In this document: in pieces, positions 1 through 64,000 of the stretch
Numbering within the stretch: the stretch's first letter is position 1
How the letters are laid out: each line of letters begins with the position of its first letter
NCBI GenBank assembly: GCA_910587065.1
Contig: CAJUMA010000003.1
Location: forward strand, 92,602 to 156,601
DNA from: an uncultured Bacilli bacterium
GTDB lineage: Bacteria > Bacillota_I > Bacilli_A > RF39 > UBA660
Direction of reading: 5' to 3'
DNA length: 64,000 nucleotides
Made by a program: the position numbers and the translations under genes
Notes under the pieces: model-generated
Told to the model about the DNA's origin: nothing
The model's input: only the letters and a program-made list of their open reading frames with translations
The model's database searches: none

Positions 1-989
1 AATTATTAGACGAGGATATTGCCTACATCTCTGGTGGAAATGTCTACTTTGATATATCCCGTGTAAAAAACTATTATTGTCTAACAAATAATAGTCAAGA
101 AGATAAGATGGTTGTTGGGGTAAGAGAAGGCGTTGATTTTGATAATAATAAAAGAAATCAAGCTGATTTTGCTCTATGGTTTACAACATCTAAATTTGAG
201 AATCATGAAATGTTATGGGATTCACCATTCGGTACAGGTTACCCTGGTTGGCATATTGAATGTTCTGGTATTTCAATTAAACATTTAGGGGAGTACTTAG
301 ATATTCATGGTGGTGGAGTTGATAACATTTTTCCTCATCATACAAATGAAATTGCCCAAAGTGAAGCCTATTTAGGACACAAATGGTGTAATTATTGGTT
401 TCATAATGAGCATTTATTAGATGATACTGGTAAAATGAGCAAATCTAATGGTGAATTTTTAACAGTATCTCTTTTAAAAGATAAAGGATACGATCCAATA
501 AGTTTTAGGTTCCTATGTTTAAATAGTCATTATCGCAAGCAATTACTATTTTCTTATGAAGCACTTAATCAAGCTGAAACAACATTAAAAAAACTACGAA
601 ATAAGATTGCTAATATAAAAGATGATGGTAATTTTTGGGAAGAAGTATTTAAAAAATACACAGAATCCTTTAAGCTTGCTTTAGAACAAGATCTAAATAC
701 CGCAAATGCAATATCAATTCTTTATGATTTATTAAAAGATAATGAAGTAAACGGTCATACTAAATTAGAATTAATAAAATCATTTGATCAAGTGCTAGCA
801 GTAGAATTAATAAGGGAAAAAGTCGAAGTTGAAGCGAACGAAGATATTTTAAAATTAATCGAGGCAAGAAATGAAGCTAGGAAAAAGAAGGATTTTGAAT
901 TAGCAGACTCTATAAGAGATGATTTATATAAAAAAGGAATAGAATTGATTGACACAAGAGAAGGAACAACTTATAAAATAGTTGGTTAA
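1..989 (+). CDS. cysS: cysteine--tRNA ligase, C-terminal portion (5' end lies upstream of window)
   Basis: Reading frame open from the window edge. Class I aaRS KMSKS motif (GKMSKSNG) and HIECSG zinc-site motif are present, with a helical anticodon-binding C-terminus. Stop codon at 987-989. Confidence 0.85.
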   Translation, partial: LLDEDIAYISGGNVYFDISRVKNYYCLTNNSQEDKMVVGVREGVDFDNNKRNQADFALWFTTSKFENHEMLWDSPFGTGYPGWHIECSGISIKHLGEYLDIHGGGVDNIFPHHTNEIAQSEAYLGHKWCNYWFHNEHLLDDTGKMSKSNGEFLTVSLLKDKGYDPISFRFLCLNSHYRKQLLFSYEALNQAETTLKKLRNKIANIKDDGNFWEEVFKKYTESFKLALEQDLNTANAISILYDLLKDNEVNGHTKLELIKSFDQVLAVELIREKVEVEANEDILKLIEARNEARKKKDFELADSIRDDLYKKGIELIDTREGTTYKIVG

Positions 990-1040
990 TAATTAACACA
1001 AAATTCACAAATATGTGTTATATTGGAGATGGTGAAGAAA

Positions 1041-1709
1041 ATGGATATACTATTTATATACTTATTGCTATTAATAATTCCAGCCCTTGCTTCTTTTAAT
1101 ATTAATAGAAATTACCGAAAATACAAGGAAATATCTTTAGATAAAAAGCTAAGTGGATTTGAGGTTGCAAGAAAAATACTAGATGAGAATGGTCTTAATG
1201 ATATTTACATTGTTGAAGTTCCCGGAAATTTAACTGATTGTTATGATCCAACAAGGAAGACAGTAAAATTAAGCACTGATATATTCCATGGAGAATCAAT
1301 TGCAGCAGCAGCTGTTGCTGCTCATGAATGTGGACATGCTATACAAGACAAAGAAGGTTATTTTTGGATGATACTACGTAGCTTAATATTTCCAATTGTT
1401 TCTATTGCCAATAAGATTGCCTATGGAACCCTAATTTTTGGTTTTATTCTACAAGCATTTGATTTAATAATGATTTCTGTTATTTTAACTACGGCTAGTT
1501 TAGCCTTCCAATTAATAACATTACCAGTTGAATTTGATGCATCTAGAAGAGCTAACAATAATCTAGAAAAAATGGGTATAATTGAAGAAATTGAATTAGA
1601 TGGAACGAAACGTGTACTTAAAAGTGCAGCAATGACTTACGTAGCAGGAGTTTTAACAACTTTACTTCAAATGCTATATTATTTAATGGCATTTAAAGAT
1701 CATGATTAA
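1041..1709 (+). CDS. membrane zinc metallopeptidase (YugP-like, HExxH)
   Basis: N-terminal hydrophobic helix. Conserved block EVARKILDENGL...VPGNLTDCYDP...VAAHECGHAIQD contains an HExxH motif, followed by C-terminal TM helices. The ORF track starts at an upstream TTG (1023); ATG 1041 is preferred. Confidence 0.65.
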   Translation: MDILFIYLLLLIIPALASFNINRNYRKYKEISLDKKLSGFEVARKILDENGLNDIYIVEVPGNLTDCYDPTRKTVKLSTDIFHGESIAAAAVAAHECGHAIQDKEGYFWMILRSLIFPIVSIANKIAYGTLIFGFILQAFDLIMISVILTTASLAFQLITLPVEFDASRRANNNLEKMGIIEEIELDGTKRVLKSAAMTYVAGVLTTLLQMLYYLMAFKDHD

Positions 1710-1778
1710 AGGATATATTTTATCCTTTTCTTTTTATTTTTCTTAAGTTATAATATGTACTCGGAGGGAAGTGTAAAT

Positions 1779-3293
1779 ATGACTTTAGAAGAAATTTTAG
1801 CAAATGACGTACCAATTAATAACGAGATATTAGAAAAAAATAAGATAACTCTTGCATATATTAAGGAGAACTGTCGTGAACTGTCTTTAATAAATAGGGA
1901 AAAATTTTTAGAAGTCTTAAAAATATTTGAAGAAAAAAAGTGTAAAAATAATACGGTTGACTTTCAACTTAAGTTTATCATTATGTCAACACTTATTTAC
2001 TTAAATGAGTTTAAAAGTGCTTATGAATACGCTGACTTTTTATTCAAAAATGATTCCAAAAATAGAAAAGATTATGTAGTGTATTTACTTATTTTAAGTG
2101 ATATTTTATCATTTGATCAAAATCCTAATTTATTAAAGCAAAATATTTATGTAAGCAGATTTGATGAAAATTACCAAGACATAGCGTTACAAAATCAAAT
2201 AAGAGAGGCTATTGAAAAAAGAGAATATATTTATGCGAGGAGTTTATGCCAACATTTATATAAAAGAGGCTCAATTGATCCATCTAGTGCTGTTATAAGA
2301 GTTTTGATTAATGCAGCTGTAAGGAATATAAATGAAAATGTTAAAGAAGCAATAAAAGTTTTAGACTATAGAACAATTGAGGCCTTTTTAGATCTTAAGA
2401 AGAGCAATATTAAAAATGCTGAAGATTTTGAAAAACTTTATGCTATGCTATGCAATGTTTTAGATGGAATACCACTAAACGTAAAGGTTTTACCAAGCCA
2501 ATATGACATTCATGACATAATAGAAGCTCAGGATATAGATAAAATAGCTTCTACTAACCATCATGAAGTAATTTCTTCTTTTATTGAAAAAATAAAAGAA
2601 GAAAGACAAAGAAATATTGAAAATGATTATAAAGGTGAACTAAGTTTTTATCTTGATGGTGTAATAGAAGATATTTATAATAATATTATCAACGGCGATA
2701 TTGAATCGGCAAGTGATTTAATTTGGTCCTATTTAGAAGCCATAAAAAAAGATCACTGGATTTTCTATTTTCTAAATAGATTAGATGAACTAGATAATAA
2801 AAAAGATACTTTAACTGATGAATATATTACTTCATCACTTGCTAAAATATTTGATGAATTAATTGCTGTTGCCATAACAAAAACAGAAAAATCAGACAAT
2901 TGTTTAATAGAAAAATATATGGGAGAAACAAAAGAGAATACTGGTCAAGATAAAGAAGATAATTTTGATTTTGAATACAACTATCAAATACCTTATATAG
3001 AAAGTGTTATCGAAAGTATCCATAATGGTACAATATCATATGAAAACTATGCTAAAAAAGAATTTTTTTCCGAAGATGATTTATTTACTATAGTTATAAT
3101 GGCTCGTGAAAATTACCGTTATAGAAATTATAAATTGGGCGATCTTTTAATAAGTATTGTAAGAAACTTAATTTATGGAAAAGAAAAATATCCTGAACTT
3201 ATCTCATTTATAAATGCTGTTGAAAAGAATAAGGGTAAAATAAATGCCGAAACACCATTTATTAAAGAAGTAAAGACACTAATCCAAAAATAG
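1779..3293 (+). CDS. hypothetical protein (helical, ~504 aa)
   Basis: Long ORF with GGAGGG RBS 5 nt upstream of ATG 1779. No recognisable motif. The ORF track extends to an upstream non-ATG start at 1755. Confidence 0.5.
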   Translation: MTLEEILANDVPINNEILEKNKITLAYIKENCRELSLINREKFLEVLKIFEEKKCKNNTVDFQLKFIIMSTLIYLNEFKSAYEYADFLFKNDSKNRKDYVVYLLILSDILSFDQNPNLLKQNIYVSRFDENYQDIALQNQIREAIEKREYIYARSLCQHLYKRGSIDPSSAVIRVLINAAVRNINENVKEAIKVLDYRTIEAFLDLKKSNIKNAEDFEKLYAMLCNVLDGIPLNVKVLPSQYDIHDIIEAQDIDKIASTNHHEVISSFIEKIKEERQRNIENDYKGELSFYLDGVIEDIYNNIINGDIESASDLIWSYLEAIKKDHWIFYFLNRLDELDNKKDTLTDEYITSSLAKIFDELIAVAITKTEKSDNCLIEKYMGETKENTGQDKEDNFDFEYNYQIPYIESVIESIHNGTISYENYAKKEFFSEDDLFTIVIMARENYRYRNYKLGDLLISIVRNLIYGKEKYPELISFINAVEKNKGKINAETPFIKEVKTLIQK

Positions 3294-3392
3294 TGCCTTT
3301 TTTTCATATATTGAGAGAAAAAGAGAATACTATTAGTGAAAAAAGGTTTTAAAAAATTAGATAATTTGATAATATATTAATAGAGGTGGAAG

Positions 3393-4925
3393 ATGAAAAA
3401 TATAAACAAGTTTATTAATAAAAACAGAACGACAATTCTTAGAATAATAGCAGTCTTAATTTTAGTAATTATTTTATTATTTGCTGTAAAATTTATTAGT
3501 ATGGCGACTCAGCCAAAGAAAGATCCGACTGTTTCTACGGCTTTCTTTATTAAAAATAAAGATGATAATTATGCCTTATTTAATGAAAAGGGAAAAAAAT
3601 TAACGGATTTTATATTTACATCAGTTGAAAATATTTATAATGGAGTTGCAAAAGTAACGGATAAAGATGGTAAAAGTGCCATAATAAACGAAAAGGGAAA
3701 ATATGTAGCCAAGCCAGGAAAGTATAATTCTATTACACAAAACGGTGGCTTATTTAAAGTAGAAGAAAAAGATAATGTATATAGTTTATTATCTTCCAGC
3801 GGGAAGAAAATTATTAAATCCACTAAATTCGATTTAAAAACTAATTCTTATTTATATGCTGCAACAATCGTATTAATTAAAGATAAATATGCCGTATATA
3901 CATATAATGGAAAAAAGGTTTATACGTTTAAAGTAAATAAAGATAAAGAAGAGCAAATTGCACCAACTTCTAGTAATTATCTAGATTATGTTTCGGTTTA
4001 CTATGATGGTTTAACTGTTATTTTTAATGCTAGAACTGGTAAGATAATTTCCAAAATAAAGGATGATGAACAGTATTGTGTAAGTTCTGCTAATGAATCT
4101 GGAAGTATCATAGCTTTAAATTCTTGCGTTGCTTGGTATGAAGCATCAGAAAATGTTAAATTTAAAGTAATTATAGACGGAAAAGTAAAAGATAAAAATG
4201 AAGAATGTGATTCTCTATACTTACTAAATGATAAATTAATTTGTACAAAAAATGAAGTAAGTCATCTTTTAGATACAAAACTAAATATTTTAGATGCTGA
4301 TTTAACAAAAATGACATATAAAAACACAAAATCTTACGCTGTTACTGTTGGAAATGATGTCCAAATATTAAAAAATAATAAGCCCATTTTAAAAATAGAG
4401 AATGCTATTTTAGCAGATAAAGGATACTCAAAAGAAGGTATTTATTTAGTTTACAAAGATAACGAATATACTTTTTACAATGAGTCAGGAAAAGAATTAT
4501 TTGGAAAAAAATATAAAAGTGCTTTAACATTTGATAGTAATGCCCTTGCTCTTGTAAGCGAAGATGATGAAAATTACTATTTCATTAATACCAAGGGTAA
4601 AAAAATAAGTGACTATATCAACACATCATACCAAATGGATGATTACTATATAGTAGAAAAAGATGGTAAAACAGGAGTAATGGATAAAAAAGGAAAAATA
4701 CTTATAGAAACTATTTATGAAGACATTGATATCAAAATTAATAATGAAAAATATTATGTTTATACAAGAAATGAAGATGAGCATAAATTATTTTCAATAG
4801 ATTCTAAAAAAGAGTTAATAAAATTTGATACAATACCATCATTCTATGAGCATTATATAACAATAGAAAAAGATGACAAAACCACATATTATACATATTC
4901 GGGTAAAAAAATATTTGAAGAGTAA
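3393..4925 (+). CDS. membrane-anchored protein with WG/KWG-like beta repeats
   Basis: N-terminal TM (ILRIIAVLILVIILLFAV). Recurring ~35-aa modules of the form G.a.v.dkdGK.aIIN.KGK.v (e.g. DGKSAIINEKGKYVAKPGKY; DGKTGVMDKKGKILIET). RBS AGAGGTGG. Confidence 0.55.
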   Translation: MKNINKFINKNRTTILRIIAVLILVIILLFAVKFISMATQPKKDPTVSTAFFIKNKDDNYALFNEKGKKLTDFIFTSVENIYNGVAKVTDKDGKSAIINEKGKYVAKPGKYNSITQNGGLFKVEEKDNVYSLLSSSGKKIIKSTKFDLKTNSYLYAATIVLIKDKYAVYTYNGKKVYTFKVNKDKEEQIAPTSSNYLDYVSVYYDGLTVIFNARTGKIISKIKDDEQYCVSSANESGSIIALNSCVAWYEASENVKFKVIIDGKVKDKNEECDSLYLLNDKLICTKNEVSHLLDTKLNILDADLTKMTYKNTKSYAVTVGNDVQILKNNKPILKIENAILADKGYSKEGIYLVYKDNEYTFYNESGKELFGKKYKSALTFDSNALALVSEDDENYYFINTKGKKISDYINTSYQMDDYYIVEKDGKTGVMDKKGKILIETIYEDIDIKINNEKYYVYTRNEDEHKLFSIDSKKELIKFDTIPSFYEHYITIEKDDKTTYYTYSGKKIFEE

Positions 4926-4932
4926 ATATTGA

Positions 4933-4966
4933 ATAAAAAAACTTATCTTTCAAAGATAAGTTTTTT
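4933..4966. terminator. bidirectional rho-independent terminator between convergent genes
   Basis: A7 run, then palindrome cttatcttt/aaagataag, then T6. Sits between the + strand repeat-protein gene and the - strand gerAB-like gene. Confidence 0.55.
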
Positions 4967-5887
4967 GTTGGATAACCATAATACTATTAAAACTCCAGAC
5001 AGTATAAATGGACTATATCTATATAGTAATAAAATAAATTCATAATGGTTATTCATATAAGTTGTAATAAATAATAATATTGGAATAACAATGTTAATAA
5101 CCCATTTGTTTTTAACATTGTTTTTTATTGAATTACCACATGATGCTAGGAGTATGAAAACATCAATTATCCACATATATGAAACTATATTCTCTATATT
5201 CTGTATTGCCGTAGTAAGACTAACTTCTTTTAATATTAAGTATTCAGGGTATCTAACAATACTGCTAACATTAGAACCTAAAATGCCAATGGCAAGCATT
5301 ATTATGATTCCCATAGTAAATGCTGATACAATATAAGTCTTATAAATGCTAATATCTTTAGTTTCACTGTTTCTTGTTAAGAATGTTGGAGTTACAGAGT
5401 AAAGGGCAAATTCTATAGCTGATATTAAAATACTTTTAATTGAAACATCAGTAAAATAAAAATTATCAAGGGTAAAATATCTTGCTAAAGAAAAGAAAGC
5501 AAAAATATAACATACTAGATTAAAGAATAAGAGTATACTAGATATTCTATATAGAACTATTTCTTTTTTATTTAACAAATATAGTAAGACCAAACAAAAA
5601 GGAAGTCCAATTAAAAGTTTTGGCATTTTTGTTAAATACATTGTTGAAATCATATTAATTAAAATTACTAGAGAAACAATAATTATACAGGAGTTTAGTA
5701 AAACATTAATAAATGAAGATTTCATTTCTAACTTCAATAAATATAGAAGAAAAACGCCAATAATAGTACCTAAAATAACTGAGATATAAGAATATTCGTG
5801 AGCATAAGATATAACTCTTGACAAACCAATACCCATAAACAATGCTCGAGTATTAAAATAATTTAACATGTTAAACTCTTTTTTCAT
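4943..5887 (-). CDS. spore germination protein, B-subunit-like (GerAB/GerKB family) integral membrane protein
   Basis: Polytopic membrane protein with about 8-9 TM helices. Last gene of a gerAA-gerAC operon, overlapping gerAC by 4 nt. Confidence 0.5.
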   Translation of the reverse strand: MKKEFNMLNYFNTRALFMGIGLSRVISYAHEYSYISVILGTIIGVFLLYLLKLEMKSSFINVLLNSCIIIVSLVILINMISTMYLTKMPKLLIGLPFCLVLLYLLNKKEIVLYRISSILLFFNLVCYIFAFFSLARYFTLDNFYFTDVSIKSILISAIEFALYSVTPTFLTRNSETKDISIYKTYIVSAFTMGIIIMLAIGILGSNVSSIVRYPEYLILKEVSLTTAIQNIENIVSYMWIIDVFILLASCGNSIKNNVKNKWVINIVIPILLFITTYMNNHYEFILLLYRYSPFILSGVLIVLWLSNKKLIFER

Positions 5888-6858
5888 TTTAGCAATAGTC
5901 CTTTCTTATAAATTGAGATATCAGCTTTAGCTTCATAATCGTAATCATTAAACATTTTATCTAATTTTTTATATTTATTTCTTATTAAAGTATTTATTCC
6001 TAAAATATCAGATTCATTCTCTTTGAGTGTTCCCATAAATTTATGAATATCTTCATTTAAATCTTTTTCGGCCATTCTTTCTAGTTTTTTTAGATCACTT
6101 ACCTTAGTAATATCTAAATCACAGTTCATTTCTTGAATACTTGTTTTCAATTTTACTTTAATTTTAATTTTAGCTTCTTCAATATTATACTTTGTGTCAA
6201 TTGAATCAATATTTATAATTGCATCTTTGTCACCACAATTTATATGTAAAATTCCATCATATTTGTTTTTCAGTACTTTAAAAATCTCTTCTTCTTTGCT
6301 TGAGAATTCTTCTTTTGGCTCAAGCATTTTATAAGCTTTAATTCCACCCATTTTTTTACCATCAAACATTGGTAAAGCAATATCTCTTAATTTATTAATA
6401 TATCCTTTCATTATTTCAAAAAAGGAACATAAATCATCATCCTCGATATTATTTTTTATAAGTTCACCAATATTAACTTCATCATCTTCATATATCTTTT
6501 CTGCATTAGTATAAACGAAAGCAAAATTATCATTAGTATCTGGATTCCTAAAAAAGTAATAAATTATATCTTCAACGTTAACATTATCAGTAATCATAAC
6601 TGCATTTATGTGTCTAAAGTAAAATTTTTGCTTACTCATTTCTTCAGCAATAGTAAATGACTCAGTTAAAGAGGTGCCAGAAGACTCAAAAACTTCAACT
6701 GTGTCTTCTTTGCTATATACCTCAACATTTACTTTGTAAGCATCATCTTTATAATCTATAAGTATTGATGAAACAACAGCCAATTCATCTAATTCGATAT
6801 AATTATAACAACCTGTTAACATAAATAAACAGAGTAACAAAATTAATATTTTTTTCAT
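5884..6858 (-). CDS. Ger(x)C family spore germination lipoprotein
   Basis: Lipoprotein signal with lipobox LTGC. N-terminal region YIELDELAVVSSILID matches the conserved Ger(x)C start (ELNELAIV..IGID-like). Overlaps gerAA by 4 nt. Confidence 0.7.
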   Translation of the reverse strand: MKKILILLLCLFMLTGCYNYIELDELAVVSSILIDYKDDAYKVNVEVYSKEDTVEVFESSGTSLTESFTIAEEMSKQKFYFRHINAVMITDNVNVEDIIYYFFRNPDTNDNFAFVYTNAEKIYEDDEVNIGELIKNNIEDDDLCSFFEIMKGYINKLRDIALPMFDGKKMGGIKAYKMLEPKEEFSSKEEEIFKVLKNKYDGILHINCGDKDAIINIDSIDTKYNIEEAKIKIKVKLKTSIQEMNCDLDITKVSDLKKLERMAEKDLNEDIHKFMGTLKENESDILGINTLIRNKYKKLDKMFNDYDYEAKADISIYKKGLLLK

Positions 6859-8234
6859 AATCTCCCCTTAATTCTATTATTACTTAGTAGTTTACTTCTT
6901 TTATTATTTTTCATTTTTATCAAAGTTTCTTTTAAATAAGTTAAATCAAAAGGTGTAATTGGATAAAGATAACTTTTTCCATCAATATCATAATTACATA
7001 AGTTAATAAATAAAAGAATTATAGAAATACCAACTCCATAAAGTCCAAAAATAGCTGCAATAAATAAGGATATAAATCGCCAATATCTTAAAGCATCAAT
7101 GATTTCAACATCAGTGAATATCATACTTGAGATAAATGTAATTGAAGCAACTATTATCATTATTGGTGATACTATACCAGCGGATACCGCTGCTTCCCCT
7201 AAAATCAAGGCTCCCAGAATAGATATAGCAGAACCGTAACTTGAAGGAAACCTTATATCACTTTCCCTTAGGATTTCACAAATTATTAGAGTTATTACAC
7301 ATTCCATAACGGCGGGAAATGGGACATCCATTCTTTGATTTTGTAAATTAATAAGAAGGCTAGTTGGTATAGTTTCTTGATTAATTGTTGTGACAGCCAC
7401 ATAGAATGCAGGAACAAAGATAGCGATAAAAAAACAAACAAGACGAAGTATTTTTATAAAATTAACAATGGCAGGCTTTGTGTATTTATCACTCATAGGA
7501 TTTATGAAATCGGCTAAGAATGTTGGAAGAATTAATGCATAAGGAGAATTATCTAGAAGAATTATTATTTTTCCATTAAGTAATGCATTTGCAATAACAT
7601 CAGGTCTTTCAGTAATCTTTATTCCTGGAAATACATTCTTCTTATCATTAACTAAATAAGGTTTTAATTCACCTACATCGGTAATTCCGTCAACATTTAT
7701 TCCATTAATTTTTTCAATTGTTGAGTTTACTAATTCGCTTTTTACAACACCTTTGATATAAAGAATAGAACACATTGTTTTAGTATACTTGCCAATATAA
7801 GATTGCGTATTTTTTAATTTGCTGCTTTTTATACGTCTCTTTATTAGGCCCAAATTAGTTTGATAATTTTCCACTAGTGATTCTTTAGGACCATACAAAG
7901 AAGCTTCTGTGGATGGAGTATCAATTGAACGATTTAAATTACTTTTGGTTTCTACGGCTATTATTTGTTTATCATTAAATATTATAGTAAAACCAGTATC
8001 TAAAAAGCTTGTTAAAGATTCGTAGGTTTTTATATCTTTAACATTAGGAGACGGAACTAAATTTTTTATATCTTTAGGAATTTTACTTTTAGGAATTATT
8101 TTTAAAATATAATCATTAATTTTATCTTGATCAGCTAGTGTCTCTAAATAAACAATTGTAATACCATTAATGGGTTTAATGACTAAATCACTTACTTCGA
8201 CATAATCTTTCTTTATTCTTTCTAAAAAGTTCAT
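6855..8234 (-). CDS. spore germination protein A-subunit (GerAA/GerKA family)
   Basis: Size ~459 aa. Soluble N-terminal domain followed by a C-terminal block of TM helices (VCFFIAIFVPAFYVAV..., IMIIVASITFISS...). First gene of the operon. Typical GerA-family architecture. Confidence 0.7.
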   Translation of the reverse strand: MNFLERIKKDYVEVSDLVIKPINGITIVYLETLADQDKINDYILKIIPKSKIPKDIKNLVPSPNVKDIKTYESLTSFLDTGFTIIFNDKQIIAVETKSNLNRSIDTPSTEASLYGPKESLVENYQTNLGLIKRRIKSSKLKNTQSYIGKYTKTMCSILYIKGVVKSELVNSTIEKINGINVDGITDVGELKPYLVNDKKNVFPGIKITERPDVIANALLNGKIIILLDNSPYALILPTFLADFINPMSDKYTKPAIVNFIKILRLVCFFIAIFVPAFYVAVTTINQETIPTSLLINLQNQRMDVPFPAVMECVITLIICEILRESDIRFPSSYGSAISILGALILGEAAVSAGIVSPIMIIVASITFISSMIFTDVEIIDALRYWRFISLFIAAIFGLYGVGISIILLFINLCNYDIDGKSYLYPITPFDLTYLKETLIKMKNNKRSKLLSNNRIKGRL

Positions 8235-8328
8235 CTTATCACCGTTAATATTGTAACCAACTATGATTTTGTTTATACAATTGTTTACAAACTAATTTTT
8301 TTTTCTTATAATCTAAATAGGTGATAAA

Positions 8329-9555
8329 ATGAAAAAAATGCTAGAAAACAAAATTGTGCAAATAGGAATTACAGCATTCTTTGTCATAGCGGCATGTATA
8401 TTATTTGGTTTTTGTTTATTTCATGTGAGTTATATTTTTGGTTTTCTAAAAACCTTAGTCCGTATATTAATGCCACTAATATATGGTTTAGTTCTTGCTT
8501 ATATTATGCATCCTTTAGTAAATCTTTTTGAACATAAAGTATTTAACAAAATAACCAAAAATACAACTAAAAGAAATTTAAGTATATTTTGTTCTTTTAT
8601 GATTATTGTTGGTATTTTAGTTACTCTAATTAGTTTCATAATTCCTCAATTACTTTTGAGTATTCAATCTATTATCATTAATGCTCCAGTCTATTTTAAT
8701 GATTTAGGAGAATGGTTAAAAAATACTTTTACAAATTCGGAAATGGAATCTAGCCTAATTGATAATTATAAAATAATAAGTGAATACTTAACTACAGCCT
8801 TAAATAATGTTGTGTTACCGATTGCTAATGGAGCATTGTCAAAACTAAGTAGTGGTATATTTGGTATAATATCGTTTATCTTTAATTTTGCTATCGGACT
8901 TGTTTTTGCTATTTATATACTAGCTAATACAAAGACTTTCAGTGCTGGTATTAGAAAGAACTTATATTCAATCTTTGATGTTAACAAAGTAAACGGCTTT
9001 ATTGATGAAGTACAACATATTAATCATGTTTTTGGACAATTTATGATAGGCAAGATATGTGATTCAGGTACAGTTGGATTATGTACATTATTATTCCTTA
9101 TAATATTTAAATATCCTTACCCATTACTTATAGCAGTAATTATCTGTCTTACTGATTTAATTCCTTATTTTGGACCATATATTGGATCTGTTCCTTCCGT
9201 TTTACTTATTCTACTAGTAGACCCAGTTAAAGCAGTAACATTTATTTTATTCATGGTAATTTTACAACAAATTGATGCAAATTTAATTACTCCAAGAATT
9301 CAAAAGCAAGCTACTGGATTACCATCTTTTTGGGTATTATTTGCCATTACTTTATTTGGTGGACTTTTTGGAATAATAGGAATGTTAATAGGCGTTCCAT
9401 GTTTCACGATTATTTATGAATTATTTAATGAATTTACTGATAAGCGATTAAAAAAGAAAAATTTACCAATGGAAACAGAGTACTATACTAAAGTAGATAT
9501 GGTTGAAGAACGTGTTGTTACGGCTAAACTAAATAAAAAGAATCTTGGAAAATAG
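8329..9555 (+). CDS. AI-2E family transporter (UPF0118/PerM-like)
   Basis: About 8 TM helices. Conserved block LTDLIPYFGPYIGSVPSVLLIL is typical of AI-2E family proteins. RBS TAGGTGA. Confidence 0.7.
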   Translation: MKKMLENKIVQIGITAFFVIAACILFGFCLFHVSYIFGFLKTLVRILMPLIYGLVLAYIMHPLVNLFEHKVFNKITKNTTKRNLSIFCSFMIIVGILVTLISFIIPQLLLSIQSIIINAPVYFNDLGEWLKNTFTNSEMESSLIDNYKIISEYLTTALNNVVLPIANGALSKLSSGIFGIISFIFNFAIGLVFAIYILANTKTFSAGIRKNLYSIFDVNKVNGFIDEVQHINHVFGQFMIGKICDSGTVGLCTLLFLIIFKYPYPLLIAVIICLTDLIPYFGPYIGSVPSVLLILLVDPVKAVTFILFMVILQQIDANLITPRIQKQATGLPSFWVLFAITLFGGLFGIIGMLIGVPCFTIIYELFNEFTDKRLKKKNLPMETEYYTKVDMVEERVVTAKLNKKNLGK

Positions 9556-9586
9556 ATTCTTTTTTCTATCATTTTCTTTGCTTATT

Positions 9587-9595
9587 TGCTATAAT
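9587..9595 (+). promoter_or_regulatory. extended -10 element (TGcTATAAT) upstream of rlmN
   Basis: tgctataat lies 18 nt upstream of the rlmN ATG. Confidence 0.4.
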
Positions 9596-9612
9596 GGTAA
9601 TAGGGTGAAAAT

Positions 9613-10635
9613 ATGGACTGTATATTTGATTATAAATTATCTGATATGCAAGAATATTTTGCTTCAATTGGAGAAAAAAAGTATAAAGCTAAGCAGATTT
9701 TTGAGTGGCTTTATAAAAAAAGAGTATATAATTTCTCTGATATGAGTAATATAGGTCGGGCATTACAAGAGAAACTTGAATCCACATTTGATACATCAAT
9801 GCTAAAACAAGTTCGTAAACAAACTAGTAAGTTAACTAATAAGTACTTATTTGAACTTAGTGATGGAAATTTGATTGAGGCAGTATTAATGCGACATGAT
9901 TATGGATTAAGTGTCTGTGTATCTAGCCAAGTTGGTTGCAACATGGGATGTACTTTTTGTGAATCAGGAAGACTTAAAAAAGTAAGAGACCTAACCTCTG
10001 GGGAGATAGTAAGACAAATACTCATGATTGAAAATGATATACGAGAACGTATCTCATCAGTAGTAGTTATGGGAATTGGCGAACCATTTGATAACTACAA
10101 CAATATAATGGATTTTATTAGGATAATAAATGATCCCTTAGGTATTGCCATTGGTGCAAGACACATTACAGTATCAACTAGTGGTATTGTACCAAGAATT
10201 TACGACTATGCTAACGAGAATATTCAAACAAATTTAGCTTTATCATTACACGCACCTAATAATGTGCTTAGAAATAAAATAATGAAAGTTAATAAAGCCT
10301 ACCCATTAGAAGATGTATTTAAGGCTCTTAGGTACTATATTGAAAAGACAAATAGAAGAGTAACTATTGAATATCTCTTATTAAATGGGGTAAATGATTC
10401 AATTGATCAAGCTAAAGAACTTGCTCATTTAATAAAAGGAATTAATGTTTACGTAAATTTAATACCCTATAATGAAACAAGTCATATTGAATATAAAAAG
10501 AGTAGCAATGAAACAATTATGAATTTTTATGACACTTTAAAAAAGTTAGGAATTAACGTAACTGTAAGACGTGAGTTTGGTGGAAACATAGATGCAGCTT
10601 GTGGACAGTTACGAGCTAGTGAGGTGGAAAAATGA
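9613..10635 (+). CDS. rlmN: 23S rRNA (adenine2503-C2)-methyltransferase, radical SAM
   Basis: Radical-SAM CxxxCxxC as [12 protein letters not shown]. Conserved RlmN N-terminus ([11 protein letters not shown]) and C-terminal ...DAACGQL. Confidence 0.9.
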
Positions 10636-11372
10636 AGTCATTTTATATAACTGATTCGGGAAGAGTGAGAAGTCATAACGAAGACTCTGTCACAATTGTA
10701 AAAAACGCAGCTTCTGAGCATTTAATGATTGTTGCTGATGGAATGGGTGGACATCGTGCTGGAGAAGTGGCTTCTTCAATGGTAGTAACTCAAATAGGTT
10801 CAAAGTTTAAAGCTTTATCAACAATCGGTACTAAAAGAGATGCTATTAATTGGTTAAAAGAAAATGTTCAAGAAACGAACAATAATATTATTAAATATAG
10901 TGATGAACACCCTGAATCTATGGGACTTGGAACAACTTGCGTAATGGCTCTTTTAACTGCCAATTTCTTACTTTTTGTAAATATTGGTGATTCAAGTGGC
11001 TTTGTTTTCAAAAATGGTAAACTAAAAAAAATTACGAGAGATCATACTCTAGTAAACTTTTTAGTAGAAACCGGTGATTTATCAGAAGCAGAAGCGGAAA
11101 ATCATCCAAAGAAAAATGTTCTTATGAAGGCACTAGGTGCTGCCGATCAGTGCGAAATAGATATATTTGAAGTTGAAACAGATATAGATGCAATTATGCT
11201 TTGCAGTGATGGTTTAACAAATATGTTAGCACAAGATCAAATAGAAAAAGTTTTGAATGAAACAGAAATAACTGTAGAAGATAAGTTGATAAAATTAATA
11301 AAGAAATGCAACGTTAGAGGTGGAACAGATAATATATCAATTGCTTATCTTGTCAAAGAAAGAGAGGCATAA
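10632..11372 (+). CDS. stp: PP2C-family Ser/Thr protein phosphatase (Stp/PrpC)
   Basis: N-terminal [12 protein letters not shown] and metal-binding [14 protein letters not shown] motifs. Translationally coupled to rlmN (4-nt overlap) and immediately upstream of prkC, matching the conserved Firmicute arrangement. Confidence 0.85.
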
Positions 11373-11374
11373 AC

Positions 11375-13171
11375 ATGATAATGAAAGGTCAAAAGATAAA
11401 CGACCGTTATCAAATCATCAAGACAATTGGTGAAGGCGGAATGGCTAATGTTTATCTTGCATATGATACTATTCTTGATCGTAATGTTGCAGTAAAGGTT
11501 TTAAGAGGAGACTTAGCAACTGATGAGAAGTTCGTTAGACGTTTCCAAAGAGAGGCTTTATCAGCATCTAGTTTAAGCCATCCAAATATAGTAGAAGTGT
11601 ATGATGTAGGGGAAGACAATGGCTCATATTATATCGTTATGGAATATATTGAAGGAAAACACTTAAAACAACTTCTAAAAAAACGCGGAAATCTAACATT
11701 GACTGAAGTTGTTGACATAATGCTTCAAGTTACCGATGGAATGTCTGCTGCACATGATTCATATATAATTCACCGCGATATTAAACCGCAAAACATTATG
11801 ATACTTGAAAATGGTCTTATTAAGATAACTGATTTTGGTATTGCTATGGCTCTTAATTCAACTCAGTTAACGCAAACAAATTCAGTTATGGGCTCTGTTC
11901 ATTATTTGCCACCAGAACAAGCGAGTGGTAAAGGCGCAACTATTCAAAGTGATGTATACTCAATGGGCATTTTAATGTATGAACTTTTAACTGGATCATT
12001 ACCTTTTAGAGGCGATAATGCTGTTGAAATAGCTTTAAAACACATTAAAGAGCCTTTTCCAAGCGTTAGAGATAAAGTCCCAAATTTACCGCAATCAATT
12101 GAAAACATTATAATGCGAGCAACGGCTAAAAATGTTAAAAATAGATATGCTGATGCAAAAGAACTTCATGATGATTTAAAAACAGCCTTATCTGATTCAC
12201 GTGCTAGTGAACCTAAATATATTTTTAAATATCCAGAGGATGAAACAGATTCATCAAAAAAGAAAAAAGAAGTAATAAATGCCGAAATTATAAAAGAACC
12301 AACGGAAAAAGTAAAACCGTCAAAGGAAAAAACAAAAGAAAAAGTAAAAGAAGAAACGGGAGAGATAGATATTAAAGCTAAACAAATAACAGAAAGAGAT
12401 TTAAAGAAAAAAGAAAATAAATTATTGTTAATACTTGCTATTGTTTTTACTGCAATTGTTGTAGTAGTAACAACTTTAGTGTTATTGGTTCCTAAATTTA
12501 CAAGGGTAAAAAGTTATGAAATACCTGATGTTTCTAATTTAACAGTTCTCGAAGCAGAAAATAAACTACAAGAATTAGGCTTTGAAATAGATGAAGAACA
12601 AAAGGAAGTTTCATCTTCAGAAATCGAATCTGGTCATGTTGTTAGAACTTCTCCTCAAGCTGGAAGTAAAAGAAAAGTTGGAGCAATAATAACCTTGTAT
12701 GTTTCATCAGGTGAACATGGGTATGCGGTTGAGGATTTAGCTGGGCAAAATGCAACAGAAGTAAAAGCCGTTTTAGAAAAAATGTATAATTTATATGTTA
12801 TTTTAAAAGAAGAGGAAAACGATACGGCAAATGTTAATGAAATAATTCGTACTGAGCCCGGTGTAGGAACAACTCTTACAGAAGGAGATACAATTACAAT
12901 ATATGTTCCTAATAAGACTAGTGACTATCCAGACTTTACAACAGGCTCCTATTCTCTAAAAGAAATAGAAGCTTGGTGTGAAAAATATAATGTTACTTTA
13001 GTTCCAGTTTATAATCCTACAGATGAATATGCACCAGGGACCATATATGATCAATCGCAAAAAGCTGGAACATCAGCAATGCCAAATCAAACATTAAAAA
13101 TCTATATTGCTGAAGAATTAGCAAATGATGATCCTAATGCCGAAGCTCCAGTTGATAATGGAGAAGAATAG
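11375..13171 (+). CDS. prkC: Hanks-type Ser/Thr protein kinase with PASTA repeats (PrkC)
   Basis: Kinase subdomains GEGGMANVY, VAVK, HRDIKPQNIM, DFGIA, and PE. Single TM helix (LLILAIVFTAIVVVVTTLVLLV). C-terminal PASTA-like repeats. Confidence 0.85.
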   Translation: MIMKGQKINDRYQIIKTIGEGGMANVYLAYDTILDRNVAVKVLRGDLATDEKFVRRFQREALSASSLSHPNIVEVYDVGEDNGSYYIVMEYIEGKHLKQLLKKRGNLTLTEVVDIMLQVTDGMSAAHDSYIIHRDIKPQNIMILENGLIKITDFGIAMALNSTQLTQTNSVMGSVHYLPPEQASGKGATIQSDVYSMGILMYELLTGSLPFRGDNAVEIALKHIKEPFPSVRDKVPNLPQSIENIIMRATAKNVKNRYADAKELHDDLKTALSDSRASEPKYIFKYPEDETDSSKKKKEVINAEIIKEPTEKVKPSKEKTKEKVKEETGEIDIKAKQITERDLKKKENKLLLILAIVFTAIVVVVTTLVLLVPKFTRVKSYEIPDVSNLTVLEAENKLQELGFEIDEEQKEVSSSEIESGHVVRTSPQAGSKRKVGAIITLYVSSGEHGYAVEDLAGQNATEVKAVLEKMYNLYVILKEEENDTANVNEIIRTEPGVGTTLTEGDTITIYVPNKTSDYPDFTTGSYSLKEIEAWCEKYNVTLVPVYNPTDEYAPGTIYDQSQKAGTSAMPNQTLKIYIAEELANDDPNAEAPVDNGEE

Positions 13172-14020
13172 ATGACTGGAAGAATTATTAAGAATATTAG
13201 TAATTTGTATACGGTTGAGGCAAATGGAAAAAACTACGATTGCCATCCTCGAGGAATATTCAGAAAAAACAATGAAATTCCTCTAGTTGGTGACATTGTT
13301 GAATTCGATTCAAACGAATTAGTTATAAATCGCATTTTTGATAGAACGAATGAGTTAAAAAGGCCTGCAATAGCTAATGTCGATATATGCATAATTGTTA
13401 CAAGTTTAAAAGAGCCTGATTACTCAGCAACATTATTAGATAAAATGTTAACCAATGTAATTCTATCTAATATTGAACCGATAATTGTGTTTTCAAAATA
13501 TGATTTATTGAGCGAAAAAGAAGAACATGCCTTTAATGAAATAATTAAGTATTATAAAAGTATTGGCATAAAAACGTTTTTAAATACGGAGATTTCTTCT
13601 CTAGAAGATGTAATAAGCAATAAAACAGTAACTCTTACTGGGCAGACTGGAGCAGGAAAATCAACAATAATAAACAAATTGGATTCAAGCTTAAATTTAA
13701 AGACAGATGAAATATCTCTTGCTTTAGGTAGGGGAAAACACACAACAAGACACGTAGAACTTTTTAAGGTAAACGATTATTATATTGCCGACACTCCAGG
13801 TTTTTCTGCTTTGGATGTAATAGATGATAAAGAAAACATTCGCTTTGCCTTTTATGAATTTAACCATGATTCATGCAAGTTTAGAGACTGTAAACATTTA
13901 AATGAAGTAGGTTGCCAAGTAAAAGAAGATGTTAAATCAGGTAAAATATTAAAAAGCAGATATGAAAGTTACAAGGGGATGATGGAAAATGAAAATATCA
14001 GTAACATTTCTAAAAAGTAA
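13172..14020 (+). CDS. rsgA: ribosome small-subunit-dependent GTPase A (circularly permuted GTPase RsgA/CpgA)
   Basis: Permuted G-motif order: G4-like VFSKYDL comes before G1 GQTGAGKST. C-terminal zinc-finger cysteines (C..C..H..C). Position after prkC as in B. subtilis. Confidence 0.8.
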   Translation: MTGRIIKNISNLYTVEANGKNYDCHPRGIFRKNNEIPLVGDIVEFDSNELVINRIFDRTNELKRPAIANVDICIIVTSLKEPDYSATLLDKMLTNVILSNIEPIIVFSKYDLLSEKEEHAFNEIIKYYKSIGIKTFLNTEISSLEDVISNKTVTLTGQTGAGKSTIINKLDSSLNLKTDEISLALGRGKHTTRHVELFKVNDYYIADTPGFSALDVIDDKENIRFAFYEFNHDSCKFRDCKHLNEVGCQVKEDVKSGKILKSRYESYKGMMENENISNISKK

Positions 14021-14618
14021 ATATGAACGTAAAAAGACTATTGAAGAAATATTAAAAACTGATGCTGATTATATTCATGTAGATATAATGGATGGGAAGT
14101 TTGTTGAAAGAACTGTTTTAAGTATAGAAGAAACACAAAATCTATTTAATAATTGTTCTAAACCACTAGACATTCATCTTATGTGTTCCCATCCTGAAGA
14201 TTATATTGAGGCATCAAGAAACCTAAATGTTTCTTATATAACCATACATGCCGAAATAGACGACGATTTAGATGAACTGATTGAAATAATACATAGTTTG
14301 GGAATAAAAGCTGGATTAGCAATAAATCCTGATACGACGATTTCATCAATTGAAAAGTATTTAGAAAGAATTGAAAATGTCTTGATTATGGGAGTAAATC
14401 CAGGGTATGGAGGTCAGTCACTAATACCATCAACTGTGGATAAAATATCAGAACTTAAGAAGTTACGTGAAGATAAAAATTATCATTATCAAATATCTTT
14501 AGATGGGGGAGTTAATTTAGAAACTCGTAAAATGTTAGATGACTTAGATATTGTCGTTGCTGGTAGTTACATATGTGAGTCTAACGATTATCAAAAGCAA
14601 ATTGATACATTAAGATAA
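13989..14618 (+). CDS. rpe: ribulose-phosphate 3-epimerase family protein
   Basis: HVDIMDG, DIHLM, MGVNPGYGGQ, and LDGG motifs match the Rpe metal- and substrate-binding blocks. Synteny rsgA-rpe. Overlaps the rsgA 3' end in another frame. Confidence 0.7.
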   Translation: MKISVTFLKSKYERKKTIEEILKTDADYIHVDIMDGKFVERTVLSIEETQNLFNNCSKPLDIHLMCSHPEDYIEASRNLNVSYITIHAEIDDDLDELIEIIHSLGIKAGLAINPDTTISSIEKYLERIENVLIMGVNPGYGGQSLIPSTVDKISELKKLREDKNYHYQISLDGGVNLETRKMLDDLDIVVAGSYICESNDYQKQIDTLR

Positions 14619-14666
14619 AAACTTAATGTGTTTTTTTGCCTAAACAAAAAAAAGGAGTGTTTATAA

Positions 14667-15242
14667 ATGAATATAGTAGAATATAAAGAAAACATGGGGA
14701 AAAGATTACTTGAAGGATTAATGCAAATGGAAGCAGAAGATGAAAGCTCACTTTGTTATATTGAGTACTTAACTGAGTATGGCGCAGATGTTGACTATCA
14801 AGATCCAAAAACTGGATATACTCCAATTATGGTAGCCATTGAACATAATTTAGAAAAATCTTTTGATAATATTTTAAGTTTTGAACCAAATCTGGAAGCT
14901 GCCAATTTCTGGGGAATTAAGCCAATACACCTTGCTGCTGCTCAAGAAAATCAGCATTATCTACGATCTTTATGCAAAAAAAGAGTAGATGTTAATGCTT
15001 TTGATAAACATGGAAATCGTCCTTTAAATTATGCCATTAGGAAGGAAGTTGTTCCAAATATTCGAATTCTAATGAAAAGAAGTGAATCGCTAAACTATTT
15101 AAATAATGTAAGAAAATCAATATATGATGAAGCTCTTGAAACGCAAAATCAAGAAGTAATTGATTGTGTTTATCAAAAAGAAAGAGAAAATATAGTTAAA
15201 AGAGTCTTATTTCCATCAATTCAAGGGAAAACTTCCAAATAA
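14667..15242 (+). CDS. ankyrin-repeat protein
   Basis: Three to four ankyrin-like repeats (G.TPIMVAIEHN, G.KPIHLAAAQEN, GNRPLNYAIRK). Strong RBS AAGGAG. Confidence 0.6.
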   Translation: MNIVEYKENMGKRLLEGLMQMEAEDESSLCYIEYLTEYGADVDYQDPKTGYTPIMVAIEHNLEKSFDNILSFEPNLEAANFWGIKPIHLAAAQENQHYLRSLCKKRVDVNAFDKHGNRPLNYAIRKEVVPNIRILMKRSESLNYLNNVRKSIYDEALETQNQEVIDCVYQKERENIVKRVLFPSIQGKTSK

Positions 15243-15278
15243 CGCTTAATTATGTTATAGTGTATATGTGATTAAAAT

Positions 15279-16559
15279 ATGAAGTATGAAAGTGTACTAG
15301 ACTTAATTTTTATTTTTTTGATATATTCCGTAATTGGATGGGTACTTGAAGTAGTTGCTGTTGCCATAAAAGAAGGAAAATTTGTTAATCGGGGAATAAC
15401 CAATGGACCAATGTGTCCTATATATGGACTTTGTTCGATAATTATTTTACTGATTACCCGTGATGTTGAAAATATTTTTGGTATATTTTTAGCATCAGTT
15501 ATTTACGGAACATTTTTAGAGTTTTTAACAGGTAAAATTCTTGAAAAAATAGATAAGGCTAGATGGTGGAACTATTCTAAGAAAAAATTTAATTTTGATG
15601 GTTATATTTGTTTAGAGTATTCCTTACTTTGGGGTGTACTCGGAGTATTATTGGTAAAAGTAATCAACCCAATATTCTTAACGACTTTTCAAAATATTAA
15701 TCTTTTTATTAGAAGTATAATTTGCTTTGGCTTAATGTCCATCGCGACAATTGATTTATTAACATCATTTATAACTATAAAAATAATAAATACGCATCGT
15801 CTTGAAAATATTTCCAATAGATTAGGTAATAGTATACTAACATCAATTAAAAAAAGGATTGAAAATGTTTATCCAAACGTAAAAAACAAACGTAAAACAA
15901 AAATTAAATCTGATACATTTGCCGAAGGGATAAATTTTTATAAATTATTTCTAATATTTCTAATTGGTGCTTTTATTGGTGATATATGCGAAATAATATA
16001 TTGTCGATTCTCAATGCACAGATGGATGAGCAGATCATCTCTTGTTTTTGGACAGCTGTCCATTGTTTGGGGGATGGGTATGGCTCTTGCAACACTATGT
16101 TTGCATCGTTATAAGGATAAGAATAATGGAACAATATTTATTGCTGGAAGTATAATGGGTGGAGCTTTTGAATATATCTGTAGTGTTTTTACGGAAGTGT
16201 TCTTTGGCACTATATTTTGGGATTATCATCATTTGCCGCTTAACTTGAATGGAAGAATTAATTTATTGTTCTGTTTCTTTTGGGGGATTGCTGCGGTGAT
16301 ATTTATTAAATATATTTATCCGCCAATGTCAGCACTAATCGAAAAAATACCCAAAAGAGTTGGAGCTCTCGTTACAAATGTCTTATTTATTTTTATTGTT
16401 ATAGATCTTCTAATAACGGGATGTGTAATGATGCGTTATAATACAAGAAAAGAGGGTGTAGAAGCAACAAATATTATTGAGAAATTGTGTGATAAATATG
16501 CCCCCGATGAATATATGAAAAAAAGATGGTCAAATATGAAAAATGTTATAAAGGAGTAA
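15279..16559 (+). CDS. polytopic membrane protein, tandem duplication of a CmpB-like (putative ABC-transporter type IV) domain
   Basis: N-terminal half IYSVIGWVLEVV...NRGITNGPMCPIYG and C-terminal half GAFIGDICEIIYC...SLVFGQLSIVWG are homologous repeats, each with several TM helices. Confidence 0.5.
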   Translation: MKYESVLDLIFIFLIYSVIGWVLEVVAVAIKEGKFVNRGITNGPMCPIYGLCSIIILLITRDVENIFGIFLASVIYGTFLEFLTGKILEKIDKARWWNYSKKKFNFDGYICLEYSLLWGVLGVLLVKVINPIFLTTFQNINLFIRSIICFGLMSIATIDLLTSFITIKIINTHRLENISNRLGNSILTSIKKRIENVYPNVKNKRKTKIKSDTFAEGINFYKLFLIFLIGAFIGDICEIIYCRFSMHRWMSRSSLVFGQLSIVWGMGMALATLCLHRYKDKNNGTIFIAGSIMGGAFEYICSVFTEVFFGTIFWDYHHLPLNLNGRINLLFCFFWGIAAVIFIKYIYPPMSALIEKIPKRVGALVTNVLFIFIVIDLLITGCVMMRYNTRKEGVEATNIIEKLCDKYAPDEYMKKRWSNMKNVIKE

Positions 16560-16563
16560 AATT

Positions 16564-17460
16564 ATGAAGAAAATAAAGGATTATATAATAAATATGTTTA
16601 ATGGATTTTGTATGGCACTTGCCGATTCAGTACCTGGAGTATCAGGAGGAACAATAGCTTTTCTTCTAGGTTTTTATGATATGTTCATTAACTCTTTAGA
16701 TGATATCTTTAGAGGAAATATGAAAGCGAAGAAAAAAGCTTTAACTTTTTTAATTAAATTGGGAATAGGCTGGGTAATAGGCTTCTTAGCATCAGCTACT
16801 ATTCTTTCAAATCTTTTTACAACGAAGATTTATGCTATGTCTTCCCTTTTTATAGGGTTTATTCTTGCAGCCATCCCTTTAATAATAAAGCAAGAACAAG
16901 ATTCTTTTAAAGGGAAATACAAGAATATCGTATTTGCAGTTTTGGGAATAGCCTTAGTAGTTGGCATTACTCTTTTAAGTAGTAACACTTTAATTGATGT
17001 TAATGTAAGTAAACCAAATTTATTTACATACCTTTATGTAATGGTTGCAGCATCTATCTCTATAACAGCTATGGTGCTTCCAGGAATTTCTGGTTCAACT
17101 TTACTATTAGTATTTGGGTTATACATCCCAATAATGTCATCAATCAAAGAATTTTTAACATTAAACTTTTCTGTATTACCTATACTTATTGTCTTTGGTA
17201 TAGGAGTATTATTTGGAATAGTATTCTTTGTTAAATTACTAAGAATTGGCTTAAAGAAATATAGAAGTCAAATTTGTTATACAATAATAGGTATGATGAT
17301 AGGTTCTCTATATTCAATAGTTATGGGACCAACGACTTTAGAAGAACCATTAAAAATGTTAACGTTTAAAAACTTTGACATAATTTTCTTTATAATAGGA
17401 ATAATAATAATATATTTACTTGAATTTGCCAGAATCAAGTTAAATAAAAAACAAATGTAA
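16564..17460 (+). CDS. DUF368-family membrane protein (UptA/PopT-like polyprenyl-phosphate transporter family)
   Basis: Two internal repeats carry the P-G-[VI]-S-G-[GS]-T signature (VPGVSGGTIAFLLGFY and LPGISGSTLLLVFGLY). About 8 TM helices. Confidence 0.6.
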   Translation: MKKIKDYIINMFNGFCMALADSVPGVSGGTIAFLLGFYDMFINSLDDIFRGNMKAKKKALTFLIKLGIGWVIGFLASATILSNLFTTKIYAMSSLFIGFILAAIPLIIKQEQDSFKGKYKNIVFAVLGIALVVGITLLSSNTLIDVNVSKPNLFTYLYVMVAASISITAMVLPGISGSTLLLVFGLYIPIMSSIKEFLTLNFSVLPILIVFGIGVLFGIVFFVKLLRIGLKKYRSQICYTIIGMMIGSLYSIVMGPTTLEEPLKMLTFKNFDIIFFIIGIIIIYLLEFARIKLNKKQM

Positions 17461-17555
17461 ACTTTGTTAATAAAATGTCGAATAATGTTGATAAATGGAA
17501 TAATTGTGATAAAATCAAATTATAAGACAATAATAGAAGAGGAGAGGAAGTTTTT

Positions 17556-18176
17556 ATGAAAGGAAAAACAAAGAAAAGTATTATAGTTTTAGTAGTGTTA
17601 CTAGCAATCGGATTTGCAGCTGTATCAACTACACTTTACATTAATGGTGTAATCCATTTAGGAGCAAATCAAGAGAATTTTGAAAACAATTTAATATTCA
17701 CAAGAGCATCATTAGATTACAGTGATGAAACTAAAACTGATATTTCAGATGTAACTGGTGAAGGAGCTGAAGGAGATAAATTAAGAATTGTCAACAACGG
17801 AAAAGCAATCGAATTCACAACAGAAACATTAAAAAACATTGGTGAATCAGTAACATTATCATATGATATAACTAATAATTCTCAATATGGTGCAGAATTT
17901 ACAGGAATAACTTGTGATGTTTATGATGGAACAGAAGTTGATGAAGCTAATAAGAATACAAATCCAGAGTATATTAGACTTGAAGTTCAAGATTTCAAAA
18001 ATCCTTTAGGTGAAGGTGAAACTGAAGCTACTAACAAGAAAATATCTTCAAAAGGAGGAATTGAAAATCAAACAGTTAAAGTAACAATGAAAAAATCTTA
18101 TGTTGGTACTGAAACTGAAAATACTAAAACATATACAGTTAAATGTACTATTAACGCTTCTGGTTTAAGCGAATAA
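17556..18176 (+). CDS. secreted TasA/camelysin-like protein (SipW-cognate type signal peptide candidate)
   Basis: Lys-rich n-region plus h-region (KKSIIVLVVLLAIGFAAV). The mature region starts with FTRASLDYSD..., resembling the TasA/CalY F.sGTLDL block. Immediately upstream of a SipW-type peptidase gene. Confidence 0.5.
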   Translation: MKGKTKKSIIVLVVLLAIGFAAVSTTLYINGVIHLGANQENFENNLIFTRASLDYSDETKTDISDVTGEGAEGDKLRIVNNGKAIEFTTETLKNIGESVTLSYDITNNSQYGAEFTGITCDVYDGTEVDEANKNTNPEYIRLEVQDFKNPLGEGETEATNKKISSKGGIENQTVKVTMKKSYVGTETENTKTYTVKCTINASGLSE

Positions 18177-18209
18177 TTATTTAATTAAAAATTAAGAGTG
18201 GTGAGAAAT

Positions 18210-19343
18210 ATGTTTAAATATATATTGCAAATACTTTCAATTATATTAACAATTTCTCTTTTATTCTTTAACGTTTATATTGCTAAATCAATAGATTTTA
18301 TGTTTACTTTTTTAGTACTACTAGGAATGCTTCTAGTAAGCATTTTCTTGTTTGGCTATAGAAAAGTAGATAAAAGAGATTTTAAATATAAAGTTATACT
18401 TGTAGCAGGGTTAGCATTCTTGCTACAAAGCGTACTGTACTTAATTGGAACAAAGGTAGGATATACAGCAAATTACAGTTCAATGTTCAAAACCTATGTT
18501 GAAAAGAGAATTATCTTACTAGTGTTTCTTACAGTAATAGCAAGAGAAATCATACGTTATCTAGTAGTAAATATAAATACAGGTAAGAAATGGCAAAAGT
18601 ATGTAGTTCAAATATTATTAATATTAATGTGTGTGTTAGTAGATTTGTCTATATCTCCTAAGATATATACATTTACATCATTCTCATTAGTTTATGAATT
18701 TCTTGCATTATTTTTTATACCAAGTGTTGCAAAAAATATCTTACTAAATTATTTGAGTAATATTGGTGGATATGTATTAACATTCATATACATATTAATA
18801 ATGGATTTATATATTTACTTTTTATCAATCAAACCTGATTTAAATATGTTACTAGAGGCAGTTATTTTATTAGTTTTTCCATACGTTGTTTATAACTACG
18901 TTAACAAATTAAATAATGGAAGAATTATAGTAAAAAAAAGAGAAAGAAAAAAAGAAAACAAACTAGTCACAATACTTTCGGCAATTATATTTGGAATACT
19001 TGTATGTTTAGTATCAAGAGAATTCAAATATTCGATGATAGGTATAGGTTCTGAATCGATGACAGGAACTATAAATAAAGGTGATGCAATCATCTACAGA
19101 AGATATGAGAAAAACGAAAATATCAAGGATAAAGTAATTGTGTTTAGAAGAAATAATGTTATGATAGTCCATCGTGTCATAAAGGTTTATCCGCTCGATG
19201 GAGAAGCTGTCTATCAGACAAAAGGAGATAATAATGAATCTCAAGATAACTGGTTGGTTGAAGATAAGGATATTATCGGGGTTGTAGAAAAGAGAATACC
19301 ATTAATAGCTTGGCCATCCGTTTTACTAGGAGAAATATTTTAG
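18210..19343 (+). CDS. polytopic membrane domain fused to SipW-type (archaeal/ER-type S26) signal peptidase
   Basis: C-terminal ~120 aa: catalytic Ser region IGSESMTGTINKGD, the HRV motif (MIVHRVIKV), and GDNN. N-terminal ~260 aa has about 8 predicted TM helices with no recognisable family. ATG 18210 with an upstream RBS. Confidence 0.6.
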   Translation: MFKYILQILSIILTISLLFFNVYIAKSIDFMFTFLVLLGMLLVSIFLFGYRKVDKRDFKYKVILVAGLAFLLQSVLYLIGTKVGYTANYSSMFKTYVEKRIILLVFLTVIAREIIRYLVVNINTGKKWQKYVVQILLILMCVLVDLSISPKIYTFTSFSLVYEFLALFFIPSVAKNILLNYLSNIGGYVLTFIYILIMDLYIYFLSIKPDLNMLLEAVILLVFPYVVYNYVNKLNNGRIIVKKRERKKENKLVTILSAIIFGILVCLVSREFKYSMIGIGSESMTGTINKGDAIIYRRYEKNENIKDKVIVFRRNNVMIVHRVIKVYPLDGEAVYQTKGDNNESQDNWLVEDKDIIGVVEKRIPLIAWPSVLLGEIF

Positions 19344-19361
19344 ATTGAGAGTGATGTAAAG

Positions 19362-20447
19362 ATGGAAAAAGTAGAATTACCAATATTAAGAGGGAATAAT
19401 AGTAGAAAGTCAATACCATTGACTGTTACTGTAGGATTAATTATACTAATAGTTTTATTATTGATAACAAGTTTATCTTTAACTTTTAAGAAAACTTATA
19501 AAATTAATTACAGTGATTCATCGGCCTTAGATTATAAGGTTTATCTTAAGAACAATCCATTTTTCCCAACAAAATATTTAGAGAAAGATAAACAATATAT
19601 ATCTTCAATAATTGATTATGTTGATGCAGACTTCTCATATAAATTCTCAAGTGAAGATGATATTGACATAGATTATGAGTACTATATTTTAGCAACATTA
19701 AACGTTTCTAATACTGATGGAAAAATAATCTATGATAAAAAAGAATATTTACAAAGTAGTAAAAAAGTTACAGCTGAAAATAATTCTTTAAGTGTTAATG
19801 AAAATGTCAAAATTGATTATGACAAATACAATAAGATGGCTAAAAGTTTCATAGATGAATATGGACTTACTGCTAATGCTAACTTGGTAGTAAGCTTAAT
19901 GGTTGATGTTAGAGGAAAGAATTCTCATTTCGATAAAACAATATCTGATAATGGTGTAATTACACTAACTATACCACTAACTACTAAAACAGTTGATATA
20001 TCAATGGACTATGATTTATCGAATAACAAAAATGCAACTCTTCAACAAAGAGAAGCAATTATAAATAATAAAGCATTATTTACTGCTGGAATAATATTTA
20101 TTATAATTGATATACTAGCCATAATTGCTCTTGTAATATATATAATAATTACAAGAGACGAAAAGGAAAATTATCGTGTTACTCTAAATAAGATTTTAAG
20201 AGAGAACGAAAGATATATAAGTGAAACAGTTATAACCGAAAGAGTAGAAGATATGTTGAAAACTCGTTCACTAAGAATTGAAGTGGTTAAGAGCTTTAAT
20301 GCCTTAATGGATATAAGAGATAGTTTAAATAAACCAATTTTATATCATGAAGAAAAACTTGGTGAAGAAGCTGTATTCTATATCATAAGTGAACATATAG
20401 GTTACATTTATGTTATGAGTGTAGAAGATTTTAAGAAAAAGAAATAA
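19362..20447 (+). CDS. bitopic/two-TM membrane protein of unknown function (accessory to the SipW-like gene)
   Basis: TM1 near the N-terminus (LTVTVGLIILIVLLLITSL). Extracytoplasmic Tyr/Asp/Lys-rich region of ~190 aa. TM2 (ALFTAGIIFIIIDILAIIALVIYIII). Cytoplasmic tail of ~105 aa. Confidence 0.5.
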   Translation: MEKVELPILRGNNSRKSIPLTVTVGLIILIVLLLITSLSLTFKKTYKINYSDSSALDYKVYLKNNPFFPTKYLEKDKQYISSIIDYVDADFSYKFSSEDDIDIDYEYYILATLNVSNTDGKIIYDKKEYLQSSKKVTAENNSLSVNENVKIDYDKYNKMAKSFIDEYGLTANANLVVSLMVDVRGKNSHFDKTISDNGVITLTIPLTTKTVDISMDYDLSNNKNATLQQREAIINNKALFTAGIIFIIIDILAIIALVIYIIITRDEKENYRVTLNKILRENERYISETVITERVEDMLKTRSLRIEVVKSFNALMDIRDSLNKPILYHEEKLGEEAVFYIISEHIGYIYVMSVEDFKKKK

Positions 20448-20504
20448 TTATATTTCTTTTTTTTTTGTTTTTCTTTATAATAGAGATATGGATGAAGTGA
20501 TTAT

Positions 20505-21629
20505 ATGAGTAAAAGTCAAAATATAATAGATTATATAAAAAAATATGGCGAGTATTCTTTTGAGCTAGTTCCTTTTAATGAATTAGATAGTTTAATAATG
20601 TCTAGTCTTTCTTATGTCAGTTTTTCTTCTATTTTAAACAATGTAAGAGACAAAATTACTATTAAGGAAGCGGGCACAAAATTTTTTTCTATGCATACAA
20701 AAAAAGAACTTAAAGATAATGTTTTTTCTGTTAAAACAGGGATTAAAGTTTTCGCGTCTATTTATAAAACAAAAAGATTCCAAAATCTTATTATAACTAA
20801 ATATAAAAGGGTTTCTAATGAGGATAAACAATTCCAAGCTATTTGCATAAATATCAATAGTCGTTTAAGTTATCTATCCTTTGAAGGAACGGATGATTTA
20901 GTTAGTGGCTGGATTGAAGATGCAAAAATGAGCTATAGTTTCAAAGTCCCTGCTCAAAAAGAAGCTATTAAATATATAAATCATCATTTTAATCCTTTTT
21001 CAAATAGAAAGTACATTTTAGGAGGACACTCAAAGGGAGGAAATTTAGCTTTAGTTGCTGCAATGTATGCAAGAAATATTCTTAAATCAAAGATTAAAGA
21101 AATTTATGTGTTGGATGCTCCAGGTTTAAGAGAAAAAGAAATAAATTCACCAGAGTTTAAATCAATAGAAGATAGAGTCAAAAGAATCATAATTAATTAT
21201 TCTATAGTAGGAGTTCTCTTTAAGAATACGGAGAAAGTTAAAATTGTTGAATCATTAAAAAAAGGTCCGATGGCACATAACCTTATAAATTGGCGAATTG
21301 ATGATAAAGAATTTTCTTATACTAAGTTATCCGCCTTCAGTCGTAATTTTAAAGAAAAAGTTGATAATTGGCTAAATAGCTACAATGATTATGAAAAGCA
21401 AGAGTTTGTTAATAATTTAAAAGAATTGTTTAAAAGATCTGAAATAGTTTCCTTAATTGATATAAAGAATAATAAAATAAGAAAACTACATAAGCTAATA
21501 AAAGAAAGTAAAAAGTTAGATTCAAAGAGCAAAGACATTGTAAATACACTTATAAAGTTTCTTCTTGAGTTTATAAAAGAGGAATCATCAAGCTTGATTA
21601 GTAGTAAAATTCCTAATTTGAAACATTAA
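20505..21629 (+). CDS. DUF2974 (Mbeg1-like) alpha/beta-hydrolase-like protein
   Basis: GGHSKGGNLALVAAMYA block, which matches the characteristic G-H-S-x-G region of the DUF2974 family. Confidence 0.55.
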   Translation: MSKSQNIIDYIKKYGEYSFELVPFNELDSLIMSSLSYVSFSSILNNVRDKITIKEAGTKFFSMHTKKELKDNVFSVKTGIKVFASIYKTKRFQNLIITKYKRVSNEDKQFQAICININSRLSYLSFEGTDDLVSGWIEDAKMSYSFKVPAQKEAIKYINHHFNPFSNRKYILGGHSKGGNLALVAAMYARNILKSKIKEIYVLDAPGLREKEINSPEFKSIEDRVKRIIINYSIVGVLFKNTEKVKIVESLKKGPMAHNLINWRIDDKEFSYTKLSAFSRNFKEKVDNWLNSYNDYEKQEFVNNLKELFKRSEIVSLIDIKNNKIRKLHKLIKESKKLDSKSKDIVNTLIKFLLEFIKEESSSLISSKIPNLKH

Positions 21630-21711
21630 TTTGACATAGATGTATTAAAAATAGTCTATAATTCTTTACATACCTATGGTATAATTTTATTATAGATATG
21701 AGGGTAATGAT

Positions 21712-22236
21712 ATGGAATTTGAAACTAAGAATCTTGAAGTTAAAAAATTTATACCTGAATACATTTCTGTCATGTATGAAGCATGGGGAAAAGATAAAGA
21801 GGTAGGTAAGTACTTACCTGGCTTTAGAGTGGACTGGGATTTAGAAGGTTTTACAAACTATATTATTGGAACATATAAAGATGATTATTATGAAAGATTA
21901 ATTATTAAGGATAAAAAAACAAACAAAGTCATTGGTAATATATCTTTATATCAAGAGGATAGTAGAAGTAAGTCTGTAAATATTTGGCTTATTAAAGACT
22001 ATTGGGGAAAAGGTTTTGGAACAGAAGCTTTAACAAAAACAGTTGAAGAATTAAAAAAGACTAATTTAGGAAGCATATATGCAACGTGTGATGGAAGAAA
22101 TGAAGCTGCTAAAATCATTCTTGAAAGAGCAGGTTTTGAACTAATTGATACAATACCAAATTATCGTGAAGATATAGATGGTAATATAGGAGACGAACTT
22201 TTATATGAAATTGAACTTATAAGAGTTCAATACTAA
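21712..22236 (+). CDS. GNAT family N-acetyltransferase
   Basis: Acetyl-CoA binding motif region WGKGFGTEALTKTVEELKK. Typical ~170 aa size. Confidence 0.65.
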   Translation: MEFETKNLEVKKFIPEYISVMYEAWGKDKEVGKYLPGFRVDWDLEGFTNYIIGTYKDDYYERLIIKDKKTNKVIGNISLYQEDSRSKSVNIWLIKDYWGKGFGTEALTKTVEELKKTNLGSIYATCDGRNEAAKIILERAGFELIDTIPNYREDIDGNIGDELLYEIELIRVQY

Positions 22237-22311
22237 ATATTAATATTTAAAGTGGTAAAGTGAAAATTTATCTCTTTTTTCATTTAGACAAAAGAAGACA
22301 AAAAACTCCTA

Positions 22312-22340
22312 TTGCTTTTAAGAAAAAGTAAGATTATTAT
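22312..22340 (+). promoter_or_regulatory. sigma-A type promoter (TTGCTT-17-TATTAT) driving a noncoding unit
   Basis: -35 ttgctt at 22312-22317, 17-nt spacer, -10 tattat at 22335-22340. Confidence 0.4.
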
Positions 22341-22346
22341 AGTAAA

Positions 22347-22640
22347 TTGTGAAGCAAGGTAAAGATGCGTGTCACTCAATTTATATCTTTTAGCGAGTTT
22401 ATTCAGGGTGCTCGGTAATAAAAGTGGGGATATTTACGAGTAAAGAAGATTTGGTGATAATCATTGAATTGCTATTGAAAATAATTTTGGTGTTAGATAT
22501 AAAAGGCTGACATTAAAAAAGCATCTTTATTAACTGAATAAAGATGCAATGCACTAAGGTGTTGCGTACTAGCCAAAAGAGACTTCTGCTTCACACTCAA
22601 TGTAATTATAATAAAACTTGAAATTATCTTCAAGTTTTTT
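22347..22640 (+). ncRNA. candidate ~290-nt structured noncoding RNA (unclassified)
   Basis: Promoter-to-terminator unit. The terminator is aaaa-cttgaa-attatc-ttcaag-tttttt at 22613-22640. Internal 9-bp hairpin gcatcttta/taaagatgc at 22521-22547. No ORF longer than 17 codons. The whole 456-nt region 22237-22692 is noncoding in a gene-dense genome. Confidence 0.3.
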
Positions 22641-22692
22641 CTTTACATAATAATTTTCTATATTATATAATTTATTTAAAAGAAGGAACATA

Positions 22693-23046
22693 ATGAATAT
22701 TTTAGAAAGATTTTCAAAGTCTAAATTTAGAAGTAGTTTTCATTTAAAAAAACAAGATATCGAATATGTTGATAAAGTTGGCATAGAAAAAATAAAATCT
22801 CATGCTTATGATTTTATAACTAAACGCTTAGCTCCAGAAATTTTAGAAAATGATGGACATCAAACTCCCTTTAAGGGACATCCTGTCTTTATTGCTGAAC
22901 ATGCAACAGCTACTTGTTGTCGTGGATGTTTAGAAAAGTGGCATAAAATTGATAAAAATCATGAGTTAACTTCCAAAGAAATAGAATATATTGTAAATAT
23001 AATTATGAAATGGATTGAAAAAGAATATGGAAAAAGTAAGATGTAA
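22693..23046 (+). CDS. DUF4186-like small protein
   Basis: Conserved cysteine cluster ATCCRGCLEKWH typical of DUF4186. Located upstream of and overlapping the tag start. Confidence 0.45.
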   Translation: MNILERFSKSKFRSSFHLKKQDIEYVDKVGIEKIKSHAYDFITKRLAPEILENDGHQTPFKGHPVFIAEHATATCCRGCLEKWHKIDKNHELTSKEIEYIVNIIMKWIEKEYGKSKM

Positions 23047-23575
23047 ATGGTGTAATTTAAAGAACAAAATATATGCTGATTATCATGATTCTGAATGGGG
23101 AGTAGAGAGCCATGATGATGCTTATCTTTTTGAATTACTCTTACTTGAATCATTTCAGGCTGGTTTATCTTGGGAGTGTATTTTAAATAAACGAGAAAAC
23201 TTTCGCATCTCTTTTTCTAATTTTGATTATAGCGTAATCGCCTTATATGATGAAAAGAAAATTGAGGAGTTAATGAAAGATTCTGGTATTATTAGAAATA
23301 GACTTAAAATTAAAGCGGCCATTAATAATGCTAAAATATTTATGGAGATACAAAAGAAGTATGGTTCTTTTGATAAATATATTTGGTCTTTTACAAATAA
23401 TAAAATAATTAAGGGTAACGGAACTAGTACAACGTCTTCTCTTTCTGATAAAATATCACTTGATTTAAGTAGTAAGGGAATGAAGTTTGTTGGAAGCACG
23501 ATAGTTTATTCTTATCTTCAAGCAATTGGAGTAATTAATGATCATGAGAGTATTTGTTTTTTAAATAAGTCTTGA
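23027..23575 (+). CDS. tag: DNA-3-methyladenine glycosylase I
   Basis: N-terminal RCKWC...YHDSEWGV zinc-binding motif. FELLLLESFQAGLSWECIL helix-hairpin-helix block typical of Tag. ATG 23027 preferred over the upstream TTG in the ORF track. Confidence 0.8.
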   Translation: MEKVRCKWCNLKNKIYADYHDSEWGVESHDDAYLFELLLLESFQAGLSWECILNKRENFRISFSNFDYSVIALYDEKKIEELMKDSGIIRNRLKIKAAINNAKIFMEIQKKYGSFDKYIWSFTNNKIIKGNGTSTTSSLSDKISLDLSSKGMKFVGSTIVYSYLQAIGVINDHESICFLNKS

Positions 23576-23621
23576 ATATGTTTGCTTTTTAATATACAAT
23601 AAATATAAAGAAGGAGAATTT

Positions 23622-24298
23622 ATGACATACAATAGAAAAAATTTTATAGATAGTTGTAATTTTATAACACCATTTGAATTTGAATTATTGCCAGAGAATG
23701 TTCAATTAGCTTATTTAGATACAATCTATTCTTACAGTGTAAAAAGGGCACGTGAAAAAGGAAAAAATGGTGATGTTTTTAATTGCCGTGGTTATGTGCA
23801 TCCAGACTATGAAATGTATTTTGAAAAAATGGGTGTACAGTAACAAATTATGATTTTGGATTTGAAGAATACGAAGTTAAATGTGTAGACCCTAATAAAG
23901 GACATAAAGTAACAGAAGAAGATAAGAATAAGTTGGATTATTATCTAAGTATATTAGGGGAAGCAAAAGCCAATATTTTTGAAGGTTATTTAAATCGCAC
24001 ATTTTATGCAGGAACTAAAAACAATAGTGACATTGAAGTAGAGTTTACTGATGAAGAAACTACTAATCTGTTTAAGAAATTTACTAATAGAAGTTTTATG
24101 AGTATCGATGAACTTACTAATGAAGAGAAAAAAATGCTTATGGAAGCAGAACTTTCTTTAGTTATTGAAGATATTCGAAATGGTGAAACTCCTGAATGTG
24201 TTAACATACTTCCAAAAGGTTATAAAATAGTTTTAAATGAGGAAATTGAAGCTTTAAATCTTGCTTTACCTGAGGGTAAGCGTCTTAAGAGAGTATAA
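23622..24298 (+). pseudogene. one gene split by a frameshift at an A6 run (23824-23829), or two adjacent small genes
   Basis: ORF 23622-23843 ends just after gaaaaaatggg. Frame +2 is open without stops from 23825 and continues through the annotated 23933-24298 ORF, which has only a TTG start. One additional A would fuse them into one ~230-aa protein. Confidence 0.35.
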
Positions 24299-24305
24299 TT
24301 AATAC

Positions 24306-24334
24306 TTGAAAAAGTATTTATCTTTAAGTATAAT
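24306..24334 (+). promoter_or_regulatory. promoter of the T-box leader (TTGAAA-17-TATAAT)
   Basis: -35 at 24306-24311 and -10 at 24329-24334. Confidence 0.5.
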
Positions 24335-24339
24335 AAAAT

Positions 24340-24563
24340 TGGTTATAAAAAACAAGGAACAAGAGGAGTAAAATACTCTACATTATTAGGGATGAAAGAT
24401 CATTGACTGAAAGTCTTTCTTAATGAAAGTATTTGAAGGTAGCTTGGGAGTTGTTAATCTGAAATAATTAGTAAGATTAAACGAGTCACTCACGTTAAGA
24501 GTAAAGAGCACAAATTAAGGTGGTACCACGAGTCTTCGTCCTTTGGATGAGGACTCTTTTTGT
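24340..24563 (+). promoter_or_regulatory. T-box riboswitch leader, controlling the valS operon
   Basis: Canonical T-box sequence AAATTAAGGTGGTACCACGAG at 24512-24533. Followed by an 11-bp terminator (gagtcttcgtc/gatgaggactc) and TTTTT at 24530-24563. Stem I region carries an AGAGGAG-like element and a GUC triplet (aaagtctttc), a candidate Val specifier. Confidence 0.75.
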
Positions 24564-24578
24564 ATATTAGGAGGATTT

Positions 24579-25088
24579 ATGAATACAGTGGTTCAAGATA
24601 AAAATATAGCATTTGTAATTAATCAGGAAAATAAAATACTAGTATTTATTAGAGAAACAAGAGATTCGGTAATTATGTCTTTTCCCGAAATAATGGCGGA
24701 TAGTAAAATACCTTTTTTAAATGATGAACATTTAGAAGAATATGAATATATAAATTCGTATTCAAAAGAAAAAAATGATTGTAAAATTGTTAATGGTCAT
24801 TTAATCAAATTCCCAAAACGAGTGCGCAAACACTTTTATGCTTTAAGATATGATTTAATGCCAGAAGATATTGAAGAAATAATGAATTTAACTCATAAGA
24901 TAGGCGCGGAACCATACTTTCTTGATATTGAAGAGATTAAAGACCTTTTTACCAAAAATTATTACTTAAGTAATTCCATTGATACAGCAAATTTAATAGA
25001 AAAAAAACTAAAACCAATTTTAGAACTTGAAAAGAAAATGCAACCGTTGCTTGTACAAAAACAAAAGATTAGAAAGGAAAGATATTAA
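24579..25088 (+). CDS. hypothetical protein (169 aa), first gene of the T-box-controlled valS operon
   Basis: ATG 24579 with RBS TTAGGAGGA. The ORF-track start at 24543 falls inside the terminator stem and is rejected. Its stop overlaps the valS ATG by 1 nt. Confidence 0.55.
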   Translation: MNTVVQDKNIAFVINQENKILVFIRETRDSVIMSFPEIMADSKIPFLNDEHLEEYEYINSYSKEKNDCKIVNGHLIKFPKRVRKHFYALRYDLMPEDIEEIMNLTHKIGAEPYFLDIEEIKDLFTKNYYLSNSIDTANLIEKKLKPILELEKKMQPLLVQKQKIRKERY

Positions 25089-27607
25089 TGTTAGATACTA
25101 AATATGATAATAAAAAAATAGAAGAAGGAAAATACGAAAAGTGGAAAAATGCTGGTTACTTTAATTCAGGAGATAAAACGAAAAATCCTTATTGTATAGT
25201 GATACCACCTCCAAATGTAACAGGAAAACTTCACTTAGGTCATGCTTTAGATGTTTCAATCCAAGATATAATAATTCGTTATAAAAGATTACAAGGATTT
25301 GATTGTCTTTGGCTACCGGGAATGGATCATGCTGCTATTGCAACGGAAGCAAAAGTTGTAAAAAGATTAAAAGACCAAGGAATTGATAAATACGAATATG
25401 GAAGGGGAAAATTCTTAGAAGCTTGTTGGGATTGGACACGTGAATATGGTGGTAACATTAGAGAGCAATGGGCAAAAATGGGTATATCAGTTGATTATAA
25501 TAAAGAAAGATTTACTCTCGATGAAGGACTTAATAAAGCTGTAACAAAAGTTTTTGTTGATTATTATAATGAGGGAATAATATATCGTGGCGAAAGAATC
25601 ATAAATTGGGATCCCGAAGCCCAAACTGCTCTTTCTAATGAAGAAGTTATTTATAAGGATGTTGAAGGAGCTTTCTATCATTTAAAGTATTATATTGAGG
25701 GAACAAGTGAATATTTGGATGTTGCGACAACAAGGCCAGAGACTTTATTTGGTGATACTGCTGTTGCTGTTAATGAAAATGATGAAAGATATAAAAAGTA
25801 TATTGGTAAGAACGTAATATTACCAATTGTTAACAAACCAATCCCAATAATTGCTGATGAGCATGCGGATCCTGAATTTGGAACAGGTGTTGTTAAAATT
25901 ACACCAGCACATGATCCAAATGACTTTGAAGTAGGAAATAGACATAATTTAGAAAGAATAGTTGTCATGAAGCCTGATGCTACAATGAACGCTAATGCAT
26001 TAAAATATGAAGGTATGAGTCGTGAAGAATGTAGGGAAGCTTTACTTGAAGATTTAAAACATGAAGATTTGCTTATAAATATTGAACCAATGACACATTC
26101 CGTAGGTCACTCAGAACGTACAGGTGTTATGGTTGAGCCATACTTATCAAAACAATGGTTTGTTCGCATGGGGACTTTAGCTAAAAGAGTATTAGAGACC
26201 CAAAAGATAAGTGCTGAAAAAGTAAATTTTGTACCAGACAAGTTTGAAAAAACTTTAACCCATTGGATGGAAGAATGCTTTGATTGGTGTATCTCTCGTC
26301 AATTATGGTGGGGACATAGAATTCCTGCTTGGTATAAGGGTGAAGAAGTTTATGTAGGGGAGAGTGCTCCAACTGGTGATGGCTGGGTACAAGATGAGGA
26401 TGTTTTAGATACATGGTTCTCAAGTGCACTTTGGCCTTTTAGTACACTTGGTTGGCCTGAGTCTACAGAAGACATGGAAAGATACTATCCAAACGATTGC
26501 TTAGTTACTGCTTATGATATTATTTTCTTTTGGGTTGCTAGAATGGTTTTCCAAGCAGAACATATCACTGGTTCGCGTCCTTTTAAAGACTGTGTAATTC
26601 ATGGACTTATTCGTGATAAGCAAGGAAGAAAAATGTCTAAGTCTCTTGGTAACGGTGTAGATCCAATGGATATGATTGAAAAATATGGGGTAGATGCCTT
26701 AAGATACTATCTAGCAACTGATGTGGCACCTGGAACAGATCTTCGTTTTGATGAAGAAAAACTTTCTAGTACTTGGAATTATATAAATAAAATTTGGAAT
26801 GCCTCTCGCTTTGTTTTACTAAATATTGAAGACTTAAATGAAGCTCGACTAGAAGACTTAAGCGATGAAGATAAATGGATACTAACTAAATATGAACGTG
26901 TAATAAAATCTACAATTAAACATATGGATAAATACGAATTTAATTTAGTAGGTACTGAAACATACAATTTTATCTATGATGATTTTTGTAGTAACTATAT
27001 TGAATTTGCTAAATATAACTTAGATAAGCAGTCTACTAAATCAACACTATTTTGGGTGCTATCTGGAATAATCCAAATATTACATCCATTCATGCCATTT
27101 GTAACAGAAGAAATTTATCAAATGTTACCAATTAAAACGCATGATTCCATAATGATAAGTGATTATCCAATTTATGATAAGTCTTTAATGTTTGAAGCAG
27201 AAGAAAAATTAGTCGATGAAAAAATTGAATTCATAAAAAATTTCCGTAATGTCAAATCTGAAAACAGTATTCCAAAAGATGCATTAGTTAAAATAAATAC
27301 AGAGGATGAAATAATTATCAAAATGTTAAAATTATCAGATGTATTAACAGAAGAAGATTTAAGTATTAATTCTTATGAAGTTAAAACACAAAAATATCAA
27401 GCAACAATTTATTTTGAAAAACAAGTAACGGAAGAAGAGTTAAAGTTAAAAGAAAAACAAATAAATGACTTAGAATCATCAATTGAAAGAAGAAAAAAAC
27501 TTTTAGCTAATGAAAATTATGTTGCTAAGGCACCAGCGGAGTTAGTTGAAAAAGAAAGAAAAACTTTAGAATCCGAAGAAGAGCAATTAGCTCTTTTAAA
27601 GAAATAA
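25088..27607 (+). CDS. valS: valine--tRNA ligase
   Basis: Class I HIGH region (PPPNVTGKLHLGHA). KMSKS present as KMSKSLGN. Editing and anticodon-binding regions. C-terminal coiled coil typical of ValS. Confidence 0.9.
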   Translation: MLDTKYDNKKIEEGKYEKWKNAGYFNSGDKTKNPYCIVIPPPNVTGKLHLGHALDVSIQDIIIRYKRLQGFDCLWLPGMDHAAIATEAKVVKRLKDQGIDKYEYGRGKFLEACWDWTREYGGNIREQWAKMGISVDYNKERFTLDEGLNKAVTKVFVDYYNEGIIYRGERIINWDPEAQTALSNEEVIYKDVEGAFYHLKYYIEGTSEYLDVATTRPETLFGDTAVAVNENDERYKKYIGKNVILPIVNKPIPIIADEHADPEFGTGVVKITPAHDPNDFEVGNRHNLERIVVMKPDATMNANALKYEGMSREECREALLEDLKHEDLLINIEPMTHSVGHSERTGVMVEPYLSKQWFVRMGTLAKRVLETQKISAEKVNFVPDKFEKTLTHWMEECFDWCISRQLWWGHRIPAWYKGEEVYVGESAPTGDGWVQDEDVLDTWFSSALWPFSTLGWPESTEDMERYYPNDCLVTAYDIIFFWVARMVFQAEHITGSRPFKDCVIHGLIRDKQGRKMSKSLGNGVDPMDMIEKYGVDALRYYLATDVAPGTDLRFDEEKLSSTWNYINKIWNASRFVLLNIEDLNEARLEDLSDEDKWILTKYERVIKSTIKHMDKYEFNLVGTETYNFIYDDFCSNYIEFAKYNLDKQSTKSTLFWVLSGIIQILHPFMPFVTEEIYQMLPIKTHDSIMISDYPIYDKSLMFEAEEKLVDEKIEFIKNFRNVKSENSIPKDALVKINTEDEIIIKMLKLSDVLTEEDLSINSYEVKTQKYQATIYFEKQVTEEELKLKEKQINDLESSIERRKKLLANENYVAKAPAELVEKERKTLESEEEQLALLKK

Positions 27608-27647
27608 AAAAAATATCACTTATATTTTAAGTGATATTTTTATTTTA
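27608..27647. terminator. bidirectional rho-independent terminator between valS (+) and a convergent (-) gene
   Basis: Palindrome aaatatcactta-tatt-ttaagtgatattt, flanked by A-run and T-run. Confidence 0.6.
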
Positions 27648-28437
27648 GTTTAGGACCATCATTAGTTTTTTTATCATAGTAATTGAATAAATGAACAGCA
27701 ACACTGCTAATATTTTCATCAACTAATGCTTGCATTATATCCTCCGATTCCGTAAAGTTTATAATATCAACAACAGTTTCTTCAATGCCTTCAACATCGC
27801 CATAAAAGGCATTAACCAAAAATTCAGCAGCTTCTTCGATTGAAGCTATCCTATCGTTAGTTTTATTAATAGATCGAAATATTTGTTTAATTATAAAGTT
27901 TGGACTAATTTTTTCAGAATGTTCTAAATAATCTGCCATAAAGAAACTATTAAAGGAAGAAATTATTTCCATATCTTCCTCATCTAAAAGAAGATAAGCA
28001 AGAGCTTTATCATAAAAAGATAAATTATTCATTATATGGGAAGCATCCAGAAGTTCTGTTATATTATTTGGGTTTCTTATTAAAGCAGAGAAATCATTTC
28101 CTTTTTTATGAGCCGATTTTATTTGGTTTAATATTCTAATTTCCTCTTTAGTTGCGACATCTAAAACAATATTTTTATTAACTAAAATATAAAAGTCCAT
28201 AATAACTACTGATTGAAGTAGCATTTGTCTTACTCGTAACATTTTTATATCTTCATCTGTTGCTGTTGGTATTAGTTGTTTATAAATAAAGCCACTATCT
28301 TGTGTAAGCGTATTTCCCATAGCGATTGCTTTAATATAATCGTTATTGCGCATATTACCAGGAAGTACAGGAGAATTAAATATTAGTTTTTCTAACGTTA
28401 TAAGGCATAAACGTAAATATTCATTACTAAATTTCAT
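27640..28437 (-). CDS. hypothetical protein (265 aa)
   Basis: ATG at 28437 preceded by AAAGGGAGGAAATATA. The ORF-track N-terminal extension is rejected. Confidence 0.5.
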   Translation of the reverse strand: MKFSNEYLRLCLITLEKLIFNSPVLPGNMRNNDYIKAIAMGNTLTQDSGFIYKQLIPTATDEDIKMLRVRQMLLQSVVIMDFYILVNKNIVLDVATKEEIRILNQIKSAHKKGNDFSALIRNPNNITELLDASHIMNNLSFYDKALAYLLLDEEDMEIISSFNSFFMADYLEHSEKISPNFIIKQIFRSINKTNDRIASIEEAAEFLVNAFYGDVEGIEETVVDIINFTESEDIMQALVDENISSVAVHLFNYYDKKTNDGPKLK

Positions 28438-28571
28438 TATATTTCCTCCCTTTAAGTAAAGTATTCTAGTATATTTAATCAAATTTGTCAAAAAATACTG
28501 CATATAAATAAAAAAAACTAGAAATTATGGTAAAATTATAGTAGATTAATAAATGAGAAAGAGGTTTTGTT

Positions 28572-30071
28572 ATGGAAAGAAAATTAACTGATCAAGAATT
28601 AGTAAGAAGAGAAAAGATGAACAAAATCCGTGAAACAGGCATAGATCCTTTTGGTACTAGATTTGATAGAACGGATTTTGCTTGTGATATAAAAAAGAAA
28701 TATAAAGACACTCCACATGATGCTTTTGAATCAATGGATGATACGGCGTGTGTGGCTGGTCGAATAATGTTTATAAGAAAGATGGGTAAAGCATCATTTT
28801 TCACGATACAAGATAAAACAGGTAAAATACAAGTATATATTTCAATAAATGATATAGGTGAAGAAGCTTATACTTTATTTAAATCAGCTGATATTGGAGA
28901 TATTGTTGGAGTTAAAGGAAAAATAATGAAAACTCAAACAGGGGAGGTTACTATTAAATGTCTAGAATATACACATTTAGTTAAAGCTCTTCGTCCACTT
29001 CCGGAAAAATTCCATGGACTTACTGATGTTGAAGAAAGATATAGAAGAAGATATGTTGATTTAATAATGAATGAGGATTCAATGCGAGTAGCAATGATGA
29101 GACCAAAAATTATTAGATGTATTCAAAATTTCTTAGATAATAAAGGATTTATAGAAGTCGAAACACCAATTCTTACCAATCTTTTAACGGGAGCATCTGC
29201 TCGTCCATTTGTAACTCACCATAATACGCAAGACCTAGATATGTATTTACGTATCGCTCTTGAACTAAATCTAAAAAGATTACTTGTTGGTGGTATGGAG
29301 TCAGTTTATGAAATTGGTAGAACATTTAGAAACGAAGGAATGGATTCTCAGCATAATCCAGAATTTACGATGATGGAAGTTTATCAAGCATATTCTAATC
29401 TTGAAGGAATGATGGATTTAACGGAAAACATGTATAAAACAATTGCAAATGATGTAGTTGGAAAAACAACTTTTAATTATTTAGGACATGAAGTTGATTT
29501 ATCGGGAACTTGGAAAAGAATATCTATGGTTGATGCCATAAAAGAAGCAACAGGAATAGATTTTAAAAAGAAAATGACTGTAGAAGAAGCTTTAAAATTG
29601 GCGAGTGAACATGACATAGAAGTAGAAGCACATGAACATACAGTTGGACATATCATTAATTTATTTTTTGAAAAGTATGTTGAAGAAACTTTGATAGAGC
29701 CAACATTCCTTTATGGTCATCCAGTAGAAATATCTCCATTAACAAAGAAAAATCCAGAAGATCCGCGCTTTGTTGATAGATTTGAATTATTTATTTCTGG
29801 ACACGAGTGTGCAAATGCCTATACAGAACTTAATGATCCAGTGGATCAATTAGCTCGCTTTGAAGACCAATTAAAAGAAAAAGAATTAGGAAATGAAGAA
29901 GCTAATGATATAGATTATGATTTTGTTGAAGCTCTAGAATATGGAATGCCACCAGCTGGAGGAATTGGTTATGGAATTGATAGAATGATTATGCTATTTA
30001 CTGAGTCAGAATCAATACGTGACGTTTTATTATTCCCAACAATGAAACCAAATAATAAAAATGATAACTAA
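28572..30071 (+). CDS. lysS: lysine--tRNA ligase (class II)
   Basis: N-terminal OB-fold anticodon-binding domain. Class II motifs 1-3 (FIEVETPIL; FRNEGMDSQHNPEFTMMEVYQAY; GGIGYGIDRMIMLF). Confidence 0.9.
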   Translation: MERKLTDQELVRREKMNKIRETGIDPFGTRFDRTDFACDIKKKYKDTPHDAFESMDDTACVAGRIMFIRKMGKASFFTIQDKTGKIQVYISINDIGEEAYTLFKSADIGDIVGVKGKIMKTQTGEVTIKCLEYTHLVKALRPLPEKFHGLTDVEERYRRRYVDLIMNEDSMRVAMMRPKIIRCIQNFLDNKGFIEVETPILTNLLTGASARPFVTHHNTQDLDMYLRIALELNLKRLLVGGMESVYEIGRTFRNEGMDSQHNPEFTMMEVYQAYSNLEGMMDLTENMYKTIANDVVGKTTFNYLGHEVDLSGTWKRISMVDAIKEATGIDFKKKMTVEEALKLASEHDIEVEAHEHTVGHIINLFFEKYVEETLIEPTFLYGHPVEISPLTKKNPEDPRFVDRFELFISGHECANAYTELNDPVDQLARFEDQLKEKELGNEEANDIDYDFVEALEYGMPPAGGIGYGIDRMIMLFTESESIRDVLLFPTMKPNNKNDN

Positions 30072-30076
30072 TAATT

Positions 30077-30103
30077 AAACTCACAATTTTGTGAGTTTTT
30101 TTG
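30077..30103 (+). terminator. rho-independent terminator after lysS
   Basis: actcacaa / ttgtgagt stem followed by T7. Confidence 0.6.
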
Positions 30104-30126
30104 TGTAAATATGTAAAAAAATATAC

Positions 30127-30177
30127 TTGACAAGACGATTAGGGCTTGCTAAAAAAAAAAAAAAAAAATGCTATAAT
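30127..30177 (+). promoter_or_regulatory. promoter with extended -10 (TGcTATAAT) preceded by an 18-A homopolymer in the spacer
   Basis: ttgaca at 30127-30132. A18 at 30151-30168. tgctataat at 30169-30177. Lies 52 nt upstream of the secreted repeat-protein gene. Confidence 0.45.
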
Positions 30178-30228
30178 CAAAGTAGATAAGTCCGCTTAAA
30201 AAAGGACAATGATTGTAGGTGTTTTAGT

Positions 30229-31755
30229 ATGAAGAAAGTATTAAGTATGATCGTTAGTTTAATGTTAATAGTAAGTCCAGTATATGCCCTAGATTCAGAA
30301 GGAGTAATATATGATAATAGTACAAGCGGATCAAACGCAACAAATGTAAATGATGCCTTAAATGATTTATATAGTAAACTTAATGATATAAATAATATAG
30401 GAAATGCAACAGCAGATAAAATACTAAGTGGATATACAGCCTATGTCAAAGGAAATACAATAACAGGAAGTATACCAAGTAAAGGAGCAACAACATATAC
30501 TCCTGGAATAAAAGATCAAACGATAGCATCCGGTAATTATATATCAGGAACACAAACCATAAAAGGGGATGCAAACCTAGTTGCTGCAAATATAGCCAAA
30601 GGAAAGAGTATATTTGGAGTAAATGGTACATATACAAGTGATGCCAATGCTACTGCATCTGATATGGCATTAGGAAAAACAGCCTATGTAAATGGAAATA
30701 AGATAACTGGAGCATTAAAAAATCTAACAACATCAACACCAATACAACATGCAACAAATAATGGAACAAGAGTAGTAGCAGGAGATGCAGGATATGTATC
30801 GACAAATACAGATGGAGTATCAAGATTCCAAATAAGATATAATGGAGAGTCAGGAATCATATTGGGTAATACATTATTTGGACTGGAAATGAGTAAAGTA
30901 GTAAATACATTAGGAATAAATGCTAGTAAGGTAGCAAAAGGACAAACAATAGCAGGAGTAGCTGGATCATATACAAGTGATGCAAATGCTACAGCTGGAA
31001 ATATCTTAAGTGGAAAGACTGCATATGTAAATGGAAGTAAAATAACTGGGTCAATGGTGGATAGAACAAGTAATACAGGAACAACTGGTTTAGCATGGGC
31101 AACAAATAATTTAGAAATAACACAGTATAATCAATTAAGAATAGGAATAAATCCTGGATATTATGGAAGTGCTAACTATTCTAATTGGGGAGTATCAGGA
31201 ATAGTTATAGGAGATTTTCAAACTAAATTGGGTATAACTGCAGATAAAATAGTATCAGGTCAAACTGTAGCTGGAGTTACTGGTACAGGAGGAGGTTACA
31301 AAGCATATAAATTTGAAAAAGTTAAAGCAAGTGTATTAAGTGATAAAACATTTGATGGGTCATGGAAAAATATGATGTCAAAGGATGATTGGTCCTCATT
31401 TTCTATAGATTTAGGATTTACACCAAGTGAAGTAGTAGACTGCAAAGCCAAATTGGTAGGCAATTATTCTACTAATAGTGAAACTTCATGGGGAGCTAAT
31501 TTTCGAATTTCAAGAGGTTACATCGAAATGACTCACACTGGACAAAGTTACTATATGTACGATTTGCCATCGGATATGTACCTTTCTAACTCCAATAGTA
31601 CTGAAAATTATTCTGATATAATTACTAAATGTAGTGTTACTGGAAGTAAGCTAGTGTTTACCGTTTCAGATTCAAGTTATGGAACAACAACCTATGTTCC
31701 TGTTCAAACTAGAGCTACTGAATTTTATCTTACAGGCACTCTTATATATAAATAA
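30229..31755 (+). CDS. secreted protein with tandem ~45-aa repeats (tail-fibre-like / adhesin-like) and a C-terminal beta-rich domain
   Basis: Signal peptide MKKVLSMIVSLMLIVSPVYA. At least 3 repeats of the form A.KI..G.T..GV.G.YTSDANATA..IL.GKTAYVNG.KITG. No LPXTG motif and no C-terminal TM. Confidence 0.6.
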   Translation: MKKVLSMIVSLMLIVSPVYALDSEGVIYDNSTSGSNATNVNDALNDLYSKLNDINNIGNATADKILSGYTAYVKGNTITGSIPSKGATTYTPGIKDQTIASGNYISGTQTIKGDANLVAANIAKGKSIFGVNGTYTSDANATASDMALGKTAYVNGNKITGALKNLTTSTPIQHATNNGTRVVAGDAGYVSTNTDGVSRFQIRYNGESGIILGNTLFGLEMSKVVNTLGINASKVAKGQTIAGVAGSYTSDANATAGNILSGKTAYVNGSKITGSMVDRTSNTGTTGLAWATNNLEITQYNQLRIGINPGYYGSANYSNWGVSGIVIGDFQTKLGITADKIVSGQTVAGVTGTGGGYKAYKFEKVKASVLSDKTFDGSWKNMMSKDDWSSFSIDLGFTPSEVVDCKAKLVGNYSTNSETSWGANFRISRGYIEMTHTGQSYYMYDLPSDMYLSNSNSTENYSDIITKCSVTGSKLVFTVSDSSYGTTTYVPVQTRATEFYLTGTLIYK

Positions 31756-31816
31756 AATTAGAAAAAAATTATGCCATATATATACATACAATAAACAAGT
31801 GAATTTAGTTTATGTA

Positions 31817-31845
31817 TTGACAAAATATTCATATAGTAGTAATAT
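31817..31845 (+). promoter_or_regulatory. promoter (TTGACA-17-TAATAT) of the leader and Rel-like gene
   Basis: -35 at 31817-31822 and -10 at 31840-31845. Confidence 0.45.
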
Positions 31846-31874
31846 TCAATTACATTAATTATTTAAGAGGGTTT

Positions 31875-31964
31875 ATGAGGGAATTTTGTTGTATGATTTT
31901 AATTAATTTTTCATCTATACTAAATACTCTTTCATGTGTCCTAAATGTACAAACGATAGTCTAA
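31875..31964 (+). CDS. candidate 29-codon leader peptide (MREFCCMILINFSSILNTLSCVLNVQTIV)
   Basis: ATG preceded by AAGAGGG with a short 3-nt spacer. The stop TAA lies in the loop of the downstream terminator hairpin. Confidence 0.25.
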   Translation: MREFCCMILINFSSILNTLSCVLNVQTIV

Positions 31965-31986
31965 AGAAGCTATCGTTTTGTTTGTT
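31951..31986 (+). terminator. intrinsic terminator / attenuator immediately upstream of the Rel-like gene RBS
   Basis: 9-bp stem aaacgatag/ctatcgttt with a 10-nt loop, then the U-rich tract ttgtttgtttttt. The RBS GGGGAGG follows directly. Confidence 0.45.
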
Positions 31987-32003
31987 TTTTGGGGAGGTAT
32001 ATT

Positions 32004-33452
32004 ATGGGAATTGTTGATTTATTAAGTATTATTAAAGATTATGCACTAATGGATAAAGAATTTATTCTTCGTGCATATGAGTTTGCAAGTGAAGTGCATA
32101 AAGGTGCGAAGAGAAAAAGTGGGGAACCATATATAATACATCCTGTAGCAGTTGCTTGTATTGCTGCTTATATGCATGCCGATGTTGATACAATTGTTGC
32201 TTGTATTCTTCATGATGTAATTGAAGATGGAGAAATTACTAAAGAAGATTTAGCAAGAGAATTTAATCCAACTGTCGCTATGTTAGTTGATGGAGTAAGT
32301 AAGTTACCTAAATTTAGTATAAATAATAGCAAACTTGATACGGATAATTTTAATTTAAAAAAATTATTCTTAAGTTTAGTAAGTGATATAAGAGTAATTC
32401 TTATAAAAATATGTGATAGACTGCATAATATGCGAACACTGCAATATCATACACCAGAGAAACAAGTTGAAAATTCTAGAGAAACAGAAAAAATTTATGT
32501 TCCTTTTGCATCATTAATTGGTGCTTACAATATTAAGCAAGAACTAGATGATTATTCATTCATGTATTTACAACCAAAAGAATATGAGCAAACAGCATCT
32601 CTTCTAAAACAATTCCAAAGTGATAACTTTGATATTATTGAAGAAGCAATTTGTCGAGTATCCCAATTATTAAATTCCAAGTCAATACCATTTGAAGTAA
32701 AGCTTAGAGTCAAAAGTTTACATAGTCTATATGATAAAATCCAAAAATATGGTGACATCGTGAATGTTCATGATGTATTTTCAATAACTTTTTTGCTAGA
32801 TGATGTTGAAACTTGTTATAAACTCCAAAATGAAGTTTCTAAAATGTATCCAACAATTCCTCAAAAAGCAAAAGATTATATAGCAAACCCAAAAACTAAT
32901 ATGTATTCAGCTTTGCATTCTTCTGTTTATGCAAGCAACAATAATATGCTTCAATTTCAATTTACAACAAAAGATAGAGACTTCATTAATACTCATGGTA
33001 TAACGGCTTTTTGGGAATTACAGAAATTTAATCATGCACCTGAACACATGCAAGAAGAAGTAAGTAAAATGCCATTCTTCCGTTTTATAAAAGAACTTAA
33101 TGGTACTATTTTAGAAAATGAAGAATTTAATAAAGAAGTAACAGAAGATATACTTGCAGCTACATTAATTGTTTATACTCCAATGGGTGAAATAATTGAA
33201 TTGCCAAATGGATCTACTCCTGTTGATTTTGCTTATAAGATTCACGAAGAAATTGGTAACTGGATAACATCGGCAATAGTTAATGGAGAAAAAGTAGAAT
33301 TAAATCATTCATTAAAAAATGGTGACATAGTAGAAATTAAATTTCAAAAAGATACATACGGACCTATAAGAGATTTAGCAAGTATGTGTCATACTAATAA
33401 AGCAAAAAGAAAAATTAGAGAATTTAATAATCGCTGGCTAAAGAAGATGTAA
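32004..33452 (+). CDS. short RelA/SpoT-homolog: HD (ppGpp hydrolase) domain, degenerate synthetase-like domain, and TGS domain
   Basis: HD block HPVAVACI...ILHDVIEDG. The synthetase-domain blocks RVKSLHSLYDKI and DYIANPKTNMYSALHS are recognisable, but the catalytic EVQIRT motif reads QFQFTT. TGS-like C-terminus (PMGEIIELPNGSTPVDFAYKIH...VNGEKVELNHSLKNGDIVEI). No ACT/RRM region. ATG 32004 with RBS GGGGAGG. Confidence 0.7.
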   Translation: MGIVDLLSIIKDYALMDKEFILRAYEFASEVHKGAKRKSGEPYIIHPVAVACIAAYMHADVDTIVACILHDVIEDGEITKEDLAREFNPTVAMLVDGVSKLPKFSINNSKLDTDNFNLKKLFLSLVSDIRVILIKICDRLHNMRTLQYHTPEKQVENSRETEKIYVPFASLIGAYNIKQELDDYSFMYLQPKEYEQTASLLKQFQSDNFDIIEEAICRVSQLLNSKSIPFEVKLRVKSLHSLYDKIQKYGDIVNVHDVFSITFLLDDVETCYKLQNEVSKMYPTIPQKAKDYIANPKTNMYSALHSSVYASNNNMLQFQFTTKDRDFINTHGITAFWELQKFNHAPEHMQEEVSKMPFFRFIKELNGTILENEEFNKEVTEDILAATLIVYTPMGEIIELPNGSTPVDFAYKIHEEIGNWITSAIVNGEKVELNHSLKNGDIVEIKFQKDTYGPIRDLASMCHTNKAKRKIREFNNRWLKKM

Positions 33453-33565
33453 ACTTTAGTCAGTTTTTTTACGAATAACCTCATTAATTGGATGAATATC
33501 TATTGATAGCCTATATACAATGCTAAATTATTTGATATAGTAGTCTAGGATTAGAGGTAGTAAAA

Positions 33566-34633
33566 ATGATAAATCAAGAGAAATTTGCAAAATTTATAGT
33601 CGCTTTAAGAAAAGAGAAAGATTTAACTCAAGAAGATCTTGCTGCACATCTTTTCATTGGTAGAGAAGCAATAAGTAAATGGGAAAGAGGACTAGCTTTA
33701 CCAAGTTACAGTGTATTACTATTGTTAAGTGAAGAATTCGGTGTAACAATAAATGAATTATTATATGGTGAAAGAAAAAACGAAACCAATGAAGAAGAAG
33801 TTGAAGAGGAAACTATAAAATGGTTGTATAAATTTTCTACTGCATTAACTGCTAAAGTAAATAAGTATAAAAAGTTATTAATAATTCTCTTTGTTTTATC
33901 AGTCTTAGTTTATTTAATGAGTTGTTTTATTTTTAGTTATAATTCTTTGAAAGTTTATTCATTATATGCCACTGGAGAAGATTTTACAATAAACAAAGGA
34001 TTAGTAATGAATTGTAATAATAAAGTATATTTTCAAATGGGTAATGTAATTAATCATACTGATAAGGAAGTATTAGGTATAAGTATTTATTTTGGTAAAG
34101 ATGATAACAAGATTAAAATTTCTAGTGGTACAGATTTAAATGATATTGCAATGAATACAGGCGAATTAAAGAAATTAACAAAAGCTAATTTGAAAACTGT
34201 CTTAAAAGATTTATACATAGAAATTAAAACAGAGGATGATATAATAAATTATAAATTTGATGTAGATATGAATTTTAAATTACATATGTTAAAGGATAAA
34301 AAGACTACTAAAGAAGATGATAATATCTCACTAACATCGCTTCAAGATTCCAAAACAGATAACATAAAAAGTAAGTTCAAACTAAAGGATGGCAAATATG
34401 TCTATAAATTCAAGTATAAGAAGAAAACTTATAAGTTCTATCTTGAAGAGAATGTTATCTACATGGAACAAGATAATGTATTTTTAAGCTATAAAATAAG
34501 TGATGATATAATAAACATAATTAAGGGAAATGAAAGTGAAAGATTCAATATCAAAACAAATAAATGTGAAACTAAAAACTGTGATGAATTTTCCGATATA
34601 ATTGATATGTTCATAACTAAAATATTAAATTAA
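33566..34633 (+). CDS. membrane-tethered XRE-family HTH transcriptional regulator
   Basis: N-terminal Cro/C1 HTH (LRKEKDLTQEDLAAHLFIGREAISKWERG). Central TM (LLIILFVLSVLVYLMSCFIF). Extracytoplasmic C-terminal domain of ~230 aa. Confidence 0.65.
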   Translation: MINQEKFAKFIVALRKEKDLTQEDLAAHLFIGREAISKWERGLALPSYSVLLLLSEEFGVTINELLYGERKNETNEEEVEEETIKWLYKFSTALTAKVNKYKKLLIILFVLSVLVYLMSCFIFSYNSLKVYSLYATGEDFTINKGLVMNCNNKVYFQMGNVINHTDKEVLGISIYFGKDDNKIKISSGTDLNDIAMNTGELKKLTKANLKTVLKDLYIEIKTEDDIINYKFDVDMNFKLHMLKDKKTTKEDDNISLTSLQDSKTDNIKSKFKLKDGKYVYKFKYKKKTYKFYLEENVIYMEQDNVFLSYKISDDIINIIKGNESERFNIKTNKCETKNCDEFSDIIDMFITKILN

Positions 34634-34636
34634 CAC

Positions 34637-34658
34637 GGGCTTATTGAGCCCTTTTTTT
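34637..34658 (+). terminator. rho-independent terminator
   Basis: gggct-tattg-agccc followed by T7. Confidence 0.55.
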
Positions 34659-34697
34659 ACTTTGACATAAAATTATATCATTAAAACGGAGGATAAA

Positions 34698-35450
34698 ATG
34701 AAAAAGAGAATTTTGAGTGTTATGATTATCGCCCTTTCTTTATGGTCTATAGATGTATTTGCTGAACCATATTTTACTTCAAATAATGGTGTAGAATTAA
34801 CTGAATTTCAATATAATACTTTAATGGATATTTTATATGAAGATGACGTTTACAACCTTACAAATGAAGATTATGAGAATTTACATGTTGATCAAATGAT
34901 CGAAGGAACATTCACTTATAAAACACAAGAATTTGAAACACCAGAAGTATCATCTACTGGCGGATTAATGCCATATGCTTATCATGAAACAACATCAAAA
35001 AAAATTACTTTGGGAAATATGTGCACAGACAGCGTATGTCTTGTAACTGTTGATGTCACGTGGAAAAAGAAACCAGCGGTAGCAAGTTATGATGCAATTG
35101 GTCTTAGATTTGAAAATACTAGTTTTTATGATTCTGCAAACGTATTCTCAGCAAAAATGAGTGGAACATATTATTATGAACCCAATAAAGTTGTAAAGAC
35201 TGGTAATGGAGTTGCTGATATCAAAAAAATAACTACGGGTCTAACTTATATGTCACTACAAGCAAAAATAAGACCAACTAATAATGCAATAGTATTTGGT
35301 AGTTACCAACACGCTGTTGAGTCTGTAACATTATCACAAGCTAGTAATTTTACTTTCTCTGGCAATGGATACGGTCAAGTGTTCTTATGGCCAATGGCAA
35401 TAAGAGAAAAATATGACCAAATGTCAGGAGTATACATAACACTATACTAA
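34698..35450 (+). CDS. secreted protein of unknown function
   Basis: Signal peptide MKKRILSVMIIALSLWSIDVFA. RBS ACGGAGGA. Confidence 0.5.
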   Translation: MKKRILSVMIIALSLWSIDVFAEPYFTSNNGVELTEFQYNTLMDILYEDDVYNLTNEDYENLHVDQMIEGTFTYKTQEFETPEVSSTGGLMPYAYHETTSKKITLGNMCTDSVCLVTVDVTWKKKPAVASYDAIGLRFENTSFYDSANVFSAKMSGTYYYEPNKVVKTGNGVADIKKITTGLTYMSLQAKIRPTNNAIVFGSYQHAVESVTLSQASNFTFSGNGYGQVFLWPMAIREKYDQMSGVYITLY

Positions 35451-35629
35451 AATAAAGAAAAAGATAATCATAACCAAAAAAACAACCAAATGGTTGTTTT
35501 TTTACTTGTAATTCTTACATATTTTTATAGACAACACGTTAATTTATGTTATAATAACACTTGTAAATTGGGGGCTTATGGGTTTAAAACTTATAAAGTA
35601 CCATAATTAAAGGAAGGAAGAATAAATAA

Positions 35630-36919
35630 ATGGAAGCAAATAATGGCGGAACAAAAATAATTGATGGAGTAGTTTATCAAGCTGTATCACCAGCTAGTGT
35701 ACCTACAACTGCTGAATCACAAATAGTCATACAACCAAAAGTAGAAGTTGGAGAAAGTCCAAATGGAGAAATAGAGTTTAATTTTGAAAGAGTAGATATG
35801 CAAGATCCTTTTTCAATTCTTTCATATGGAAATGATGTTCAAAAAGAGATATGTGCAATTTTAGATAGTACTGCTCAAATGACAGTATGTAGTGAAAGAA
35901 CATTCTTAAATGATGATATGCTTGCTAAAGTTGTATCATTTGAAGAATCTCTTGATGATGCTAAAAAGAGACAAGCACAAGAAGAAGGCCTTTTAAAAAG
36001 ACTTGCAAAAAGCATTTTATTAAAAGCTAATAATCAACAAGTAAAAAAAGAAGAAGAAATGAAAACATATCAAGGAAGATATAAGGATTATACAGAAAAC
36101 CTTAATTTAGTTGCTGAAAATGTTTCACAAATAGCAAGAGATGCTTTATCAGATATTCAATTAAGAAAAGAAATTACTAAACAATTAACACCAATAATTG
36201 CAAAACTTGATGCAATGGTTAAGGCTGGTAGAGAAGATCGTGAAAAATATGATTTAGAAACTTTAGCAATCGGACAAGAAGATCAAAGTCCTGATACTCA
36301 AGCCATAGTTTCATATCGTACTCAACAATCAAATGTCTTTTTAAATCAATTAAATGGACTTGAAAAAGCAGTAGTATTATATAAAGGACAAATTCAACAA
36401 TATCAAATTCAACAAAATAATTCGATGATTGCTGTTCAACAAGCCCATGACTTTGTAACAAATCAAAAATCAGTCTTACAATCTCTTGCTAGTGTTCAAA
36501 TATTAAATAGGCAAGATACTGAAAGATTAAACTCTTTAGCTAGCGTTTCAGAAGCAGCAAACATTGCGATAACTCAAGGAGCTGCTCAAACAGCTGAAAA
36601 TGCACGTTTAGCAAGCGAACTTGCTTTAAATGGTGGTTTCACAATGGACTCAATAGAGAGTGTCATGAACTCAATTAATGAAGGTGTTTCAATTATTGCA
36701 TCAACTAAAGAATTATTATTAAAGAGAAATCATGCTGAAGAAGAAGGATTAGCTAGAATTCAAGATCAACTAGAAGCAAATAAACAAAATATATTAAGTT
36801 TAATAGAAGATCAATCATCTGCCACTTTAGCTTTAGAAGAAAAAGAAAATAAAGGTGGATATCAAAGAAGAGTATCTTCGTCATTCCCATCAATCAATCG
36901 TCCAAAAATAGGTAGATAA
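35630..36919 (+). CDS. TelA-like (toxic-anion-resistance family) coiled-coil protein
   Basis: All-helical, Gln-rich coiled coil with no TM. N-terminal block VDMQDPFSILSYGNDVQKEICAILDSTAQM resembles the conserved TelA d.p..i..fG..aQ..i block. Family assignment is from memory only. Confidence 0.45.
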   Translation: MEANNGGTKIIDGVVYQAVSPASVPTTAESQIVIQPKVEVGESPNGEIEFNFERVDMQDPFSILSYGNDVQKEICAILDSTAQMTVCSERTFLNDDMLAKVVSFEESLDDAKKRQAQEEGLLKRLAKSILLKANNQQVKKEEEMKTYQGRYKDYTENLNLVAENVSQIARDALSDIQLRKEITKQLTPIIAKLDAMVKAGREDREKYDLETLAIGQEDQSPDTQAIVSYRTQQSNVFLNQLNGLEKAVVLYKGQIQQYQIQQNNSMIAVQQAHDFVTNQKSVLQSLASVQILNRQDTERLNSLASVSEAANIAITQGAAQTAENARLASELALNGGFTMDSIESVMNSINEGVSIIASTKELLLKRNHAEEEGLARIQDQLEANKQNILSLIEDQSSATLALEEKENKGGYQRRVSSSFPSINRPKIGR

Positions 36920-36921
36920 AA

Positions 36922-38145
36922 ATGGATGAATTAGATGTAAAAATATCTAAAATAAAAAATCTTAATCTAATATATTTATATAATATTAATGATTCACTGT
37001 CTTTACCTGATGAAAGAAAGTATTTAGCTCTTAAAGTGATGTATGATAATAATCAAGAATATATAAGTATAGATTTTAAAGATGAGCATTTTGGCAGTTT
37101 AATTAAGAAAGTTCTAGACTGTTACAATCAAGAGAAGGATAATAGAAATATTATCCTTTTAGGGGATTTGACTAATGAGTTATTCGCGAATTCAAAATCT
37201 TTTGTTGCAAATATTTTAAGTTCTAAAAATGAAGCAACTCCTATATTTAAAACCCAAAATGAATTAATTAGAGCATACTTACCATTTTTAAAAGAAGTTT
37301 TAGAGAGTATTATTAAACACATTCGAAAAATAGAAGGTGTAACTATAGAAAGTCTTGATGGCTATAATAAAAAGTTTATAGTGAATATTTCTTTATCAGG
37401 AATGAAAAGACAGTTTCCTATAATTTTATATTTTAGTAAACAAAATATTTTAAATTTTAAAATAGGAGCTATTCTTGATACTACAATTGGAGTCTCAGGT
37501 ACAATTGAAACTAATTTAGGTACAGTTTTAACCTGTTGGCACGCTGCATATTTAAATAGTTCTGGTTATATTTATTATAATGCTTTGGAAGGAATAGTTG
37601 AAAAAAGTGTAAGTATCAACAATAATCCAATTTATCATTCAACAGAAATTGATGCTGTAAGTGATAAAGATATTTCTTTAATTAACTTCTATCTAGAATT
37701 ATTTAAAATAGGTATTAAAGGTGATGTTATTAAAACAAGCGATCATAACTTTATTATTAGTTCTAAAAATATTTCATCTAATGAAGATGCAGATATGATG
37801 GAACTTTCAAGTGCTCAAGTTTTCGTTCAAGATAATGAAGTTACAATAAAATATCGTATATCTAGAATACTTAATAAATTAAAACATTTAGTTAGTATTC
37901 CACTAGATGATGAAGAATATATAGTTTCTTTAAAAAAGAAAACTATAGATCAAAAGACTTATCTTTTAGCAGAATCCTCTGATAAAACTCATGAATATGT
38001 AATATTTGAGGTTGATGATATTGACTTACATCATCCATTTGAAATTAAGGCAAAAGAAATTGTTAATGGTACTATAAAATATTCAGATGACATAAAAATG
38101 CGATTAAGAGCAGTAAAACAGGAATCCCAAAAAGGAGATGAATAG
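36922..38145 (+). CDS. hypothetical protein (407 aa), second gene of the operon
   Basis: Starts 2 nt after the TelA-like stop. No recognisable motif. Confidence 0.5.
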   Translation: MDELDVKISKIKNLNLIYLYNINDSLSLPDERKYLALKVMYDNNQEYISIDFKDEHFGSLIKKVLDCYNQEKDNRNIILLGDLTNELFANSKSFVANILSSKNEATPIFKTQNELIRAYLPFLKEVLESIIKHIRKIEGVTIESLDGYNKKFIVNISLSGMKRQFPIILYFSKQNILNFKIGAILDTTIGVSGTIETNLGTVLTCWHAAYLNSSGYIYYNALEGIVEKSVSINNNPIYHSTEIDAVSDKDISLINFYLELFKIGIKGDVIKTSDHNFIISSKNISSNEDADMMELSSAQVFVQDNEVTIKYRISRILNKLKHLVSIPLDDEEYIVSLKKKTIDQKTYLLAESSDKTHEYVIFEVDDIDLHHPFEIKAKEIVNGTIKYSDDIKMRLRAVKQESQKGDE

Positions 38146-46117: not shown

Positions 46118-48214
46118 ATGAATTCACAAAAAGAAGATGTTTTAGAAAAATACGGCCGTGATATAACAATCCTAGCAAAAGATAATAAAATTGATCCAGT
46201 TATTGGTCGTGATGAAGAAATCCGTAATCTAATTAGGATTCTTTCTCGTAAAACCAAAAATAATCCAGTCCTAATTGGTAATCCAGGTACTGGTAAAACC
46301 GCGATTGTTGAAGGGTTAGCTGGAAGAATTATCAAAGGAGATATTCCAGATACTTTAAAGAATAAAACAGTTTGGGAACTAGATTTATCTGCTTTAGTAG
46401 CTGGTGCTAAATATCAAGGTGAATTTGAAGAAAGATTTAAAGCTGTTCTTGACCGTGTATTAGAGTCTAATGGCGATATTATCATGTTTATTGATGAAAT
46501 ACATATGATAACAGGTGCTGGATCTAGTTCAGCTATGAATGTTGGGAATATGCTAAAACCGATGCTTGCAAGAGGAGAAATTCGTTTAATAGGCGCAACA
46601 ACGTTAAATGAGTATCGAGAATATATTGAAAAAGATGGAGCTTTAGAAAGAAGACTTCAAAAAATTAAAGTATCTGAACCTAATGTAGTAGATACTTTAA
46701 CAATCCTTCGAGGATTAAAAGAAAGATTTGAAGTATTTCACGGTGTTACGATAAAAGATGCAGCCCTTATATCCGCTGTTAACTTATCTGATAGATATAT
46801 CACCGATAGATTTTTACCTGATAAAGCCATAGATTTAGTTGATGAAGCCTGTGCGACAATTAAAATGCAAATGAATTCTGTACCAACAGACTTAGATGAG
46901 ATGAACCGTTCTATTATGACACTTGAAATAGAAAGAGAAGCTCTAAAACGTGAAAAAGACACTAAATCAGTCACTCGTGTTAAAGAAATAGACGAAGAGA
47001 TGAAAGACTTAAAAACGAAAGCTGATGAATATCGAAAAGTTTGGGAAGAAGAGAAAAAACTTAAAAATTTAATAAATTCTAAAAAAGAAAAACTAGAAAA
47101 ATTAAGATTTGAATTAGCTCAAGCTGAAGATTCTTATGATTTAGAAAAAGCTGCTCGCTTAAAACATGGAGAAATACCAAATTTAGAAATGGAATTATCT
47201 CAGCTTAAACTAAGTATGTCATCATCTGTTTTATCGGATACTGTTGACAGTGAAGATATTGCAAATATTGTTAGTAAATGGACTAATGTTCCTGTAACGA
47301 AACTTGTAGGTGGCGAAAAAGAAAAACTATTAAATTTAAAAGAAAATCTAGCCACCCGTGTTAAGGGACAAGATGAAGCCATTGAACTTGTATCAAACGC
47401 TATAATTCGTGCAAGGAGTGGAATAAAAGATCCTGCAAGACCAATTGGTTCCTTTATTTTCATGGGACCAACTGGTGTAGGTAAAACGGAGATAGCAAAA
47501 AGTTTAGCTTATGAACTATTTGATGATGAAAGACACATGATACGAATTGATTGCTCAGAATATATGGAAGCATTTAATGTGTCACGCTTACTTGGAGCAC
47601 CTCCAGGCTATGTAGGTTATGAATCAGGTGGTGAATTAACTGAAGCTATAAGAAGGAACCCTTATTCTATCGTCTTATTTGATGAAATAGAAAAAGCTCA
47701 TCCAGATGTCTTTAATATTTTACTTCAAATACTTGATGATGGTAGAATCACAGACTCGCAAGGTCGTGTTATTGATTTTAAAAACACGATTATTATCATG
47801 ACTTCTAATCTTGGAAGTGATATTATCCTAAATAATGAAGCTAATCGCGAAGAACTTGTAATGAATTTATTAAAATCAACATTTAGACCTGAATTAATAA
47901 ACAGAATAGATGAAATAATAACGTTTAATTCTATAACCAAAACTGTGGCTTATGAAATACTTGATAGATTAATAAGTGATTTAAATAAAAGATTAAATCA
48001 AATATTTATTAATGTTATGTTATCTGATAAAGCGAAAATAAAAGTTATTGAAGAATCTTTTGATAAAGAGTTTGGAGCTCGTCCCGTTAAAAGATATTTA
48101 ACTAAATACATCGAAAATATAATTTCTAAATATATCTTGGAAAATGAGATAACAGAAACAACAGAACTATTAATAGATGTCGAAAATGAAGAATATAAAA
48201 TAAAATGCGTATAA
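46118..48214 (+). CDS. clpB: ClpB-type AAA+ disaggregase lacking the N-terminal domain
   Basis: Starts directly at the LEKYGRDIT...PVIGRDEEIRNLIRILSRKTKNNPVLIGNPGTGKT block. Two AAA+ modules (NBD1 Walker A GNPGTGKTA; NBD2 GPTGVGKTE). Coiled-coil M-domain. No ~150-aa N-domain is encoded, because a terminator hairpin and RBS immediately precede the ATG. Confidence 0.85.
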   Translation: MNSQKEDVLEKYGRDITILAKDNKIDPVIGRDEEIRNLIRILSRKTKNNPVLIGNPGTGKTAIVEGLAGRIIKGDIPDTLKNKTVWELDLSALVAGAKYQGEFEERFKAVLDRVLESNGDIIMFIDEIHMITGAGSSSAMNVGNMLKPMLARGEIRLIGATTLNEYREYIEKDGALERRLQKIKVSEPNVVDTLTILRGLKERFEVFHGVTIKDAALISAVNLSDRYITDRFLPDKAIDLVDEACATIKMQMNSVPTDLDEMNRSIMTLEIEREALKREKDTKSVTRVKEIDEEMKDLKTKADEYRKVWEEEKKLKNLINSKKEKLEKLRFELAQAEDSYDLEKAARLKHGEIPNLEMELSQLKLSMSSSVLSDTVDSEDIANIVSKWTNVPVTKLVGGEKEKLLNLKENLATRVKGQDEAIELVSNAIIRARSGIKDPARPIGSFIFMGPTGVGKTEIAKSLAYELFDDERHMIRIDCSEYMEAFNVSRLLGAPPGYVGYESGGELTEAIRRNPYSIVLFDEIEKAHPDVFNILLQILDDGRITDSQGRVIDFKNTIIIMTSNLGSDIILNNEANREELVMNLLKSTFRPELINRIDEIITFNSITKTVAYEILDRLISDLNKRLNQIFINVMLSDKAKIKVIEESFDKEFGARPVKRYLTKYIENIISKYILENEITETTELLIDVENEEYKIKCV

Positions 48215-48344
48215 AAAAAATAAATTCGCCAATAATATAAATGTGGTTATTTAGTAATCACAGATTTCTCTTAAAGACATACAGAAATGTATGTCTTTTC
48301 AAGTTAACAAAACTTTGATAAAATACATAATATGAGGTGAAAGT

Positions 48345-48656
48345 ATGAAGTATGATGATAGATTTAAATATTTAGTTGGCGGATACTATGGAATAAAAAC
48401 GATGGATGAATATGAATCCAAACTTTATATTTTAAAAGATATTGAAGAATATATAATAAATTATTGCCAAAATGATACTTCTATTGATTATAAATCTATT
48501 GCCGATGAAATATATGAAAATACTTCAATAAAAGAAAAACTTCAAGATAGTTTAATTTTGCTGCATGATATAAAAGGACCAATTGAATTAATAATAATGA
48601 TTAAACAAAAAATAAAAGAAATAAAATATAATGAAGACCACTCTAGAATAATTTGA
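48345..48656 (+). CDS. hypothetical small protein
   Basis: ORF with RBS GAGGTGA. Confidence 0.4.
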   Translation: MKYDDRFKYLVGGYYGIKTMDEYESKLYILKDIEEYIINYCQNDTSIDYKSIADEIYENTSIKEKLQDSLILLHDIKGPIELIIMIKQKIKEIKYNEDHSRII

Positions 48657-48741
48657 CTTTAATAAGTCATTTTTTTATGCTCAAATTTGACAAAAACAGT
48701 ATTTTTTGATAGCATATTCCCCAATTCAAGGGGGAATAAAT

Positions 48742-49209
48742 GTGAGAATAGATAGAATATTAGGGGTAATTCTATCCATCTTAGTTATATCATTCATTGT
48801 ATTAAAACAATTTAATACAGATGAAGAACCATTTGAATTAATTGGTGATAATGGCTATATGGAAAATTCAAGTATTAGCTACCAAGACAAAGTTCTTAAT
48901 AAGAATGAGTCTACTAAGGAAATCATTGAATATACAAACACCAATAATTATCCTGTAGAAATAAAAAATAATGACATAATAATTACTTGTACAGGGTCTG
49001 GTAGTACAAAAGAGGAAGATGAAGCCTTAGCTGAAAAGAATTATCATATTAATGCTAAGTTTTCAGAAACTAAAAATGGAAGTCAATATAGTTCATTAAA
49101 AGTGCCAAGAAAGTCTAAAGCTTTTATTCATGTAGTATCAGAATATTTAGGTGATTTACCAAATAATTCTGTAAGCTGTGAATATAAGCTTAATATCCAA
49201 GCTGACTAA
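48742..49209 (+). CDS. hypothetical membrane-anchored protein (GTG start)
   Basis: RBS AAGGGGGA 7 nt before GTG 48742. One TM (ILGVILSILVISFIVL). Confidence 0.4.
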   Translation: MRIDRILGVILSILVISFIVLKQFNTDEEPFELIGDNGYMENSSISYQDKVLNKNESTKEIIEYTNTNNYPVEIKNNDIIITCTGSGSTKEEDEALAEKNYHINAKFSETKNGSQYSSLKVPRKSKAFIHVVSEYLGDLPNNSVSCEYKLNIQAD

Positions 49210-49297
49210 TTTGACAAATAAACAATAATTTGGTATTATATGCCACATAAGTTTGGGGGAATACAGACTTAAAAGAATAAAAAGGGGGCATTATTTT

Positions 49298-50299
49298 ATG
49301 AGTAAAGGACGCTTACGTGATACTTTACAATACACACCATATATATTGCCGATTCTCTTAGCTGGGGGAGTAGTAATTTATTCTTTACACGGAGAAATAA
49401 AAGACACTATTAATTACAATAAAGTTCAAAAAGAACTAGAAAATATTAATGAAGAAGAATCTTTTGAATATCCGGTATTTGAAGAATTACCTGAAGAAGT
49501 AAAAGTAACACCAAAAGAAGAGTTACCCGCATATCCAACTGAAGAGGAAGAAATACCTGAGGCAATGGAAGAGTTTGCTGAAGAAGTAGAGGAACCTAAG
49601 TATCCAATATCTGATGAACTCCTAACGAGCGGTTATGAATTCAAAAAAATAAATTTTGATGAATTAACAGAAAGAAATTCTGATGTTAACGCTTGGATTG
49701 AAGTAGCTGGAACAAAGATAGATTATCCAATCATGTATGCTCCAGAAAAAGACAATATTGAGACAGGTGAATATTACTACTTACATCATGATATTGATAA
49801 TGAAAATTCACACTCAGGAACACCATTCATCTTTGGGATGAGTAATCCAGTAGATGATAACTTAGAAAATATGAGTGATGTATCAATTATCTATGGGCAT
49901 CATATGAAAGGTGGTAAAGTATTTGCTAATGTAACGAATTACATGAGTCAATCATATTATGATGAACATCCATTTGGTGTTATATACACAAAAGATGGAT
50001 ATGCTTACAAGATAACATTCTTTGCGGGGATAATAACTCCAGGAAAAAATAACAAAGATGTTTATGTAAGTGAGTTTGTTACAGAAGATTTATTCGACTC
50101 ATATATCGAAAATGCTCGTGAAAAGTCGACATTTGAAAGCGATGTTGAAGTAAATTATGGAGATAAAATAATGGTTTTATTCACTTGTGAATATACAAGA
50201 GGTGCTGATTCAAGATATGCCTTATTTGGTGTAATTGATAAACAGTACACAAATGAATTACAAATTAGTAACAACGATGAAATTCATCGTTCAAGATAA
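49298..50299 (+). CDS. srtB: class B sortase
   Basis: N-terminal TM. Motifs IDYPIMY, YYLHHD, IYGHHMKGG. Catalytic TLxTC as VLFTCEY. Conserved Arg in ...GADSRYALFGV. ATG 49298 with RBS AAAGGGGG. Confidence 0.75.
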   Translation: MSKGRLRDTLQYTPYILPILLAGGVVIYSLHGEIKDTINYNKVQKELENINEEESFEYPVFEELPEEVKVTPKEELPAYPTEEEEIPEAMEEFAEEVEEPKYPISDELLTSGYEFKKINFDELTERNSDVNAWIEVAGTKIDYPIMYAPEKDNIETGEYYYLHHDIDNENSHSGTPFIFGMSNPVDDNLENMSDVSIIYGHHMKGGKVFANVTNYMSQSYYDEHPFGVIYTKDGYAYKITFFAGIITPGKNNKDVYVSEFVTEDLFDSYIENAREKSTFESDVEVNYGDKIMVLFTCEYTRGADSRYALFGVIDKQYTNELQISNNDEIHRSR

Positions 50300-50313
50300 T
50301 GGAGGAAAAGAAA

Positions 50314-51081
50314 ATGGAAAGATTAAATAAGATTAGATTTTATGCACCAATGTATTTATTAGCAGCAGGGCTAACATTTGGTTGTCCAAGTATGACTGCT
50401 TTTGCAGAAGAAGATACTGTAACTTCAGAAACACAGGACGAGGAAAACAAATCAGAGAATAATGTTCAAACTCAATCTTCAGAATCATATTCAGATGAAG
50501 TATTATACGAAGAAACAGAAGATAATTATACTACTGATGATATTCCTGATGAATCACAAAAAAGTGATGAAGAAAAAGCTCAAGAAGAAGCTGCAAGACA
50601 AGAAGAGGAAAGAAGAGCTCAAGAAGAAGCAGATAAAGCAAGAGAAGAAGCTGCAAGAATAGAAGAAGAAAAGAAACAACAAGATGCAATAATCGGAAGC
50701 ACAGACATTGATCCAGAAGATGAAAAGTATAATACAGGAAGAAAAGAAATACCCGATACAGTTCAAACTGAAGCTGAAAGAAAAGGTATAGATCCTATTC
50801 CAGGAAAACCAGGTAAGCCAGGAAAACCAGAAGAACCAGGTAGCCCAGAGGGGACTCCAGCTCCTGAAACACAAACTACACCAACTCCAGAAAAAACAGT
50901 AGTAACCGAAATCTCTATTACACCAAAAACAGGAATGCCTGTAGGTGGTGTAGTACTAACTGGTTGTGGAATAGGTCTTGGTTTAGCTGCAACCAATGTC
51001 TTAGTTAGCAAAATTCAAATGAACAAGGTTGTTGGTTCGAAAAAGAAATTTAAAAAGAAATCTAAAAAACGTACTAGATAG
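50314..51081 (+). CDS. sortase-B substrate: secreted acidic and collagen-like (PGKPGKPGKPEEPGSP) protein with a TPKTG sorting signal
   Basis: Signal peptide, then Glu/Arg-rich coiled region, then a Gly-Pro-Lys triplet. C-terminal ITPKTG, then a hydrophobic stretch, then a KKKFKKKSKKRTR tail. The (S/P)PxTG-type motif is as recognised by C. difficile SrtB. Confidence 0.6.
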   Translation: MERLNKIRFYAPMYLLAAGLTFGCPSMTAFAEEDTVTSETQDEENKSENNVQTQSSESYSDEVLYEETEDNYTTDDIPDESQKSDEEKAQEEAARQEEERRAQEEADKAREEAARIEEEKKQQDAIIGSTDIDPEDEKYNTGRKEIPDTVQTEAERKGIDPIPGKPGKPGKPEEPGSPEGTPAPETQTTPTPEKTVVTEISITPKTGMPVGGVVLTGCGIGLGLAATNVLVSKIQMNKVVGSKKKFKKKSKKRTR

Positions 51082-51087
51082 TAGATA

Positions 51088-51123
51088 AAAAAAGAAATTG
51101 GTCAAATCAATTTCTTTTTTTTT
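51088..51123 (+). terminator. rho-independent terminator after the sortase operon
   Basis: agaaattg-gtcaaat-caatttct followed by T9. Confidence 0.65.
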
Positions 51124-51227
51124 GTTTATTTACATATATAAATAGTAAACCATGGGTAAATTTTGTACACTCTTATTTATCAACATGGTTCAGTTGTAGT
51201 ATAATATAGCCATAGGCGGTGATTTAA

Positions 51228-52220
51228 ATGCTAATATTAGCAAAATCAATTCTTGGTCTAGCACTAGGTTTTGTCTTAGCCATAGTTGTTGGGCTTATCG
51301 TGATTCCTGTATTAAAGCAACTAAAAGCTGGACAAAATGTTAGTCGACTAATTAATAAAAGACATTTAAAAAAAGAAGGAACTCCAACTATTGGTGGACT
51401 AATATTTATAATACCTCCAATAATTGCTGTTTCCATGCTGACTTTAAGAGGAAGTGTTGTTATATCTGCAAACTTAGTAATCGTGCTCTTTGTCTTTTTA
51501 GGTTACGCTTTACTTGGATTTATTGATGATTTCTTAAAGATTAAATTTCATAATAATAAGGGATTATCAACCATGACAAAGTTTGTAGCACAACTCTTAA
51601 TAGCCGTTATATTTTATACCATATATAAACATAATGGAGGCACTACAACCCTAGAGATAACGTTATTTAACTTTAAGTGGGATATGGGTTGGCTATATGG
51701 AATATTTATCTTATTTTTGCTTGTAGGAACAACGAATGCTGTTAATATCACAGATGGACTAGATGGTTTATGTGGTGGTTTATCAGTTATGGCATTCTTA
51801 AGTTATGGAGTTATAACATGGGGTAGTGACTGGATACCTGGCTACGAAGGAATGGCAATATTTTCTTTCATATTAGTAGGGGCTCTTTTAGGGTTTTTAC
51901 TTTTTAATTCTCATCCAGCTCGCGTATTCATGGGGGATACTGGTTCTCTTGCTTTAGGCGGAGCTCTTGCAACGATTGCTATACTTACACATCATGAATT
52001 ATCCCTTGCGCTTATTGGTGGAGTATTCGTAATTGAAACACTTTCGAGTCTAATTCAAATAATTTCGATAAGAAAGTTTAACAAAAAAGTATTTTTAAAA
52101 GCCCCAGTTCATCATCATTTTGAAGAACTTGGTTGGACTGAAACAGACATTGTTAAAATATTCTGGACAATTGGCTTTTTATTAGCTATGTTTGGTGTAA
52201 TCTATGGTGTTTGGTTATAA
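51228..52220 (+). CDS. mraY: phospho-N-acetylmuramoyl-pentapeptide transferase
   Basis: Ten-TM protein with conserved MraY blocks (KEGTPTIGG; DDFLKI; NAVNITDGLDGL; HHHFE). Confidence 0.9.
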   Translation: MLILAKSILGLALGFVLAIVVGLIVIPVLKQLKAGQNVSRLINKRHLKKEGTPTIGGLIFIIPPIIAVSMLTLRGSVVISANLVIVLFVFLGYALLGFIDDFLKIKFHNNKGLSTMTKFVAQLLIAVIFYTIYKHNGGTTTLEITLFNFKWDMGWLYGIFILFLLVGTTNAVNITDGLDGLCGGLSVMAFLSYGVITWGSDWIPGYEGMAIFSFILVGALLGFLLFNSHPARVFMGDTGSLALGGALATIAILTHHELSLALIGGVFVIETLSSLIQIISIRKFNKKVFLKAPVHHHFEELGWTETDIVKIFWTIGFLLAMFGVIYGVWL

Positions 52221-52260
52221 AGAGGTTAATAATTAGCTTCTTTTTTTCATATAATTAAGT

Positions 52261-53343
52261 ATGAAAAGAAAAATTATATTAGCCATAACCATTTTTTTGA
52301 CATTATTTGGTATTCTAATGATTACTTCCTCATCAAGTATTTGGGCAGAATATAAGTTTAATAATCCTTTTAAGTTTACCATACATCAGTCTTTGTTTGC
52401 ATTTATTGGTCTTTTTTTAATGCTGGTTGTTAGCAAAATTGATTATACGTTGTATTACAAGCACGCCAATAAAATCTTATTGGTTGCCATAATCCTTTTA
52501 ATACTTGTTTTAATCCCTGGAATTGGAATGGTAAGAAATGGTAGTAGAAGTTGGTTTGGTATTGGATCATTTGGTATACAGCCTAGTGAAATTGCAAAAG
52601 TTGCACTTATAATTTTTGTTTCTAAATATTTATCCAAAAACGATCGAAATATGGATAAGATTATAGCATATTCGTTACCAATATTAGGAGTAATAGTTTT
52701 GGTCTTCTTGCTTATTTTATTAGAACCAGATTTTGGAAGTGGAGCAATTATTGTTTTATCATTAGTAGTTCTTATCTTCACATCAAATATTAAAGTATCT
52801 TTTTTTGTAAAGTTAGGTATTGTTGGAATCATTGGGATAGTTGGATTAATATTAGTAGCGCCTTATCGAATGGCAAGAATAGTTGCCTATCTTAATCCTT
52901 GGAGTGATCCTTTAGGAAGTGGATTTCAAATAATCCAAAGTTTATATGCGATTGGTCCTGGTGGATTATTTGGCCTAGGTCTTGGAAATTCAATCCAAAA
53001 ACATTTTTATCTTCCCGAACCTCAAACGGATTTTATTTTTGCTATAATATCAGAGGAACTAGGTTTTATTGGAATTGTTATTCTAGCATCGTGCTATATA
53101 ATACTTTTCTATAATGTCATCAAATTATCATTATGTACTAAAGATTTATTTGGAAAATATTTATCATTTGGTCTTATTATTGAATTAGTCTTACAAACTC
53201 TTTTGAATCTACTAGTTGTAGTAGGTTTAATCCCTGTTACAGGTGTTACATTGCCATTCTTAAGTTATGGTGGTTCATCTTTATTAACTTGTCTTTTAAT
53301 GATTGGAATTATTTTAAATATTGAAAGTAAAGAAAAACATTAA
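52261..53343 (+). CDS. SEDS family protein (FtsW/RodA/SpoVE)
   Basis: Polytopic protein. Conserved blocks PSE(I/F)AK, EPDFGS, LPEPQTDFIFA, and LPFLSYGGSS. Confidence 0.8.
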   Translation: MKRKIILAITIFLTLFGILMITSSSSIWAEYKFNNPFKFTIHQSLFAFIGLFLMLVVSKIDYTLYYKHANKILLVAIILLILVLIPGIGMVRNGSRSWFGIGSFGIQPSEIAKVALIIFVSKYLSKNDRNMDKIIAYSLPILGVIVLVFLLILLEPDFGSGAIIVLSLVVLIFTSNIKVSFFVKLGIVGIIGIVGLILVAPYRMARIVAYLNPWSDPLGSGFQIIQSLYAIGPGGLFGLGLGNSIQKHFYLPEPQTDFIFAIISEELGFIGIVILASCYIILFYNVIKLSLCTKDLFGKYLSFGLIIELVLQTLLNLLVVVGLIPVTGVTLPFLSYGGSSLLTCLLMIGIILNIESKEKH

Positions 53344-53399
53344 TGACTTTAAAGAAAAGAGTAAAAATGTTATAATTTTAATATAAAGGACTGTTGGAT

Positions 53400-54362
53400 A
53401 TGGATATTAAGAAAATAAAAAAAGTTGAATTGCATGTACATTTAGATGGCTCTCTTAATATAAATACGATAAGTGACATTCTAAAAATTGAAAAAGATGA
53501 AATAAAAAACAAATTAATAGCTGATAAAAAATGTAGGGATTTAAATGATTACTTACAAGTATTTGATTTGCCAATTAAAGTAATGCAAACAAAAGAAAGT
53601 CTAATTCGTACATCTAAAGACTTAATAGAAAGTTTCATTAACGATAATGTAATATATGCTGAAGTGCGTTTTGCTCCAAACAAACACACAACTATTTTAA
53701 CTTTAGATGAGGTTATAACTTCTGTATTAGAGGGAATAAAGTCTCTTAAAGTTAAAGTAAAATTAATACTTTGTATGATGCGTGGGGATGATTTTTCAGA
53801 CAACAAAAAAATAATTGATCTTGCTTATAAATATAAAGATGATGGAGTAGTAGGAATTGATTTAGCAGGGGCCGAAGGATTATATAAAACAAGTGATTAT
53901 TTGCCTCTTTTTAAATATGCATCATCCCTTAACATACCATTCACTATTCATGCGGGTGAAGCGGATGGAATAGAGAGTATTAATGCTGCAATATCTGCTG
54001 GAGCAACGAGAATTGGTCATGGTGTAAGAGCAATTGAAAGTAAAGAATGCATTAATAAATTAAAAGAGAAGAATATCCTATTAGAAATATGCCCAACAAG
54101 TAATATACAAACAGGTATTGCTCCATCAATGGAATTACACCCTATAAAAAAATTATATGATAGTGGAGTAAAAGTATCTATTAATACAGATAATAGAACT
54201 GTATCGAATGTTACTTTAAATGAAGAGTACGAAATTTTAGTTAAAGCTTTTGACTTTACAGAAGAAGACTTTAATAAAATGAATGCAGAAGCCATAAAAC
54301 ACAGTTTTCTAAGTGATAGAGATAAGCAAGAACTTATAAACATATTAAAAGAGGCAAGTTAA
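53400..54362 (+). CDS. add: adenosine deaminase
   Basis: HVHLDGSL zinc-binding motif, FTIHAGE block, and SINTDN. ATG 53400. Confidence 0.85.
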   Translation: MDIKKIKKVELHVHLDGSLNINTISDILKIEKDEIKNKLIADKKCRDLNDYLQVFDLPIKVMQTKESLIRTSKDLIESFINDNVIYAEVRFAPNKHTTILTLDEVITSVLEGIKSLKVKVKLILCMMRGDDFSDNKKIIDLAYKYKDDGVVGIDLAGAEGLYKTSDYLPLFKYASSLNIPFTIHAGEADGIESINAAISAGATRIGHGVRAIESKECINKLKEKNILLEICPTSNIQTGIAPSMELHPIKKLYDSGVKVSINTDNRTVSNVTLNEEYEILVKAFDFTEEDFNKMNAEAIKHSFLSDRDKQELINILKEAS

Positions 54363-54378
54363 TTGTCTCTTATTTTAA

Positions 54379-55014
54379 TTATTCCTTAATATGAAGTGAG
54401 TTTATAATTTTTAACATCTCAACTTGTATTTTTGTGTTTTCCAAAGTTTCTTTTGCATCATAATTAACTATTAATAAATAATAATTATTTAGAACGCTAA
54501 ATATAAATTGATTCGTATTATCTTGAGAATAAGTAAAAGTATTAATATTACCCAATTTCTCTTCATTTTTAAAATCACTATTTATATAAGCTTCATATTC
54601 ACTTGCTAATATTGTTTTAAATTCAATGCTATAAGCATTGTTGCTTTTATAGAATATTGTACTTTTTGAGGCACCAAAAGTTTTAGAAGGATAGTTAACG
54701 ATAACTTTATCAAATAAAAATTCTTTTGCTAAATCTTCTTTTTCTTCCATTGTATTTTCTAGAGGTTGTTTATTTGATTTTTTATAATCATTTACTACAT
54801 AAAAAACTATAAAACCAGTAATTAATACAATTAATAATAAAGCGAAAATATATTTTATTCTTTTTTTGTCTTCTTTTGCCTTTACTATTTTAGGATTAAG
54901 TATAATTTCTTTTGTTTCCTCTAAAACATTTTCAACTTGTGAATTATCGTATCCACAAGACTCACAAATAACATCGTTGTCTGGAATTAATGTATGGCAT
55001 TTTTTACAATACAT
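54379..55014 (-). CDS. zinc-ribbon membrane protein of unknown function
   Basis: N-terminal C..C-x14-C..C zinc ribbon (MYCKKCHTLIPDNDVICESCG), one TM, and an extracytoplasmic domain. ATG 55014 with RBS GAGGTGA. Confidence 0.5.
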   Translation of the reverse strand: MYCKKCHTLIPDNDVICESCGYDNSQVENVLEETKEIILNPKIVKAKEDKKRIKYIFALLLIVLITGFIVFYVVNDYKKSNKQPLENTMEEKEDLAKEFLFDKVIVNYPSKTFGASKSTIFYKSNNAYSIEFKTILASEYEAYINSDFKNEEKLGNINTFTYSQDNTNQFIFSVLNNYYLLIVNYDAKETLENTKIQVEMLKIINSLHIKE

Positions 55015-55185
55015 TCGTATCACCTCAGTATCTTATATAATTATAACAATGATTTAAAAAAAATAGCAACAAAATATTATGAAATATTTTTTTTGCTTTT
55101 GGGAATAATATAGAAGAAAATTAGTTTATGAAGTATTTACATAAAAACTTGATAATGCTATAATTTAATCATAGGATGTGGATAT

Positions 55186-58100
55186 ATGAAGAAGTCTAAA
55201 TATGCATTATTATCTATTATATCTTTATTTATTGTAATCTTGGGAGTAGTTGGGATTAGTATTCTATTTTCTATGTCTAAAAACGACACTAAACATTTAG
55301 AAGTACGTAATAATTCTAAATTTGAAGAGGCAACTACAACAGAAGCGCCAAAACTTTGTGAACCAAATACAGGTGTTTATTACACTGTAAATGCAGGTGG
55401 AGCAATCATTTATGATAAGGCAAATGATACTGCAAACAATGTTGGCTCTTATTCAGCGGGAACGAAGGTAACTGTTTTTTGTACTGAAAATGGACGTGGA
55501 AGAGTAAACAAAAACAGTAATGAATATGTTAAATTATCTGACTTAACTGAACTAAGTGTATCGGTAACTCCAACTTTAACTCACCCAAATTATGACTATC
55601 TTTTTAGAAACGAGAACTTTGTTTTAAATTTAATTCTTTCTGCACCAAATATACCAGATGATGGAGCAGCTAGACTAACATTTGATATAAAGAAGAATGG
55701 AGTAGATGTCAGTAGCCAATTTAATATTTCGAGAGGAACTCTTTCTAATGGTTCTCAAACTATAACAATTACTAATTCTACTGCTCAAGAAGGAACATAC
55801 ACTATTACACCTTATGTCGATGGGCATCCTAAAACTACTGAAGATTTTATTGTTGAAAAGAATAAATTGATTTTTGACATAAATGCGCCTTCATCTTCTC
55901 CTACAGAGATTCATGAAAATGAAAGAGGAACATGGACTTCATCACTTTCATCTAATAGAATTCCATCAACTTTAACATTTGATGATTTCAATATTGAAAT
56001 TAAAAAGAATGGCGTTGATTGTAAAAGTAAATTTGAAGTTACAACAAATGGTGCAAACATAACGATAACAAATAAAGAGAGAAAAATAGTCTATAAGGAC
56101 GGTCAATGGAAAGATGACACTAGTGATTATGCATCTGCAGGTACTTATACGATAACAATCACGATTAAGGATATGAATACCTACTCAACTGTCTATGGAT
56201 CTAGTAAAAGTAAGAATTTTGAAATATTACCTAAAAAGACTGAAATAACTGAAGATTCAGCTAACAGAAGTAGGGGACGTTACAACATAAAGATTACAAA
56301 GCCTTCGTATAATTTACAAATAGTTGGAACAATTACTCATAATGGCTTAACAAAATATGTTTTAAATGAAAAGAAAAATGGAGCTGCTGCCACAGAATTT
56401 AGCCTATATGCTTATTCAGAAGCGGAATTACTCGAAATATACCCAAGACTAAGTCTTAAAGATATCTATTTTTTTGATAGGATTACAGTTTCAAAACCAG
56501 GAATAAAAGATAAAGATGGCAATGCTACTAATGTATCAGCTGTTCATCCTGTAGCAATCAACTACCAAGACAGCGTTATTATAGTAAAATATATTAATAC
56601 AGGAACAGCAGAAGAGAAAAAAATAACATTTTATGAAGGTTTTTCTAATACTGAAAAAGTAATGACTGAAGCCAATTTTAAAAATGAATATAAAAGTGCT
56701 TTTAATGCTTTAACAGTCAAAAAACCTGCAGGTAAAAGTTTTGAAAAAGATACGGGAAATATTTTCTTTGCTAGAACAGTTGCCAAAGTAAAAAAAGAAA
56801 TCACCACCGATATGGAACTTGAACCATTGGCTAACACTGGAGGTGAAGTTACTTATAAAATAAATTTTTCCGGATTTTTACAAAATGAATTAAATAATTT
56901 TTATACTTCCTTAACTGATAGTGATGGTAAAATTATGGTTGGAAGAGATTCTAACGGTAACATGGTTCAAAGTGATGGAAATTTTGAACTTATAACTGAC
57001 AGATCTGCAATAGAAAGTGGACAATTTGCTGTGACACTTAAATATATAGGTAAGGACAATAAATATGAGGGTGATTATACTGTAAAATTTTGGATTGGAA
57101 ATACAGTGTATACTACAGAATTCACTTTAGGAAGCGGTCCTGAAGATTACATAATATTTAGTGAATTAGACCGAGATGAACTTTCTGGAAATCCATTAAA
57201 AGGAAATAATCCGCCATCTAATCAAAAGTACGAATATAAAATTGGTATGTATTTAAAAAAATCAAAACAAGATTCTTATGATGTTGACCTTTCAAAAATT
57301 GACTACAAAGTATATGATAAAAGAATAGGAATCTATTCTGGAAATGACTCTAATACAAGGTATTACTTTTATGATGAAGAGGAATACATAACAAAGATAA
57401 ATAAATTATTGAATGGCTATGTTTATTTTGAATTGTGGGATGAAGCAGGAAATGTAATTAAGAAAGAACAGGCTATGTCAGAATCCAACTTTGCAGCTAC
57501 CTATAGCGAAGCCGCTGAATGTCTAAATGACTTGGTTTTTGATAAGACAACGGGGTTGCTTACAGGCGATGCAATTCAAAATAATACTGGAAGTGCCGCA
57601 GTGGGAATGCATCCTGTAAGAATAATAGATAACAATGTATCAGATGAGGATGAAGAAAATAATTCTGGTGATGAAAATAATTCTGGTGATGAAGATGATA
57701 CTGGAACTAAAGAAGATGGGCAAATTGTTTATAAGAATAATAGGAATGTGATAAAAACAGAGTATTTTAGTGAGGCCTTCAAAACTAAGAATGAAAATCA
57801 AAAAGCTTTTTCTCGAAAAGTTCAATCGCGTTTTGTATTCATAGATACGGATCCAGATACTGAAGGTCGTGAATATCAATTAGGGGCATTAAAGGGAATG
57901 CGTCAAATTAATATTGACAATAAAAATGGACAAGGCTACACTTTAGCAGATATTCAAAGCCATGATAAAACTGATAGTTTTTATATAAGAACAGCAGAAA
58001 GATTATATACAGACGATAATTATACAGGTGAATATATACCAACAGAAAAAGATATAGAAAACGAACAAAAAGAGATTGCTAAAAGTACTTTAACTGTTAG

Positions 58101-61100
58101 GCCTCGATCAGAAGTAGTACCAGGGGAATATTATATTTATGTTATACATGGTAAGACATCAGCTATTGGTTATTCTTATACAGAAGTTTTTGGAGCAAAA
58201 GATCCAATAACAAAGAAACCAGTTGAGTACCCAATCGAACTTGCTTTAAATCCAGAAGCGTATAATCGAAATATACATATGACATCATTTCAATATACAT
58301 CTCCAGTTTATAGCATGAGTATTAATCCTCCAGAGGAGTCAAATACCAAAAATGATTTAAAACTTGCTTATGCAAACGTTGATAGTACAATTTCATTTGA
58401 TGTAACTTTGAACTACATTTATGATAAAACTGGACTAACTTACACAATTGAATACTATAATGGAACAACTTGGGAAGATGTAACAAAATCAAATTATTTT
58501 GGTATTAATAATGCCATACTACCAACTGAAGCTCTTGATAATTCGGGAAGTAACTTTGAAACAAAGGGATTAGTTCCATCTAAATTTGATCTTAGAACCG
58601 TTCCTGGAACAACAAAGATTGGTAGATATCGAATAAAATTTGATTACTCAAATAATGGTGTTTCTATGCCTACAACAGAACAAGAGTTCACAATTAAAGC
58701 TAATTACTATGATATTAATATTATTCCAACAGAAGTGCAAAAAGTTACGAGTGAGGGAAGAAAACCATTTGACCTTATTTATACAACCCAACATACAACT
58801 ACTGAAATACCAATTAACTTAAGTTATGTTACTAATCCTGATGCTTTGGAATTTGAATTAAAGTATGTTCCATCTGGAACAGTCAATCCTTGGCAACCAA
58901 GTAATAGCCAATTTAATAGTTATGCTGATGCAAATACTGTTATATTTAAATATACAAAGCAAATAACTCCTGTTTCAGGAAGTAATCATGAATCAGTATA
59001 TTTGTTAAGTTTAATTAATGCAGATGGAGAAACTTTAACAAAACCACCTGAGGGTGAATATGTTTTAAAGGTGCGATACCGAGAGCAGTATGCAGACGGA
59101 GTAGATGACGAAGGAAATCCGTTATATAAATACAATGCTGAAGCTACTACAAGTTATACATTTACAGTTTCTGAACCGGAAAAATATTTTACTGTTGTAG
59201 GGAAGTCCGAAAAAGCTGTTGCTCGTCAAAATGAGATGTACTATACTCAAAGCATTATTTCTAATTATGTTAATGGATTAATACTTAAAGGTAAAACTAT
59301 TTCTTATGCAATTGAAATGCATGAACCTGGTGGAGATTCATATGAAAATGTTTCATCAAATTCTTCTCGTTTAAAACTATTTGATATAAACATGCAATGG
59401 GATGTTGATGATGTAATTGATCGTATAAACTACACAGGAAATTTAAAAGTAAACTTGAATGTTGATAAAATTGATAAAATTTTTGAAGTTAATGATTCAC
59501 CTATAGGTCAATTCCTCTTTATAATAAACATTGATCAAGAACGATTTGAAATAAACATGCCTAATTTACGCAATTTATTTGAGTGGAATATTGAAAATTT
59601 TGATATTAGTGCAACTTTAGATAATAATGGTGAGACTATTAATGTTAAGGAATATTACTCCAATACTAATCCAACGATAACTGTAGATTTAAAAACCATA
59701 CATGAAGAAAATGCTAAATACGCTATTACTAATGTGTGTACGTCAGAAGAAACTTGTTCACCTAGTGAAGATATGATTAACTTTAATGATCGATTTGATT
59801 TAGTTTCAATTGCGGCAGACAAAATTGTTGTAAAACAAAAAACTAATTTAAGTGAAGAGACTAGATTACCAAAAGGAAAATATCAATTTGTTGCTTATTA
59901 TTCTAAAGAGGATTATGATGTTCACGAGTTTATTGTCAGGGATGAATATGCTGAAATAAGCATAGGTAATATAAATATTGAAACTCCTTTAAAGGATGAG
60001 GTTTCAAACCAATTATTTGTTAATAAAAATTCTAAGATAACAATTCCTGTTACTGTTATTGGGGTACCTTATGAAAATGTTACAGTGGATTTTACAAATG
60101 CTGATCAAACAGAAAATTATAATCATTTATTCCCATATGACAGAAATAAATTTTTAACTGATCATGTTATTGAGTTGAATTATGACCACAATAACTCAAT
60201 TCCTGCTCAAGACTATATGGTTATTATTCATAAGGTTGTTAATGAAGAATTGATTGAAGACCATAAAACTTTAAAATTTAATGACTCTTATTTCAATTAC
60301 ATAATATCAAATGTTACTTATAATCCAAATCCCGCCGTACCAAATTATGATAATGGGGGAGAAATTATTTTTGATATAACAACTGATGAATGGATGACAG
60401 GTTCAGCTCTTGACGATAGTGAAGCAAAACAAAACTTTGTAGACAGTTTAAAAATATATCATGCTGATAAAGAAGAAGATTTAAGTAGTAAATTTGAAAT
60501 AACTTATAAAAATACATCTAGTATAACAGATTTTAAAGTTGTTTTAAGATATTCCAAAGAAAAGGAAATATTGCCAGGTGACTATCGTGCTGAATTTAGT
60601 GCTGCTAAAGGTAAATTTATTCTAGCAAAATCGAAAAACTTTATAGTTGGTGATTATGAAAGAAAATTAACTATAACAGGTGTCTCATTAGAATCAGAAA
60701 CTCCAGATGGATTAATTCACAAGAATACTGGAGGATCTTATATAGTAAGCTATACAAGCAACTATGAAATAGATACAAATAACTTATTTATTAAAGTTAC
60801 AAATCAAGAAAAGCAAGATGTTACAAATAAGTTTACGTTTGAAAAGAACGAAGAAGGCAAAGTTAAAGTTAAATTTGACCCAAATATCCATACAATTGAC
60901 TATGGCAAATATATAATTACTTTAACTTATGCTGATCCTGTAACGCATGGCAATAATGTTAATACAACTGAAGTTATTATGTATGGTGATTATAAAAACA
61001 TCATTATTAAAGATATAAGAAGTAATGTAACACCAATACTAGCAGAAAATGAAAATCAATATTATGAATTTACATTAGACATCTCCAATCTGACAGAAGA

Positions 61101-62355
61101 TGAAAAAAATCTTGCCAAAATACGTATTTACGATGCCGAGAATAATATTGTGGCTTCAACTATAAATTCTGATAAGGTAGAAAATGCTTTTGATGTAATA
61201 AAAGTGGGAACTGATAAATACAATATTAATATCTTGCCATATAAGGCTAGAGTTGGCAGCTATTATGCTGAAATAATTATACCTGCTTCTTATGATCCAA
61301 ATAATGAAGGACTTCAAAATATTTCAAACAGACTAGCATTCACTGTCGATGATACACTTTATGAAGTCAATTTAAAAGCATCATCATATCTAACAACAGC
61401 AGAAAAAATTAATGGAACTTTTGATATTTATGATTATATAGGAGTAACTGGTTCTTATGATTTTGCATCAAACTCCCCATATAAGGATGAATATTCTATT
61501 AAGGTTTTTAATAAGCTTAAGTTAGTTAAAGAAATTAGTGTAGAAGCAGGTTTGAAAAACGGTTATGATAACCTTGCGTTTACTGTAGATGAAATCAGTA
61601 ATGGTTATGTTGAAGTAGCGTTATGTATAAAGGGCTTACCGTATGCATCAATTACAAAAAATGTTTTAGAGTATATTAAAATAACTGAATTTGCTGTTAT
61701 TTTAGATAATCGCGATGTTGGTGATGAATTAATCTTAAATCAAGGAGACAAAAAGACTTTTGAACTATTTATAAGACCAGAAAATGCTACTAATAAGAAT
61801 CTTGTATTTGAATCAAGCGATGAAGATGTTGCAACATTTAAAGGTAACACAATAACAGTTATTGATACTGGTTCGGCAGAAATAACTGTAAAAAATAAAG
61901 AAGTAAGTAAAACATTTACTTTAAATATTTCTGAACTTGTTCAATCAGATGTTTATGAAGTAGATCAAGATGAAAGGACTATTTTTGTAAGTTCACTTAA
62001 TAAAAAGATAATGTCAAAAGAAGAATTTATTGGTAATTTATTATATCTAAGAGATGATTATAGAATATTAGATGGTTCTAATCACGATGTTACGGATACA
62101 ACTAATGTTGTTGGAACTGGCTATAAAATAGTCAGTGGAAATATAACTTATACAGCTATCGTAATTGGCGATGTAAATGGAAGCGGAACTATTGACTTAG
62201 GTGATGCAACAAGTACATTTAGATGCTATCGAAATTATACTAAGTTAACAGGAGTCTACTTAAAAGCCGCAACACTTTCAAGAGGAAACAATGTTCAACT
62301 TGGTGATGCAACTAAATTATTTAGATTCTATCGTGGGTACGTAAATGAAATTTAG
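55186..62355 (+). CDS. giant (2389 aa) secreted or surface protein with C-terminal Big_2 (bacterial Ig-like) domain and dockerin-like module
   Basis: N-terminal signal/anchor (LLSIISLFIVILGVVGISILF). Long beta-rich body. Big_2-like segment near residue 2130 (ILDNRDVGDELILNQGDKKTF...TVIDTGSAEITVKNK). C-terminal dockerin-type duplicated Ca-binding loops (GDVNGSGTIDLGDATSTFRCY... / LGDATKLFRFYRGY). Confidence 0.7.
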   Translation: MKKSKYALLSIISLFIVILGVVGISILFSMSKNDTKHLEVRNNSKFEEATTTEAPKLCEPNTGVYYTVNAGGAIIYDKANDTANNVGSYSAGTKVTVFCTENGRGRVNKNSNEYVKLSDLTELSVSVTPTLTHPNYDYLFRNENFVLNLILSAPNIPDDGAARLTFDIKKNGVDVSSQFNISRGTLSNGSQTITITNSTAQEGTYTITPYVDGHPKTTEDFIVEKNKLIFDINAPSSSPTEIHENERGTWTSSLSSNRIPSTLTFDDFNIEIKKNGVDCKSKFEVTTNGANITITNKERKIVYKDGQWKDDTSDYASAGTYTITITIKDMNTYSTVYGSSKSKNFEILPKKTEITEDSANRSRGRYNIKITKPSYNLQIVGTITHNGLTKYVLNEKKNGAAATEFSLYAYSEAELLEIYPRLSLKDIYFFDRITVSKPGIKDKDGNATNVSAVHPVAINYQDSVIIVKYINTGTAEEKKITFYEGFSNTEKVMTEANFKNEYKSAFNALTVKKPAGKSFEKDTGNIFFARTVAKVKKEITTDMELEPLANTGGEVTYKINFSGFLQNELNNFYTSLTDSDGKIMVGRDSNGNMVQSDGNFELITDRSAIESGQFAVTLKYIGKDNKYEGDYTVKFWIGNTVYTTEFTLGSGPEDYIIFSELDRDELSGNPLKGNNPPSNQKYEYKIGMYLKKSKQDSYDVDLSKIDYKVYDKRIGIYSGNDSNTRYYFYDEEEYITKINKLLNGYVYFELWDEAGNVIKKEQAMSESNFAATYSEAAECLNDLVFDKTTGLLTGDAIQNNTGSAAVGMHPVRIIDNNVSDEDEENNSGDENNSGDEDDTGTKEDGQIVYKNNRNVIKTEYFSEAFKTKNENQKAFSRKVQSRFVFIDTDPDTEGREYQLGALKGMRQINIDNKNGQGYTLADIQSHDKTDSFYIRTAERLYTDDNYTGEYIPTEKDIENEQKEIAKSTLTVRPRSEVVPGEYYIYVIHGKTSAIGYSYTEVFGAKDPITKKPVEYPIELALNPEAYNRNIHMTSFQYTSPVYSMSINPPEESNTKNDLKLAYANVDSTISFDVTLNYIYDKTGLTYTIEYYNGTTWEDVTKSNYFGINNAILPTEALDNSGSNFETKGLVPSKFDLRTVPGTTKIGRYRIKFDYSNNGVSMPTTEQEFTIKANYYDINIIPTEVQKVTSEGRKPFDLIYTTQHTTTEIPINLSYVTNPDALEFELKYVPSGTVNPWQPSNSQFNSYADANTVIFKYTKQITPVSGSNHESVYLLSLINADGETLTKPPEGEYVLKVRYREQYADGVDDEGNPLYKYNAEATTSYTFTVSEPEKYFTVVGKSEKAVARQNEMYYTQSIISNYVNGLILKGKTISYAIEMHEPGGDSYENVSSNSSRLKLFDINMQWDVDDVIDRINYTGNLKVNLNVDKIDKIFEVNDSPIGQFLFIINIDQERFEINMPNLRNLFEWNIENFDISATLDNNGETINVKEYYSNTNPTITVDLKTIHEENAKYAITNVCTSEETCSPSEDMINFNDRFDLVSIAADKIVVKQKTNLSEETRLPKGKYQFVAYYSKEDYDVHEFIVRDEYAEISIGNINIETPLKDEVSNQLFVNKNSKITIPVTVIGVPYENVTVDFTNADQTENYNHLFPYDRNKFLTDHVIELNYDHNNSIPAQDYMVIIHKVVNEELIEDHKTLKFNDSYFNYIISNVTYNPNPAVPNYDNGGEIIFDITTDEWMTGSALDDSEAKQNFVDSLKIYHADKEEDLSSKFEITYKNTSSITDFKVVLRYSKEKEILPGDYRAEFSAAKGKFILAKSKNFIVGDYERKLTITGVSLESETPDGLIHKNTGGSYIVSYTSNYEIDTNNLFIKVTNQEKQDVTNKFTFEKNEEGKVKVKFDPNIHTIDYGKYIITLTYADPVTHGNNVNTTEVIMYGDYKNIIIKDIRSNVTPILAENENQYYEFTLDISNLTEDEKNLAKIRIYDAENNIVASTINSDKVENAFDVIKVGTDKYNINILPYKARVGSYYAEIIIPASYDPNNEGLQNISNRLAFTVDDTLYEVNLKASSYLTTAEKINGTFDIYDYIGVTGSYDFASNSPYKDEYSIKVFNKLKLVKEISVEAGLKNGYDNLAFTVDEISNGYVEVALCIKGLPYASITKNVLEYIKITEFAVILDNRDVGDELILNQGDKKTFELFIRPENATNKNLVFESSDEDVATFKGNTITVIDTGSAEITVKNKEVSKTFTLNISELVQSDVYEVDQDERTIFVSSLNKKIMSKEEFIGNLLYLRDDYRILDGSNHDVTDTTNVVGTGYKIVSGNITYTAIVIGDVNGSGTIDLGDATSTFRCYRNYTKLTGVYLKAATLSRGNNVQLGDATKLFRFYRGYVNEI
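57655..57690 (+). repeat. perfect 18-nt tandem duplication (gaaaataattctggtgat x2) encoding ENNSGD x2 in an acidic linker of the giant protein
   Basis: Direct reading of the sequence: 57655-57672 is identical to 57673-57690. Confidence 0.8.
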
Positions 62356-62842
62356 ATATTTTATATTATTAATATTAATACTTATTCCATCATCTGTTTC
62401 AGCTAAAGAAGCAATTGAAATAGAATGTAAAAAGGAAAAAAATATATATGAGTGTAAGGTAAGTGGAAATGTTAGTTATGAAGTTAGCGCTATTGATTTT
62501 CACTTCTCCTTACCAAAATATGCAAATGTGAAAAGTTATAAATTGGATTCGAGATGGGAAGGCTCTGCTGATGATAACTGGGTATCTTTATACTCTGAAA
62601 TTGATTCAAAAGATATTTTTCCTTTACTGACTTTACAAATAGAATCGAAAAAAAGTATAAAAGAATCGGATTTTAAAATAACTGATTTAATTATCTATGA
62701 TAAAGAATTTAAAGAGCATAAAGTTAACGAAAAAAATGTAGACAATAATAAAAAAAAGATACTTATTAGTATAATATGTGTTATCCTTATTATAGGAACA
62801 ATAGCAATAATATGTATAAAAAAGAAAGGGAAATCAAAATGA
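62345..62842 (+). CDS. small membrane-anchored protein with cohesin-like domain
   Basis: Signal peptide. Beta-rich ~120-aa domain (IDFHFSLPKYANVKSY...ITDLIIYDKEFKEH) resembling cohesin. C-terminal TM and KKKGKSK tail. Overlaps the 3' end of the dockerin protein gene. Confidence 0.4.
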   Translation: MKFRYFILLILILIPSSVSAKEAIEIECKKEKNIYECKVSGNVSYEVSAIDFHFSLPKYANVKSYKLDSRWEGSADDNWVSLYSEIDSKDIFPLLTLQIESKKSIKESDFKITDLIIYDKEFKEHKVNEKNVDNNKKKILISIICVILIIGTIAIICIKKKGKSK

Positions 62843-64000
62843 AGAAAATAAACATTATCATTCTTGGAATTTTTCTACTCATTATTTCTCCTAAAAACGT
62901 TGATGCTGCTGCATTAGGCATAACGATAAAATGTTCAAATGTTACAGCAGGACAAAATACGAGTTGTACAATAACAGGAAGTTCAGCAGAAGAAATTACA
63001 GGCTTTGATGCAAACATAGGCGTTAATGGAGCCACTGTTACAAGTATAAAGGCTGGTAATGGATGGGCATCAATGGGAGGATCAAACAACTATGTCGCTT
63101 ATTATGCCGAAGGTGCTGGAAAAGTTGGAACATTTACTATTGCTACAGTAAATTTAAGTACTTCTATGGCTGGAACAGGTACGATTAGTCTCTCTAATAT
63201 CCATTTTAATGATTCTGGTGGAGCAACTTTCTCAGGAAGCAATAAAAATTCTTCATTTTCAATTACACCTGCTGCAACCCAAGCTCCTCCAACAACTACA
63301 GTAAGACCAACCAAACCTCCAACAACTAAACTACCACCAGCTACAACAATAGCTCCAGCAACTGAACCAGTTGCAACAGCTCTTAAACTTGATAGTTTAA
63401 AAGTTGGAGACTTTGAAGTCTTAGAGCAAGAAGGAAAATATTATGTAACTGTTAATTATGATACAGAAAATGTTAATGTTGAAGCTTTTGCAAATCCAAA
63501 TTTAACTATTATTGGTGGAGGAGTAAGAACTTTAGCAGTTGGTAAAAATGTTGTCGAATTAATTTTACGAAATGAAATTAATCAATCATCTACTGTTCAA
63601 GTAATAATAACAAGACCAGAAGATACTAACGATTATAGTACATATCTTACTGAACTAAAGTTAGTAGATTATGACTTTAAATTTAATAAAGATATTTTAG
63701 AATATACAGTTTATATACCGTCCACTGTTAAAGAAGTATACGTTATTGCTAAAAGTGACAATGTTGATGTTTCCATAATGGGAGATGGATTACGTTCACT
63801 TGAAAAAGGTAATAATGAAATATATGTTAAGGTTCAGTATGGAGATAAGGCAGAAACAAATTATGTAATCCATGTTAAAAGAAGTTATTCTTCAATAATA
63901 ATGTGGGGTGTAATAGCGTTATTATCAGGTGGCTTGATAGGTACAATTGTCTACTTTAGTATGAAACTGAAAAAAGCCAACGTAACTGTAAAAGAAGAGA
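62839..64000 (+). CDS. cohesin-domain protein with cadherin-like beta-sandwich domain and C-terminal TM anchor (3' end beyond window)
   Basis: This ORF is missing from the ORF track because it has no stop inside the window. Signal peptide MKKINIIILGIFLLIISPKNVDA. Cohesin-like block ITGFDANIGVNGATVTSIKAGNGW...GTFTIATVNLSTSMAGTGTISLSNI. Pro/Thr linker. Cadherin-like sandwich (LKLDSLKVGDFEV...YTVYIPSTVKEVYVIAKSDNVDVSIMG). TM IIMWGVIALLSGGLIGTIVYF. Confidence 0.6.
   Translation, partial: MKKINIIILGIFLLIISPKNVDAAALGITIKCSNVTAGQNTSCTITGSSAEEITGFDANIGVNGATVTSIKAGNGWASMGGSNNYVAYYAEGAGKVGTFTIATVNLSTSMAGTGTISLSNIHFNDSGGATFSGSNKNSSFSITPAATQAPPTTTVRPTKPPTTKLPPATTIAPATEPVATALKLDSLKVGDFEVLEQEGKYYVTVNYDTENVNVEAFANPNLTIIGGGVRTLAVGKNVVELILRNEINQSSTVQVIITRPEDTNDYSTYLTELKLVDYDFKFNKDILEYTVYIPSTVKEVYVIAKSDNVDVSIMGDGLRSLEKGNNEIYVKVQYGDKAETNYVIHVKRSYSSIIMWGVIALLSGGLIGTIVYFSMKLKKANVTVKEE

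Follow-up and report, generated by a model that had tools for sequence, protein, structure and literature searches.

TasA-type fibres are major biofilm scaffolds. In B. subtilis, the tapA-sipW-tasA locus encodes a dedicated ER/archaeal-type signal peptidase beside the secreted fibre subunit, whose new N-terminus after cleavage is the donor strand. Pyrodictium AbpX is a TasA-superfamily protein that polymerises by donor-strand complementation, as resolved by cryo-EM. AbpX loci with a ten-helix type I signal peptidase (SPase I) and a DUF5305 protein were mentioned in one sentence in January 2026 (bioRxiv 10.64898/2026.01.04.697558), and a locus of this type is thus already known. The haloarchaeal Tat-fimbriae locus (tafA-G), which encodes a donor-strand pilus, also combines a dedicated SPase I (TafD), needed for processing of the TafA subunit, with a DUF5305 protein (TafG). 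In both Tafi and AbpX loci, DUF5305 proteins have been described as accessories of SPase I, and they have been likened to accessory subunits of the eukaryotic signal peptidase complex (bioRxiv 10.64898/2026.01.04.697558). In S. aureus, the degenerate CAAX-protease homologue SpbR forms a 1:1 complex with the signal peptidase SpsB via the SpsB helix, contacts this helix and the extracellular domain, and controls cleavage, which it inhibits in vivo and in vitro. SpdC-SagB is a similar pair, in which a degenerate CAAX-protease-like protein binds a single-pass enzyme.

The locus described here lies in a 64,000-nucleotide stretch of DNA (hereafter the window) from an uncultured, Erysipelotrichales-like gut Bacilli bacterium, and consists of three genes, p1, p2 and p3. 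The cassette is probably of the AbpX type, within the donor-strand fibres of the TasA superfamily. Like AbpX loci, it encodes a small acidic beta-sandwich subunit, a TIGR02228-type peptidase of ~380 aa with about ten helices, and a DUF5305 protein; the window p1 is very divergent from P. abyssi AbpX, and the host belongs to a mesophilic gut Bacilli lineage. What is new is the predicted CPBP fold, the parallel to S. aureus SpbR-SpsB, and subunit paralogues bearing GH3 or CBM26. The preprint cited above does not mention a CPBP/CAAX fold for the AbpX-locus peptidase.

Layout and conservation of the cassette

The features of the locus are as follows (positions in the window, all on the + strand):

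17488..17515, +, promoter-like site (TTGATA, 16 nt, TG-TAAAAT) 5' of p1
17556-18176, +, p1 ORF, 206 aa; secreted acidic beta-sandwich and probable fibre subunit of the AbpX-like (TasA-superfamily) kind
17556..17618, +, p1 signal peptide, aa 1-21, from hydropathy; c-region G19-F20-A21, then A22
17619..17660, +, p1 residues 22-35 (AVSTTLYINGVIHL), segment with alternating hydrophobics, putative N-terminal donor strand
18198-19343, +, p2 ORF from the GTG start, 381 aa
18210..19343, +, p2 from the preferred ATG start, 377-aa fusion protein (alternative GTG upstream at 18198)
18210..18917, +, p2 N-terminal domain, aa 1-236, eight TM helices, predicted CPBP/Rce1-like fold
18918..19016, +, p2 linker, basic and cytoplasmic (aa 237-250), followed by the anchor helix (aa 251-269), from hydropathy and AF2
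19017..19343, +, p2 catalytic domain, ER/archaeal-type signal peptidase I (S26B)
19362-20447, +, p3 ORF, 361 aa, DUF5305 protein
20433..20472, +, A/U-only hairpin of 14 bp followed by a U-run, 3' of p3

The three genes are real ORFs and form one unit with short intergenic gaps. A consensus scan found a promoter-like site 5' of p1 with 10/12 consensus matches and an extended -10 TG, which is weak evidence because such sites are common in AT-rich DNA (57 found vs 47 expected). At the other end, the A/U hairpin (RNA fold -9.8 kcal/mol, z -3.0 vs shuffles) and its U-run are likely the intrinsic terminator closing the three-gene unit; a G+C-based terminator scan did not pick up this hairpin. A further hairpin at the end of p1, considered as an attenuator, folded no better than shuffles (z -0.08) and was discarded.

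Among 59 species-level genomes from gut Bacilli and Clostridia, 54 kept the gene order p1-p2-p3, and the DUF5305 gene lay directly 3' of the fusion in as many loci. Four of the five exceptions were truncated by contig ends, and the remaining one (L037) has a p1-like gene 3' of p3. Genes flanking the cassette were common to close relatives only, and the locus contains no anchor, tip or regulator genes, with tip and anchor genes missing from the whole window. Another candidate p1-like gene, at 48706-49209 of the window, was not accepted, as its HMM match (E 2.6e-4) was accompanied by an hhalign E of only 0.06.

The first-pass annotation had described the locus as a dedicated secretion and processing module for a fibre or matrix protein that differs from tapA-sipW-tasA. 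The conserved cassette, the ER/archaeal-type peptidase and the DUF5305 third gene bear this out: SipW is about 190 aa and has no eight-helix domain, and the window cassette has DUF5305 instead of TapA. Taf differs in other respects: TafD is a four-helix protein with a second outside domain in place of a CPBP-like one, the Taf subunits use Tat signals, and the Taf pilins fall in a different branch of the superfamily.

The fused signal peptidase

The start of p2 is most likely ATG 18210, since a GGTGAG Shine-Dalgarno sequence lies 4 nt upstream and all homologues begin M-[FL]-K-[YF]. Hydropathy and AF2 agree on eight helices in residues 2-236, a linker, one anchor helix and the catalytic domain. 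The linker had a pLDDT <50 at residues 242-246, and packing of the anchor helix on the N-terminal domain was modelled with low confidence (pLDDT 58-67). The annotated fusion of a peptidase to a membrane domain of about eight helices was correct, with the domain being about 240-250 rather than ~260 aa long.

That the fusion is an artefact, produced by a frameshift or by mis-assembly of two genes, is almost certainly wrong. A few metagenome contigs (L068-L071) carry both parts as separate ORFs, but these are cases of low-coverage contigs, a scaffold gap or a poly-A frameshift, and they were not accepted as genuine split-gene versions. A search for the same architecture in other genomes recovered >115 full-length homologues (44-96% identity) from many samples; the ORF of ~377 aa was unbroken in >115 clusters, in 59 species genomes and in the complete genome of Pyrodictium abyssi. 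With the N-terminal domain as query, at least 672 clusters at 50% identity were obtained, nearly all of about 375 aa. Of the unfused versions, only the stand-alone copies of the domain in L065-L067 look real.

The ER/archaeal-type S26 signatures reported for the peptidase were confirmed: G-S281-E-S283-M, V-H321-R-V, K-G-D340-N-N and D346 were invariant in 44 homologues, and S283, H321, D340 and D346 also in a set of 119 sequences. They align to SGSM / VHRV / KGDNNE of human SEC11C, so that the peptidase is of the Ser-His type, not Ser-Lys, with additional conserved Asp residues. TIGR02228 matched residues 251-373 at 66.5 bits (cutoff 51.85). Pfam Peptidase_S26 fell just below its cutoff for the window protein (21.3, cutoff 22.9) and matched 44/44 relatives (best E 2.9e-10). 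Identity with SipW proper was rejected, as the equivalog model NF046067 gave 45.6 bits against a cutoff of 190, and p2 has 377 aa and eight extra helices. By sequence, the catalytic domain is closest to SEC11A/C, the catalytic subunit of a complex that likewise works with extra membrane-spanning parts; the accessory fold there (SPC22/23, SPC25, SPC12) is unrelated, and here a CPBP-like domain in cis and DUF5305 are present instead.

The P. abyssi SPase I adjoining AbpX (WP_338249487.1, 380 aa) has the same layout as p2, and the p2 fusion profile aligned with it end to end. For the N-terminal domains alone, homology to the single P. abyssi sequence was not significant, whereas a profile alignment with a nine-sequence profile was weakly significant (P 1.6e-4; shuffles 0.27-0.92). 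In loci retrieved with the P. abyssi peptidase, upstream ORFs matched both the AbpX and p1 HMMs, and DUF5305 was present in three.

The N-terminal domain had been assigned to no known family, which holds for sequence libraries and not for the fold. One AF2 model gave a CPBP/Rce1-like fold, a relationship that is one of fold similarity only, and the closest structural match was SpdC, which is inactive. PF02517 matched none of the 44 fused proteins and neither of the stand-alone members at E up to 1, no link to CPBP was found in Pfam, NCBIfam or a profile search of PDB sequences, and no sequence similarity of the domain to SpbR or SpdC was detected. A regex search of the window for a canonical CPBP gene as a bridge was also negative. 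Comparison with exosortase/archaeosortase and CPBP families had been proposed at first pass; CPBP was recovered by fold and not by sequence, and exosortase/archaeosortase was excluded, there being no conserved Cys or His for a Cys-Arg-His catalytic set. Weak Pfam matches to AgrB and CbtA (E about 0.008; AgrB in 10/44, best E 2e-4) were attributed to composition, since they score under the cutoff and extend over the linker and anchor helix.

Helix 4 carries E113-x-x-R116, conserved at 100% and 99% in 119 diverse sequences, in which N176, Y181 and Y194 are also conserved. In the Rce1 structure, motif 1 likewise lies on the fourth helix, and E113-x-x-R116 may correspond to it. It is improbable that the domain is an active, glutamate-dependent intramembrane protease that descends from CPBP enzymes and has rebuilt its active site, making p2 a two-protease machine that degrades the cleaved signal peptide or makes a second cut in p1. 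The fold would allow it, the conservation of E113, R116, N176, Y181 and Y194 goes beyond apparent scaffold need, and the CPBP member MroQ is active and processes a peptide precursor in S. aureus. However, compared with CPBP motif 1 (EExxxR), E113-x-x-R116 has a single Glu and a shorter spacing, and the domain has no histidine and therefore lacks motifs 2 (FxxxH) and 3 (HxxxD/N), both needed for activity in CAAX proteases (SpbR-SpsB paper); no column exceeded 20% His across the 119 sequences. The top structural match is, moreover, the inactive SpdC, and mutation of the corresponding residues in SpbR had no effect.

A substrate-docking platform, as suggested in the first-pass annotation, is a plausible role for the domain as modelled. 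SpbR-SpsB offers the nearest parallel, a non-catalytic polytopic protein of CPBP fold coupled to a type I signal peptidase, although SpbR and SpsB are separate proteins, SpsB is a bacterial Ser-Lys enzyme and p2 of the Ser-His type, and SpbR inhibits cleavage of many substrates. From this parallel, the domain could instead inhibit or gate the peptidase from within the same protein, in the way SpbR acts on SpsB, with the block lifted by a signal that is possibly relayed by the cytoplasmic tail of the DUF5305 protein. We consider this unlikely as an alternative to docking. SpbR does bind SpsB and inhibit cleavage, and the 99-aa DUF5305 tail could sense something; against this, one stand-alone copy of the domain (L067) lies directly 3' of a p1-like gene with no adjoining peptidase, which links the domain to the substrate and not to the enzyme only, and the extreme conservation of the p1 c-region suggests specific recognition. 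Gate and docking roles are mutually compatible.

The secreted subunit and its relationship to AbpX

Cleavage of p1 was predicted after A21. The c-region is the best-conserved part of the family, with a column conservation of 0.83 at residues 19-22 vs 0.41 in the core, and the predicted site is in the same register as that of AbpX (T-Y-A, then Q-W-S-E-T-L). Residues 22-35 would act as the donor strand: V23, T26, L27, I29, N30 and G31 are invariant in the family, the segment aligns to AbpX W2-I12, and it had a low pLDDT (50-56) in the monomer AF2 model, as likewise reported for the AbpX donor strand. The model as a whole (pLDDT 82) contained a beta-sandwich core of residues 46-203. The motif F-T-R-A-S-L-D-Y, previously read as the opening of the mature protein, corresponds to residues 48-55, the first core beta-strand of the model. 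With the predicted cleavage site ~27 residues before it, the motif is not the mature N-terminus; within it, the family conserves F48 and A51 only. Processing like a type IV pilin was ruled out, as the sequence does not contain a G-then-F...E5 leader motif.

The proposed likeness of p1 to TasA and camelysin was not supported directly, and a link to the TasA superfamily was obtained through AbpX profiles. Direct homology was rejected: there was no match in Pfam or NCBIfam, none to PDB sequences with a profile, and none between Peptidase_M73 (PF12389) and p1 at E up to 1. The hhalign comparison of p1 with TasA, using an approximate TasA query, was not significant (E 0.06-0.1). An HMM of 56 p1-family sequences matched P. 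abyssi AbpX over HMM positions 13-152 (23.8 bits, E 2.9e-7 in 156 ORFs), and a further sequence (L072) in the core only. With hhalign, the p1 family matched AbpX with Prob 81% and E 1.2e-5, the Clostridia p1 clade matched AbpX with Prob 95% and E 3.5e-8, and the Bacilli and Clostridia p1 clades matched each other with E 8e-28, while shuffled controls gave 0.4-0.9. Membership of p1 in the AbpX-like clade is transitive, because the window's own clade alone was not significant against AbpX (hhalign E 0.17). Mature p1 (pI 4.5, D+E 16%, Cys120/Cys197) shows the acidity described for the AbpX-like clade, with its pI near 4 and Asp+Glu close to 15%.

When p1 is aligned to AbpX, V23 and T25 occupy the positions of the Trp clamp and the Ca-binding Glu. 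Of 24 Clostridia-clade sequences, 12 have D at the acidic position, and position 2 is mostly V, L or F in this clade. Calcium coordination is frequent in AbpX-type proteins, not universal (bioRxiv 10.64898/2026.01.04.697558).

The missing aromatic and acidic donor residues in the window clade would be expected if p1 were not a polymer and the cassette were a dedicated sorting and processing route for a family of monomeric proteins, secreted or at the surface, the N-terminal module serving as tag and carrier. The p1 model is also closer to generic Ig-like or PapD-like sandwiches than to TasA, and paralogues in related genomes have GH3 or CBM26 attached after a complete p1 module. Such a route is nonetheless doubtful, given the profile homology to AbpX, a donor-strand polymer proven by cryo-EM, and an N-terminal segment that combines conservation and amphipathic character with disorder in the monomer. 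Some loci, furthermore, hold several small p1 paralogues, which resemble sets of major and minor subunits.

Proposed mechanism and significance

The third protein matched PF17231 (DUF5305) with 63 bits (cutoff 29). Its two TM helices (20-38 and 244-262) flank a large outside domain, as annotated at first pass, with a cytoplasmic tail of 99 rather than ~105 aa. The outside domain has 205 aa and is composed of K 11%, D 10%, S 10%, N 9% and Y 8%; the tail is alpha/beta. An 812-aa protein (P0319) considered as a triple fusion was a chimera with a phosphoesterase, not DUF5305. We regard p3 as a putative SPase accessory subunit.

We infer that p1 polymerises, and that the p2 N-terminal domain and p3 serve this process, in the following way. 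The p1 precursor would be exported by Sec and held in the membrane through its signal peptide. The dedicated peptidase p2 would cut after G-F-A21 and leave A22-L35, disordered in the monomer, as the new N-terminus; once freed, this segment would enter the open sandwich of the next subunit as a beta-strand, resulting in an acidic extracellular fibre. Paralogues with a p1 N-terminal module and GH3 or CBM26 may, in related genomes, join the fibre as tip or minor subunits. In p2, two modules would be joined that in S. aureus are separate interacting proteins (SpbR/SpdC-like and type I signal peptidase). The eight-helix domain would be a helix-binding platform, not a protease, that holds the anchor helix, the p1 signal peptide or both, limits p2 to cognate substrates and times donor-strand release; p3 would be the third subunit of a small signal-peptidase complex. 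SpbR inhibits its peptidase, which is not an obvious match for a permanently fused partner. A more specific version, in which the eight-helix domain is a CAAX-protease-derived pseudo-enzyme that reads the unusually conserved substrate signal peptide within the membrane and hands the scissile bond to the fused peptidase, coupling cleavage to polymerisation at a single site, is possible but less likely than not.

The locus bears on how TasA-type subunits are kept unpolymerised until export, and on their private signal peptidases. The peptidase family is large, present in gut Bacilli and Clostridia and with relatives adjoining AbpX in a hyperthermophilic archaeon, and the CAAX-protease-fold module on its catalytic domain is described in no curated library. 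By analogy, the fusion and the SpbR-SpsB complex together suggest that CPBP pseudo-proteases may be general partners of signal peptidases, and the three-gene system is compact enough to test this partnership. If the pseudo-enzyme does read the signal peptide, the fusion would be the covalent counterpart of the SpbR-SpsB pair, and the partnership of CPBP proteins and signal peptidases would be ancient, general and common to bacteria and archaea. Gut Bacilli would, in that case, load GH3 glycosidases and CBM26 starch-binding modules, by way of their p1-like modules, onto donor-strand fibres that thereby carry enzymes. That related subunits bear GH3 or CBM26 hints at a use of such fibres by uncultured gut Firmicutes in capturing or degrading polysaccharides.

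The three-gene unit and its fused signal peptidase

The three co-directional ORFs proposed in the first-pass annotation were all recovered in the window, which has a G+C content of ~28% and is matched by the uncultured Bacilli/Erysipelotrichales-type MAG GCA_948736825.1.

Features of the cassette in the window (the three genes are co-directional)
17488-17515, promoter-like site
17556-18176, p1, secreted protein and putative AbpX-like fibre subunit, 206 aa
18198/18210-19343, p2, eight-helix N-terminal domain fused to an ER/archaeal-type signal peptidase I (SPase I), 377 aa from ATG 18210
19362-20447, p3, DUF5305 protein and putative SPase accessory, 361 aa
20433-20472, A/U-only hairpin of 14 bp and then a U-run, after p3 (-9.8 kcal/mol, z -3.0)

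Intergenic gaps are 33 nt (p1-p2) and 18 nt (p2-p3). The most likely start codon of p2 is ATG 18210, which has a GGTGAG ribosome-binding site ahead of it and agrees with the start in all homologues. The terminator-like hairpin 3' of p3 was missed by a G+C-based terminator scan because its stem consists of A-U pairs only, and further terminators of this AT-rich genome may escape such a scan likewise. Hydropathy and an AF2 model (pLDDT 82.5) place the eight helices of p2 ahead of a basic linker, a single anchor helix and the catalytic domain. DUF5305 was assigned to p3 with 63 bits (cutoff 29), and its two helices flank a 205-aa outside domain, followed by a cytoplasmic tail of 99 aa.

That p2 is a genuine fusion and not the product of a frameshift was borne out by >115 full-length homologues (375-384 aa, 44-96% identity) from many samples, and the fusion is present in 59 species-level genomes of gut Bacilli and Clostridia. 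Searched with a profile built on the N-terminal domain by itself, a set of 1.84 billion representatives yielded 672 clusters at 50% identity. Of the 672, 349 have E 1e-10 or lower, and almost all of the 150 best are 365-392 aa long and are therefore fused. Apparent split versions of p2 were put down to errors at low coverage, to a gap in a scaffold or to a frameshift at poly-A. In two loci (L070:2738-3875 and L071:2689-3826) the domain and the peptidase lie in overlapping ORFs of different frames, with a junction around an A7 run that is identical in two samples, caused by a sequencing error in the homopolymer or by slipped-strand variation.

Real stand-alone copies of the eight-helix domain, 235-aa homologues without a fused peptidase, number two. 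One lies directly downstream of a p1-like gene with the motif GFAAFSTTL (L067:1295-2660), with an HtrA-like protease upstream, an rsmG-like gene downstream and no peptidase adjoining. The other was seen in two independent samples (L065:1982-2689, L066:1693-2400), with Coat_F and Cu_amine_oxidN1 as neighbouring genes.

The order p1, p2, p3 was conserved in 54/59 species loci; four of the exceptions are truncated by contig ends and the fifth (L037) has a p1-like gene downstream of p3. The CmpB-like, PopT-like, Mbeg1-like and GNAT genes flanking the window cassette are common to close relatives only. Many related loci have additional p1 paralogues, and the window locus, with its single subunit gene, is the minimal form of the cassette. 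Clostridia-clade p3 homologues (L039-L062) are much longer, at 490-836 aa versus 361 aa in the window, and therefore carry extra domains (for example the 804-aa protein at L039:7111-9525).

Long paralogues in related loci start with a full p1-like module (HMM positions about 6-152) and continue into a GH3 glycoside hydrolase domain, in proteins of 1066-1299 aa, or a CBM26 starch-binding module, in a protein of 663 aa. They were located at L025:8550-12449, L023:1024-4224 and L012:8335-10326, and also in L026, L028, L029 and L030; these proteins are candidates for an enzyme-bearing tip or minor subunit.

The eight-helix domain of p2

Across 119 diverse members, E113 and R116 of helix 4 were among the invariant positions, and G80, G84, F/Y85, N176, Y181, G187, Y194, P206, P209 and P224 were further conserved. 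One rival reading holds that this domain is itself an active protease. PMC12260438 names EExxxR, FxxxH and HxxxD/N as the motifs that active CAAX proteases require, and no alignment column of the N-terminal domain had >20% His in the same 119 members; the domain is therefore a CPBP (CAAX-protease, Rce1-like) fold without the CPBP catalytic equipment, as are SpdC, LnsB and SpbR. The degenerate CAAX-protease homologue SpbR binds the S. aureus signal peptidase SpsB in a 1:1 complex and exerts control over cleavage; in that complex the SpsB helix packs on helices 5 and 7 of SpbR (PMC12260438). By analogy, p2 can be read as the covalent counterpart of an SpbR-SpsB-type pair. A second rival would make the domain an inhibitor; the role favoured here is that of a helix-binding platform, which would receive the signal peptide, the anchor helix or both.

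Relationship to the AbpX system

AbpX of Pyrodictium abyssi belongs to the TasA superfamily and polymerises by calcium-assisted donor-strand complementation, and bacterial and archaeal AbpX loci encode their own dedicated SPase I, which spans the membrane with ten helices, together with an accessory protein of the DUF5305 family (10.64898/2026.01.04.697558, January 2026 preprint). The AbpX sequence was taken from the supplement of that preprint. The p2 family profile aligned with the 380-aa peptidase encoded beside abpX over 329 columns (Prob 98.3%, E 1.4e-14). The N-terminal domain alone gave no significant match to the single P. abyssi peptidase sequence, and its HMM scored 12.5 bits on it. 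Scanning metagenomes with this peptidase yielded 13 loci; their fusions are 390-430 aa long and are covered by the p2 HMM from one end to the other. The N-terminal-domain-only HMM scored 58-103 bits on four of these and 18-27 bits on the P. abyssi-like group. When the N-terminal domains were compared profile to profile, P was 1.6e-4 over 143 columns (shuffled controls 0.27-0.92), and the GxxxGF, ExxR and PxxP motifs coincided. The ORF just upstream of the recovered fusions drew hits from the AbpX HMM (1e-9 to 1e-17) as well as the p1-family HMM (1e-6 to 4e-12), and DUF5305 follows the fusion in three of the loci.

On the subunit side, positions 13-152 of the p1-family HMM matched authentic AbpX (23.8 bits; E 2.9e-7 in a set of 156 ORFs). 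This match is not due to the signal peptide alone, since L072 was matched in the core only. Using hhalign, the window's Bacilli clade of p1 was linked to the Clostridia clade (E 8e-28), and the Clostridia clade (Prob 95%, E 3.5e-8) and both clades pooled (E 1.2e-5) to AbpX, with shuffled controls at 0.4-0.9; the window's own clade alone was not significant against AbpX (E 0.17), and p1 had no significant match to TasA. Predicted cleavage sites coincide in the aligned register (p1 F-A21/A22-V-S-T-T-L, AbpX Y-A/Q-W-S-E-T-L). The Trp clamp and calcium-binding Glu of AbpX correspond to V and T in the window's p1 clade. The acidic position of the AbpX donor segment is Asp in half of the Clostridia clade. 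A Clostridia-clade p1-like protein (L050:1588-2169) matched TIGR04088, a SipW-dependent-type signal peptide, with 14.6 bits (cutoff 19), which hints that the conserved leader may be related to this class.

Elsewhere in the window, a 167-aa membrane-anchored beta-rich ORF (48706-49209) was considered as a p1 relative and set aside (HMM E 2.6e-4, hhalign E 0.06); by sequence comparison it is probably unrelated. In the region 49253-51081, an ORF resembling a sortase carries an LFTCEY motif and scores 18.9 bits with Pfam Sortase, short of the cutoff. After it comes a 260-aa acidic Pro-rich protein whose C-terminus consists of TPKTG, a hydrophobic segment and a basic tail; the two probably form a separate pair of sortase and substrate.

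Proposed assembly and novelty

The best-supported account of the cassette combines Sec export, cleavage by p2 and donor-strand fibre assembly. Sec would export p1, p2 would cut it specifically after A21, and the released amphipathic N-terminus would complete the sandwich of the adjoining subunit, repeats of which would build an acidic fibre; under a rival reading, p1 would be a monomeric cargo. DUF5305 is paired in the literature with the Tafi peptidase TafD and is sometimes fused to SPase I, and p3 may act as an additional subunit.

The architecture is already present in the preprint 10.64898/2026.01.04.697558, in one sentence only, so the window locus is a divergent new example of the AbpX-type kind described there. 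CPBP, Rce1 and CAAX are not mentioned in that preprint. New here are the CPBP fold assignment of the p2 N-terminal domain, its invariant E-x-x-R and absence of His, the family size of the fusion, the stand-alone domain copies, the SpbR-SpsB parallel and the enzyme-bearing p1 paralogues.

What the first reader, a model, noticed from the sequence alone, without database searches (positions are those of the whole stretch)
22237..22692. 456-nt noncoding gap containing a promoter-to-terminator unit: candidate ~290-nt structured sRNA of unknown class
In an otherwise tightly packed region, a TTGCTT-17-TATTAT promoter (22312-22340) and an intrinsic terminator (22613-22640) bracket ~290 nt with no ORF over 17 codons. 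The region has several stable hairpins, for example a 9-bp hairpin at 22521-22547, and a GGGGA...ACGAG segment. I could not match it by eye to 6S, tmRNA, RNase P, SRP RNA, or known riboswitch cores. It is not a leader for the downstream DUF4186-tag genes, because its terminator precedes a further 50 nt and a separate RBS.
Basis: seen in the sequence. Interest (0 to 1): 0.5.

Follow-up and report, generated by a model that had tools for sequence, protein, structure and literature searches.

The report
Decayed type I toxin-antitoxin-like RNA pair

Summary
The gap, promoter, terminator and hairpins are real, and no Rfam family matches. But this is not a free-standing sRNA of unknown class. Twelve homologous copies were found in the closest genome relative and in metagenome contigs, in several genomic contexts and sometimes two per contig. 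They show a conserved unit with these parts:
- A + strand transcript of about 300 nt.
- A Shine-Dalgarno (SD) site and a 23-32 codon, very hydrophobic ORF.
- An anti-SD in the 5'UTR.
- A two-helix 5'-3' long-distance interaction with compensatory changes.
- On the minus strand, a conserved extended -10 promoter and an invariant hairpin plus T6-7 terminator. Together they define an antisense RNA of about 83 nt (window 22597->22515) lying inside the mRNA's 3'UTR.

This is the anatomy of a type I toxin-antitoxin locus, closest in layout to bsrG/SR4. The peptides and RNAs match no Pfam, NCBIfam or Rfam family.

In the window copy the ORF (22436-22510) starts with ACG instead of ATG, the SD is degraded and the anti-SD pairing is gone. 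The ACG is present in all five other assemblies of this species, each from a different sample. The mRNA helices and the antisense gene remain intact. Toxicity and expression are inferred, not shown.

The parts
22250..22280 (+). Imperfect AU-rich hairpin (AAGTGGTAAA / TTTATCTCTT) followed by a T-run. Probably the terminator of the GNAT gene and the left edge of the conserved unit.
   Evidence: Sequence. Other subfamily-A copies carry a clean terminator (GAGAGGATTTTTATCCTCTTTTTT) at the same place. Low confidence in the window.
22284..22311 (+). Conserved box upstream of the toxin promoter (TTAGACAAAAGAAGACAAAAAACTCCTA). Function unknown.
   Evidence: Alignments. 'GACAAA' is kept in most copies of both subfamilies.
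22312..22340 (+). Promoter of the toxin-type mRNA: TTGCTT-17-TATTAT. Predicted start at about 22347.
   Evidence: Sequence. The -10 hexamer sits 7 nt before the conserved 5' end (T)GTGAAGCA in all subfamily-A copies, and an extended -10 sits at the same distance in subfamily B.
22347..22645 (+). Predicted toxin-type mRNA of about 299 nt: 5'UTR, ORF remnant and a long 3'UTR.
   Evidence: Family HMM hit on window 22301-22670, E = 8.8e-85. Fold z = -3.9.
22348..22358 (+). P1 5' strand of the 5'-3' long-distance interaction. Pairs with 22585-22595.
   Evidence: RNAalifold and pair counts, helix 1: 91.9% of cells paired and 3 pairs with changes on both sides. Per-copy duplexes of 9-14 bp in 9 of 9 copies.
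22585..22595 (+). P1 3' strand. It lies inside the target of the antisense RNA.
22364..22375 (+). P2' 5' strand (GATGCGTGTCAC). Pairs with 22559-22570.
   Evidence: Helix 2: 90.7% of cells paired and 5 pairs with changes on both sides. Strain SNPs 22365 A>G and 22567 T>C both restore Watson-Crick pairs.
22559..22570 (+). P2' 3' strand (GTGTTGCGTACT). It lies inside the target of the antisense RNA.
22420..22431 (+). Degraded Shine-Dalgarno region. AAAAGTGGGGAT replaces the AAAAGGAGTGGT found in sister copies.
   Evidence: Predicted SD unpaired probability is 0.90, and the anti-SD duplex is no better than shuffles (140 of 300).
22436..22510 (+). Remnant of the small hydrophobic peptide ORF: ACG in place of ATG, 24 codons, TGA stop. 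Product: (T)SKEDLVIIIELLLKIILVLDIKG.
   Evidence: ACG is present in all 5 other assemblies of the same species. Homologous ORFs are intact in 9 other copies.
22521..22547 (-). Invariant 11-bp hairpin (GCATCTTTATT / AATAAAGATGC) with the conserved loop motif UUCAG on the minus strand. With T6 (22520-22515) it forms the terminator of the antisense RNA.
   Evidence: Terminator scan. Invariant in all copies, each with T6-7 on the minus strand.
22515..22597 (-). Predicted antisense (antitoxin-type) sRNA of about 83 nt. It is fully complementary to the mRNA 3'UTR and ends 5 nt short of the ORF stop codon.
   Evidence: Bounded by a conserved promoter and terminator. Expression not tested.
22605..22633 (-). 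Promoter of the antisense RNA: TTGAAG-17-TATAAT. Its -35 lies inside the + strand terminator hairpin.
   Evidence: 10 of 12 matches. A -10 hexamer (8 copies TATAAT; also CATTAT, TATACT, TATATT) is present in all 12 copies, and 10 of 12 have the TGn extension, about 7 nt upstream of AGTG(T/A)GAAGCAG.
22613..22644 (+). Terminator of the + strand mRNA: AAAACTTGAA / TTCAAGTTTT followed by a T-run.
   Evidence: I6. The hairpin is kept in subfamily A, but the U-run is absent in L045 and L048b.
22642..22671 (+). Separate promoter of DUF4186-tag (TTTACA-18-TATAAT). Not part of the module; it marks the module's right limit.
   Evidence: 11 of 12 matches. Conserved in L001.

Best explanation

The + strand RNA (about 22347-22645) is the homologue of an mRNA for a 23-32 aa hydrophobic, membrane-type peptide. 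Its 5' end pairs with its 3'UTR through two covarying helices (P1 and P2'). In most copies the SD is masked by an anti-SD that begins in the last nucleotides of the P2' 5' strand.

A convergent antisense RNA of about 83 nt (22597->22515) is made from its own extended -10 promoter and ends at the invariant hairpin plus U-run. It is perfectly complementary to the stretch of 3'UTR that the mRNA's own 5' end docks on.

Inferred mechanism, by analogy with bsrG/SR4 and txpA/RatA:
- The antisense RNA probably first contacts the mRNA through the conserved UUCAG/CUGAA loops.
- It then zips into a duplex of about 80 bp that is a substrate for RNase III.
- It displaces the mRNA's 5' strand. In some copies the freed strand completes the anti-SD helix and shuts off translation.

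In this species the toxin side looks disabled: ATG has become ACG, the SD has changed from GGAG to UGGG, the anti-SD pairing is lost, and a Val has become Asp in the hydrophobic core. The RNA helices and the antisense gene are retained.

Shown: homology, ORF, SD and anti-SD conservation, helix covariation, promoter and terminator conservation, multi-copy distribution, and the ACG in every sampled assembly of the species. Inferred: transcription of both RNAs, peptide toxicity, and the RNase III and translation-block steps.
For: 1. Homologues. A family HMM finds 12 copies: the syntenic L001 plus L037, L041, L042, L044, L045, L048 (two copies), L049, L050 and L053. They lie in other contexts, such as pepF, ffh and DUF285 genes, with two copies per contig in L048 and L045 and on contig ERZ777011.130.

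2. ORF. SD plus ATG or GTG plus 23-32 codons is found in 9 copies, and indels are multiples of 3. The peptides are very hydrophobic (GRAVY 1.1-2.3). The chance of an open frame in shuffled sequence is 0.035-0.14 per lineage.

3. Long-distance interaction. RNAalifold predicts P1 and P2' without guidance. 93.3% of cells are paired, against 34-53% when the partners are slid. Eight pairs change on both sides. The covariation score is 0.239 against 0.156 in shuffles (0 of 500 reach it). There are 19 G-U cells against 6 A-C cells, which points to a + strand RNA. Two within-species SNPs restore pairs in P2'.

4. Anti-SD. L001 has UAUCACCUCU/AGAGGUGAUA, L037 has UACCACUUCU/GGAAGUGGUA and L042 has UAUUACCUUU/AAAGGUGAUA. 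These are in the same register when anchored independently on the P2' end and on the start codon, with three compensatory positions.

5. Antisense gene. The (TGn)TATAAT promoter and the hairpin plus T6-7 are conserved in all copies on the minus strand only.

6. Literature. These are the published hallmarks of type I TA loci: an mRNA of 150-400 nt, a peptide of 20-60 aa, SD/anti-SD pairing, a 5'-3' long-distance interaction and an antisense RNA on the 3' side in Gram-positives (PMC8594479, PMC6733600). SR4 binds the 3' region of bsrG, extends SD sequestration and triggers RNase III cleavage (PMC3834814, PMC6562991).

7. Simulated antisense binding. Masking the 3'UTR lowers predicted SD accessibility in 4 of 9 copies, for example 0.46->0.09 and 0.74->0.23.
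Against: - There are no expression data for either RNA and no toxicity test.
- The peptides match no known toxin family, and the RNAs match no Rfam antitoxin family.
- The SD switch is predicted in only 4 of 9 copies. In L001 and L049 the SD is masked in both states, and in L050 and L042 it barely changes.
- The + strand terminator lacks a U-run in some copies.
- Near-identical sister copies differ by non-synonymous changes, so purifying selection on the peptide is not demonstrated.
- The window copy lacks a canonical start, so here the 'toxin' label applies to ancestry rather than present function. Weak initiation at the in-frame GTG 22424 cannot be excluded.
- Only 9 distinct sequences support the covariation.
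Confidence: 0.75

Rival explanations
1. It is a small membrane-protein gene under cis-antisense control, not a toxin-antitoxin pair. The peptide has a benign role, for example as a small subunit or regulator of a membrane complex.
For: The ORF, SD and antisense features do not prove toxicity. The peptide has no similarity to any known toxin.
Against: Several features are typical of type I TA loci and unusual for housekeeping small proteins (PMC6733600, PMC8594479). These are heavy translational silencing by an anti-SD plus a 5'-3' long-distance interaction, multi-copy spread into unrelated contexts, truncated and decayed copies (L053, L048 2200-2271, and the window's ACG), and a dedicated antisense RNA.
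Confidence: 0.12
2. One reading: an independent structured noncoding RNA of about 290 nt from the + strand. On this view the ORF in homologues is incidental.
For: The window copy has no ATG and a degraded SD, yet keeps P1, P2' and the hairpin. The fold z-score is -3.9. In this species the RNA may now act only as an RNA.
Against: The SD and start codon sit at correct spacing, the frame stays open and the peptide stays hydrophobic across diverged copies, and indels are in multiples of three. The anti-SD covaries with the SD, which only makes sense if ribosome binding matters.
Confidence: 0.08
3. It is a miniature mobile element (MITE-like repeat) whose terminal inverted repeats are the P1 arms.
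For: It is multi-copy, about 250-300 bp long, has inverted repeats TGTGAAGCA/TGCTTCACA and occurs in variable contexts.
Against: Homology extends beyond both P1 arms, into the promoters, the upstream box and the flanking terminators. The arms keep complementarity through G-U wobbles and compensatory changes, which is an RNA-level constraint and not a DNA-level one. No transposase is associated, and no target-site duplications were seen in the alignments of the flanks, though no dedicated search for them was made.
Confidence: 0.03
4. It is a cis-regulatory leader or riboswitch of the DUF4186-tag operon.
For: It is syntenic upstream of DUF4186 in the window and in L001.
Against: The other 33 DUF4186 loci lack it. 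Other copies sit next to pepF, ffh and DUF285 genes. DUF4186 has its own conserved promoter downstream of the element's terminator.
Confidence: 0.02

Closest known systems
bsrG/SR4 of Bacillus subtilis, with its relatives txpA/RatA, bsrE/SR5 and yonT/SR6
   Same: A convergent antisense RNA pairs with the 3' part of a small hydrophobic toxin mRNA. The SD is partly sequestered in the mRNA. In bsrG/SR4, antitoxin binding at the 3' end remodels the 5' region so that SD masking grows from 4 to 8 bp and RNase III cleaves the duplex, and first contact is made through the antitoxin's terminator loop (PMC3834814, PMC6562991). Here the anti-SD overlaps the 5' strand that the antisense RNA would displace, and the terminator loop motif UUCAG is invariant.
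   Different: There is no sequence similarity: no Pfam, NCBIfam or Rfam hit. The peptide is shorter (23-32 aa; BsrG is 38 aa, from my own recollection). According to T1TAdb the antisense RNAs of the BsrE/G/H and TxpA families also overlap the ORF (PMC8594479). Here the antisense RNA lies wholly inside the 3'UTR, 5 nt past the stop codon. The mRNA has a covarying 5'-3' closing helix, which none of the papers I read describes for bsrG.
hok/Sok and aapA/IsoA of Gram-negative bacteria
   Same: The full-length toxin mRNA is locked by a 5'-3' long-distance interaction and by anti-SD elements. The loci are multi-copy on chromosomes (PMC6733600).
   Different: In those systems the antisense RNA targets the 5' region or the ORF, the 3' partner of the long-distance interaction is itself the anti-SD, and 3' trimming activates the mRNA. 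Here the antisense RNA targets the 3' docking site itself. There is no sequence relationship and the host phylum differs.
Fst/RNAII (par of pAD1) and SprA1/SprA1as
   Same: They are found in Gram-positive bacteria, have convergent genes, a small hydrophobic toxin, and an antisense RNA on the 3' side that does not overlap the ORF (PMC8594479).
   Different: In those systems the interaction happens outside the overlap, through 5' direct repeats. Here the predicted interaction is the overlap itself. There is no hit to any Pfam, NCBIfam or Rfam model; I did not check which Fst or RNAII models those libraries hold. From memory, the Fst signature is an A-P-x-x-x-G core, and the peptides lack it.

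Membership tests
Type I toxin-antitoxin systems (class) | A short mRNA (150-400 nt) encoding a small (20-60 aa) hydrophobic peptide with an SD | tested here: met
   Met in 9 homologous copies: 23-32 aa, GRAVY 1.1-2.3. In the window copy the frame is open but ATG has become ACG and the SD is degraded.
Type I toxin-antitoxin systems (class) | A cis-encoded antisense RNA with its own promoter and terminator, complementary to the toxin mRNA | tested here: met
   Met at sequence level only. The minus-strand (TGn)TATAAT promoter and the hairpin plus T6-7 are conserved in all copies. Transcription was not tested.
Type I toxin-antitoxin systems (class) | A translationally inert primary transcript, through SD/anti-SD pairing and/or a 5'-3' long-distance interaction | tested here: met
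   The long-distance interaction covaries. Anti-SD duplexes reach -14 to -23 kcal/mol in 7 of the 8 other distinct copies (L050: -11.9), with compensatory changes. The pairing is lost in the window copy.
Type I toxin-antitoxin systems (class) | The peptide is toxic when expressed, and the antisense RNA neutralises it | not testable with these tools
   This needs expression experiments.
Known type I toxin peptide families as represented in Pfam and NCBIfam (Fst/Ldr, TxpA/BsrG, Hok, Ibs, TisB and others) | A significant match to the family profile | tested here: not met
   No hit has E<0.2 in Pfam or E<1.6 in NCBIfam for 7 peptides.
Rfam RNA families (T1TAdb reports that Rfam holds antitoxin RNAs of 13 type I TA families) | A covariance-model match at or near the gathering score | tested here: not met
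   In the window region no hit has E<0.7. The four homologue loci gave only a T-box.
T1TAdb and Fozo 2010 predicted families | Sequence match to catalogued loci | not testable with these tools
   The database is not available here. The literature search found no description for this lineage.
Riboswitch or leader of DUF4186-tag | Constant association with the regulated gene, and no separate promoter in between | tested here: not met

The most novel reading that the evidence does not exclude
This is a new type I TA family of uncultured low-GC gut Bacilli with an unusual three-way logic. The mRNA's 5'UTR and the antitoxin sRNA are mimics of each other: they carry the same three motifs in the same order (GUGAAGCAG, a GAUGC...CAC-type strand, and UUUAUUCAG). 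They compete for one docking site in the 3'UTR. The antitoxin would therefore act by evicting the mRNA's own 5' end, which then closes the SD. In this species the peptide has been switched off and the RNA pair survives, possibly reused as a purely RNA-level regulator.
Probability: 0.3. Interest if true: 0.6.

Novelty: new member of a known kind. Interest (0 to 1): 0.45.

Why it matters
Type I toxin-antitoxin systems are hard to find by computation. So far they are known from only a few phyla and about two dozen families (PMC8594479, PMC12390103). This locus gives a new, internally well-supported family from uncultured gut Bacilli, defined by comparative RNA evidence: a covarying 5'-3' closing helix, a covarying anti-SD, and a conserved antisense promoter and terminator. 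The family includes a natural series of intact, truncated and start-codon-dead copies that could be used to study how such modules decay. It also shows how a peptide-coding module can look like a "structured sRNA" when one decayed copy is read alone.

Tried and rejected
- Rfam at gathering score and at E<=10 on the region, and at E<=0.5 on four homologue loci: nothing except T-boxes.
- blastn in 'distant' mode against plasmids and phages: no match.
- IMG/VR pattern scan: only the bare hairpin turns up in unrelated contigs, not the family.
- My first idea for a second helix (5' AAAGAUGC pairing with the left arm of the hairpin) was replaced. RNAalifold's P2' (5' GAUGC...CAC with GUG...GCAUC downstream of the hairpin) leaves the hairpin intact and covaries.
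- A possible third pairing (5'UTR UUUAUUCAG with the hairpin's CUGAAUAAA) gives duplexes of -6.6 to -16 kcal/mol. It could not be tested because the hairpin is invariant.
- The minus-strand ORFs 22569-22691 (40 aa, called as a gene in L065) and 22493-22633 (46 aa) were dismissed. They run across the terminator and promoter, and the first also extends beyond the edge of family homology at about 22640.
- Strain-level SNP density has too little power to show constraint: 4 variable sites in 300 nt.
- Genetic code 4 was excluded, because long ORFs are intact under table 11.

Full report
**1. Observation**

The gap 22237-22692 is real. It lies between a GNAT acetyltransferase gene (21712-22236) and a DUF4186-tag gene pair (22693-23046 and 23015-23575). 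The genome is very AT-rich, about 27% G+C.

Promoter-like hexamers are at chance density here: 14 found against 13.6 expected. The only terminator the scan reports within the gap is on the minus strand. It is the 11-bp hairpin 22547-22521 followed by T6.

Rfam gives nothing for the region at gathering score, and nothing with E<0.7. Both strands fold better than shuffles, with z of about -3.9 each. Folding alone therefore does not identify the strand.

**2. Homologues change the picture**

A scan of species-representative genomes for DUF4186 relatives gave 35 loci. Only the closest one has a homologous intergenic element. That is L001, which shares 75% protein identity and the same GNAT-gap-DUF4186-tag order.

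A metagenome scan with the most conserved 22 bases (the hairpin) returned 18 loci. A family HMM then recognised 12 copies in all. They fall into two subfamilies:
- Subfamily A: the window, L044, L045, L041, L048 (two copies) and L050.
- Subfamily B: L001, L049, L037, L042 and L053.

The copies sit next to unrelated genes, including pepF, ffh, DUF285/LRR proteins and unknowns. There can be two on one contig, and there are truncated copies. The element is therefore a self-contained, multi-copy unit and not a leader of DUF4186. DUF4186 keeps its own TTTACA-18-TATAAT promoter in both the window and L001.

**3. A small ORF**

The SD forms include AAAGGAG, AAAGAGGTGA and GGAAGTGG. The ORF ends just before the hairpin, except in L042, where a 1-nt deletion extends it into the hairpin. 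In L053 the 5'UTR is deleted, so a GTG start and the ORF remain without an SD. Examples:
- L044: MSKQGLLRIIELLLKIILVLVIKY
- L050: MNNRILLDIIVLLLLIILLFISEC
- L001: (V)INLKDLIMLIQTITILLLILFG
- L037: MIKCNIKDIIILILVIIIFYLIVFY
- L049: MTKKDFLIFGLYILIIILLYIIYKLIFILI

.

GRAVY values are 1.1-2.3. Length differences are multiples of three nucleotides. In shuffled sequence of the same composition such frames stay open only 3.5-14% of the time per lineage. The peptides hit no Pfam or NCBIfam family.

In the window the same frame (22436-22510) is open but begins with ACG. The SD reads AAAGTGGGGA, and a Val in the hydrophobic core has become Asp. Five other assemblies of the same species, each from a different sample, all carry ACG, so it is not an assembly error. 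An in-frame GTG at 22424 has no convincing SD, so weak translation cannot be excluded.

**4. RNA structure of the + strand transcript**

RNAalifold was run on nine distinct copies (alignment A1). Without guidance it predicts a closing structure made of two helices plus the local hairpin:
- P1: window 22348-22358 with 22585-22595.
- P2': window 22364-22375 with 22559-22570.

Counting pairs on that structure gives the following:
- 93.3% of cells are paired, against 34-53% when the 3' partners are slid by 1-3 columns.
- Eight pairs have changes on both sides. Examples are U-A<->A-U and G-C<->A-U in P1, and A-U<->U-A and A-U<->C-G in P2'.
- The covariation score is 0.239, against 0.156 +/- 0.013 in shuffles. 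None of 500 shuffles reaches it.

The two helices contain 19 G-U cells and 6 A-C cells. They are therefore better paired on the + strand (189 against 176 of 207 cells). An alignment-free RNAduplex analysis finds P1 in all nine copies, always 34-41 nt after the hairpin. Within the window's own species, the SNPs 22365 A>G and 22567 T>C turn an A-C mismatch and a G-U wobble of P2' into G-C pairs.

**5. Anti-SD**

Immediately after, and overlapping, the 5' strand of P2' lies a sequence complementary to the SD:
- L001: UAUCACCUCU / AGAGGUGAUA
- L037: UACCACUUCU / GGAAGUGGUA
- L042: UAUUACCUUU / AAAGGUGAUA
- L049: CUACCUU / AAGGUAG
- Subfamily A: CACUC(G)CUUUU / AAAAGGAGUG

.

In L001, L037 and L042 the register is the same when anchored independently on the end of P2' and on the start codon. 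Three positions change on both sides. Duplex energies are -14 to -23 kcal/mol, and 0-25 of 300 shuffles do as well. The exceptions are L050 (48 of 300) and the window (140 of 300), where the pairing is gone.

**6. The antisense gene**

Read on the minus strand, every copy has a -10 hexamer about 7 nt upstream of AGTG(T/A)GAAGCAG. It is TATAAT in 8 copies, and CATTAT, TATACT or TATATT in the others. Ten of the 12 copies also have the TGn extension. A TTGAAT or TTGCAT-type -35 is visible in most copies. The invariant hairpin follows, with T6-7 after it. On the + strand the hairpin is preceded by A6 and not followed by U's.

In the window this defines an RNA from about 22597 to about 22515 (83 nt). 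Its promoter is TTGAAG-17-TATAAT (22633-22605). Only the terminator hairpin is structurally conserved in this RNA. Its loop always carries UUCAG.

The antisense RNA lies entirely within the mRNA 3'UTR, 5 nt beyond the stop codon. It covers the 3' strands of both P1 and P2'. As a result its 5' half has the same sequence motifs, in the same order, as the mRNA 5'UTR: GUGAAGCAG, then the P2'-type strand, then UUUAUUCAG.

**7. Interpretation and mechanism**

The following set of features matches the published hallmarks of type I toxin-antitoxin loci (PMC8594479, PMC6733600):
- a short mRNA for a hydrophobic peptide of 20-60 aa;
- a silent primary transcript, through an anti-SD and a 5'-3' long-distance interaction;
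- a cis-antisense RNA on the 3' side;
- multiple chromosomal copies, including decayed ones.

The nearest mechanistic analogue is bsrG/SR4. There the antitoxin binds the 3' part of the mRNA, starting from its terminator loop. It extends SD sequestration from 4 to 8 bp and provokes RNase III cleavage (PMC3834814, PMC6562991).

I simulated antisense binding by forbidding pairing of the target stretch. The predicted SD accessibility then falls in four of nine copies: L044 0.46->0.09, L048a 0.44->0.14, L048b 0.37->0.23 and L037 0.74->0.23. In L001 and L049 the SD is masked in both states. In L050 and L042 it hardly changes. Duplex-triggered decay is therefore the safer inference, and the translational switch is a partial one. 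Transcription, toxicity and the RNase steps are all inferred.

**8. This copy**

In the window species the toxin side looks disabled: there is no ATG, the SD is degraded, and no anti-SD pairing remains. The predicted SD is 0.90 unpaired, which has little consequence without a start codon. P1, P2', the hairpin and the antisense promoter are intact. Strain-level polymorphism is too sparse to show constraint.

**9. Rivals**

- A benign small membrane protein under antisense control cannot be excluded without experiments.
- A purely noncoding RNA is contradicted by the conservation of the SD, start codon, ORF and anti-SD.
- A MITE is contradicted by homology that extends beyond the inverted repeats and by RNA-type (G-U and compensatory) conservation.
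- A DUF4186 leader is contradicted by the element's distribution and by the separate promoter.

**10. Novelty**

There is no match in Rfam, Pfam, NCBIfam, plasmids, phages or IMG/VR. The literature search found no description for this lineage. I file it as a new family within a known class. One feature may be unusual: the antisense RNA is embedded in the 3'UTR exactly on the docking site of the mRNA's own 5' end.

Noticed in passing
window 24346-24546 (+): T-box leader (RF00230, 105.9 bits) upstream of an unannotated ORF (24543-25088) and valS (25088-27607). The same arrangement is found in L001 (5688-5888).
   Followed up: no
window 23622-23843 and 23933-24298 (+): These two ORFs (73 and 121 aa, no Pfam hit) correspond to a single 225-aa gene in strains L063-L066. 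The gene is split in the window and in L067, which is probably a strain-specific pseudogene. L067 (GCA_948736825.1, CAPXWM010000004.1) is identical to the window over 5.35 kb.
   Followed up: partly
window 22284-22311; same position in L044, L045, L048, L050 and subfamily B copies: A conserved box lies upstream of the toxin promoter (TTAGACAAAA...CTCCTA). 'GACAAA' is kept in most copies of both subfamilies. Some copies contain an AGAC-N13-GTCT inverted repeat. It could be an operator or an UP element, but it remains unexplained.
   Followed up: partly
L048 1797-4853; L045 1-3293: Two element copies bracket a variable cassette between pepF and ffh. The cassette holds unknown 166-aa and 393-aa proteins and a DUF285/BspA-type LRR protein. 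A partial copy holding only the promoter and the 5' end sits at L048 2200-2271. This suggests recombination between copies.
   Followed up: partly
L053 about 9000-9330 (-): This copy has lost the whole 5'UTR (P1, P2', anti-SD and SD), so the promoter box abuts the ORF. L042 has a 1-nt deletion that extends the ORF into the hairpin (32 aa). These are further examples of decay.
   Followed up: partly
L036, L038-L040, L043, L046, L047, L051, L052; IMG/VR loci L054-L062: The same hairpin, a 24-26-nt stretch matching ATCTTTATT..CTGAATAAAGATG, occurs in unrelated metagenome and viral contigs without the rest of the element. It may be a widely reused terminator or a coincidence of AT-rich sequence.
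   Followed up: partly
window 18198-21629 (+): Upstream gene cluster: a weak signal-peptidase S26-like protein, a DUF5305 protein and an Mbeg1-like protein. The last two are syntenic with L001 and L063-L067.
   Followed up: no

Follow-up and report, generated by a model that had tools for sequence, protein, structure and literature searches.

A pure poly(A) tract in a repeated promoter cassette as a probable slipped-strand switch of secreted-protein genes in uncultured gut Erysipelotrichales

In the promoter of a secreted repeat-protein gene of an uncultured gut bacterium, an uninterrupted run of 18 adenines (A18) is probably the hypermutable core of a portable promoter cassette, serving as a slipped-strand contingency switch that works either as an on/off device or as a dimmer. 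The gene lies in the 64,000-nucleotide stretch of DNA analyzed here (the window), and the same cassette recurs in related uncultured Erysipelotrichales. We favor this reading because of the anatomy of the promoter, the purity and placement of the tract, its length polymorphism between invariant flanks, the multi-copy use of the cassette for secreted proteins, and the parallels with poly(G) tracts. The kind of switch is already known from the poly(A) tracts of mycoplasmas; what it would reveal here is a large contingency regulon based on simple sequence repeats in an uncultured lineage of gut commensals.

Within the window, which has a GC content of 29% and long housekeeping open reading frames (ORFs) that are intact under the standard code, the tract is a strong outlier. 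Runs of five, six, seven, and eight A number 273, 105, 56, and 12, respectively, beyond which one A18 stands alone, and the longest T run (A and T runs were both counted) measures 10 nt. From the base composition (A = 39%), about 0.002 runs of at least 18 A are expected in 64 kb. Since the run counts end at length eight and are then followed by a single 18, the tract is not due to chance. It is situated within the 157 nt that separate the lysS stop codon (30071) from the ATG at 30229, ends 60 nt 5' of this ATG, and abuts TTGCT on its 5' side and TGcTATAAT on its 3' side. The surrounding elements are collected in Table 1. Read from the opposite direction, the tract might have been the T-run of a minus-strand terminator, but this candidate was rejected as the minus strand lacks a GC-rich hairpin before the tract.

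Table 1. Elements of the poly(A) promoter and the gene behind it (window coordinates)
Feature	Position	Strand	Remarks
lysS intrinsic terminator	30077-30105	+	Hairpin 30077-30098, AAACTCACA/TGTGAGTTT, plus T-run; from a terminator scan
A-rich UP-element-like stretch	30103-30125	+	GTGTAAATATGTAAAAAAATATA; directly 5' of TTGACA; conserved upstream edge of the cassette
TTGACA hexamer	30127-30132	+	Consensus; 39 nt to TATAAT
Variable 13-nt segment	30133-30145	+	AGACGATTAGGGC; separates the two conserved TTG hexamers
TTGCTA, -35-like hexamer	30146-30151	+	Last base is the first A of the tract
Poly(A) tract, perfect A18	30151-30168	+	Variable element of the promoter; read directly from the sequence
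Extended -10, TGcTATAAT	30169-30177	+	TGCTATAAT; TATAAT proper at 30172-30177
5' leader	30178-30228	+	Conserved start-site-proximal motif CAAAGTAGATAAGTCCGC; RBS AGGTG at 30217-30221, 7 nt before the ATG
Secreted repeat-protein gene, 508 aa	30229-31755	+	Residues 1-20 signal peptide; C-terminal beta-sandwich at about 355-508

The sequence-only reading that preceded this analysis had placed a perfect A18 between a TTGACA hexamer and the extended -10, with a -35 to -10 distance of about 39 nt. Both statements agree with the sequence, and at this distance TTGACA is too far away to be the -35 hexamer of TATAAT. It had also proposed that contraction of the tract would restore a 17-nt spacing between these two hexamers, which the arithmetic forbids. 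The distance equals 21 + n for a tract of length n, so that even the removal of all 18 A residues leaves 21 nt, and a spacing of 17 nt is never reached. The hexamer abutting the tract offers another geometry, with a TTGCTA-TATAAT spacer of n + 2, that is, 20 nt at A18, 19 nt at A17, and 17 nt at A15. We infer from this arrangement that TTGCTA would act as the -35 element across the tract. A third pairing exists between TTGACA and the hexamer TAAAAA formed by T30150 and A30151-30155, which are 17 nt apart, with TGC preceding TAAAAA. Ordinary promoters nearby use 17-nt spacers as well, namely TTGACA-17-TAATAT before the relA-like gene and TTTACA-17-TATAAT at about 8280. In a count of TTGnnn/TAnAAT pairs over 0.5 Mb, 17 nt was the commonest spacer within the range of 12 to 24 nt, although the AT-rich background makes this count too noisy to show a spacer preference specific to the organism. 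As a side observation, the canonical promoter TTTACA-N17-TATAAT (8280-8310, + strand) carries a T9 run in its spacer, a shorter homopolymer at a comparable place.

The promoter in the window is one copy of a cassette with a fixed order of parts, consisting of a terminator, an A-rich stretch, CTTGACA, 13 nt of variable sequence, TTGCT, the A tract, TGnTAnAnT, and a conserved leader. We found 39 complete cassettes in several related uncultured gut Erysipelotrichales, with the tract placed alike in each and uninterrupted in every one of them (a count that covers one T+A9 copy). The source assemblies of these loci include a mouse gut catalogue. Metagenomes were scanned with the pattern CTTGACA-N13-TTGCT-A8, thus demanding at least eight A, and this gave 33 loci, comprising 24 true cassettes and nine unrelated chance matches to A8. 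The consensus of 18 distinct cassettes comprises the A-rich stretch, CTTGACA, (C/G)TTGCT, the tract, TGnTAnAnT, and the leader motif TAGR.AAGT..GCC.AAAA; over the same 18, the upstream edge reads '..ta.tgt..Aaaat...aaAAA..'. By its composition and position, the A-rich stretch may be UP-like in function. The (C/G)TTGCT motif stands immediately 5' of the tract in every copy, and the -10 element keeps to the pattern TGnTAnAnT across cassette types (TGCTATAAT in 19 cases, TGGTACACT in five, TGCTACAAT in two, plus others). The 13-nt segment differs by cassette type at constant length (AGACGATTAGGGC, TAATAGTTTAGAC, GAATAGTTTAGAC, AAGAAAATAAAAC). TTGACA itself is invariant and lies at a fixed 13 nt from TTGCT, though the bases in between vary. 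For loci L048-L080, the search pattern itself dictated this distance, which counts as independent evidence in the protein-derived loci (L001-L003 and L045-L047) alone. A conserved RNA secondary structure in the 5' leader was not found (RNAalifold on nine diverse leaders, 0 pairs), nor was there an Rfam match at the cassette/leader site.

The cassette is a multi-copy element within single genomes. One metagenome (ERZ777011) holds 12 contigs at about 7x coverage, each with a cassette behind a different flank, from which at least 12 cassette loci in one genome follow. These paralogues are identical for at least 150-200 nt downstream of the tract and unrelated beyond about 25 nt upstream; among paralogous loci, similarity stops about 25 nt upstream of CTTGACA. 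The mouse-gut MAG MGBC164624, which belongs to a different species, has at least four paralogues of the window's protein, and 5' of these, behind tuf and other genes, it shows the same module of terminator, A-rich stretch, CTTGACA, 13 variable nt, TTGCT, A17, and TGGTACACT. The same cassette also precedes an unrelated signal-peptide gene. A hairpin with a T-run is found just upstream of many or most copies, behind genes as different as lysS and tuf, and such a terminator would insulate a switchable promoter from read-through. Many contigs end either at the cassette or within the gene's conserved 5' portion, which is what a multi-copy repeat would be expected to cause.

That the unit can move as a whole is suggested by a related Erysipelotrichales MAG (L104) with the same valS-lysS-relA synteny, where the relA-like gene directly follows lysS. 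Here, the cassette and its gene are missing (L104 4498-4714 against window 30072-31988), and the unit fits exactly between the lysS terminator and the promoter of the relA-like gene. It therefore represents an indel, and, judged from this comparison, cassette and gene may have been inserted or lost together as a portable module. A phage origin of the cassette was considered and rejected on a search of viral contigs that gave 0 matches. Two further loci (L062 and L059) have the cassette joined to a DUF285 LRR gene copy with an internal truncation (L062 2307-2600 compared with L070), which has lost the signal peptide together with its first ~150 codons and has a broken frame. This copy is likely a pseudogene or a product of recombination within the family.

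The length of the tract varies around a sharp mode. The 39 complete cassettes comprise six A16, 21 A17, and seven A18, plus one each of A8, T+A9, A20, A21, and A33. The concentration at 16-18 (34/39) was not imposed by the search, since the pattern asked for no more than eight A. Across the related loci (about 0.5 Mb), no A run of at least 11 nt that belongs to these organisms lies outside a cassette. At the lysS-relA locus itself, more assemblies were found via the exact LysS, the exact RelA-like protein, and a 95% orthologue. Across these independent assemblies, the sequence upstream of the tract is identical in all (400/400) and that downstream in up to 400/400 positions, while the tract measures A16 in two, A17 in four, A18 in three (window included), and A21 and A33 in one each; another contig ends inside the tract. 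The exact 508-aa protein is encoded in two MAGs, both with A17 against A18 in the window and with the remaining promoter identical. In L002, the tract is the sole difference from the window over more than 800 nt. Differences between orthologues of other loci amount to one residue (L003a A17 vs L080 A16; L003b A17 vs L075 A16) or considerably more (L055 A18 vs L047 T+A9; L062 A18 vs L070 A8, exactly 10 nt). The phase-variation switch proposed by the sequence-only reading thus stands in kind, with same-locus lengths that differ between independent assemblies while the flanks stay constant and with conservation in 39 cassettes, whereas the geometry it proposed does not.

Some of the contigs compared have a coverage of 2.5-8x only, and short reads are prone to indel errors once a homopolymer exceeds about 14 nt. 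Differences of one residue in a homopolymer of about 17 nt between short-read assemblies could therefore be consensus noise. Several extreme alleles call for similar caution. The A33 at the lysS locus (L082 3581-3613) could be a mis-join; L059 (230-310, at 2.6x coverage) is visibly garbled and reads A16-GAAAAGAAAAAAAAAGAGAAAAAAACCC-A18-C-A18; and in L102, an A21 is followed by GA instead of TGC. These alleles may be real expansions or homopolymer assembly errors. Taken to its end, this line of thought holds that the tract is real but that all its length differences, possibly even A18 versus a true A17, are errors of sequencing or assembly. We regard this as extremely unlikely. More than 40 independent contigs, drawn from NCBI, ENA, JGI, and Logan assemblies, contain the tract itself, and A8, T+A9, A20, and A21 at orthologous loci are far beyond a noise of one residue in either direction. 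Moreover, were all the single-residue calls noise, the placement and purity of the tract would still indicate a contingency locus.

A more serious alternative, though a rather unlikely one in our view, is a static promoter architecture in which a rigid A-tract is selected at about 17 nt, either to keep the -35 region free of competing sites or to position the upstream elements, the length differences being neutral or technical. The tight A17 mode over paralogues and species is what stabilizing selection would yield, and A17 is found in 10 of the 12 cassettes of ERZ777011. An extended -10 may function without a -35 element, in which case the length of the tract might matter little. A precedent exists in Mycoplasma agalactiae, where a vpma poly(T) beside the -10 causes no phase variation (PMC2268961), so that a homopolymer at the -10 is not by itself proof of switching. 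On the other hand, a static spacer does not account for a locus at which the tract alone differs over more than 800 nt and occurs in five or more lengths. A spacer of mixed A and T could have the same length, and yet the tract is pure in 39/39 copies, which argues that mutability itself has been retained. Runs of 16-18 identical bases are intrinsically unstable in replication owing to slipped-strand mispairing.

More distant relatives of the secreted protein point in the same direction. They carry a G10 directly 5' of TATAAT or TATATT (L043 2828-2837; L009 2945-2954), and the L043 promoter, TTGATT-N9-G10-TATAAT, likewise has a 19-nt spacer. These tracts look like parallel poly(G) switches, and they make a homopolymer at the -10 a recurrent trait of the gene family. 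Poly(G) has a quite different DNA structure but the same mutability, which again speaks against a static role of the A-tract. The first of the two sequences stems from a Hadza human-gut MAG labelled Bacilli, the second from a MAG labelled Muribaculaceae. One of the contigs that carry a cassette has another G10, about 25 nt 5' of a start codon (L062 4579-4588).

A slipped-strand switch built on this cassette would operate as follows. Slipped-strand mispairing during replication would add or delete A residues in the tract, which takes up the whole space from the conserved upstream elements to the extended -10 TGnTAnAnT. These upstream elements are TTGCTA, immediately next to the tract, and, 19 bp further up, TTGACA with the A-rich UP-like stretch. 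Each change of 1 nt would shift them relative to the -10 in distance as well as in rotational phase, thereby altering the promoter output of that one gene. Family members would then switch independently, so that the cells of one population would differ in their surface proteins. On this reading, the observed length differences would have arisen in vivo by slippage and would alter transcription. Judging from the sharp A17 mode, tract length is probably under selection, with a putative functional optimum within 16-18.

How the length would be read out is less straightforward. If TTGCTA is the -35 and only the spacer counts, A15-A16 would be strongest and the window's A18 weak or OFF. This simple spacer model misses the observed mode, as the modal A17 gives 19 nt, which exceeds the canonical 17 ± 1, and an A15 allele is absent among the 39 complete cassettes. 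It also leaves two features unexplained, the fixed TTGACA and the A-rich stretch. Being conserved at a fixed 13 nt and yet too far from TATAAT, TTGACA must serve another role. Candidates are recruitment of the UP/-35 type, a sabA-like alignment or rheostat mechanism, the binding of an activator, and a second promoter with its start inside the tract. As to alignment, the outlier alleles fit a helical phase in one case (A8, 10 fewer), whereas T+A9, A20, A21, and A33 do not fit cleanly.

The last of these roles can be extended into a reading of its own, in which a promoter P1 (TTGACA-17-TGC-TAAAAA, with TAAAAA at 30150-30155) is functional, transcription starts inside the A run, and RNA polymerase slips there. 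TGnTATAAT would then be a competing promoter or a sigma-dependent pause, and control would be exerted via reiterative transcription or promoter competition instead of spacing. The invariant TTGACA exactly 13 nt from TTGCT does provide a canonical 17-nt spacer, with TGn before TAAAAA, and the A-rich stretch just upstream of TTGACA is at the position of an UP element. However, TAAAAA has no T at -7, one of the most important bases of a -10 element, and the 13-nt distance was imposed by the search pattern in most copies. The conserved TGnTAnAnT, the leader motif about 7 nt after it, and the total length of 16-18 would all be left without explanation. We therefore hold slippage at a P1 start site to be very unlikely as the basis of control. 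A hybrid of both ideas strikes us as quite improbable, too. It would be a two-promoter device in which a near-perfect P1 (the UP-like stretch, TTGACA, 17 nt, and TGc-TAAAAA) captures RNA polymerase, with its -10 and start inside the poly(A). Depending on the tract length, the polymerase would either be lost to reiterative synthesis or occlusion at P1, without a product, or initiate productively from the extended -10 at the other end of the tract. Replication slippage would then be read out by transcription slippage, and the module would spread by gene conversion behind the terminators of housekeeping genes in a lineage of gut commensals.

A slipped-strand switch of the kind we favor has well-described counterparts. 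Among walled bacteria, the Erysipelotrichales are the nearest relatives of the Mollicutes. The arrangement in the window shares with the mycoplasmal vlp system and with porA a homopolymer between the -10 and an upstream element, length variation at the same locus (here between independent assemblies), and secreted products. In Mycoplasma hyorhinis, a poly(A) tract lies in the vlp promoter directly upstream of the -10 (Citti & Wise 1995, as summarized in PMC2268961 and PMC10502178). Each surface-protein gene has a highly conserved promoter, leader, and signal-peptide region of its own, beyond which the sequences diverge, and the vlp genes switch independently by insertion or deletion of A (PMC2268961, PMC10502178). 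Further poly(A) promoter switches of mycoplasmas are maa2 and vmm (PMC2268961, PMC10502178). The likeness to vlp lies in the A homopolymer upstream of the -10, the multigene family, and the conserved 5' cassette that each member has for itself. The ON length of vlp is reportedly 17 A, which would equal the mode of the cassettes here.

Nonetheless, there are several differences from vlp. The products of the cassettes have ordinary Sec signal peptides without a lipoprotein Cys and are members of tail-fibre-like and DUF285 LRR families. Their genes occur dispersed, each behind some housekeeping gene, whereas vlp genes are clustered. A 3-nt TGn linker follows the tract, which puts the abutting -35 at 19 nt from the -10 at A17, and the cassette has an additional consensus TTGACA another 19 bp upstream. 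The 508-aa protein is no Vlp proper, for its N-terminus MKKVLSMIVSLMLIVSPVYALDS has no Cys and its sequence is unrelated to Vlp; by these features, it is an analogue of Vlp and not a homologue. The comparison is drawn here from sequence, and the ON/OFF phenotype belongs to vlp.

A second counterpart is the T-tract 'rheostat' of sabA in Helicobacter pylori, where a promoter-proximal homopolymer varies by slippage and whose arrangement is shared by several genes of the genome (PMC4081817). Both systems have an A/T homopolymer of similar length, and the cassette has an A-rich UP-like stretch and TTGACA upstream. The 10-nt difference between A18 in L062 and A8 in L070 would be tolerable in a helical-phase model, albeit as a single anecdotal pair; the pair L055 and L047, which differs by 9 nt, is a counter-case. 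The sabA tract adjoins the -35 on its upstream side, whereas the tract of the cassette is located between the -10 and all upstream elements. Moreover, the cassette is a near-identical repeated module, in contrast to the independent promoters of the sabA type. Among Gram-negative pathogens, Neisseria porA and opc have a poly(G) or poly(C) in the spacer between -35 and -10, and Bordetella fim has such a tract between an activator site and the -10; in each, the length controls the expression of a surface protein. The poly(G) cassettes of the distant relatives, such as that of L043, look porA-type. Unlike these single loci with G/C tracts, the cassettes described here are multi-copy and poly(A).

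The products of the cassettes are consistent with a contingency system. The sequence-only reading had called the downstream product a signal-peptide protein with tandem repeats resembling those of tail fibers, and the first part is upheld by a Sec-type N-terminus. Read by eye, the 508-aa ORF starts with MKKVLSMIVSLMLIVSPVYA|LDS, a typical Sec signal peptide without a lipobox Cys. Repeated motifs are present as well, at residues 58-82, 139-163, and 252-276 and also at 223-247 and 329-353, with scores of 61-97 against a shuffle maximum of 49. They are, however, dispersed instead of tandem, TRF having found one 2-copy 9-mer in the gene and nothing else. As for tail fibers, the protein has phage-like repeat motifs but no homology to characterized tail-fibre families, and its gene is chromosomal, with a signal peptide and with valS, lysS, and a relA-like gene as neighbors. 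The protein has no Pfam match and matches three PHROGs, all of unknown function (E 1e-27 to 1e-21). Its AlphaFold model has a pLDDT of 53 and is confident in the C-terminal beta-sandwich only. With this model, Foldseek gave nothing against the PDB at E ≤ 0.001, and the top viral match was a 'tail protein' at E 1e-6 but with a TM of 0.11, a weak resemblance.

Within the family, the N-terminal ~160 aa (the signal peptide and first repeats) are nearly invariant and the C-termini are mosaic, such that paralogues share promoter, leader, and N-terminus and differ downstream. A second cassette-driven family has the N-terminus M..LGFAAVSTTL.LNG, and one of its members is a DUF285/BspA-type LRR protein (E 1.7e-46). 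By eye, every intact readable cassette-driven ORF has a signal peptide and none a lipobox; the products are presumably located at the surface.

Work on phase variation in gut commensals has dealt almost exclusively with the invertible promoters of Bacteroidales, and our literature search on the subject gave mainly inverton papers. The cassettes point to a contingency system of another kind, based on simple sequence repeats, in which uncultured mouse-gut Erysipelotrichales would have 12 or more loci per genome that switch independently. If confirmed, this would mean that abundant commensals use a mycoplasma-style poly(A) promoter strategy, presumably against the pressure of IgA or phages. It would also provide a signature, CTTGACA-N13-TTGCT-A16-18-TGnTAnAnT, for locating such loci in metagenomes, and would account for the assemblies of these genomes breaking at these genes.

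Finally, some other features of the window deserve mention. The closest named LysS (90% identity) comes from an 'Erysipelotrichales bacterium' MAG, and the cluster of the window's own LysS is labelled 'Bacilli bacterium'. Between valS and lysS lies an ORF of 287 aa (27640-28503, - strand; called 265 aa in MAGs) without a significant Pfam match, whose position is kept in all assemblies of the species; L104 has a 264-aa gene there, likewise without a Pfam match. The only Rfam match in the window is a T-box leader (RF00230, 105.9 bits, E 2e-22) at 24346-24546 (+ strand), upstream of the valS ORF starting at 25088. In the leader of the relA/spoT-like gene, a hairpin with a T-run (AAACGATAG..CTATCGTTT TGTTTGTTTT, 31951-31978, + strand) falls between the TTGACA-17-TAATAT promoter (31817-31845) and the start codon. 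As this hairpin is conserved in the related Erysipelotrichales MAG (L104 4661-4690), it may be an attenuator.

Follow-up and report, generated by a model that had tools for sequence, protein, structure and literature searches.

The gene rel', which lies in the 64-kb window (the whole stretch of DNA that was analysed), most likely encodes an enzyme of the [Hs] type, a (p)ppGpp hydrolase only, and it is preceded by a leader that most likely gates the amount of Rel' made. Rel' belongs to a clade of C-terminally truncated RelA/SpoT homologs (RSHs) of 470-500 amino acids, with at least 87 members in which the reading frame is intact. By sequence comparison, the leader, a promoter followed by a short open reading frame (sORF), an intrinsic terminator and a ribosome-binding site (RBS), is conserved in this clade and specific to it (Table 1).

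Table 1. Features of the rel' leader, gene and gene end, with positions in the window
Feature	Position	Strand	Basis and remarks
Sigma-70/sigma-A-type promoter, TTGACA-17-TAATAT	31817-31845	+	Promoter scan, 10/12 matches; predicted start ~31852
sORF Shine-Dalgarno (SD), GAGGG	31867-31871	+	Sequence; 3-4 nt before ATG
P1 hairpin	31868-31942	+	5' strand 31868-31886 (sORF SD and AUG) pairs with 3' strand 31922-31942
Leader sORF, 29 codons and TAA, MREFCCMILINFSSILNTLSCVLNVQTIV	31875-31964	+	ORF list
Intrinsic terminator (putative attenuator)	31951-31990	+	Terminator scan; stem 31951-31959 / 31970-31978, U-tract 31979-31990
rel' SD GGGGAGG and ATG	31991-32006	+	SD 31991-31997, ATG 32004-32006
rel', 482-aa truncated long RSH	32004-33452	+	ATG 32004, TAA 33450-33452
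HD domain	~32073-32513	+	Pfam, NCBIfam and PDB searches
Predicted pseudo-synthetase domain	~32706-33017	+	Pfam, NCBIfam and PDB searches
TGS domain	~33168-33338	+	Pfam, NCBIfam and PDB searches
rel' own terminator	33433-33471	+	Terminator scan; hairpin loop encloses the rel' stop 33450-33452

The domain order of Rel', HD followed by RelA_SpoT (SYNTH), is that of the long RSH superfamily. Pfam places HD_4 at residues 24-170 (7.5e-37), RelA_SpoT at residues 235-338 (4.5e-18) and TGS at residues 389-445 (2.4e-21), in agreement with the initial annotation, which had described a 482-aa protein with an HD motif and a TGS domain. The match to the NCBIfam model spoT_relA (TIGR00691, E = 1.4e-129) scores 433, under the cut-off of 499, because the protein is truncated. 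The best match among solved structures is Bacillus subtilis Rel (PDB 6YXA, E = 4.8e-102), with which Rel' is colinear over HD, SYN and TGS (residues 19-477 of Rel', 26-483 of 6YXA). Rel' ends at about residue 483-487 of the B. subtilis protein, where the helical domain starts, and only TGS is left of the C-terminal regulatory region; the ribosome-binding regulatory domains beyond it are all missing from the predicted protein. The ACT/RRM region had already been reported as absent, and this holds: Rel' stops right after TGS, and a profile made from the C-terminal region of full-length relatives had no match in the 64-kb window that would encode a helical, ZFD or ACT domain. Nor does the window hold a second RSH, a small alarmone synthetase or a fragment of the C-terminal domains.

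The synthetase domain is predicted to be a pseudo-domain, because its catalytic Glu is fixed as Gln and both the Arg of 'AVR' and the 'AHWxYK' motif are lost. In the alignment to 6YXA, 'LEVQIRT' stands against 'LQFQFTT': Gln317 (codon CAA, 32952-32954) takes the place of the catalytic Glu, and the Arg of EVQIRT becomes Thr, as had been read from the sequence before. Further upstream, 'YDLLAVRILV' is aligned to 'HDVFSITFLL', which bears out the reported loss of the DxxxxRV Arg; the Asp is retained and the Arg is replaced by Thr262. Thus, the two residues characteristic of a bifunctional Rel[HS], the catalytic Glu and the Arg of DxxxxR(V/I), are Gln317 and Thr262 in Rel'. These losses, combined with intact HD motifs (EPYIIHP, LHDVIED and DRLHNMRT), are the reason for placing Rel' in the [Hs] class. 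In Escherichia coli, the same substitution in SpoT (E319Q) abolishes synthetase activity and leaves hydrolysis normal (PMC6085430). The prediction that this truncated RSH acts as a hydrolase only is strongly supported, and the initial annotation, which had proposed it, gains from the intact HD motifs, from the SpoT E319Q parallel and from the invariance of the Gln in a monophyletic clade.

The alignment of relatives confirms that the Gln stands at the Glu position itself and is fixed across the truncated proteins. It is present in 87/87 truncated relatives, as against Glu in 31/31 full-length homologs of the alignment set. Among the metagenome matches listed, Glu occurs in 73 of the 74 full-length ORFs scored (the remaining one has no motif match) and Gln in 3/3 truncated ones. 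The truncated set is monophyletic in 50/50 neighbour-joining bootstraps. Without exception, 47 clade members have the HD catalytic residues H46, H70, D71, E74, D75, D138 and N142, and the clade shows 60 invariant residues. When columns conserved in full-length proteins are followed into the clade, 24/66 are lost in the SYN domain compared with 18/91 in the HD domain. A metagenome scan with the clade alignment added at least three further clade loci among the 80 matches listed; the others, matched through universal Rel motifs, served as the full-length control. The hosts of the clade are uncultured, A+T-rich gut and rumen Bacilli. A plasmid or phage origin of rel' was considered and rejected, as no match reached 60% identity.

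Truncated and hydrolase-only RSHs have been described elsewhere. RshC[HS] of the Bacillus cereus group, also Bacilli, is truncated in the helical domain and keeps TGS, which is the same architecture as that of Rel' (PMC3153485). Six strains of Bacillus were reported to carry it as a further copy in addition to Rel, RelP and RelQ, and it is classed as [HS] with its synthetase motifs intact (PMC3153485). By that description the Rel' clade is set apart: its hosts are uncultured gut Bacilli with A+T-rich DNA, and Gln is fixed at the position of the catalytic Glu. The frameshifted truncated RSH of the B. thuringiensis plasmid pHS18-1 (locus L101) is at most 35% identical to full-length Rel and at most 33% identical to the clade. 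This copy, the sole truncated RSH of the B. cereus group that was compared, does not group with the clade and lends no support to an identification of the clade with RshC. No description of a leader for RshC was found in the literature.

Another parallel is SpoT[Hs] of Acinetobacter baumannii and other Moraxellaceae, which likewise combines a pseudo-SYNTH with an active HD domain in a long RSH (PMC9974481), the HD activity being a prediction in the case of Rel'. A. baumannii SpoT is a natural [Hs] long RSH whose folded SYNTH serves as a non-catalytic module (PMC9974481), and its structure (PDB 7QPR) is among the PDB matches of Rel'. It differs in keeping the full TGS-HEL-ZFD-RRM region, which activates the hydrolase allosterically, whereas Rel' has TGS only (PMC9974481). 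SpoT[Hs] is a gammaproteobacterial protein, and its loss of synthetase is independent of that in the Rel' clade. Compared with B. subtilis Rel, which has EVQIRT and the ribosome-binding C-terminal region, Rel' has QFQFTT and lacks that region.

The leader of rel' has two of the parts expected of a leader-peptide attenuator, namely a leader ORF with its own RBS between promoter and gene and a terminator immediately upstream of the gene; a competing alternative antiterminator structure was not found. The initial annotation had described a 29-codon leader ORF with its own SD and a stop codon in the loop of the terminator hairpin, and both observations stand. The hairpin, 31951-31978, has 9-10 bp and -11 kcal/mol (z = -2.6 against shuffles), and its loop holds the TAA at 31962-31964. 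Two distances needed correction: the leader measures ~150 nt from the predicted start site rather than 130 nt, and the U-tract directly adjoins the RBS of rel' instead of lying 12 nt before it. Relative to the neighbouring codons, the terminator starts 11 nt upstream of the sORF stop and ends 25 nt upstream of the rel' ATG. U-tract and SD leave no space for a promoter; given that no promoter lies between the terminator and rel', the gene would be expressed only by read-through. At its other end, rel' has a terminator of its own (-12.7 kcal/mol, z = -3.06; 0/200 shuffles fold as well), and the unit is therefore monocistronic.

The layout of promoter, sORF, terminator and RBS is present in 12/14 clade loci, down to ~40% protein identity, and in 0/70 full-length rel loci among the metagenome matches listed. 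In the remaining clade loci, the leader is missing from L099 and ambiguous in L098. This comparison substantiates the leader ORF plus terminator arrangement reported earlier. The layout occurs once within the window. Upstream neighbours vary across the clade leaders, and include lysS, a surface protein, an HTH_1 protein, a tRNA synthetase and a phosphodiesterase. The spacer motif ATAGTAGTAAT recurs upstream of the relatives' leaders, together with a -35 of the form TTGAC(A/T) and a -10 rich in A/T, and the start 'ATGGGAA' and the SD of rel' are also common to relatives.

Equivalent sORFs of 23-39 codons exist in 12/14 clade loci. All 12 leaders that carry the terminator have an SD-like stretch of purines 3-7 nt upstream of the sORF ATG, and in each of them the sORF stop falls between -8 and +20 nt from the start of the hairpin. 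When each leader is shuffled with its dinucleotides preserved, ~1% of the shuffles yield an ORF of at least 20 codons that has SD and ATG and ends at the hairpin; such an ORF was found in 12/12 of the real leaders. Over 340 codons of clade sORFs, there are no stops in frame, against 11% per codon off frame. The sORFs of the window and of locus L010, whose main proteins are 88% identical, differ by nine non-synonymous and three synonymous changes; it follows that the frame is conserved and not the peptide. The terminator is the only consensus structure in an alifold of eight leaders, with compensatory changes in 5/10 pairs, and relatives have hairpins of wholly different sequence at its position.

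The peptides, 23-39 aa in length, are hydrophobic with a basic N-terminus. The leader peptide of the window had been described as rich in Ile, Leu, Asn, Ser and Cys. For Cys and Ser this is upheld (2.2x and 1.6x over nucleotide-level expectation); for the rest, the composition is mostly what an A+T-rich ORF would give. Amino-acid-specific sensing was considered and gained no support: the apparent 8-fold excess of Cys over the proteome falls to 2.2-fold against nucleotide expectation, and one off-frame contains codons for Cys at a rate (16/316) similar to that in frame (21/328). The sORFs contain no run of regulatory codons, and none that is conserved. A semi-conserved segment, L-S-[CY]-x-L-[NK], coincides with the 3' strand of the P1 hairpin and may reflect a constraint on RNA rather than on peptide.

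P1, which was absent from the initial annotation, can form from the beginning and end of the sORF, and in this model would sequester the sORF ribosome-binding site. Its 3' strand, near the sORF 3' end, carries the motif CUCUUUCAUG..GUCCU. P1 is the minimum free energy (MFE) structure of 31860-31950 and the centroid core of the whole leader, and its topology is the MFE in 12/12 leaders. In 10/12 of them z is -2.08 or lower against shuffles; the two exceptions are the window (-0.31) and L010 (-1.08). P1 is thus conserved, yet statistically unremarkable in the window itself. When its strands are paired by RNAduplex, the mean z is -2.9. Translational control by pairing of the conserved CCUAAA motif with the rel' SD was rejected (mean z 0.04).

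E. coli pyrBI is controlled by a leader-peptide transcription attenuator whose leader ORF extends into the terminator. In B. subtilis, the bmrB leader ORF overlaps a terminator under ribosome-mediated control (PMC4191407). The rel' leader resembles pyrBI and bmrB-bmrCD in that a short, putatively translated ORF, led by an SD of its own, reaches or enters the intrinsic terminator that precedes the regulated gene, and the 5' arm of the hairpin would come to lie under the footprint of a ribosome. Unlike bmrB or trp, it has no antiterminator or anti-antiterminator; the upstream leader shows no complementarity to the terminator arms above shuffles (mean z of +0.5 and +0.35 for the 5' and 3' arms, respectively). 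It also departs from known leader-peptide attenuators in having no codon runs, in the predicted sequestration of its sORF RBS by P1, in that the regulated gene is a predicted (p)ppGpp hydrolase, and in the runaway-type terminator geometry of its host.

The following sequence of events is considered the most likely mechanism. Polymerase starting from the promoter at 31817 would transcribe the translated ~29-codon sORF first, the SD and AUG of which may be sequestered by the sORF 3' end through P1, and would then meet the intrinsic terminator between sORF and rel'. In the presumed default state, both P1 and the terminator form and transcription aborts. If a ribosome that had loaded on the sORF co-transcriptionally were on its last codons when polymerase reached the U-tract, its footprint would lie over the 5' arm of the terminator, and read-through would result. 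Synthesis of the hydrolase would thereby be tied in cis to translational competence or to the closeness of ribosome and polymerase, with two candidate directions of control: shut-off on starvation, or induction when polymerase slows at low GTP. There is a synthetic precedent in E. coli, where termination dropped from ~90% to <10% once the stop codon had been shifted to a site 5 bp ahead of a terminator, and translation was needed (PMC4824070).

A stop codon in or near a terminator hairpin is a proxy for runaway transcription, in which ribosomes trail far behind polymerase, in Bacillota (PMC7858274, PMC13323073), and Bacillota are classed as runaway (PMC13323073). In the window, 12/14 gene-end terminators start no more than 12 nt after the stop codon, or before it, that of rel' included. 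With such geometry, a ribosome would be at the terminator in time only if polymerase pauses. The mechanism proposed in the initial annotation, in which a ribosome finishing the leader peptide melts the terminator and one that stalls earlier lets it form, keeps its conserved arrangement of leader ORF and terminator, and is weakened as a mechanism by the ordinary stop-in-hairpin geometry and the want of an antiterminator and of regulatory codons. A monocistronic, hydrolase-only rel' gated by an sORF/P1/terminator leader, with the terminator occluded by the ribosome, is given about an even chance.

It is possible, if rather unlikely, that the attenuator works independently of translation. Termination would then be fixed or controlled by a factor (NTP levels, NusA/NusG, an RNA-binding protein, or temperature acting on P1), the ribosome would never arrive in time, and the sORF would stay open for other reasons, such as constraints from P1, mRNA protection or a function of the peptide. 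The runaway-type geometry across the window (PMC7858274, PMC13323073) would fit this account, as would the lack of antiterminator and regulatory codons and the burial of the sORF SD and AUG in P1, which would keep translation low. Against it, every terminator-bearing leader has an SD-led ORF ending at the terminator in spite of peptide drift, although such an sORF rarely arises by chance and off-frame stops are frequent. An sORF that is retained when its peptide drifts is the pattern expected from selection on translation in cis. In addition, the leader matched none of the riboswitch or leader families in Rfam at E up to 10. A separate proposal, that sORF and terminator form an independent small gene for a hydrophobic micro-peptide or dual-function small RNA, with rel' supplied by constitutive leakage, is distinctly improbable. 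The hydrophobic character, basic N-terminus and size of the peptides would suit it, and so would a 5' hairpin followed by a terminator, as in small RNAs, and a gene-end geometry that is ordinary for the genome. Against it, the substitutions between the window and L010 give no visible sign of purifying selection on the peptide, the peptide composition is that expected from nucleotide content, rel' has no promoter of its own, and the unit occurs strictly together with rel' under differing upstream neighbours and at no other place in the window.

The protein also admits alternatives. Rel' could still be bifunctional, as NCBI naming of clade members ('bifunctional (p)ppGpp synthetase/...hydrolase') implies, with a synthetase that uses Gln or another residue; several substrate-binding residues are in fact still present (RxK, D257, equivalent to D264, K297, Y301 and H305). 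This is very unlikely in view of the Gln in every member, the missing Arg and AHWxYK, the sub-threshold NCBIfam spoT_relA score, and the finding that the identical change kills the SpoT synthetase (PMC6085430). Truncation and active-site loss can also look like decay, and a frameshifted truncated RSH does exist on the B. thuringiensis plasmid. The idea that rel' is a pseudogene fragment in decay, preceded by a hairpin that simply terminates the upstream gene, is nonetheless effectively refuted and has almost no probability left: the clade members keep their length, open frame and invariant residues, the promoter lies beyond the stop codon of the gene before it, and retention of the leader does not depend on which gene lies upstream.

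Of the two halves of the stringent response, the control of (p)ppGpp degradation is the one that is less well understood. The hydrolase-only long RSHs documented to date come mainly from Moraxellaceae, in which hydrolysis is activated by the C-terminal domains. The clade described here is a populous and unstudied one of gut and rumen Bacilli that appears to have lost both synthetase chemistry and ribosome-binding domains, and it is tied to a specific conserved leader. In the open-access literature, no description of the clade, or of leader control of a (p)ppGpp hydrolase gene, was found. If the leader does couple hydrolase synthesis to translation status, it would represent a new regulatory route into alarmone homeostasis, and a simple two-hairpin attenuator in a lineage thought to uncouple transcription from translation. 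More tentatively, and with doubt prevailing, the ribosome-sensing C-terminal domains of Rel may have been replaced by a cis-sensor in the mRNA (sORF, RBS-sequestering hairpin and terminator) that sets the level of a constitutively active hydrolase. As an equally doubtful part of this joint claim, the leader would read the translation state or transcription-translation coupling, for example through polymerase slowed at low GTP. Control of (p)ppGpp turnover would in that case move from ribosome allostery to transcript attenuation. For annotation, the public name 'bifunctional' is most likely a misnomer for the clade, and a length of ~480 aa with Q-x-Q in place of E-x-Q offers a rule for re-annotation.

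Known RNA elements were searched for with Rfam over 31700-32100, where a spurious snoRNA was the single match at E up to 10 and no relevant family appeared; a T-box or a ppGpp/PRPP (ykkC) riboswitch is ruled out for the leader by this search. Elsewhere, a T-box at 24346-24546 is the sole gathering-level Rfam match in the window.

The Rel/SpoT homolog Rel', the product of rel', is encoded in A+T-rich, chromosomal DNA. An identical protein occurs on contigs of several NCBI genome assemblies, and a scan of the genome collection gave one close relative (72% identity), from a mouse-gut MAG, uncultured Bacilli bacterium isolate MGBC164624. Among solved structures, B. subtilis Rel (6YXA) matches best (E = 4.8e-102); Rel' is colinear with it (residues 19-477 against 26-483) until Rel' ends. 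TIGR00691, the RelA/SpoT subfamily model, is matched at model positions 1-452 of 687, with a score below the cut-off since the C-terminus is missing. The truncation is real, because no frame of the window matched a profile built from the last 247 positions of full-length relatives. A split gene as the cause of the short protein is ruled out by this null result and by the next gene, which starts at 33566 and encodes an HTH-XRE membrane protein. Thus, the initial annotation was correct in reporting the loss of the C-terminal region, and Rel' stops at about the equivalent of Rel residue 483.

Features in the window, and the plasmid-borne RSH used for comparison (NZ_CP012100.1 coordinates)
Feature	Position	Strand	Remarks
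rlmN, PP2C-like phosphatase, PASTA Ser/Thr kinase (PrkC-type)	9613-13171	+	typical Firmicute cluster
T-box leader	24346-24546	+	Rfam RF00230, 105.9 bits; own terminator 24530-24556
169-aa ORF	24579-25088		no Pfam match; downstream of T-box
Class-I valyl-type tRNA synthetase	25088-27607		downstream of T-box
508-aa Gly/Thr/Asn/Ser-rich protein	30229-31755	+	signal-peptide-like N-terminus, no Pfam match; between lysS and rel'
Promoter	31817-31845	+	TTGACA-17-TAATAT
Leader sORF	31875-31964	+	preceded by GAGGG
Leader terminator hairpin	31951-31978	+	-11 kcal/mol, z = -2.6; followed by UGUUUGUUUUUU
rel' SD	31991-31997	+	rel' ATG at 32004
rel' gene	32004-33452	+	482 aa; Pfam HD_4 residues 24-170, RelA_SpoT 235-338, TGS 389-445
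Gln317 codon	32952-32954	+	CAA; from alignment with Rel
rel' own terminator	33433-33471	+	z = -3.06; rel' stop in its loop
HTH_3/XRE protein	within 33566-35450	+	~350 aa, with hydrophobic segment
Secreted-looking protein	within 33566-35450	+	250-255 aa, no Pfam match
Four-gene run	35630-41222	+	weak TelA-like (429 aa), 407-aa no match, 723-aa AAA_5 ATPase, DUF7192
Hsp20, then ClpB-like AAA+ gene	45685-48214	+	~12 kb 3' of rel'
2399-aa ORF	55156-62355	+	N-terminal hydrophobic segment; presumably giant surface protein
L101 RSH	206387-207655		plasmid pHS18-1; unannotated, frameshifted, ends just after TGS

The HD motifs of Rel' are intact (EPYIIHP, LHDVIED and DRLHNMRT), and the synthetase motifs are degenerate. 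'LEVQIRT' of Rel aligns with 'LQFQFTT', placing Gln317 at the catalytic Glu and Thr at the Arg; 'YDLLAVRILV' aligns with 'HDVFSITFLL', which retains the Asp and replaces the Arg by Thr; and the 'AHWAYK' motif is replaced by 'AFWELQ'. The Glu-to-Gln substitution and the Arg losses previously read from the sequence are therefore right at the residue level, as alignment with B. subtilis Rel shows.

The Glu-to-Gln change characterises a whole clade. A search against 5.8 billion proteins gave dozens of matches of 474-495 aa with the same three domains, from 99% to about 40% identity, while full-length Rel proteins (725-793 aa) ranked after this truncated set, with at most 42% identity to Rel'. In a 120-sequence alignment, position 317 is Gln in all 87 proteins of 470-500 aa, where the motif is LVQTQIRT or of the LQFQ type, and Glu in all 31 full-length proteins. 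Among the metagenome matches listed (80 loci), the truncated ORFs carry Gln (3/3), and 73 of the 74 full-length ORFs scored carry Glu in the motif, the other having no motif match. The truncated set forms one bipartition in 50/50 NJ bootstraps. In 47 diverse members of the clade, 60 positions never vary; they include the HD catalytic residues and D257, K297, N299, Y301 and Q317 of the pseudo-synthetase domain. Where full-length proteins show conservation of 95% or more, 24/66 columns in the SYN domain and 18/91 in the HD domain are lost in the clade. Given that Gln317 is invariant, the pseudo-synthetase domain appears to be kept under selection rather than decaying; it may bind nucleotides or serve as a scaffold.

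In E. coli SpoT, an identical Glu-to-Gln substitution (E319Q) abolishes synthetase activity and leaves ppGpp decay normal (PMC6085430), and A. baumannii SpoT, a long RSH whose SYNTH domain is a pseudo-domain, is naturally hydrolase-only (PMC9974481). With these precedents, a hydrolase-only Rel' is well supported from sequence; the prediction already made in the initial annotation is now backed by the clade-wide Gln317, the intact HD motifs and the E319Q case. The NCBI name for clade members, 'bifunctional', is probably wrong.

The stop codon of the leader sORF (31962-31964) lies within the loop of the leader terminator hairpin, as had been noticed earlier. There is no room for a promoter between the leader U-tract and the rel' SD, which means that polymerase has to pass the hairpin to reach rel'; the unit is monocistronic, since rel' ends in its own terminator. 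The analysis thus shows an attenuator-type terminator between the sole promoter and rel'. The promoter spacer (31823-31839, and its equivalents in relatives) carries a conserved ATAGTAG/ATAGTG just upstream of the -10. An A is also conserved about 7 nt downstream of the -10, suggesting an A-initiated transcript; these elements might represent an operator or a -16 element, or reflect an effect of the initiating NTP.

Upstream DNA was compared from 14 clade loci beyond the window (L007, L010, L011, L013-L019, L021 and L098-L100); the L007 sequence begins only about 70 nt 5' of the gene, and the scored loci number 14 with the window included. In 12/14, an sORF of 23-39 codons with an SD and ATG has its stop -8 to +20 nt relative to the 5' end of a terminator hairpin, which is followed by a U-tract and, 16-29 nt beyond, the rel' start codon. 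L099 is an exception, with a plain promoter and no leader, the assignment in L098 is ambiguous, and L007 has a hairpin of different stem sequence. The layout persists at about 40% protein identity (L018, L019, L021) and is independent of the upstream gene, which may be lysS or encode a variable surface protein, an HTH_1 protein, a class-I tRNA synthetase or a phosphodiesterase. The hairpins differ wholly across subgroups (ACGAUAG.., GGUGAUUGCC.., CUGGGGCGAC.., GCGCUAAGGC..); in the alignable set, compensatory changes are seen in 5/10 terminator pairs, and RNAalifold gives no consensus structure apart from the terminator. Among 70 full-length rel loci, any terminator 10-40 nt upstream of the start was found in one, and the sORF-terminator arrangement in none; it occurs once in the 64-kb window. 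The arrangement described in the initial annotation is thus real and recurrent.

Dinucleotide shuffles of the 125 nt before each leader hairpin gave a qualifying sORF in 0.1-2.8% of trials (mean 1%), and within the sORFs stop codons occur at 11% per codon off-frame but never in frame over 340 codons. The conserved sORF is evidently translated, judging from this pattern. The sORFs of the window and L010 show nine non-synonymous and three synonymous differences, against 88% identity of the main proteins; such drift of the peptide is what selection on translation itself, and not on the peptide, would give.

When leaders are folded from 16 nt 5' of the sORF AUG down to the terminator base, the MFE structure in 12/12 is one long hairpin (P1), absent from the earlier description, in which the sORF SD and AUG pair with the last sORF codons. 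Its 3' strand is a conserved motif, CUUUCAU...CCU (in frame, L-S-[C/Y]-x-L-[N/K]), and its partner is AUGAGRG plus the SD. P1 folds better than dinucleotide shuffles in 10/12 leaders (z -2.08 to -5.28); the two in which it does not stand out are the window (z = -0.31) and L010, the relative nearest to it (z = -1.08). A separate duplex test gave a mean z of -2.9. By these fold and duplex tests, the family architecture is P1 (enclosing the sORF), 0-18 nt, the terminator and the rel' RBS. As modelled, P1 can sequester the sORF RBS.

On the likeliest model, P1 and the terminator would both fold in the default state and transcription would stop. If a ribosome loaded on the sORF before P1 closed, and stood on the last sORF codons while the polymerase reached the U-tract, its footprint, some 10-15 nt 3' of the A site, would mask the 5' arm of the terminator and allow read-through. 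In E. coli, relocating a stop codon to a site 5 bp ahead of a terminator cut termination from ~90% to <10% in a translation-dependent manner (PMC4824070), and in Bacillus bmrB a leader ORF overlaps a terminator under ribosome-mediated control (PMC4191407). Hydrolase synthesis would then depend on translational competence, offsetting the lost ribosome-sensing domains. This model agrees with the earlier proposal that a ribosome finishing the leader peptide melts the terminator. The arrangement and the hydrolase-only reading of that proposal stand, while the melting step is one that we infer, and the antiterminator search weighs against it.

Confidence in ribosome occlusion is limited because neither an antiterminator in the leader, nor anti-SD pairing to the rel' RBS, nor a regulatory codon run in the sORFs was found, and, most weightily, because the geometry is of the runaway type. 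The sORF peptide composition is near the A+T-rich expectation, with a modest excess only of Cys (2.2x) and Ser (1.6x). Among the 14 terminators that close window ORFs of at least 150 aa, 12, that of rel' included, begin before the stop codon or at most 12 nt after it (e.g., 1695-1733, 14605-14631, 20433-20464 and 54351-54369 lie at or over stop codons); stop codons placed in the hairpin are the norm for this genome. Such proximity is a proxy for runaway transcription, with polymerase outpacing ribosomes (Johnson et al. 2020, as described in PMC7858274), and Bacillota are classed as runaway (PMC13323073). Hence the main rival, an attenuator that is translation-independent or factor-dependent, with the sORF kept for some other reason: ribosomes would arrive after the terminator folds. 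If ribosomes do lag, the leader terminator would form first, unless polymerase were to pause, whether at P1 or through low NTP levels.

Two directions of control are possible. The hydrolase might be shut off on translation failure, or it might be induced as polymerase slows at low GTP and coupling is restored, giving negative feedback. The model for the latter is the pyrBI-like type of negative feedback.

RshC (Atkinson et al. 2011) is, like Rel', truncated in the helical domain with the TGS retained, but it is a second copy in the B. cereus group and is classed [HS]. The sole RshC-like sequence retrieved (L101), frameshifted and carried by B. thuringiensis plasmid pHS18-1, is no closer to the clade than to full-length Rel, and is probably an RshC-type remnant of independent truncation. 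Its synthetase motif is degenerate (VICIQTK), and it adjoins an IS4 transposase. SpoT[Hs] of Moraxellaceae is a functional parallel, although it has a C-terminal region that activates its enzyme and that Rel' lacks. In the broad sense, the rel' leader is a leader-ORF transcription attenuator, although the antiterminator that defines the classical type is missing. No account of the clade, or of a leader that controls a (p)ppGpp hydrolase gene, turned up in searches of the open-access literature directed at this question. The locus joins a truncated, predicted [Hs] long-RSH clade to a two-hairpin leader that is specific to the clade and contains an evidently translated sORF. Its significance would be greater should the leader prove to read translation status.

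The slot of the 508-aa protein is variable: the protein is absent in L014 (lysS adjoins rel'), and other genes take its place in L015-L017. Synteny 3' of rel' (33566-35450, + strand) is kept in the closer relatives L001-L003, L010, L011, L013 and L014. The four-gene run further downstream is possibly a stress or defence module. The Hsp20/ClpB-like pair, found ~12 kb 3' of rel' in the window, directly follows rel' in L098 (1721-3111). This pair hints at a link of rel' to heat or proteotoxic stress, and P1 could in principle be an RNA thermometer. The rlmN/PP2C/PASTA-kinase cluster supports a Bacilli chromosomal origin of the window. In L016, a gene of the Ppx/GppA family of pppGpp/polyphosphate phosphatases (6590-7461, - strand) is located some 2 kb 3' of rel', in keeping with an alarmone metabolism in these organisms.

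Follow-up and report, generated by a model that had tools for sequence, protein, structure and literature searches.

A conserved chromosomal operon for non-cellulosomal cohesin-dockerin display is likely to be present in uncultured low-GC gut Bacilli (Erysipelotrichales-like), as judged from three genes that close the 64-kb stretch of DNA analysed here (the window) and from their counterparts in other loci. The cohesin-dockerin pairing is familiar chiefly from cellulosomes, and the system described here would most likely serve the non-covalent display of a giant adhesin or fibre. The analysis shows directly which domains are present, that the two cohesin domains are homologous, that the gene order is conserved and that the dockerin is symmetric. 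Linkage of the cohesin genes to the dockerin gene in 13 loci and the co-evolution of the dockerin helices suggest, in addition, that these modules bind one another, and the signal peptides and transmembrane (TM) helices predict a membrane topology in which all three modules are extracellular.

The giant gene (55186-62355, plus strand, 2389 aa from the ORF call) is followed on the same strand by ORF2 (62345-62842, 165 aa) and ORF3 (62839-64000), which is cut by the window end and whose full-length product, P0001, has 516 aa and is 100% identical across the window part. The ORF calls agree with the sequence-only reading made earlier on this DNA, both in the positions of the three ORFs and in the overlap of the gene at 62345 with the 3' end of the giant gene; this overlap is 11 nt, the ORF2 stop and the ORF3 start have ATGA in common (4 nt), and the overlapping junctions are real. 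The genes occur in the order giant-dockerin, small cohesin, large cohesin in 12 of the 13 distinct loci compared, which come from uncultured gut Bacilli/Erysipelotrichales; they lie on one strand with overlapping or near-abutting junctions, and therefore the arrangement is not due to chance. Orthologues of ORF2, one of them truncated, are found in 12 of the 13 loci, and in the remaining locus, from one species, the small cohesin is absent. Each 21-kb locus, like the 64-kb window, contains a single dockerin and no more than two cohesins. The lineage is known from samples of mouse, wolf and human origin, and in the source databases the components that bear a name are 'hypothetical' or merely 'cadherin-like'.

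The three genes are probably co-transcribed. A promoter-like site, TTTACA-17-TGcTATAAT (55136..55164, plus strand), which is a consensus match only, is located 22 nt upstream of the giant gene, and an AGGA ribosome-binding site is located between the two at about 55173. This site is the top plus-strand match to the consensus (11/12, extended -10) in positions 1500-14000 of locus L001, and no terminator-like site was found on the operon strand between it and the end of the fifth gene. The divergent neighbour (54379..55023, minus strand) encodes 214 aa with an N-terminal zinc ribbon (Pfam Zn_Ribbon_1, E 6e-5, under the cut-off), one TM helix and an outside domain. A gene of like size (203-211 aa) has the same position and orientation in loci L001, L004 and L005, and its products in L001 and L004 are built in the same way; this gene is a conserved neighbour whose membership in the system is uncertain. 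The surrounding genes are housekeeping genes, encoding a ClpB-like ATPase, MraY, FtsW and adenosine deaminase. A phage or mobile-element origin was rejected because of these neighbours, the lack of a composition shift and the adjacency of the locus to mraY and/or ftsW in four loci.

The giant protein ends in a divergent dockerin (residues 2328-2389, 62167..62352, plus strand), which was recognised by comparing a family profile with solved dockerins. The duplicated dockerin-like segment that had been proposed for this C-terminus, GDVNGSGTIDLGDATSTFRCYRN ... TLSRGNNVQLGDATKLFRFYRG, can be read directly in the sequence and, as in type I dockerins (PF00404), consists of two tandem loop-helix segments of ~22 residues that terminate a secreted protein. 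The Ca2+ loop of repeat 1 is intact (D-x-N-x-S-x-x-x-D-x-x-D, with D2329, N2331, S2333, D2337 and D2340 at positions 1, 3, 5, 9 and 12), and its D1 and D12 do not vary among the 20 giants. The loop of repeat 2 is degenerate (T-x-S-x-G-x-x-x-Q-x-x-D), and the residues at the same positions, T2363, S2365, G2367, Q2371 and D2374, depart from the D/N pattern; positions 1-4 read x-[IV]-R-K in the majority of relatives, and D12 alone is invariant. Since this degeneracy is family-wide, the biophysics of the module may depart from that of canonical dockerins. The two helices, in contrast, are near-identical (LGDATxxFRxYR), and helix identity is 66% within a protein versus 37% across proteins (permutation p<1e-4). 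The dockerin repeats thus evolve in concert, with the two helices co-evolving within each protein, which is the pattern expected if both repeats track the same partner.

Direct scans of the three proteins with Pfam and NCBIfam detected no dockerin and no cohesin, and Dockerin_1 had no match in the window giant protein even at E<=1. A Pfam scan had been suggested as a check on the sequence-only reading, and it recovered the Big_2 and Cadherin-like domains but neither Dockerin_1 nor Cohesin in the three proteins. Nominally this outcome refutes the reading, but both assignments are supported by more sensitive comparisons, and the reading is largely right. These misses are false negatives for divergent modules. 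With the dockerin as a single sequence, a PDB search gave marginal matches to dockerins (E 0.1-0.3; XynY dockerin, E 0.1), whereas a family profile built from the 30 closest C-termini, each at a library E<=6.4e-11 to the query, matched the XynY dockerin (2ccl_B) at E 5e-10 with both repeats aligned, and, at E<=0.02, about 35 further dockerin chains of solved structure. Furthermore, 25 of the 30 closest relatives match Pfam Dockerin_1 (best E 1.4e-11), so that the identification as a dockerin holds. Directly before the dockerin, and co-conserved with it, is an X-like module of ~78 aa (residues 2250-2327, 61933..62166, plus strand); many of the 511 library matches to the last 140 aa of the giant protein span both modules. 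Since its family profile has no PDB or Pfam relative, the name X module in its type II/III sense is not applied here.

ORF3 comprises a signal peptide (residues 1-23), a cohesin-fold domain, a Pro/Thr linker, two beta-sandwich domains, a TM helix and a cytoplasmic tail. The cohesin-fold domain (residues 24-149, strands 27-143; 62908..63285, plus strand) contains a conserved Cys pair and is predicted with high confidence (pLDDT 96) to have the nine-stranded beta-sandwich (jelly-roll) fold, about 120-150 residues long, that characterises cohesins (Pfam PF00963). Its top 17-18 structural matches are all cohesins rather than unrelated beta domains, in line with the cohesin-like domain seen in the sequence-only reading. 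Pfam Cohesin had no match at E<=1 in the window proteins or in any of 24 members of the cohesin-domain family, the profile of the ORF3-domain family found no cohesin among PDB sequences, and a single-sequence PDB search found nothing for ORF2 or ORF3. The cohesin assignment therefore draws on the predicted fold and the gene context.

ORF2 is composed of a signal peptide (residues 1-20), a two-Cys cohesin-like domain (~23-128), a short basic stalk, a TM helix (139-158) and a KKKGKSK tail. Its ectodomain matches the ORF3 domain family in hhalign (95.4%, E 1.7e-8, 105 columns) and the ORF3 cohesin domain in hmmsearch (E 2e-8), and the Cys pair is common to both; as judged from these comparisons, the ORF2 ectodomain is homologous to the cohesin-fold domain of ORF3, through which its own cohesin-like designation is sustained. 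In an analysis of covariation between the small and the large cohesin, identity was 0.228 within a locus versus 0.213 across loci, a difference short of significance (p=0.07).

The signal peptides noted earlier on both proteins have canonical cleavage sites (SVSA|K in ORF2 and VDA|A in ORF3). The predicted Cadherin-like beta-sandwich of ORF3 (residues 271-348, 63649..63882, plus strand) was confirmed by Pfam PF12733 at 28.2 bits against a cut-off of 24.2 (26.9 bits in full-length ORF3), and it is preceded by a weakly related beta domain (residues about 182-262, 63382-63624, plus strand; internal similarity E 4e-4). The expectation that each protein ends in a TM anchor with a basic tail was right in that basic residues follow a TM helix in both, but the helix of ORF3 (residues 353-375, 63895..63963, plus strand) is not C-terminal: after KLKK it continues into a conserved cytoplasmic tail of ~140 aa, most of which lies beyond the window end. 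Domain scans and reading of the sequences revealed no SLH domain and no LPXTG motif in the proteins of this system, and the cohesin proteins are predicted to be held by a TM helix in place of SLH domains or sortase.

The giant protein itself consists, in order, of an N-terminal hydrophobic segment, an SH3-like region, a long beta-rich body, a Big_2 domain, the X-like module and the dockerin. A word-index homologue search with the whole protein returned four proteins only, and the family surfaced through an exhaustive library search, which gave ~20 full-length relatives of 1821-2457 aa that can be aligned end to end. The hydrophobic segment (23 residues, 6-28; 55201..55269, plus strand), evident from the sequence and from the N-termini of the family, could be a Sec signal peptide or, if uncleaved, a signal anchor. 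In contrast to ORF2 and ORF3, it has no canonical A-x-A site; in several relatives the hydrophobic region ends in V-V-A, V-V-S or G-M-A, all of them acceptable to signal peptidase. Two conserved cysteines flank the SH3b-like region (residues about 58-120, 55357..55545, plus strand), for which the match of the window protein is weak (SH3b_T, E 0.066) and Pfam SH3_3 is matched by 7 of 20 family members (best E 2e-10). An 18-nt tandem repeat present in three copies (57651..57704, plus strand) encodes an acidic NSGDE(N/D) linker whose length differs among strains; for instance, the L001 allele has 2383 aa instead of 2389, and the loss of 6 aa falls in this repeat. The Big_2 Ig-like domain (residues 2181-2243, 61726..61914, plus strand; Pfam PF02368, E 1.9e-5), which had been placed before the dockerin-like segment, scores 25 bits against the gathering threshold of 22.8, and Big_2 is found in 10 of 20 relatives.

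Glycoside-hydrolase motifs had appeared to be lacking in the giant body, and the domain search bears this out: none of the 20 members (the giant protein and 19 relatives) contains a catalytic Pfam domain, their matches being SH3_3, Big_2 and scattered Ig-like domains. The absence of catalytic domains makes it reasonable to regard the system as not a cellulosome, as was suggested from the sequence, and a cellulosomal or amylosomal scaffoldin is also not what is found, with one cohesin per protein, no carbohydrate-binding module (CBM) and one dockerin within 64 kb. The well conserved stretch of residues 641-1000 is the least Ig-like looking part of the body; its structure model has medium confidence (pLDDT 73.7), and Foldseek against the PDB gave nothing below E 0.1. 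The absence of enzyme domains suggests a role as an adhesin. The other role considered earlier, that of an S-layer-like protein, found no specific support and was not adopted, there being no SLH or S-layer domains and no sign of lattice formation.

According to the explanation that we prefer, the giant protein would be a non-enzymatic chain of beta-sandwich domains that is exported by Sec and docks non-covalently, through its C-terminal X-like module and dockerin, onto the cohesins of two co-transcribed single-pass membrane proteins. ORF3, fixed by its TM helix and carrying the conserved cytoplasmic tail, would hold its cohesin off the membrane by means of the Pro/Thr linker and two cadherin-like domains, while ORF2 would be a minimal cohesin sitting directly on the membrane. 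The dockerin would retain one calcium loop, and because its two recognition helices are nearly identical, it could probably bind in two orientations, or bind either cohesin. The outcome would be a giant adhesin or surface fibre that is tethered without sortase or SLH domains.

Alternatively, the cohesins might be general surface sockets, with the giant protein being one client among several dockerin proteins that include enzymes, as in a minimal cellulosome- or amylosome-like system. We consider this possible but rather doubtful. The subfamily combining the X-like module and dockerin occurs in the 511 library proteins, and its members include proteins with GH5 cellulase and DUF285 domains (the latter a Pfam family named after Mycoplasma proteins), a pectate-lyase-like beta-helix and BspA-type LRRs; however, none of these proteins could be linked to this genome, a single dockerin is present in the window and in every locus, each cohesin protein carries one cohesin and no CBM, and the giant gene is linked to the cohesins strictly one to one, which argues for a dedicated pair. 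Such general sockets would extend the dedicated tether and do not exclude it. The N-terminus raises another question, because an uncleaved segment would change the geometry of the tether: the giant protein could be anchored by its N-terminal helix, and its distal dockerin could bind the stalked cohesins of a neighbouring cell, leading to homotypic adhesion or aggregation, or those of the same cell, forming a closed arch. The hydrophobic stretch without an A-x-A site and the long stalk of the large cohesin are consistent with this, but the acceptable signal-peptidase sites of several relatives speak against it, and nothing was found in favour of aggregation; we regard this arrangement as unlikely.

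A further possibility, which we consider quite unlikely, is that the two cohesins act as a relay in two tiers and connect the surface with the cell interior as well. The mini-cohesin of ORF2 would first catch the symmetric, single-calcium dockerin as the C-terminus of the giant protein exits the Sec channel, and the dockerin would then be passed to, or bound at once with, the wall-spanning stalked cohesin of ORF3, whose conserved 140-residue cytoplasmic tail would tie the giant surface fibre to intracellular machinery; in several species the locus adjoins mraY-ftsW. If true, this would be a cohesin-dockerin counterpart of an integrin- or cadherin-type link and, next to sortase and SLH domains, a third means of keeping very large proteins attached to Gram-positive cells. 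Finally, the cohesin-like domains could be plain beta-sandwich spacers, with the dockerin acting as a calcium-binding stabiliser or binding an unlinked partner and the linkage of the genes resulting from some other shared function; we regard this as very unlikely.

The tethering of a giant protein by paired membrane cohesins can be compared with several known systems. In Ruminococcus flavefaciens, the X-dockerin protein CttA, a non-catalytic adhesion protein, is docked on the single-cohesin cell-surface anchor ScaE, which is covalently attached to the wall by sortase. In contrast, both cohesin proteins here are predicted integral membrane proteins, one with a 140-aa cytoplasmic tail; the client has ~2,400 aa and no recognised CBM, and the X-like module has no detectable relation to known X modules. 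The GH33 and GH84 exotoxin pairs of Clostridium perfringens (PDB 2vo8, 2w1n, 2jh2, 2o4e) likewise represent non-cellulosomal cohesin-dockerin interactions, but those modules join secreted glycoside hydrolases to one another, whereas here a membrane anchor is combined with a giant non-catalytic protein, and sequence identity is 12-14%. The autonomous (stand-alone) cohesin of R. flavefaciens (PDB 4n2o) differs from ORF2, which is membrane-anchored and has no dockerin of its own, and the non-cellulosomal cohesin of Archaeoglobus fulgidus (PDB 2xdh) comes from a different domain of life. To our knowledge, no comparable operon with a giant client exists among the catalogued non-cellulosomal cohesin/dockerin modules, and among the papers listed in literature searches on dockerin in Erysipelotrichia, RF39, RFN20, Mollicutes or Tenericutes, none describes such a system. 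OlpA, OlpC and SdbA of Clostridium thermocellum (PDB 3ul4, 4dh2, 2bm3) are also single-cohesin anchoring proteins, and they bind the wall via SLH domains (PMC5817068). The system described here has neither an SLH domain nor LPXTG, and TM helices would provide the anchors.

The anchoring therefore differs from the described SLH and sortase systems in its TM helix and conserved cytoplasmic tail, and in a cohesin pair at what would be two membrane heights. This would be a non-cellulosomal, plug-and-socket use of the cohesin-dockerin pairing, a dedicated tether for a giant and apparently non-catalytic surface protein that standard annotation has missed. Because the cohesin domains go undetected by current sequence models, Pfam-based surveys of cohesins miss the whole family, and the cohesin profiles A2 and A3 and the dockerin profile A4 from this analysis could serve to scan gut metagenomes anew. 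Should binding be confirmed, the system would also supply protein display with a small, orthogonal cohesin-dockerin pair. For the bacteria themselves, the giant protein may, as a candidate adhesin, govern the attachment of these uncultured bacteria in the gut.

The 3' end of the window, in which the G+C content is about 29% throughout, contains three ORFs on the same strand: the giant gene (55186-62355, +; 2389 aa), ORF2 (62345-62842, +; 165 aa), which overlaps it by 11 nt, and ORF3, which starts at 62839 (+) within an ATGA common to the ORF2 stop codon and extends past the window end. Public metagenomic data contain an identical protein that represents the full-length ORF3 product (P0001, called at 516 aa), and 62839 was taken as the real start because every other family member begins with MKK. 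When contigs carrying relatives of ORF3 (identity down to ~37%) were scanned with three profiles, 13 distinct loci were found in which a giant gene with a terminal dockerin precedes a large cohesin gene of the same strand. The small cohesin gene lies between them in 12 of the 13 loci, is truncated in L016 and is absent from one Erysipelotrichales MAG (L003/L009); the gene junctions are overlapping or nearly abutting. Judging from the record titles, the loci belong to MAGs of uncultured Bacilli or Erysipelotrichales, 'Firmicutes bacterium CAG:582' being one of them; the isolate names indicate mouse (MGBC) and Hadza human gut samples, and one more locus comes from a wolf sample. Three records (L006, L007 and L012) are titled 'uncultured Muribaculaceae', which is probably due to mis-binning or mislabelling, since the locus is otherwise confined to records titled Bacilli, Erysipelotrichales or Firmicutes.

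A sequence-only reading had described these genes as a cohesin-dockerin display module, and its ORF coordinates and sequence quotations agreed with our ORF calls and translations. Direct searches recovered two of the domains it had named, Big_2 in the giant protein (residues 2181-2243) and Cadherin-like in ORF3 (residues 271-348), both above the Pfam threshold, and failed to confirm the binding modules: Pfam matched neither Dockerin_1 nor Cohesin in any of the three proteins and no domain at all in ORF2, and NCBIfam gave no significant match. Judged by the refuting condition attached to that reading, the idea would have been rejected on these scans; profile and structure methods of higher sensitivity were then applied to it.

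As a single query, the last 251 residues of the giant protein matched the Clostridium thermocellum XynY dockerin only weakly (E 0.1), as they did the CipA type II dockerin (E 0.23). When the last 140 residues were run exhaustively with HMMER against 1.84 billion representatives, 511 proteins matched at E<=1e-3, of which approximately 20 are giants of 1.8-2.5 thousand residues aligning end to end with the window protein; textbook duplicated DVNGDGKVNxxD segments are present in the remoter matches. A profile of the 30 closest C-termini (A4) covered both repeats of the XynY dockerin with an E of 5e-10 and matched ~35 further solved dockerin chains at E<=0.02, and 25 of the 30 sequences individually matched Dockerin_1. 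The profile and these relatives identify the C-terminal segment, at the level of sequence, as a divergent dockerin, in line with the original proposal. In the window copy, the calcium ligands are preserved in repeat 1, with D-N-S-D-D at loop positions 1, 3, 5, 9 and 12, where repeat 2 has T-S-G-Q-D; positions 1-4 of repeat 2 read x-[IV]-R-K in most relatives, so that the second calcium site is degenerate family-wide. Dockerin family membership is supported at the level of profiles, with one defining feature, an intact second calcium loop, lacking. The same X-like-plus-dockerin subfamily also occurs outside the window in the library proteins P0067, P0074, P0080, P0077, P0085 and P0090, near the N-terminus (~residues 30-160) or at the C-terminus, where its partner domains are a GH5 cellulase plus DUF285, a pectate-lyase-like beta-helix or BspA-type LRRs.

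The two recognition helices of the window dockerin, LGDATSTFRCYR and LGDATKLFRFYR, are almost identical, and the same holds inside each of the 31 giants compared. Identity between helix 1 and helix 2 was 0.66 within a protein and 0.37 across proteins, while the values for the same helix between proteins were 0.38 and 0.50; the within-protein value was not attained in any of 10,000 permutations. Such concerted evolution, which in type I dockerins is tied to internal symmetry and a dual binding mode, also implies a co-evolving protein partner.

The 37 close members of the ORF3 family are built alike: behind the signal peptide comes a ~120-residue domain whose Cys pair is invariant, then a Pro/Thr linker and two beta domains, and after the TM helix a conserved ~140-residue tail. 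The AlphaFold2 model of ORF3 residues 24-149, built from a 24-sequence alignment, was of very high confidence (pLDDT 96, pTM 0.87), and in a Foldseek search of the PDB its top 18 places were all taken by cohesins (E 3e-6 to 5e-5, TM 0.68-0.78), the closest being non-cellulosomal cohesins of C. perfringens GH33 and GH84C and of Archaeoglobus fulgidus. None of 24 family members matched Pfam Cohesin at E<=1, and the family profile found no cohesin among PDB sequences; assignment to the cohesin family is supported only by the predicted fold. For ORF2, which has only seven close relatives in a word-index search, the cohesin fold is predicted from homology: its ectodomain matched the ORF3 domain profile (95.4% probability, E 1.7e-8, 105 columns including the Cys pair), and the ORF3-family HMM found it at E 2e-8. 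The cohesin-like domains claimed earlier for both proteins are supported, for ORF3 by a predicted fold and for ORF2 by homology to that domain. The ORF3 cytoplasmic tail (P0001 residues ~385-516, outside the window; alignment A1) matched no family and has the conserved motifs EKNKILAEANRxVA, NGQSVV, PTNPVxVATS, QVKVVKT and VINTGK.

In the giant protein, a Cys-flanked SH3b-like region follows the N-terminal hydrophobic stretch (SH3_3 was matched by 7 of 20 relatives, and by the window copy only weakly), and a 'G-x-Y ... beta strand' pattern recurs in the body. Across relatives, Pfam found scattered Ig-like matches only (WxLIP_HBD, Wzt_C, MG2, FlgD_ig) and no enzyme family. Residues 641-1000 (57106-58185) are well conserved, look less Ig-like, and contain three helix-containing repeats of the form F-x-x-x-Y-x-x-A-x-x-x-L; their model is mixed alpha/beta with medium confidence and has no significant structural match in the PDB, and this region could be a new domain. 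A three-copy 18-nt tandem repeat (57651-57704) encodes an acidic NSGDE(N/D) linker. In L001 a near-identical allele of 2383 aa has lost 6 aa within this repeat, so that copy number and linker length vary between strains.

By consensus match only, TTTACA-17-TGcTATAAT, 22 nt before the giant gene, is the best promoter-like sequence on the + strand of the region; no terminator-like site follows it on this strand until past another two conserved genes for membrane proteins (a polytopic one of 192 aa and one of 280 aa), directly after which the next strong promoter-like site is found. We infer co-transcription of five genes and translational coupling at the gene overlaps. The two genes, which may belong to the same operon, lie just past the window end (L001 11651-13083) and also follow ORF3 on the same strand in L003, L004 and L005; Pfam matched neither. 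The first, missing from L005, encodes ~190 aa, and 110 aa in L003; the product of the second (247-280 aa) has its N-terminus in the cytoplasm and, beyond a TM helix and a Thr-rich linker, a domain on the outside. Divergently transcribed from the giant gene is a gene (54379-55023, -) for a protein with a zinc ribbon, one TM helix and an ectodomain, which could be a regulator or accessory factor; a gene of similar size and the same orientation adjoins the giant gene in L001, L004 and L005. The surroundings are of a housekeeping nature (ClpB-like ATPase, MraY, FtsW, adenosine deaminase), and in the window, L001, L003 and L004 the cluster is immediately preceded by MraY and/or FtsW. Elsewhere, a T-box leader (Rfam RF00230; 24346-24546, +; 105.9 bits against a gathering score of 93) precedes ORFs 24543-25088 and 25088-27607, and no tRNA genes were found within the 64-kb window.

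The model with the best support, which we consider probable, is a dedicated tether of a non-covalent kind. Once exported, the giant protein would use the dockerin at its C-terminus to dock onto either or both of the membrane-anchored cohesins, that of ORF3 being held at the tip of a stalk that could span the wall and that of ORF2 being presented at the membrane, and the symmetric helices would permit either orientation or either partner. Alternatively, other dockerin proteins may be served by the cohesins as well: the dockerin subfamily of the giant protein is also found on GH5, pectate-lyase-like and LRR proteins, which may be further clients of this cohesin type, but each 21-kb locus, like the 64-kb window, contains exactly one dockerin. 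Another alternative is that the giant protein is anchored N-terminally and its dockerin reaches the cohesins of another cell. Its N-terminal 23-residue hydrophobic stretch, which is without an obvious A-x-A site and in relatives often ends in VVA, VVS or GMA, may be either a cleaved signal or an anchor. The beta domains might also not be functional cohesins.

Non-cellulosomal cohesin-dockerin pairs are already known in principle. In its mode of action the proposed tether would resemble the non-cellulosomal pairs of C. perfringens and, among cellulosomal bacteria, the anchoring pairs CttA-ScaE and OlpA/OlpC/SdbA. In contrast to a cellulosome, the locus has no multi-cohesin scaffoldin, no CBM and no catalytic client, and an SLH or sortase anchor is lacking too; in agreement with the sequence-only reading, this is not a cellulosome. 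Anchoring proteins of known systems are generally SLH-bound (PMC5817068). Among the papers listed in literature searches, none describes a system of this kind from Erysipelotrichia or related uncultured Bacilli. The system is real, conserved and so far unannotated, and its points of note are a cohesin family invisible to sequence methods, a transmembrane anchor that continues into a conserved cytoplasmic tail, a pair of cohesins placed at two different heights over the membrane, and a single-calcium symmetric dockerin.
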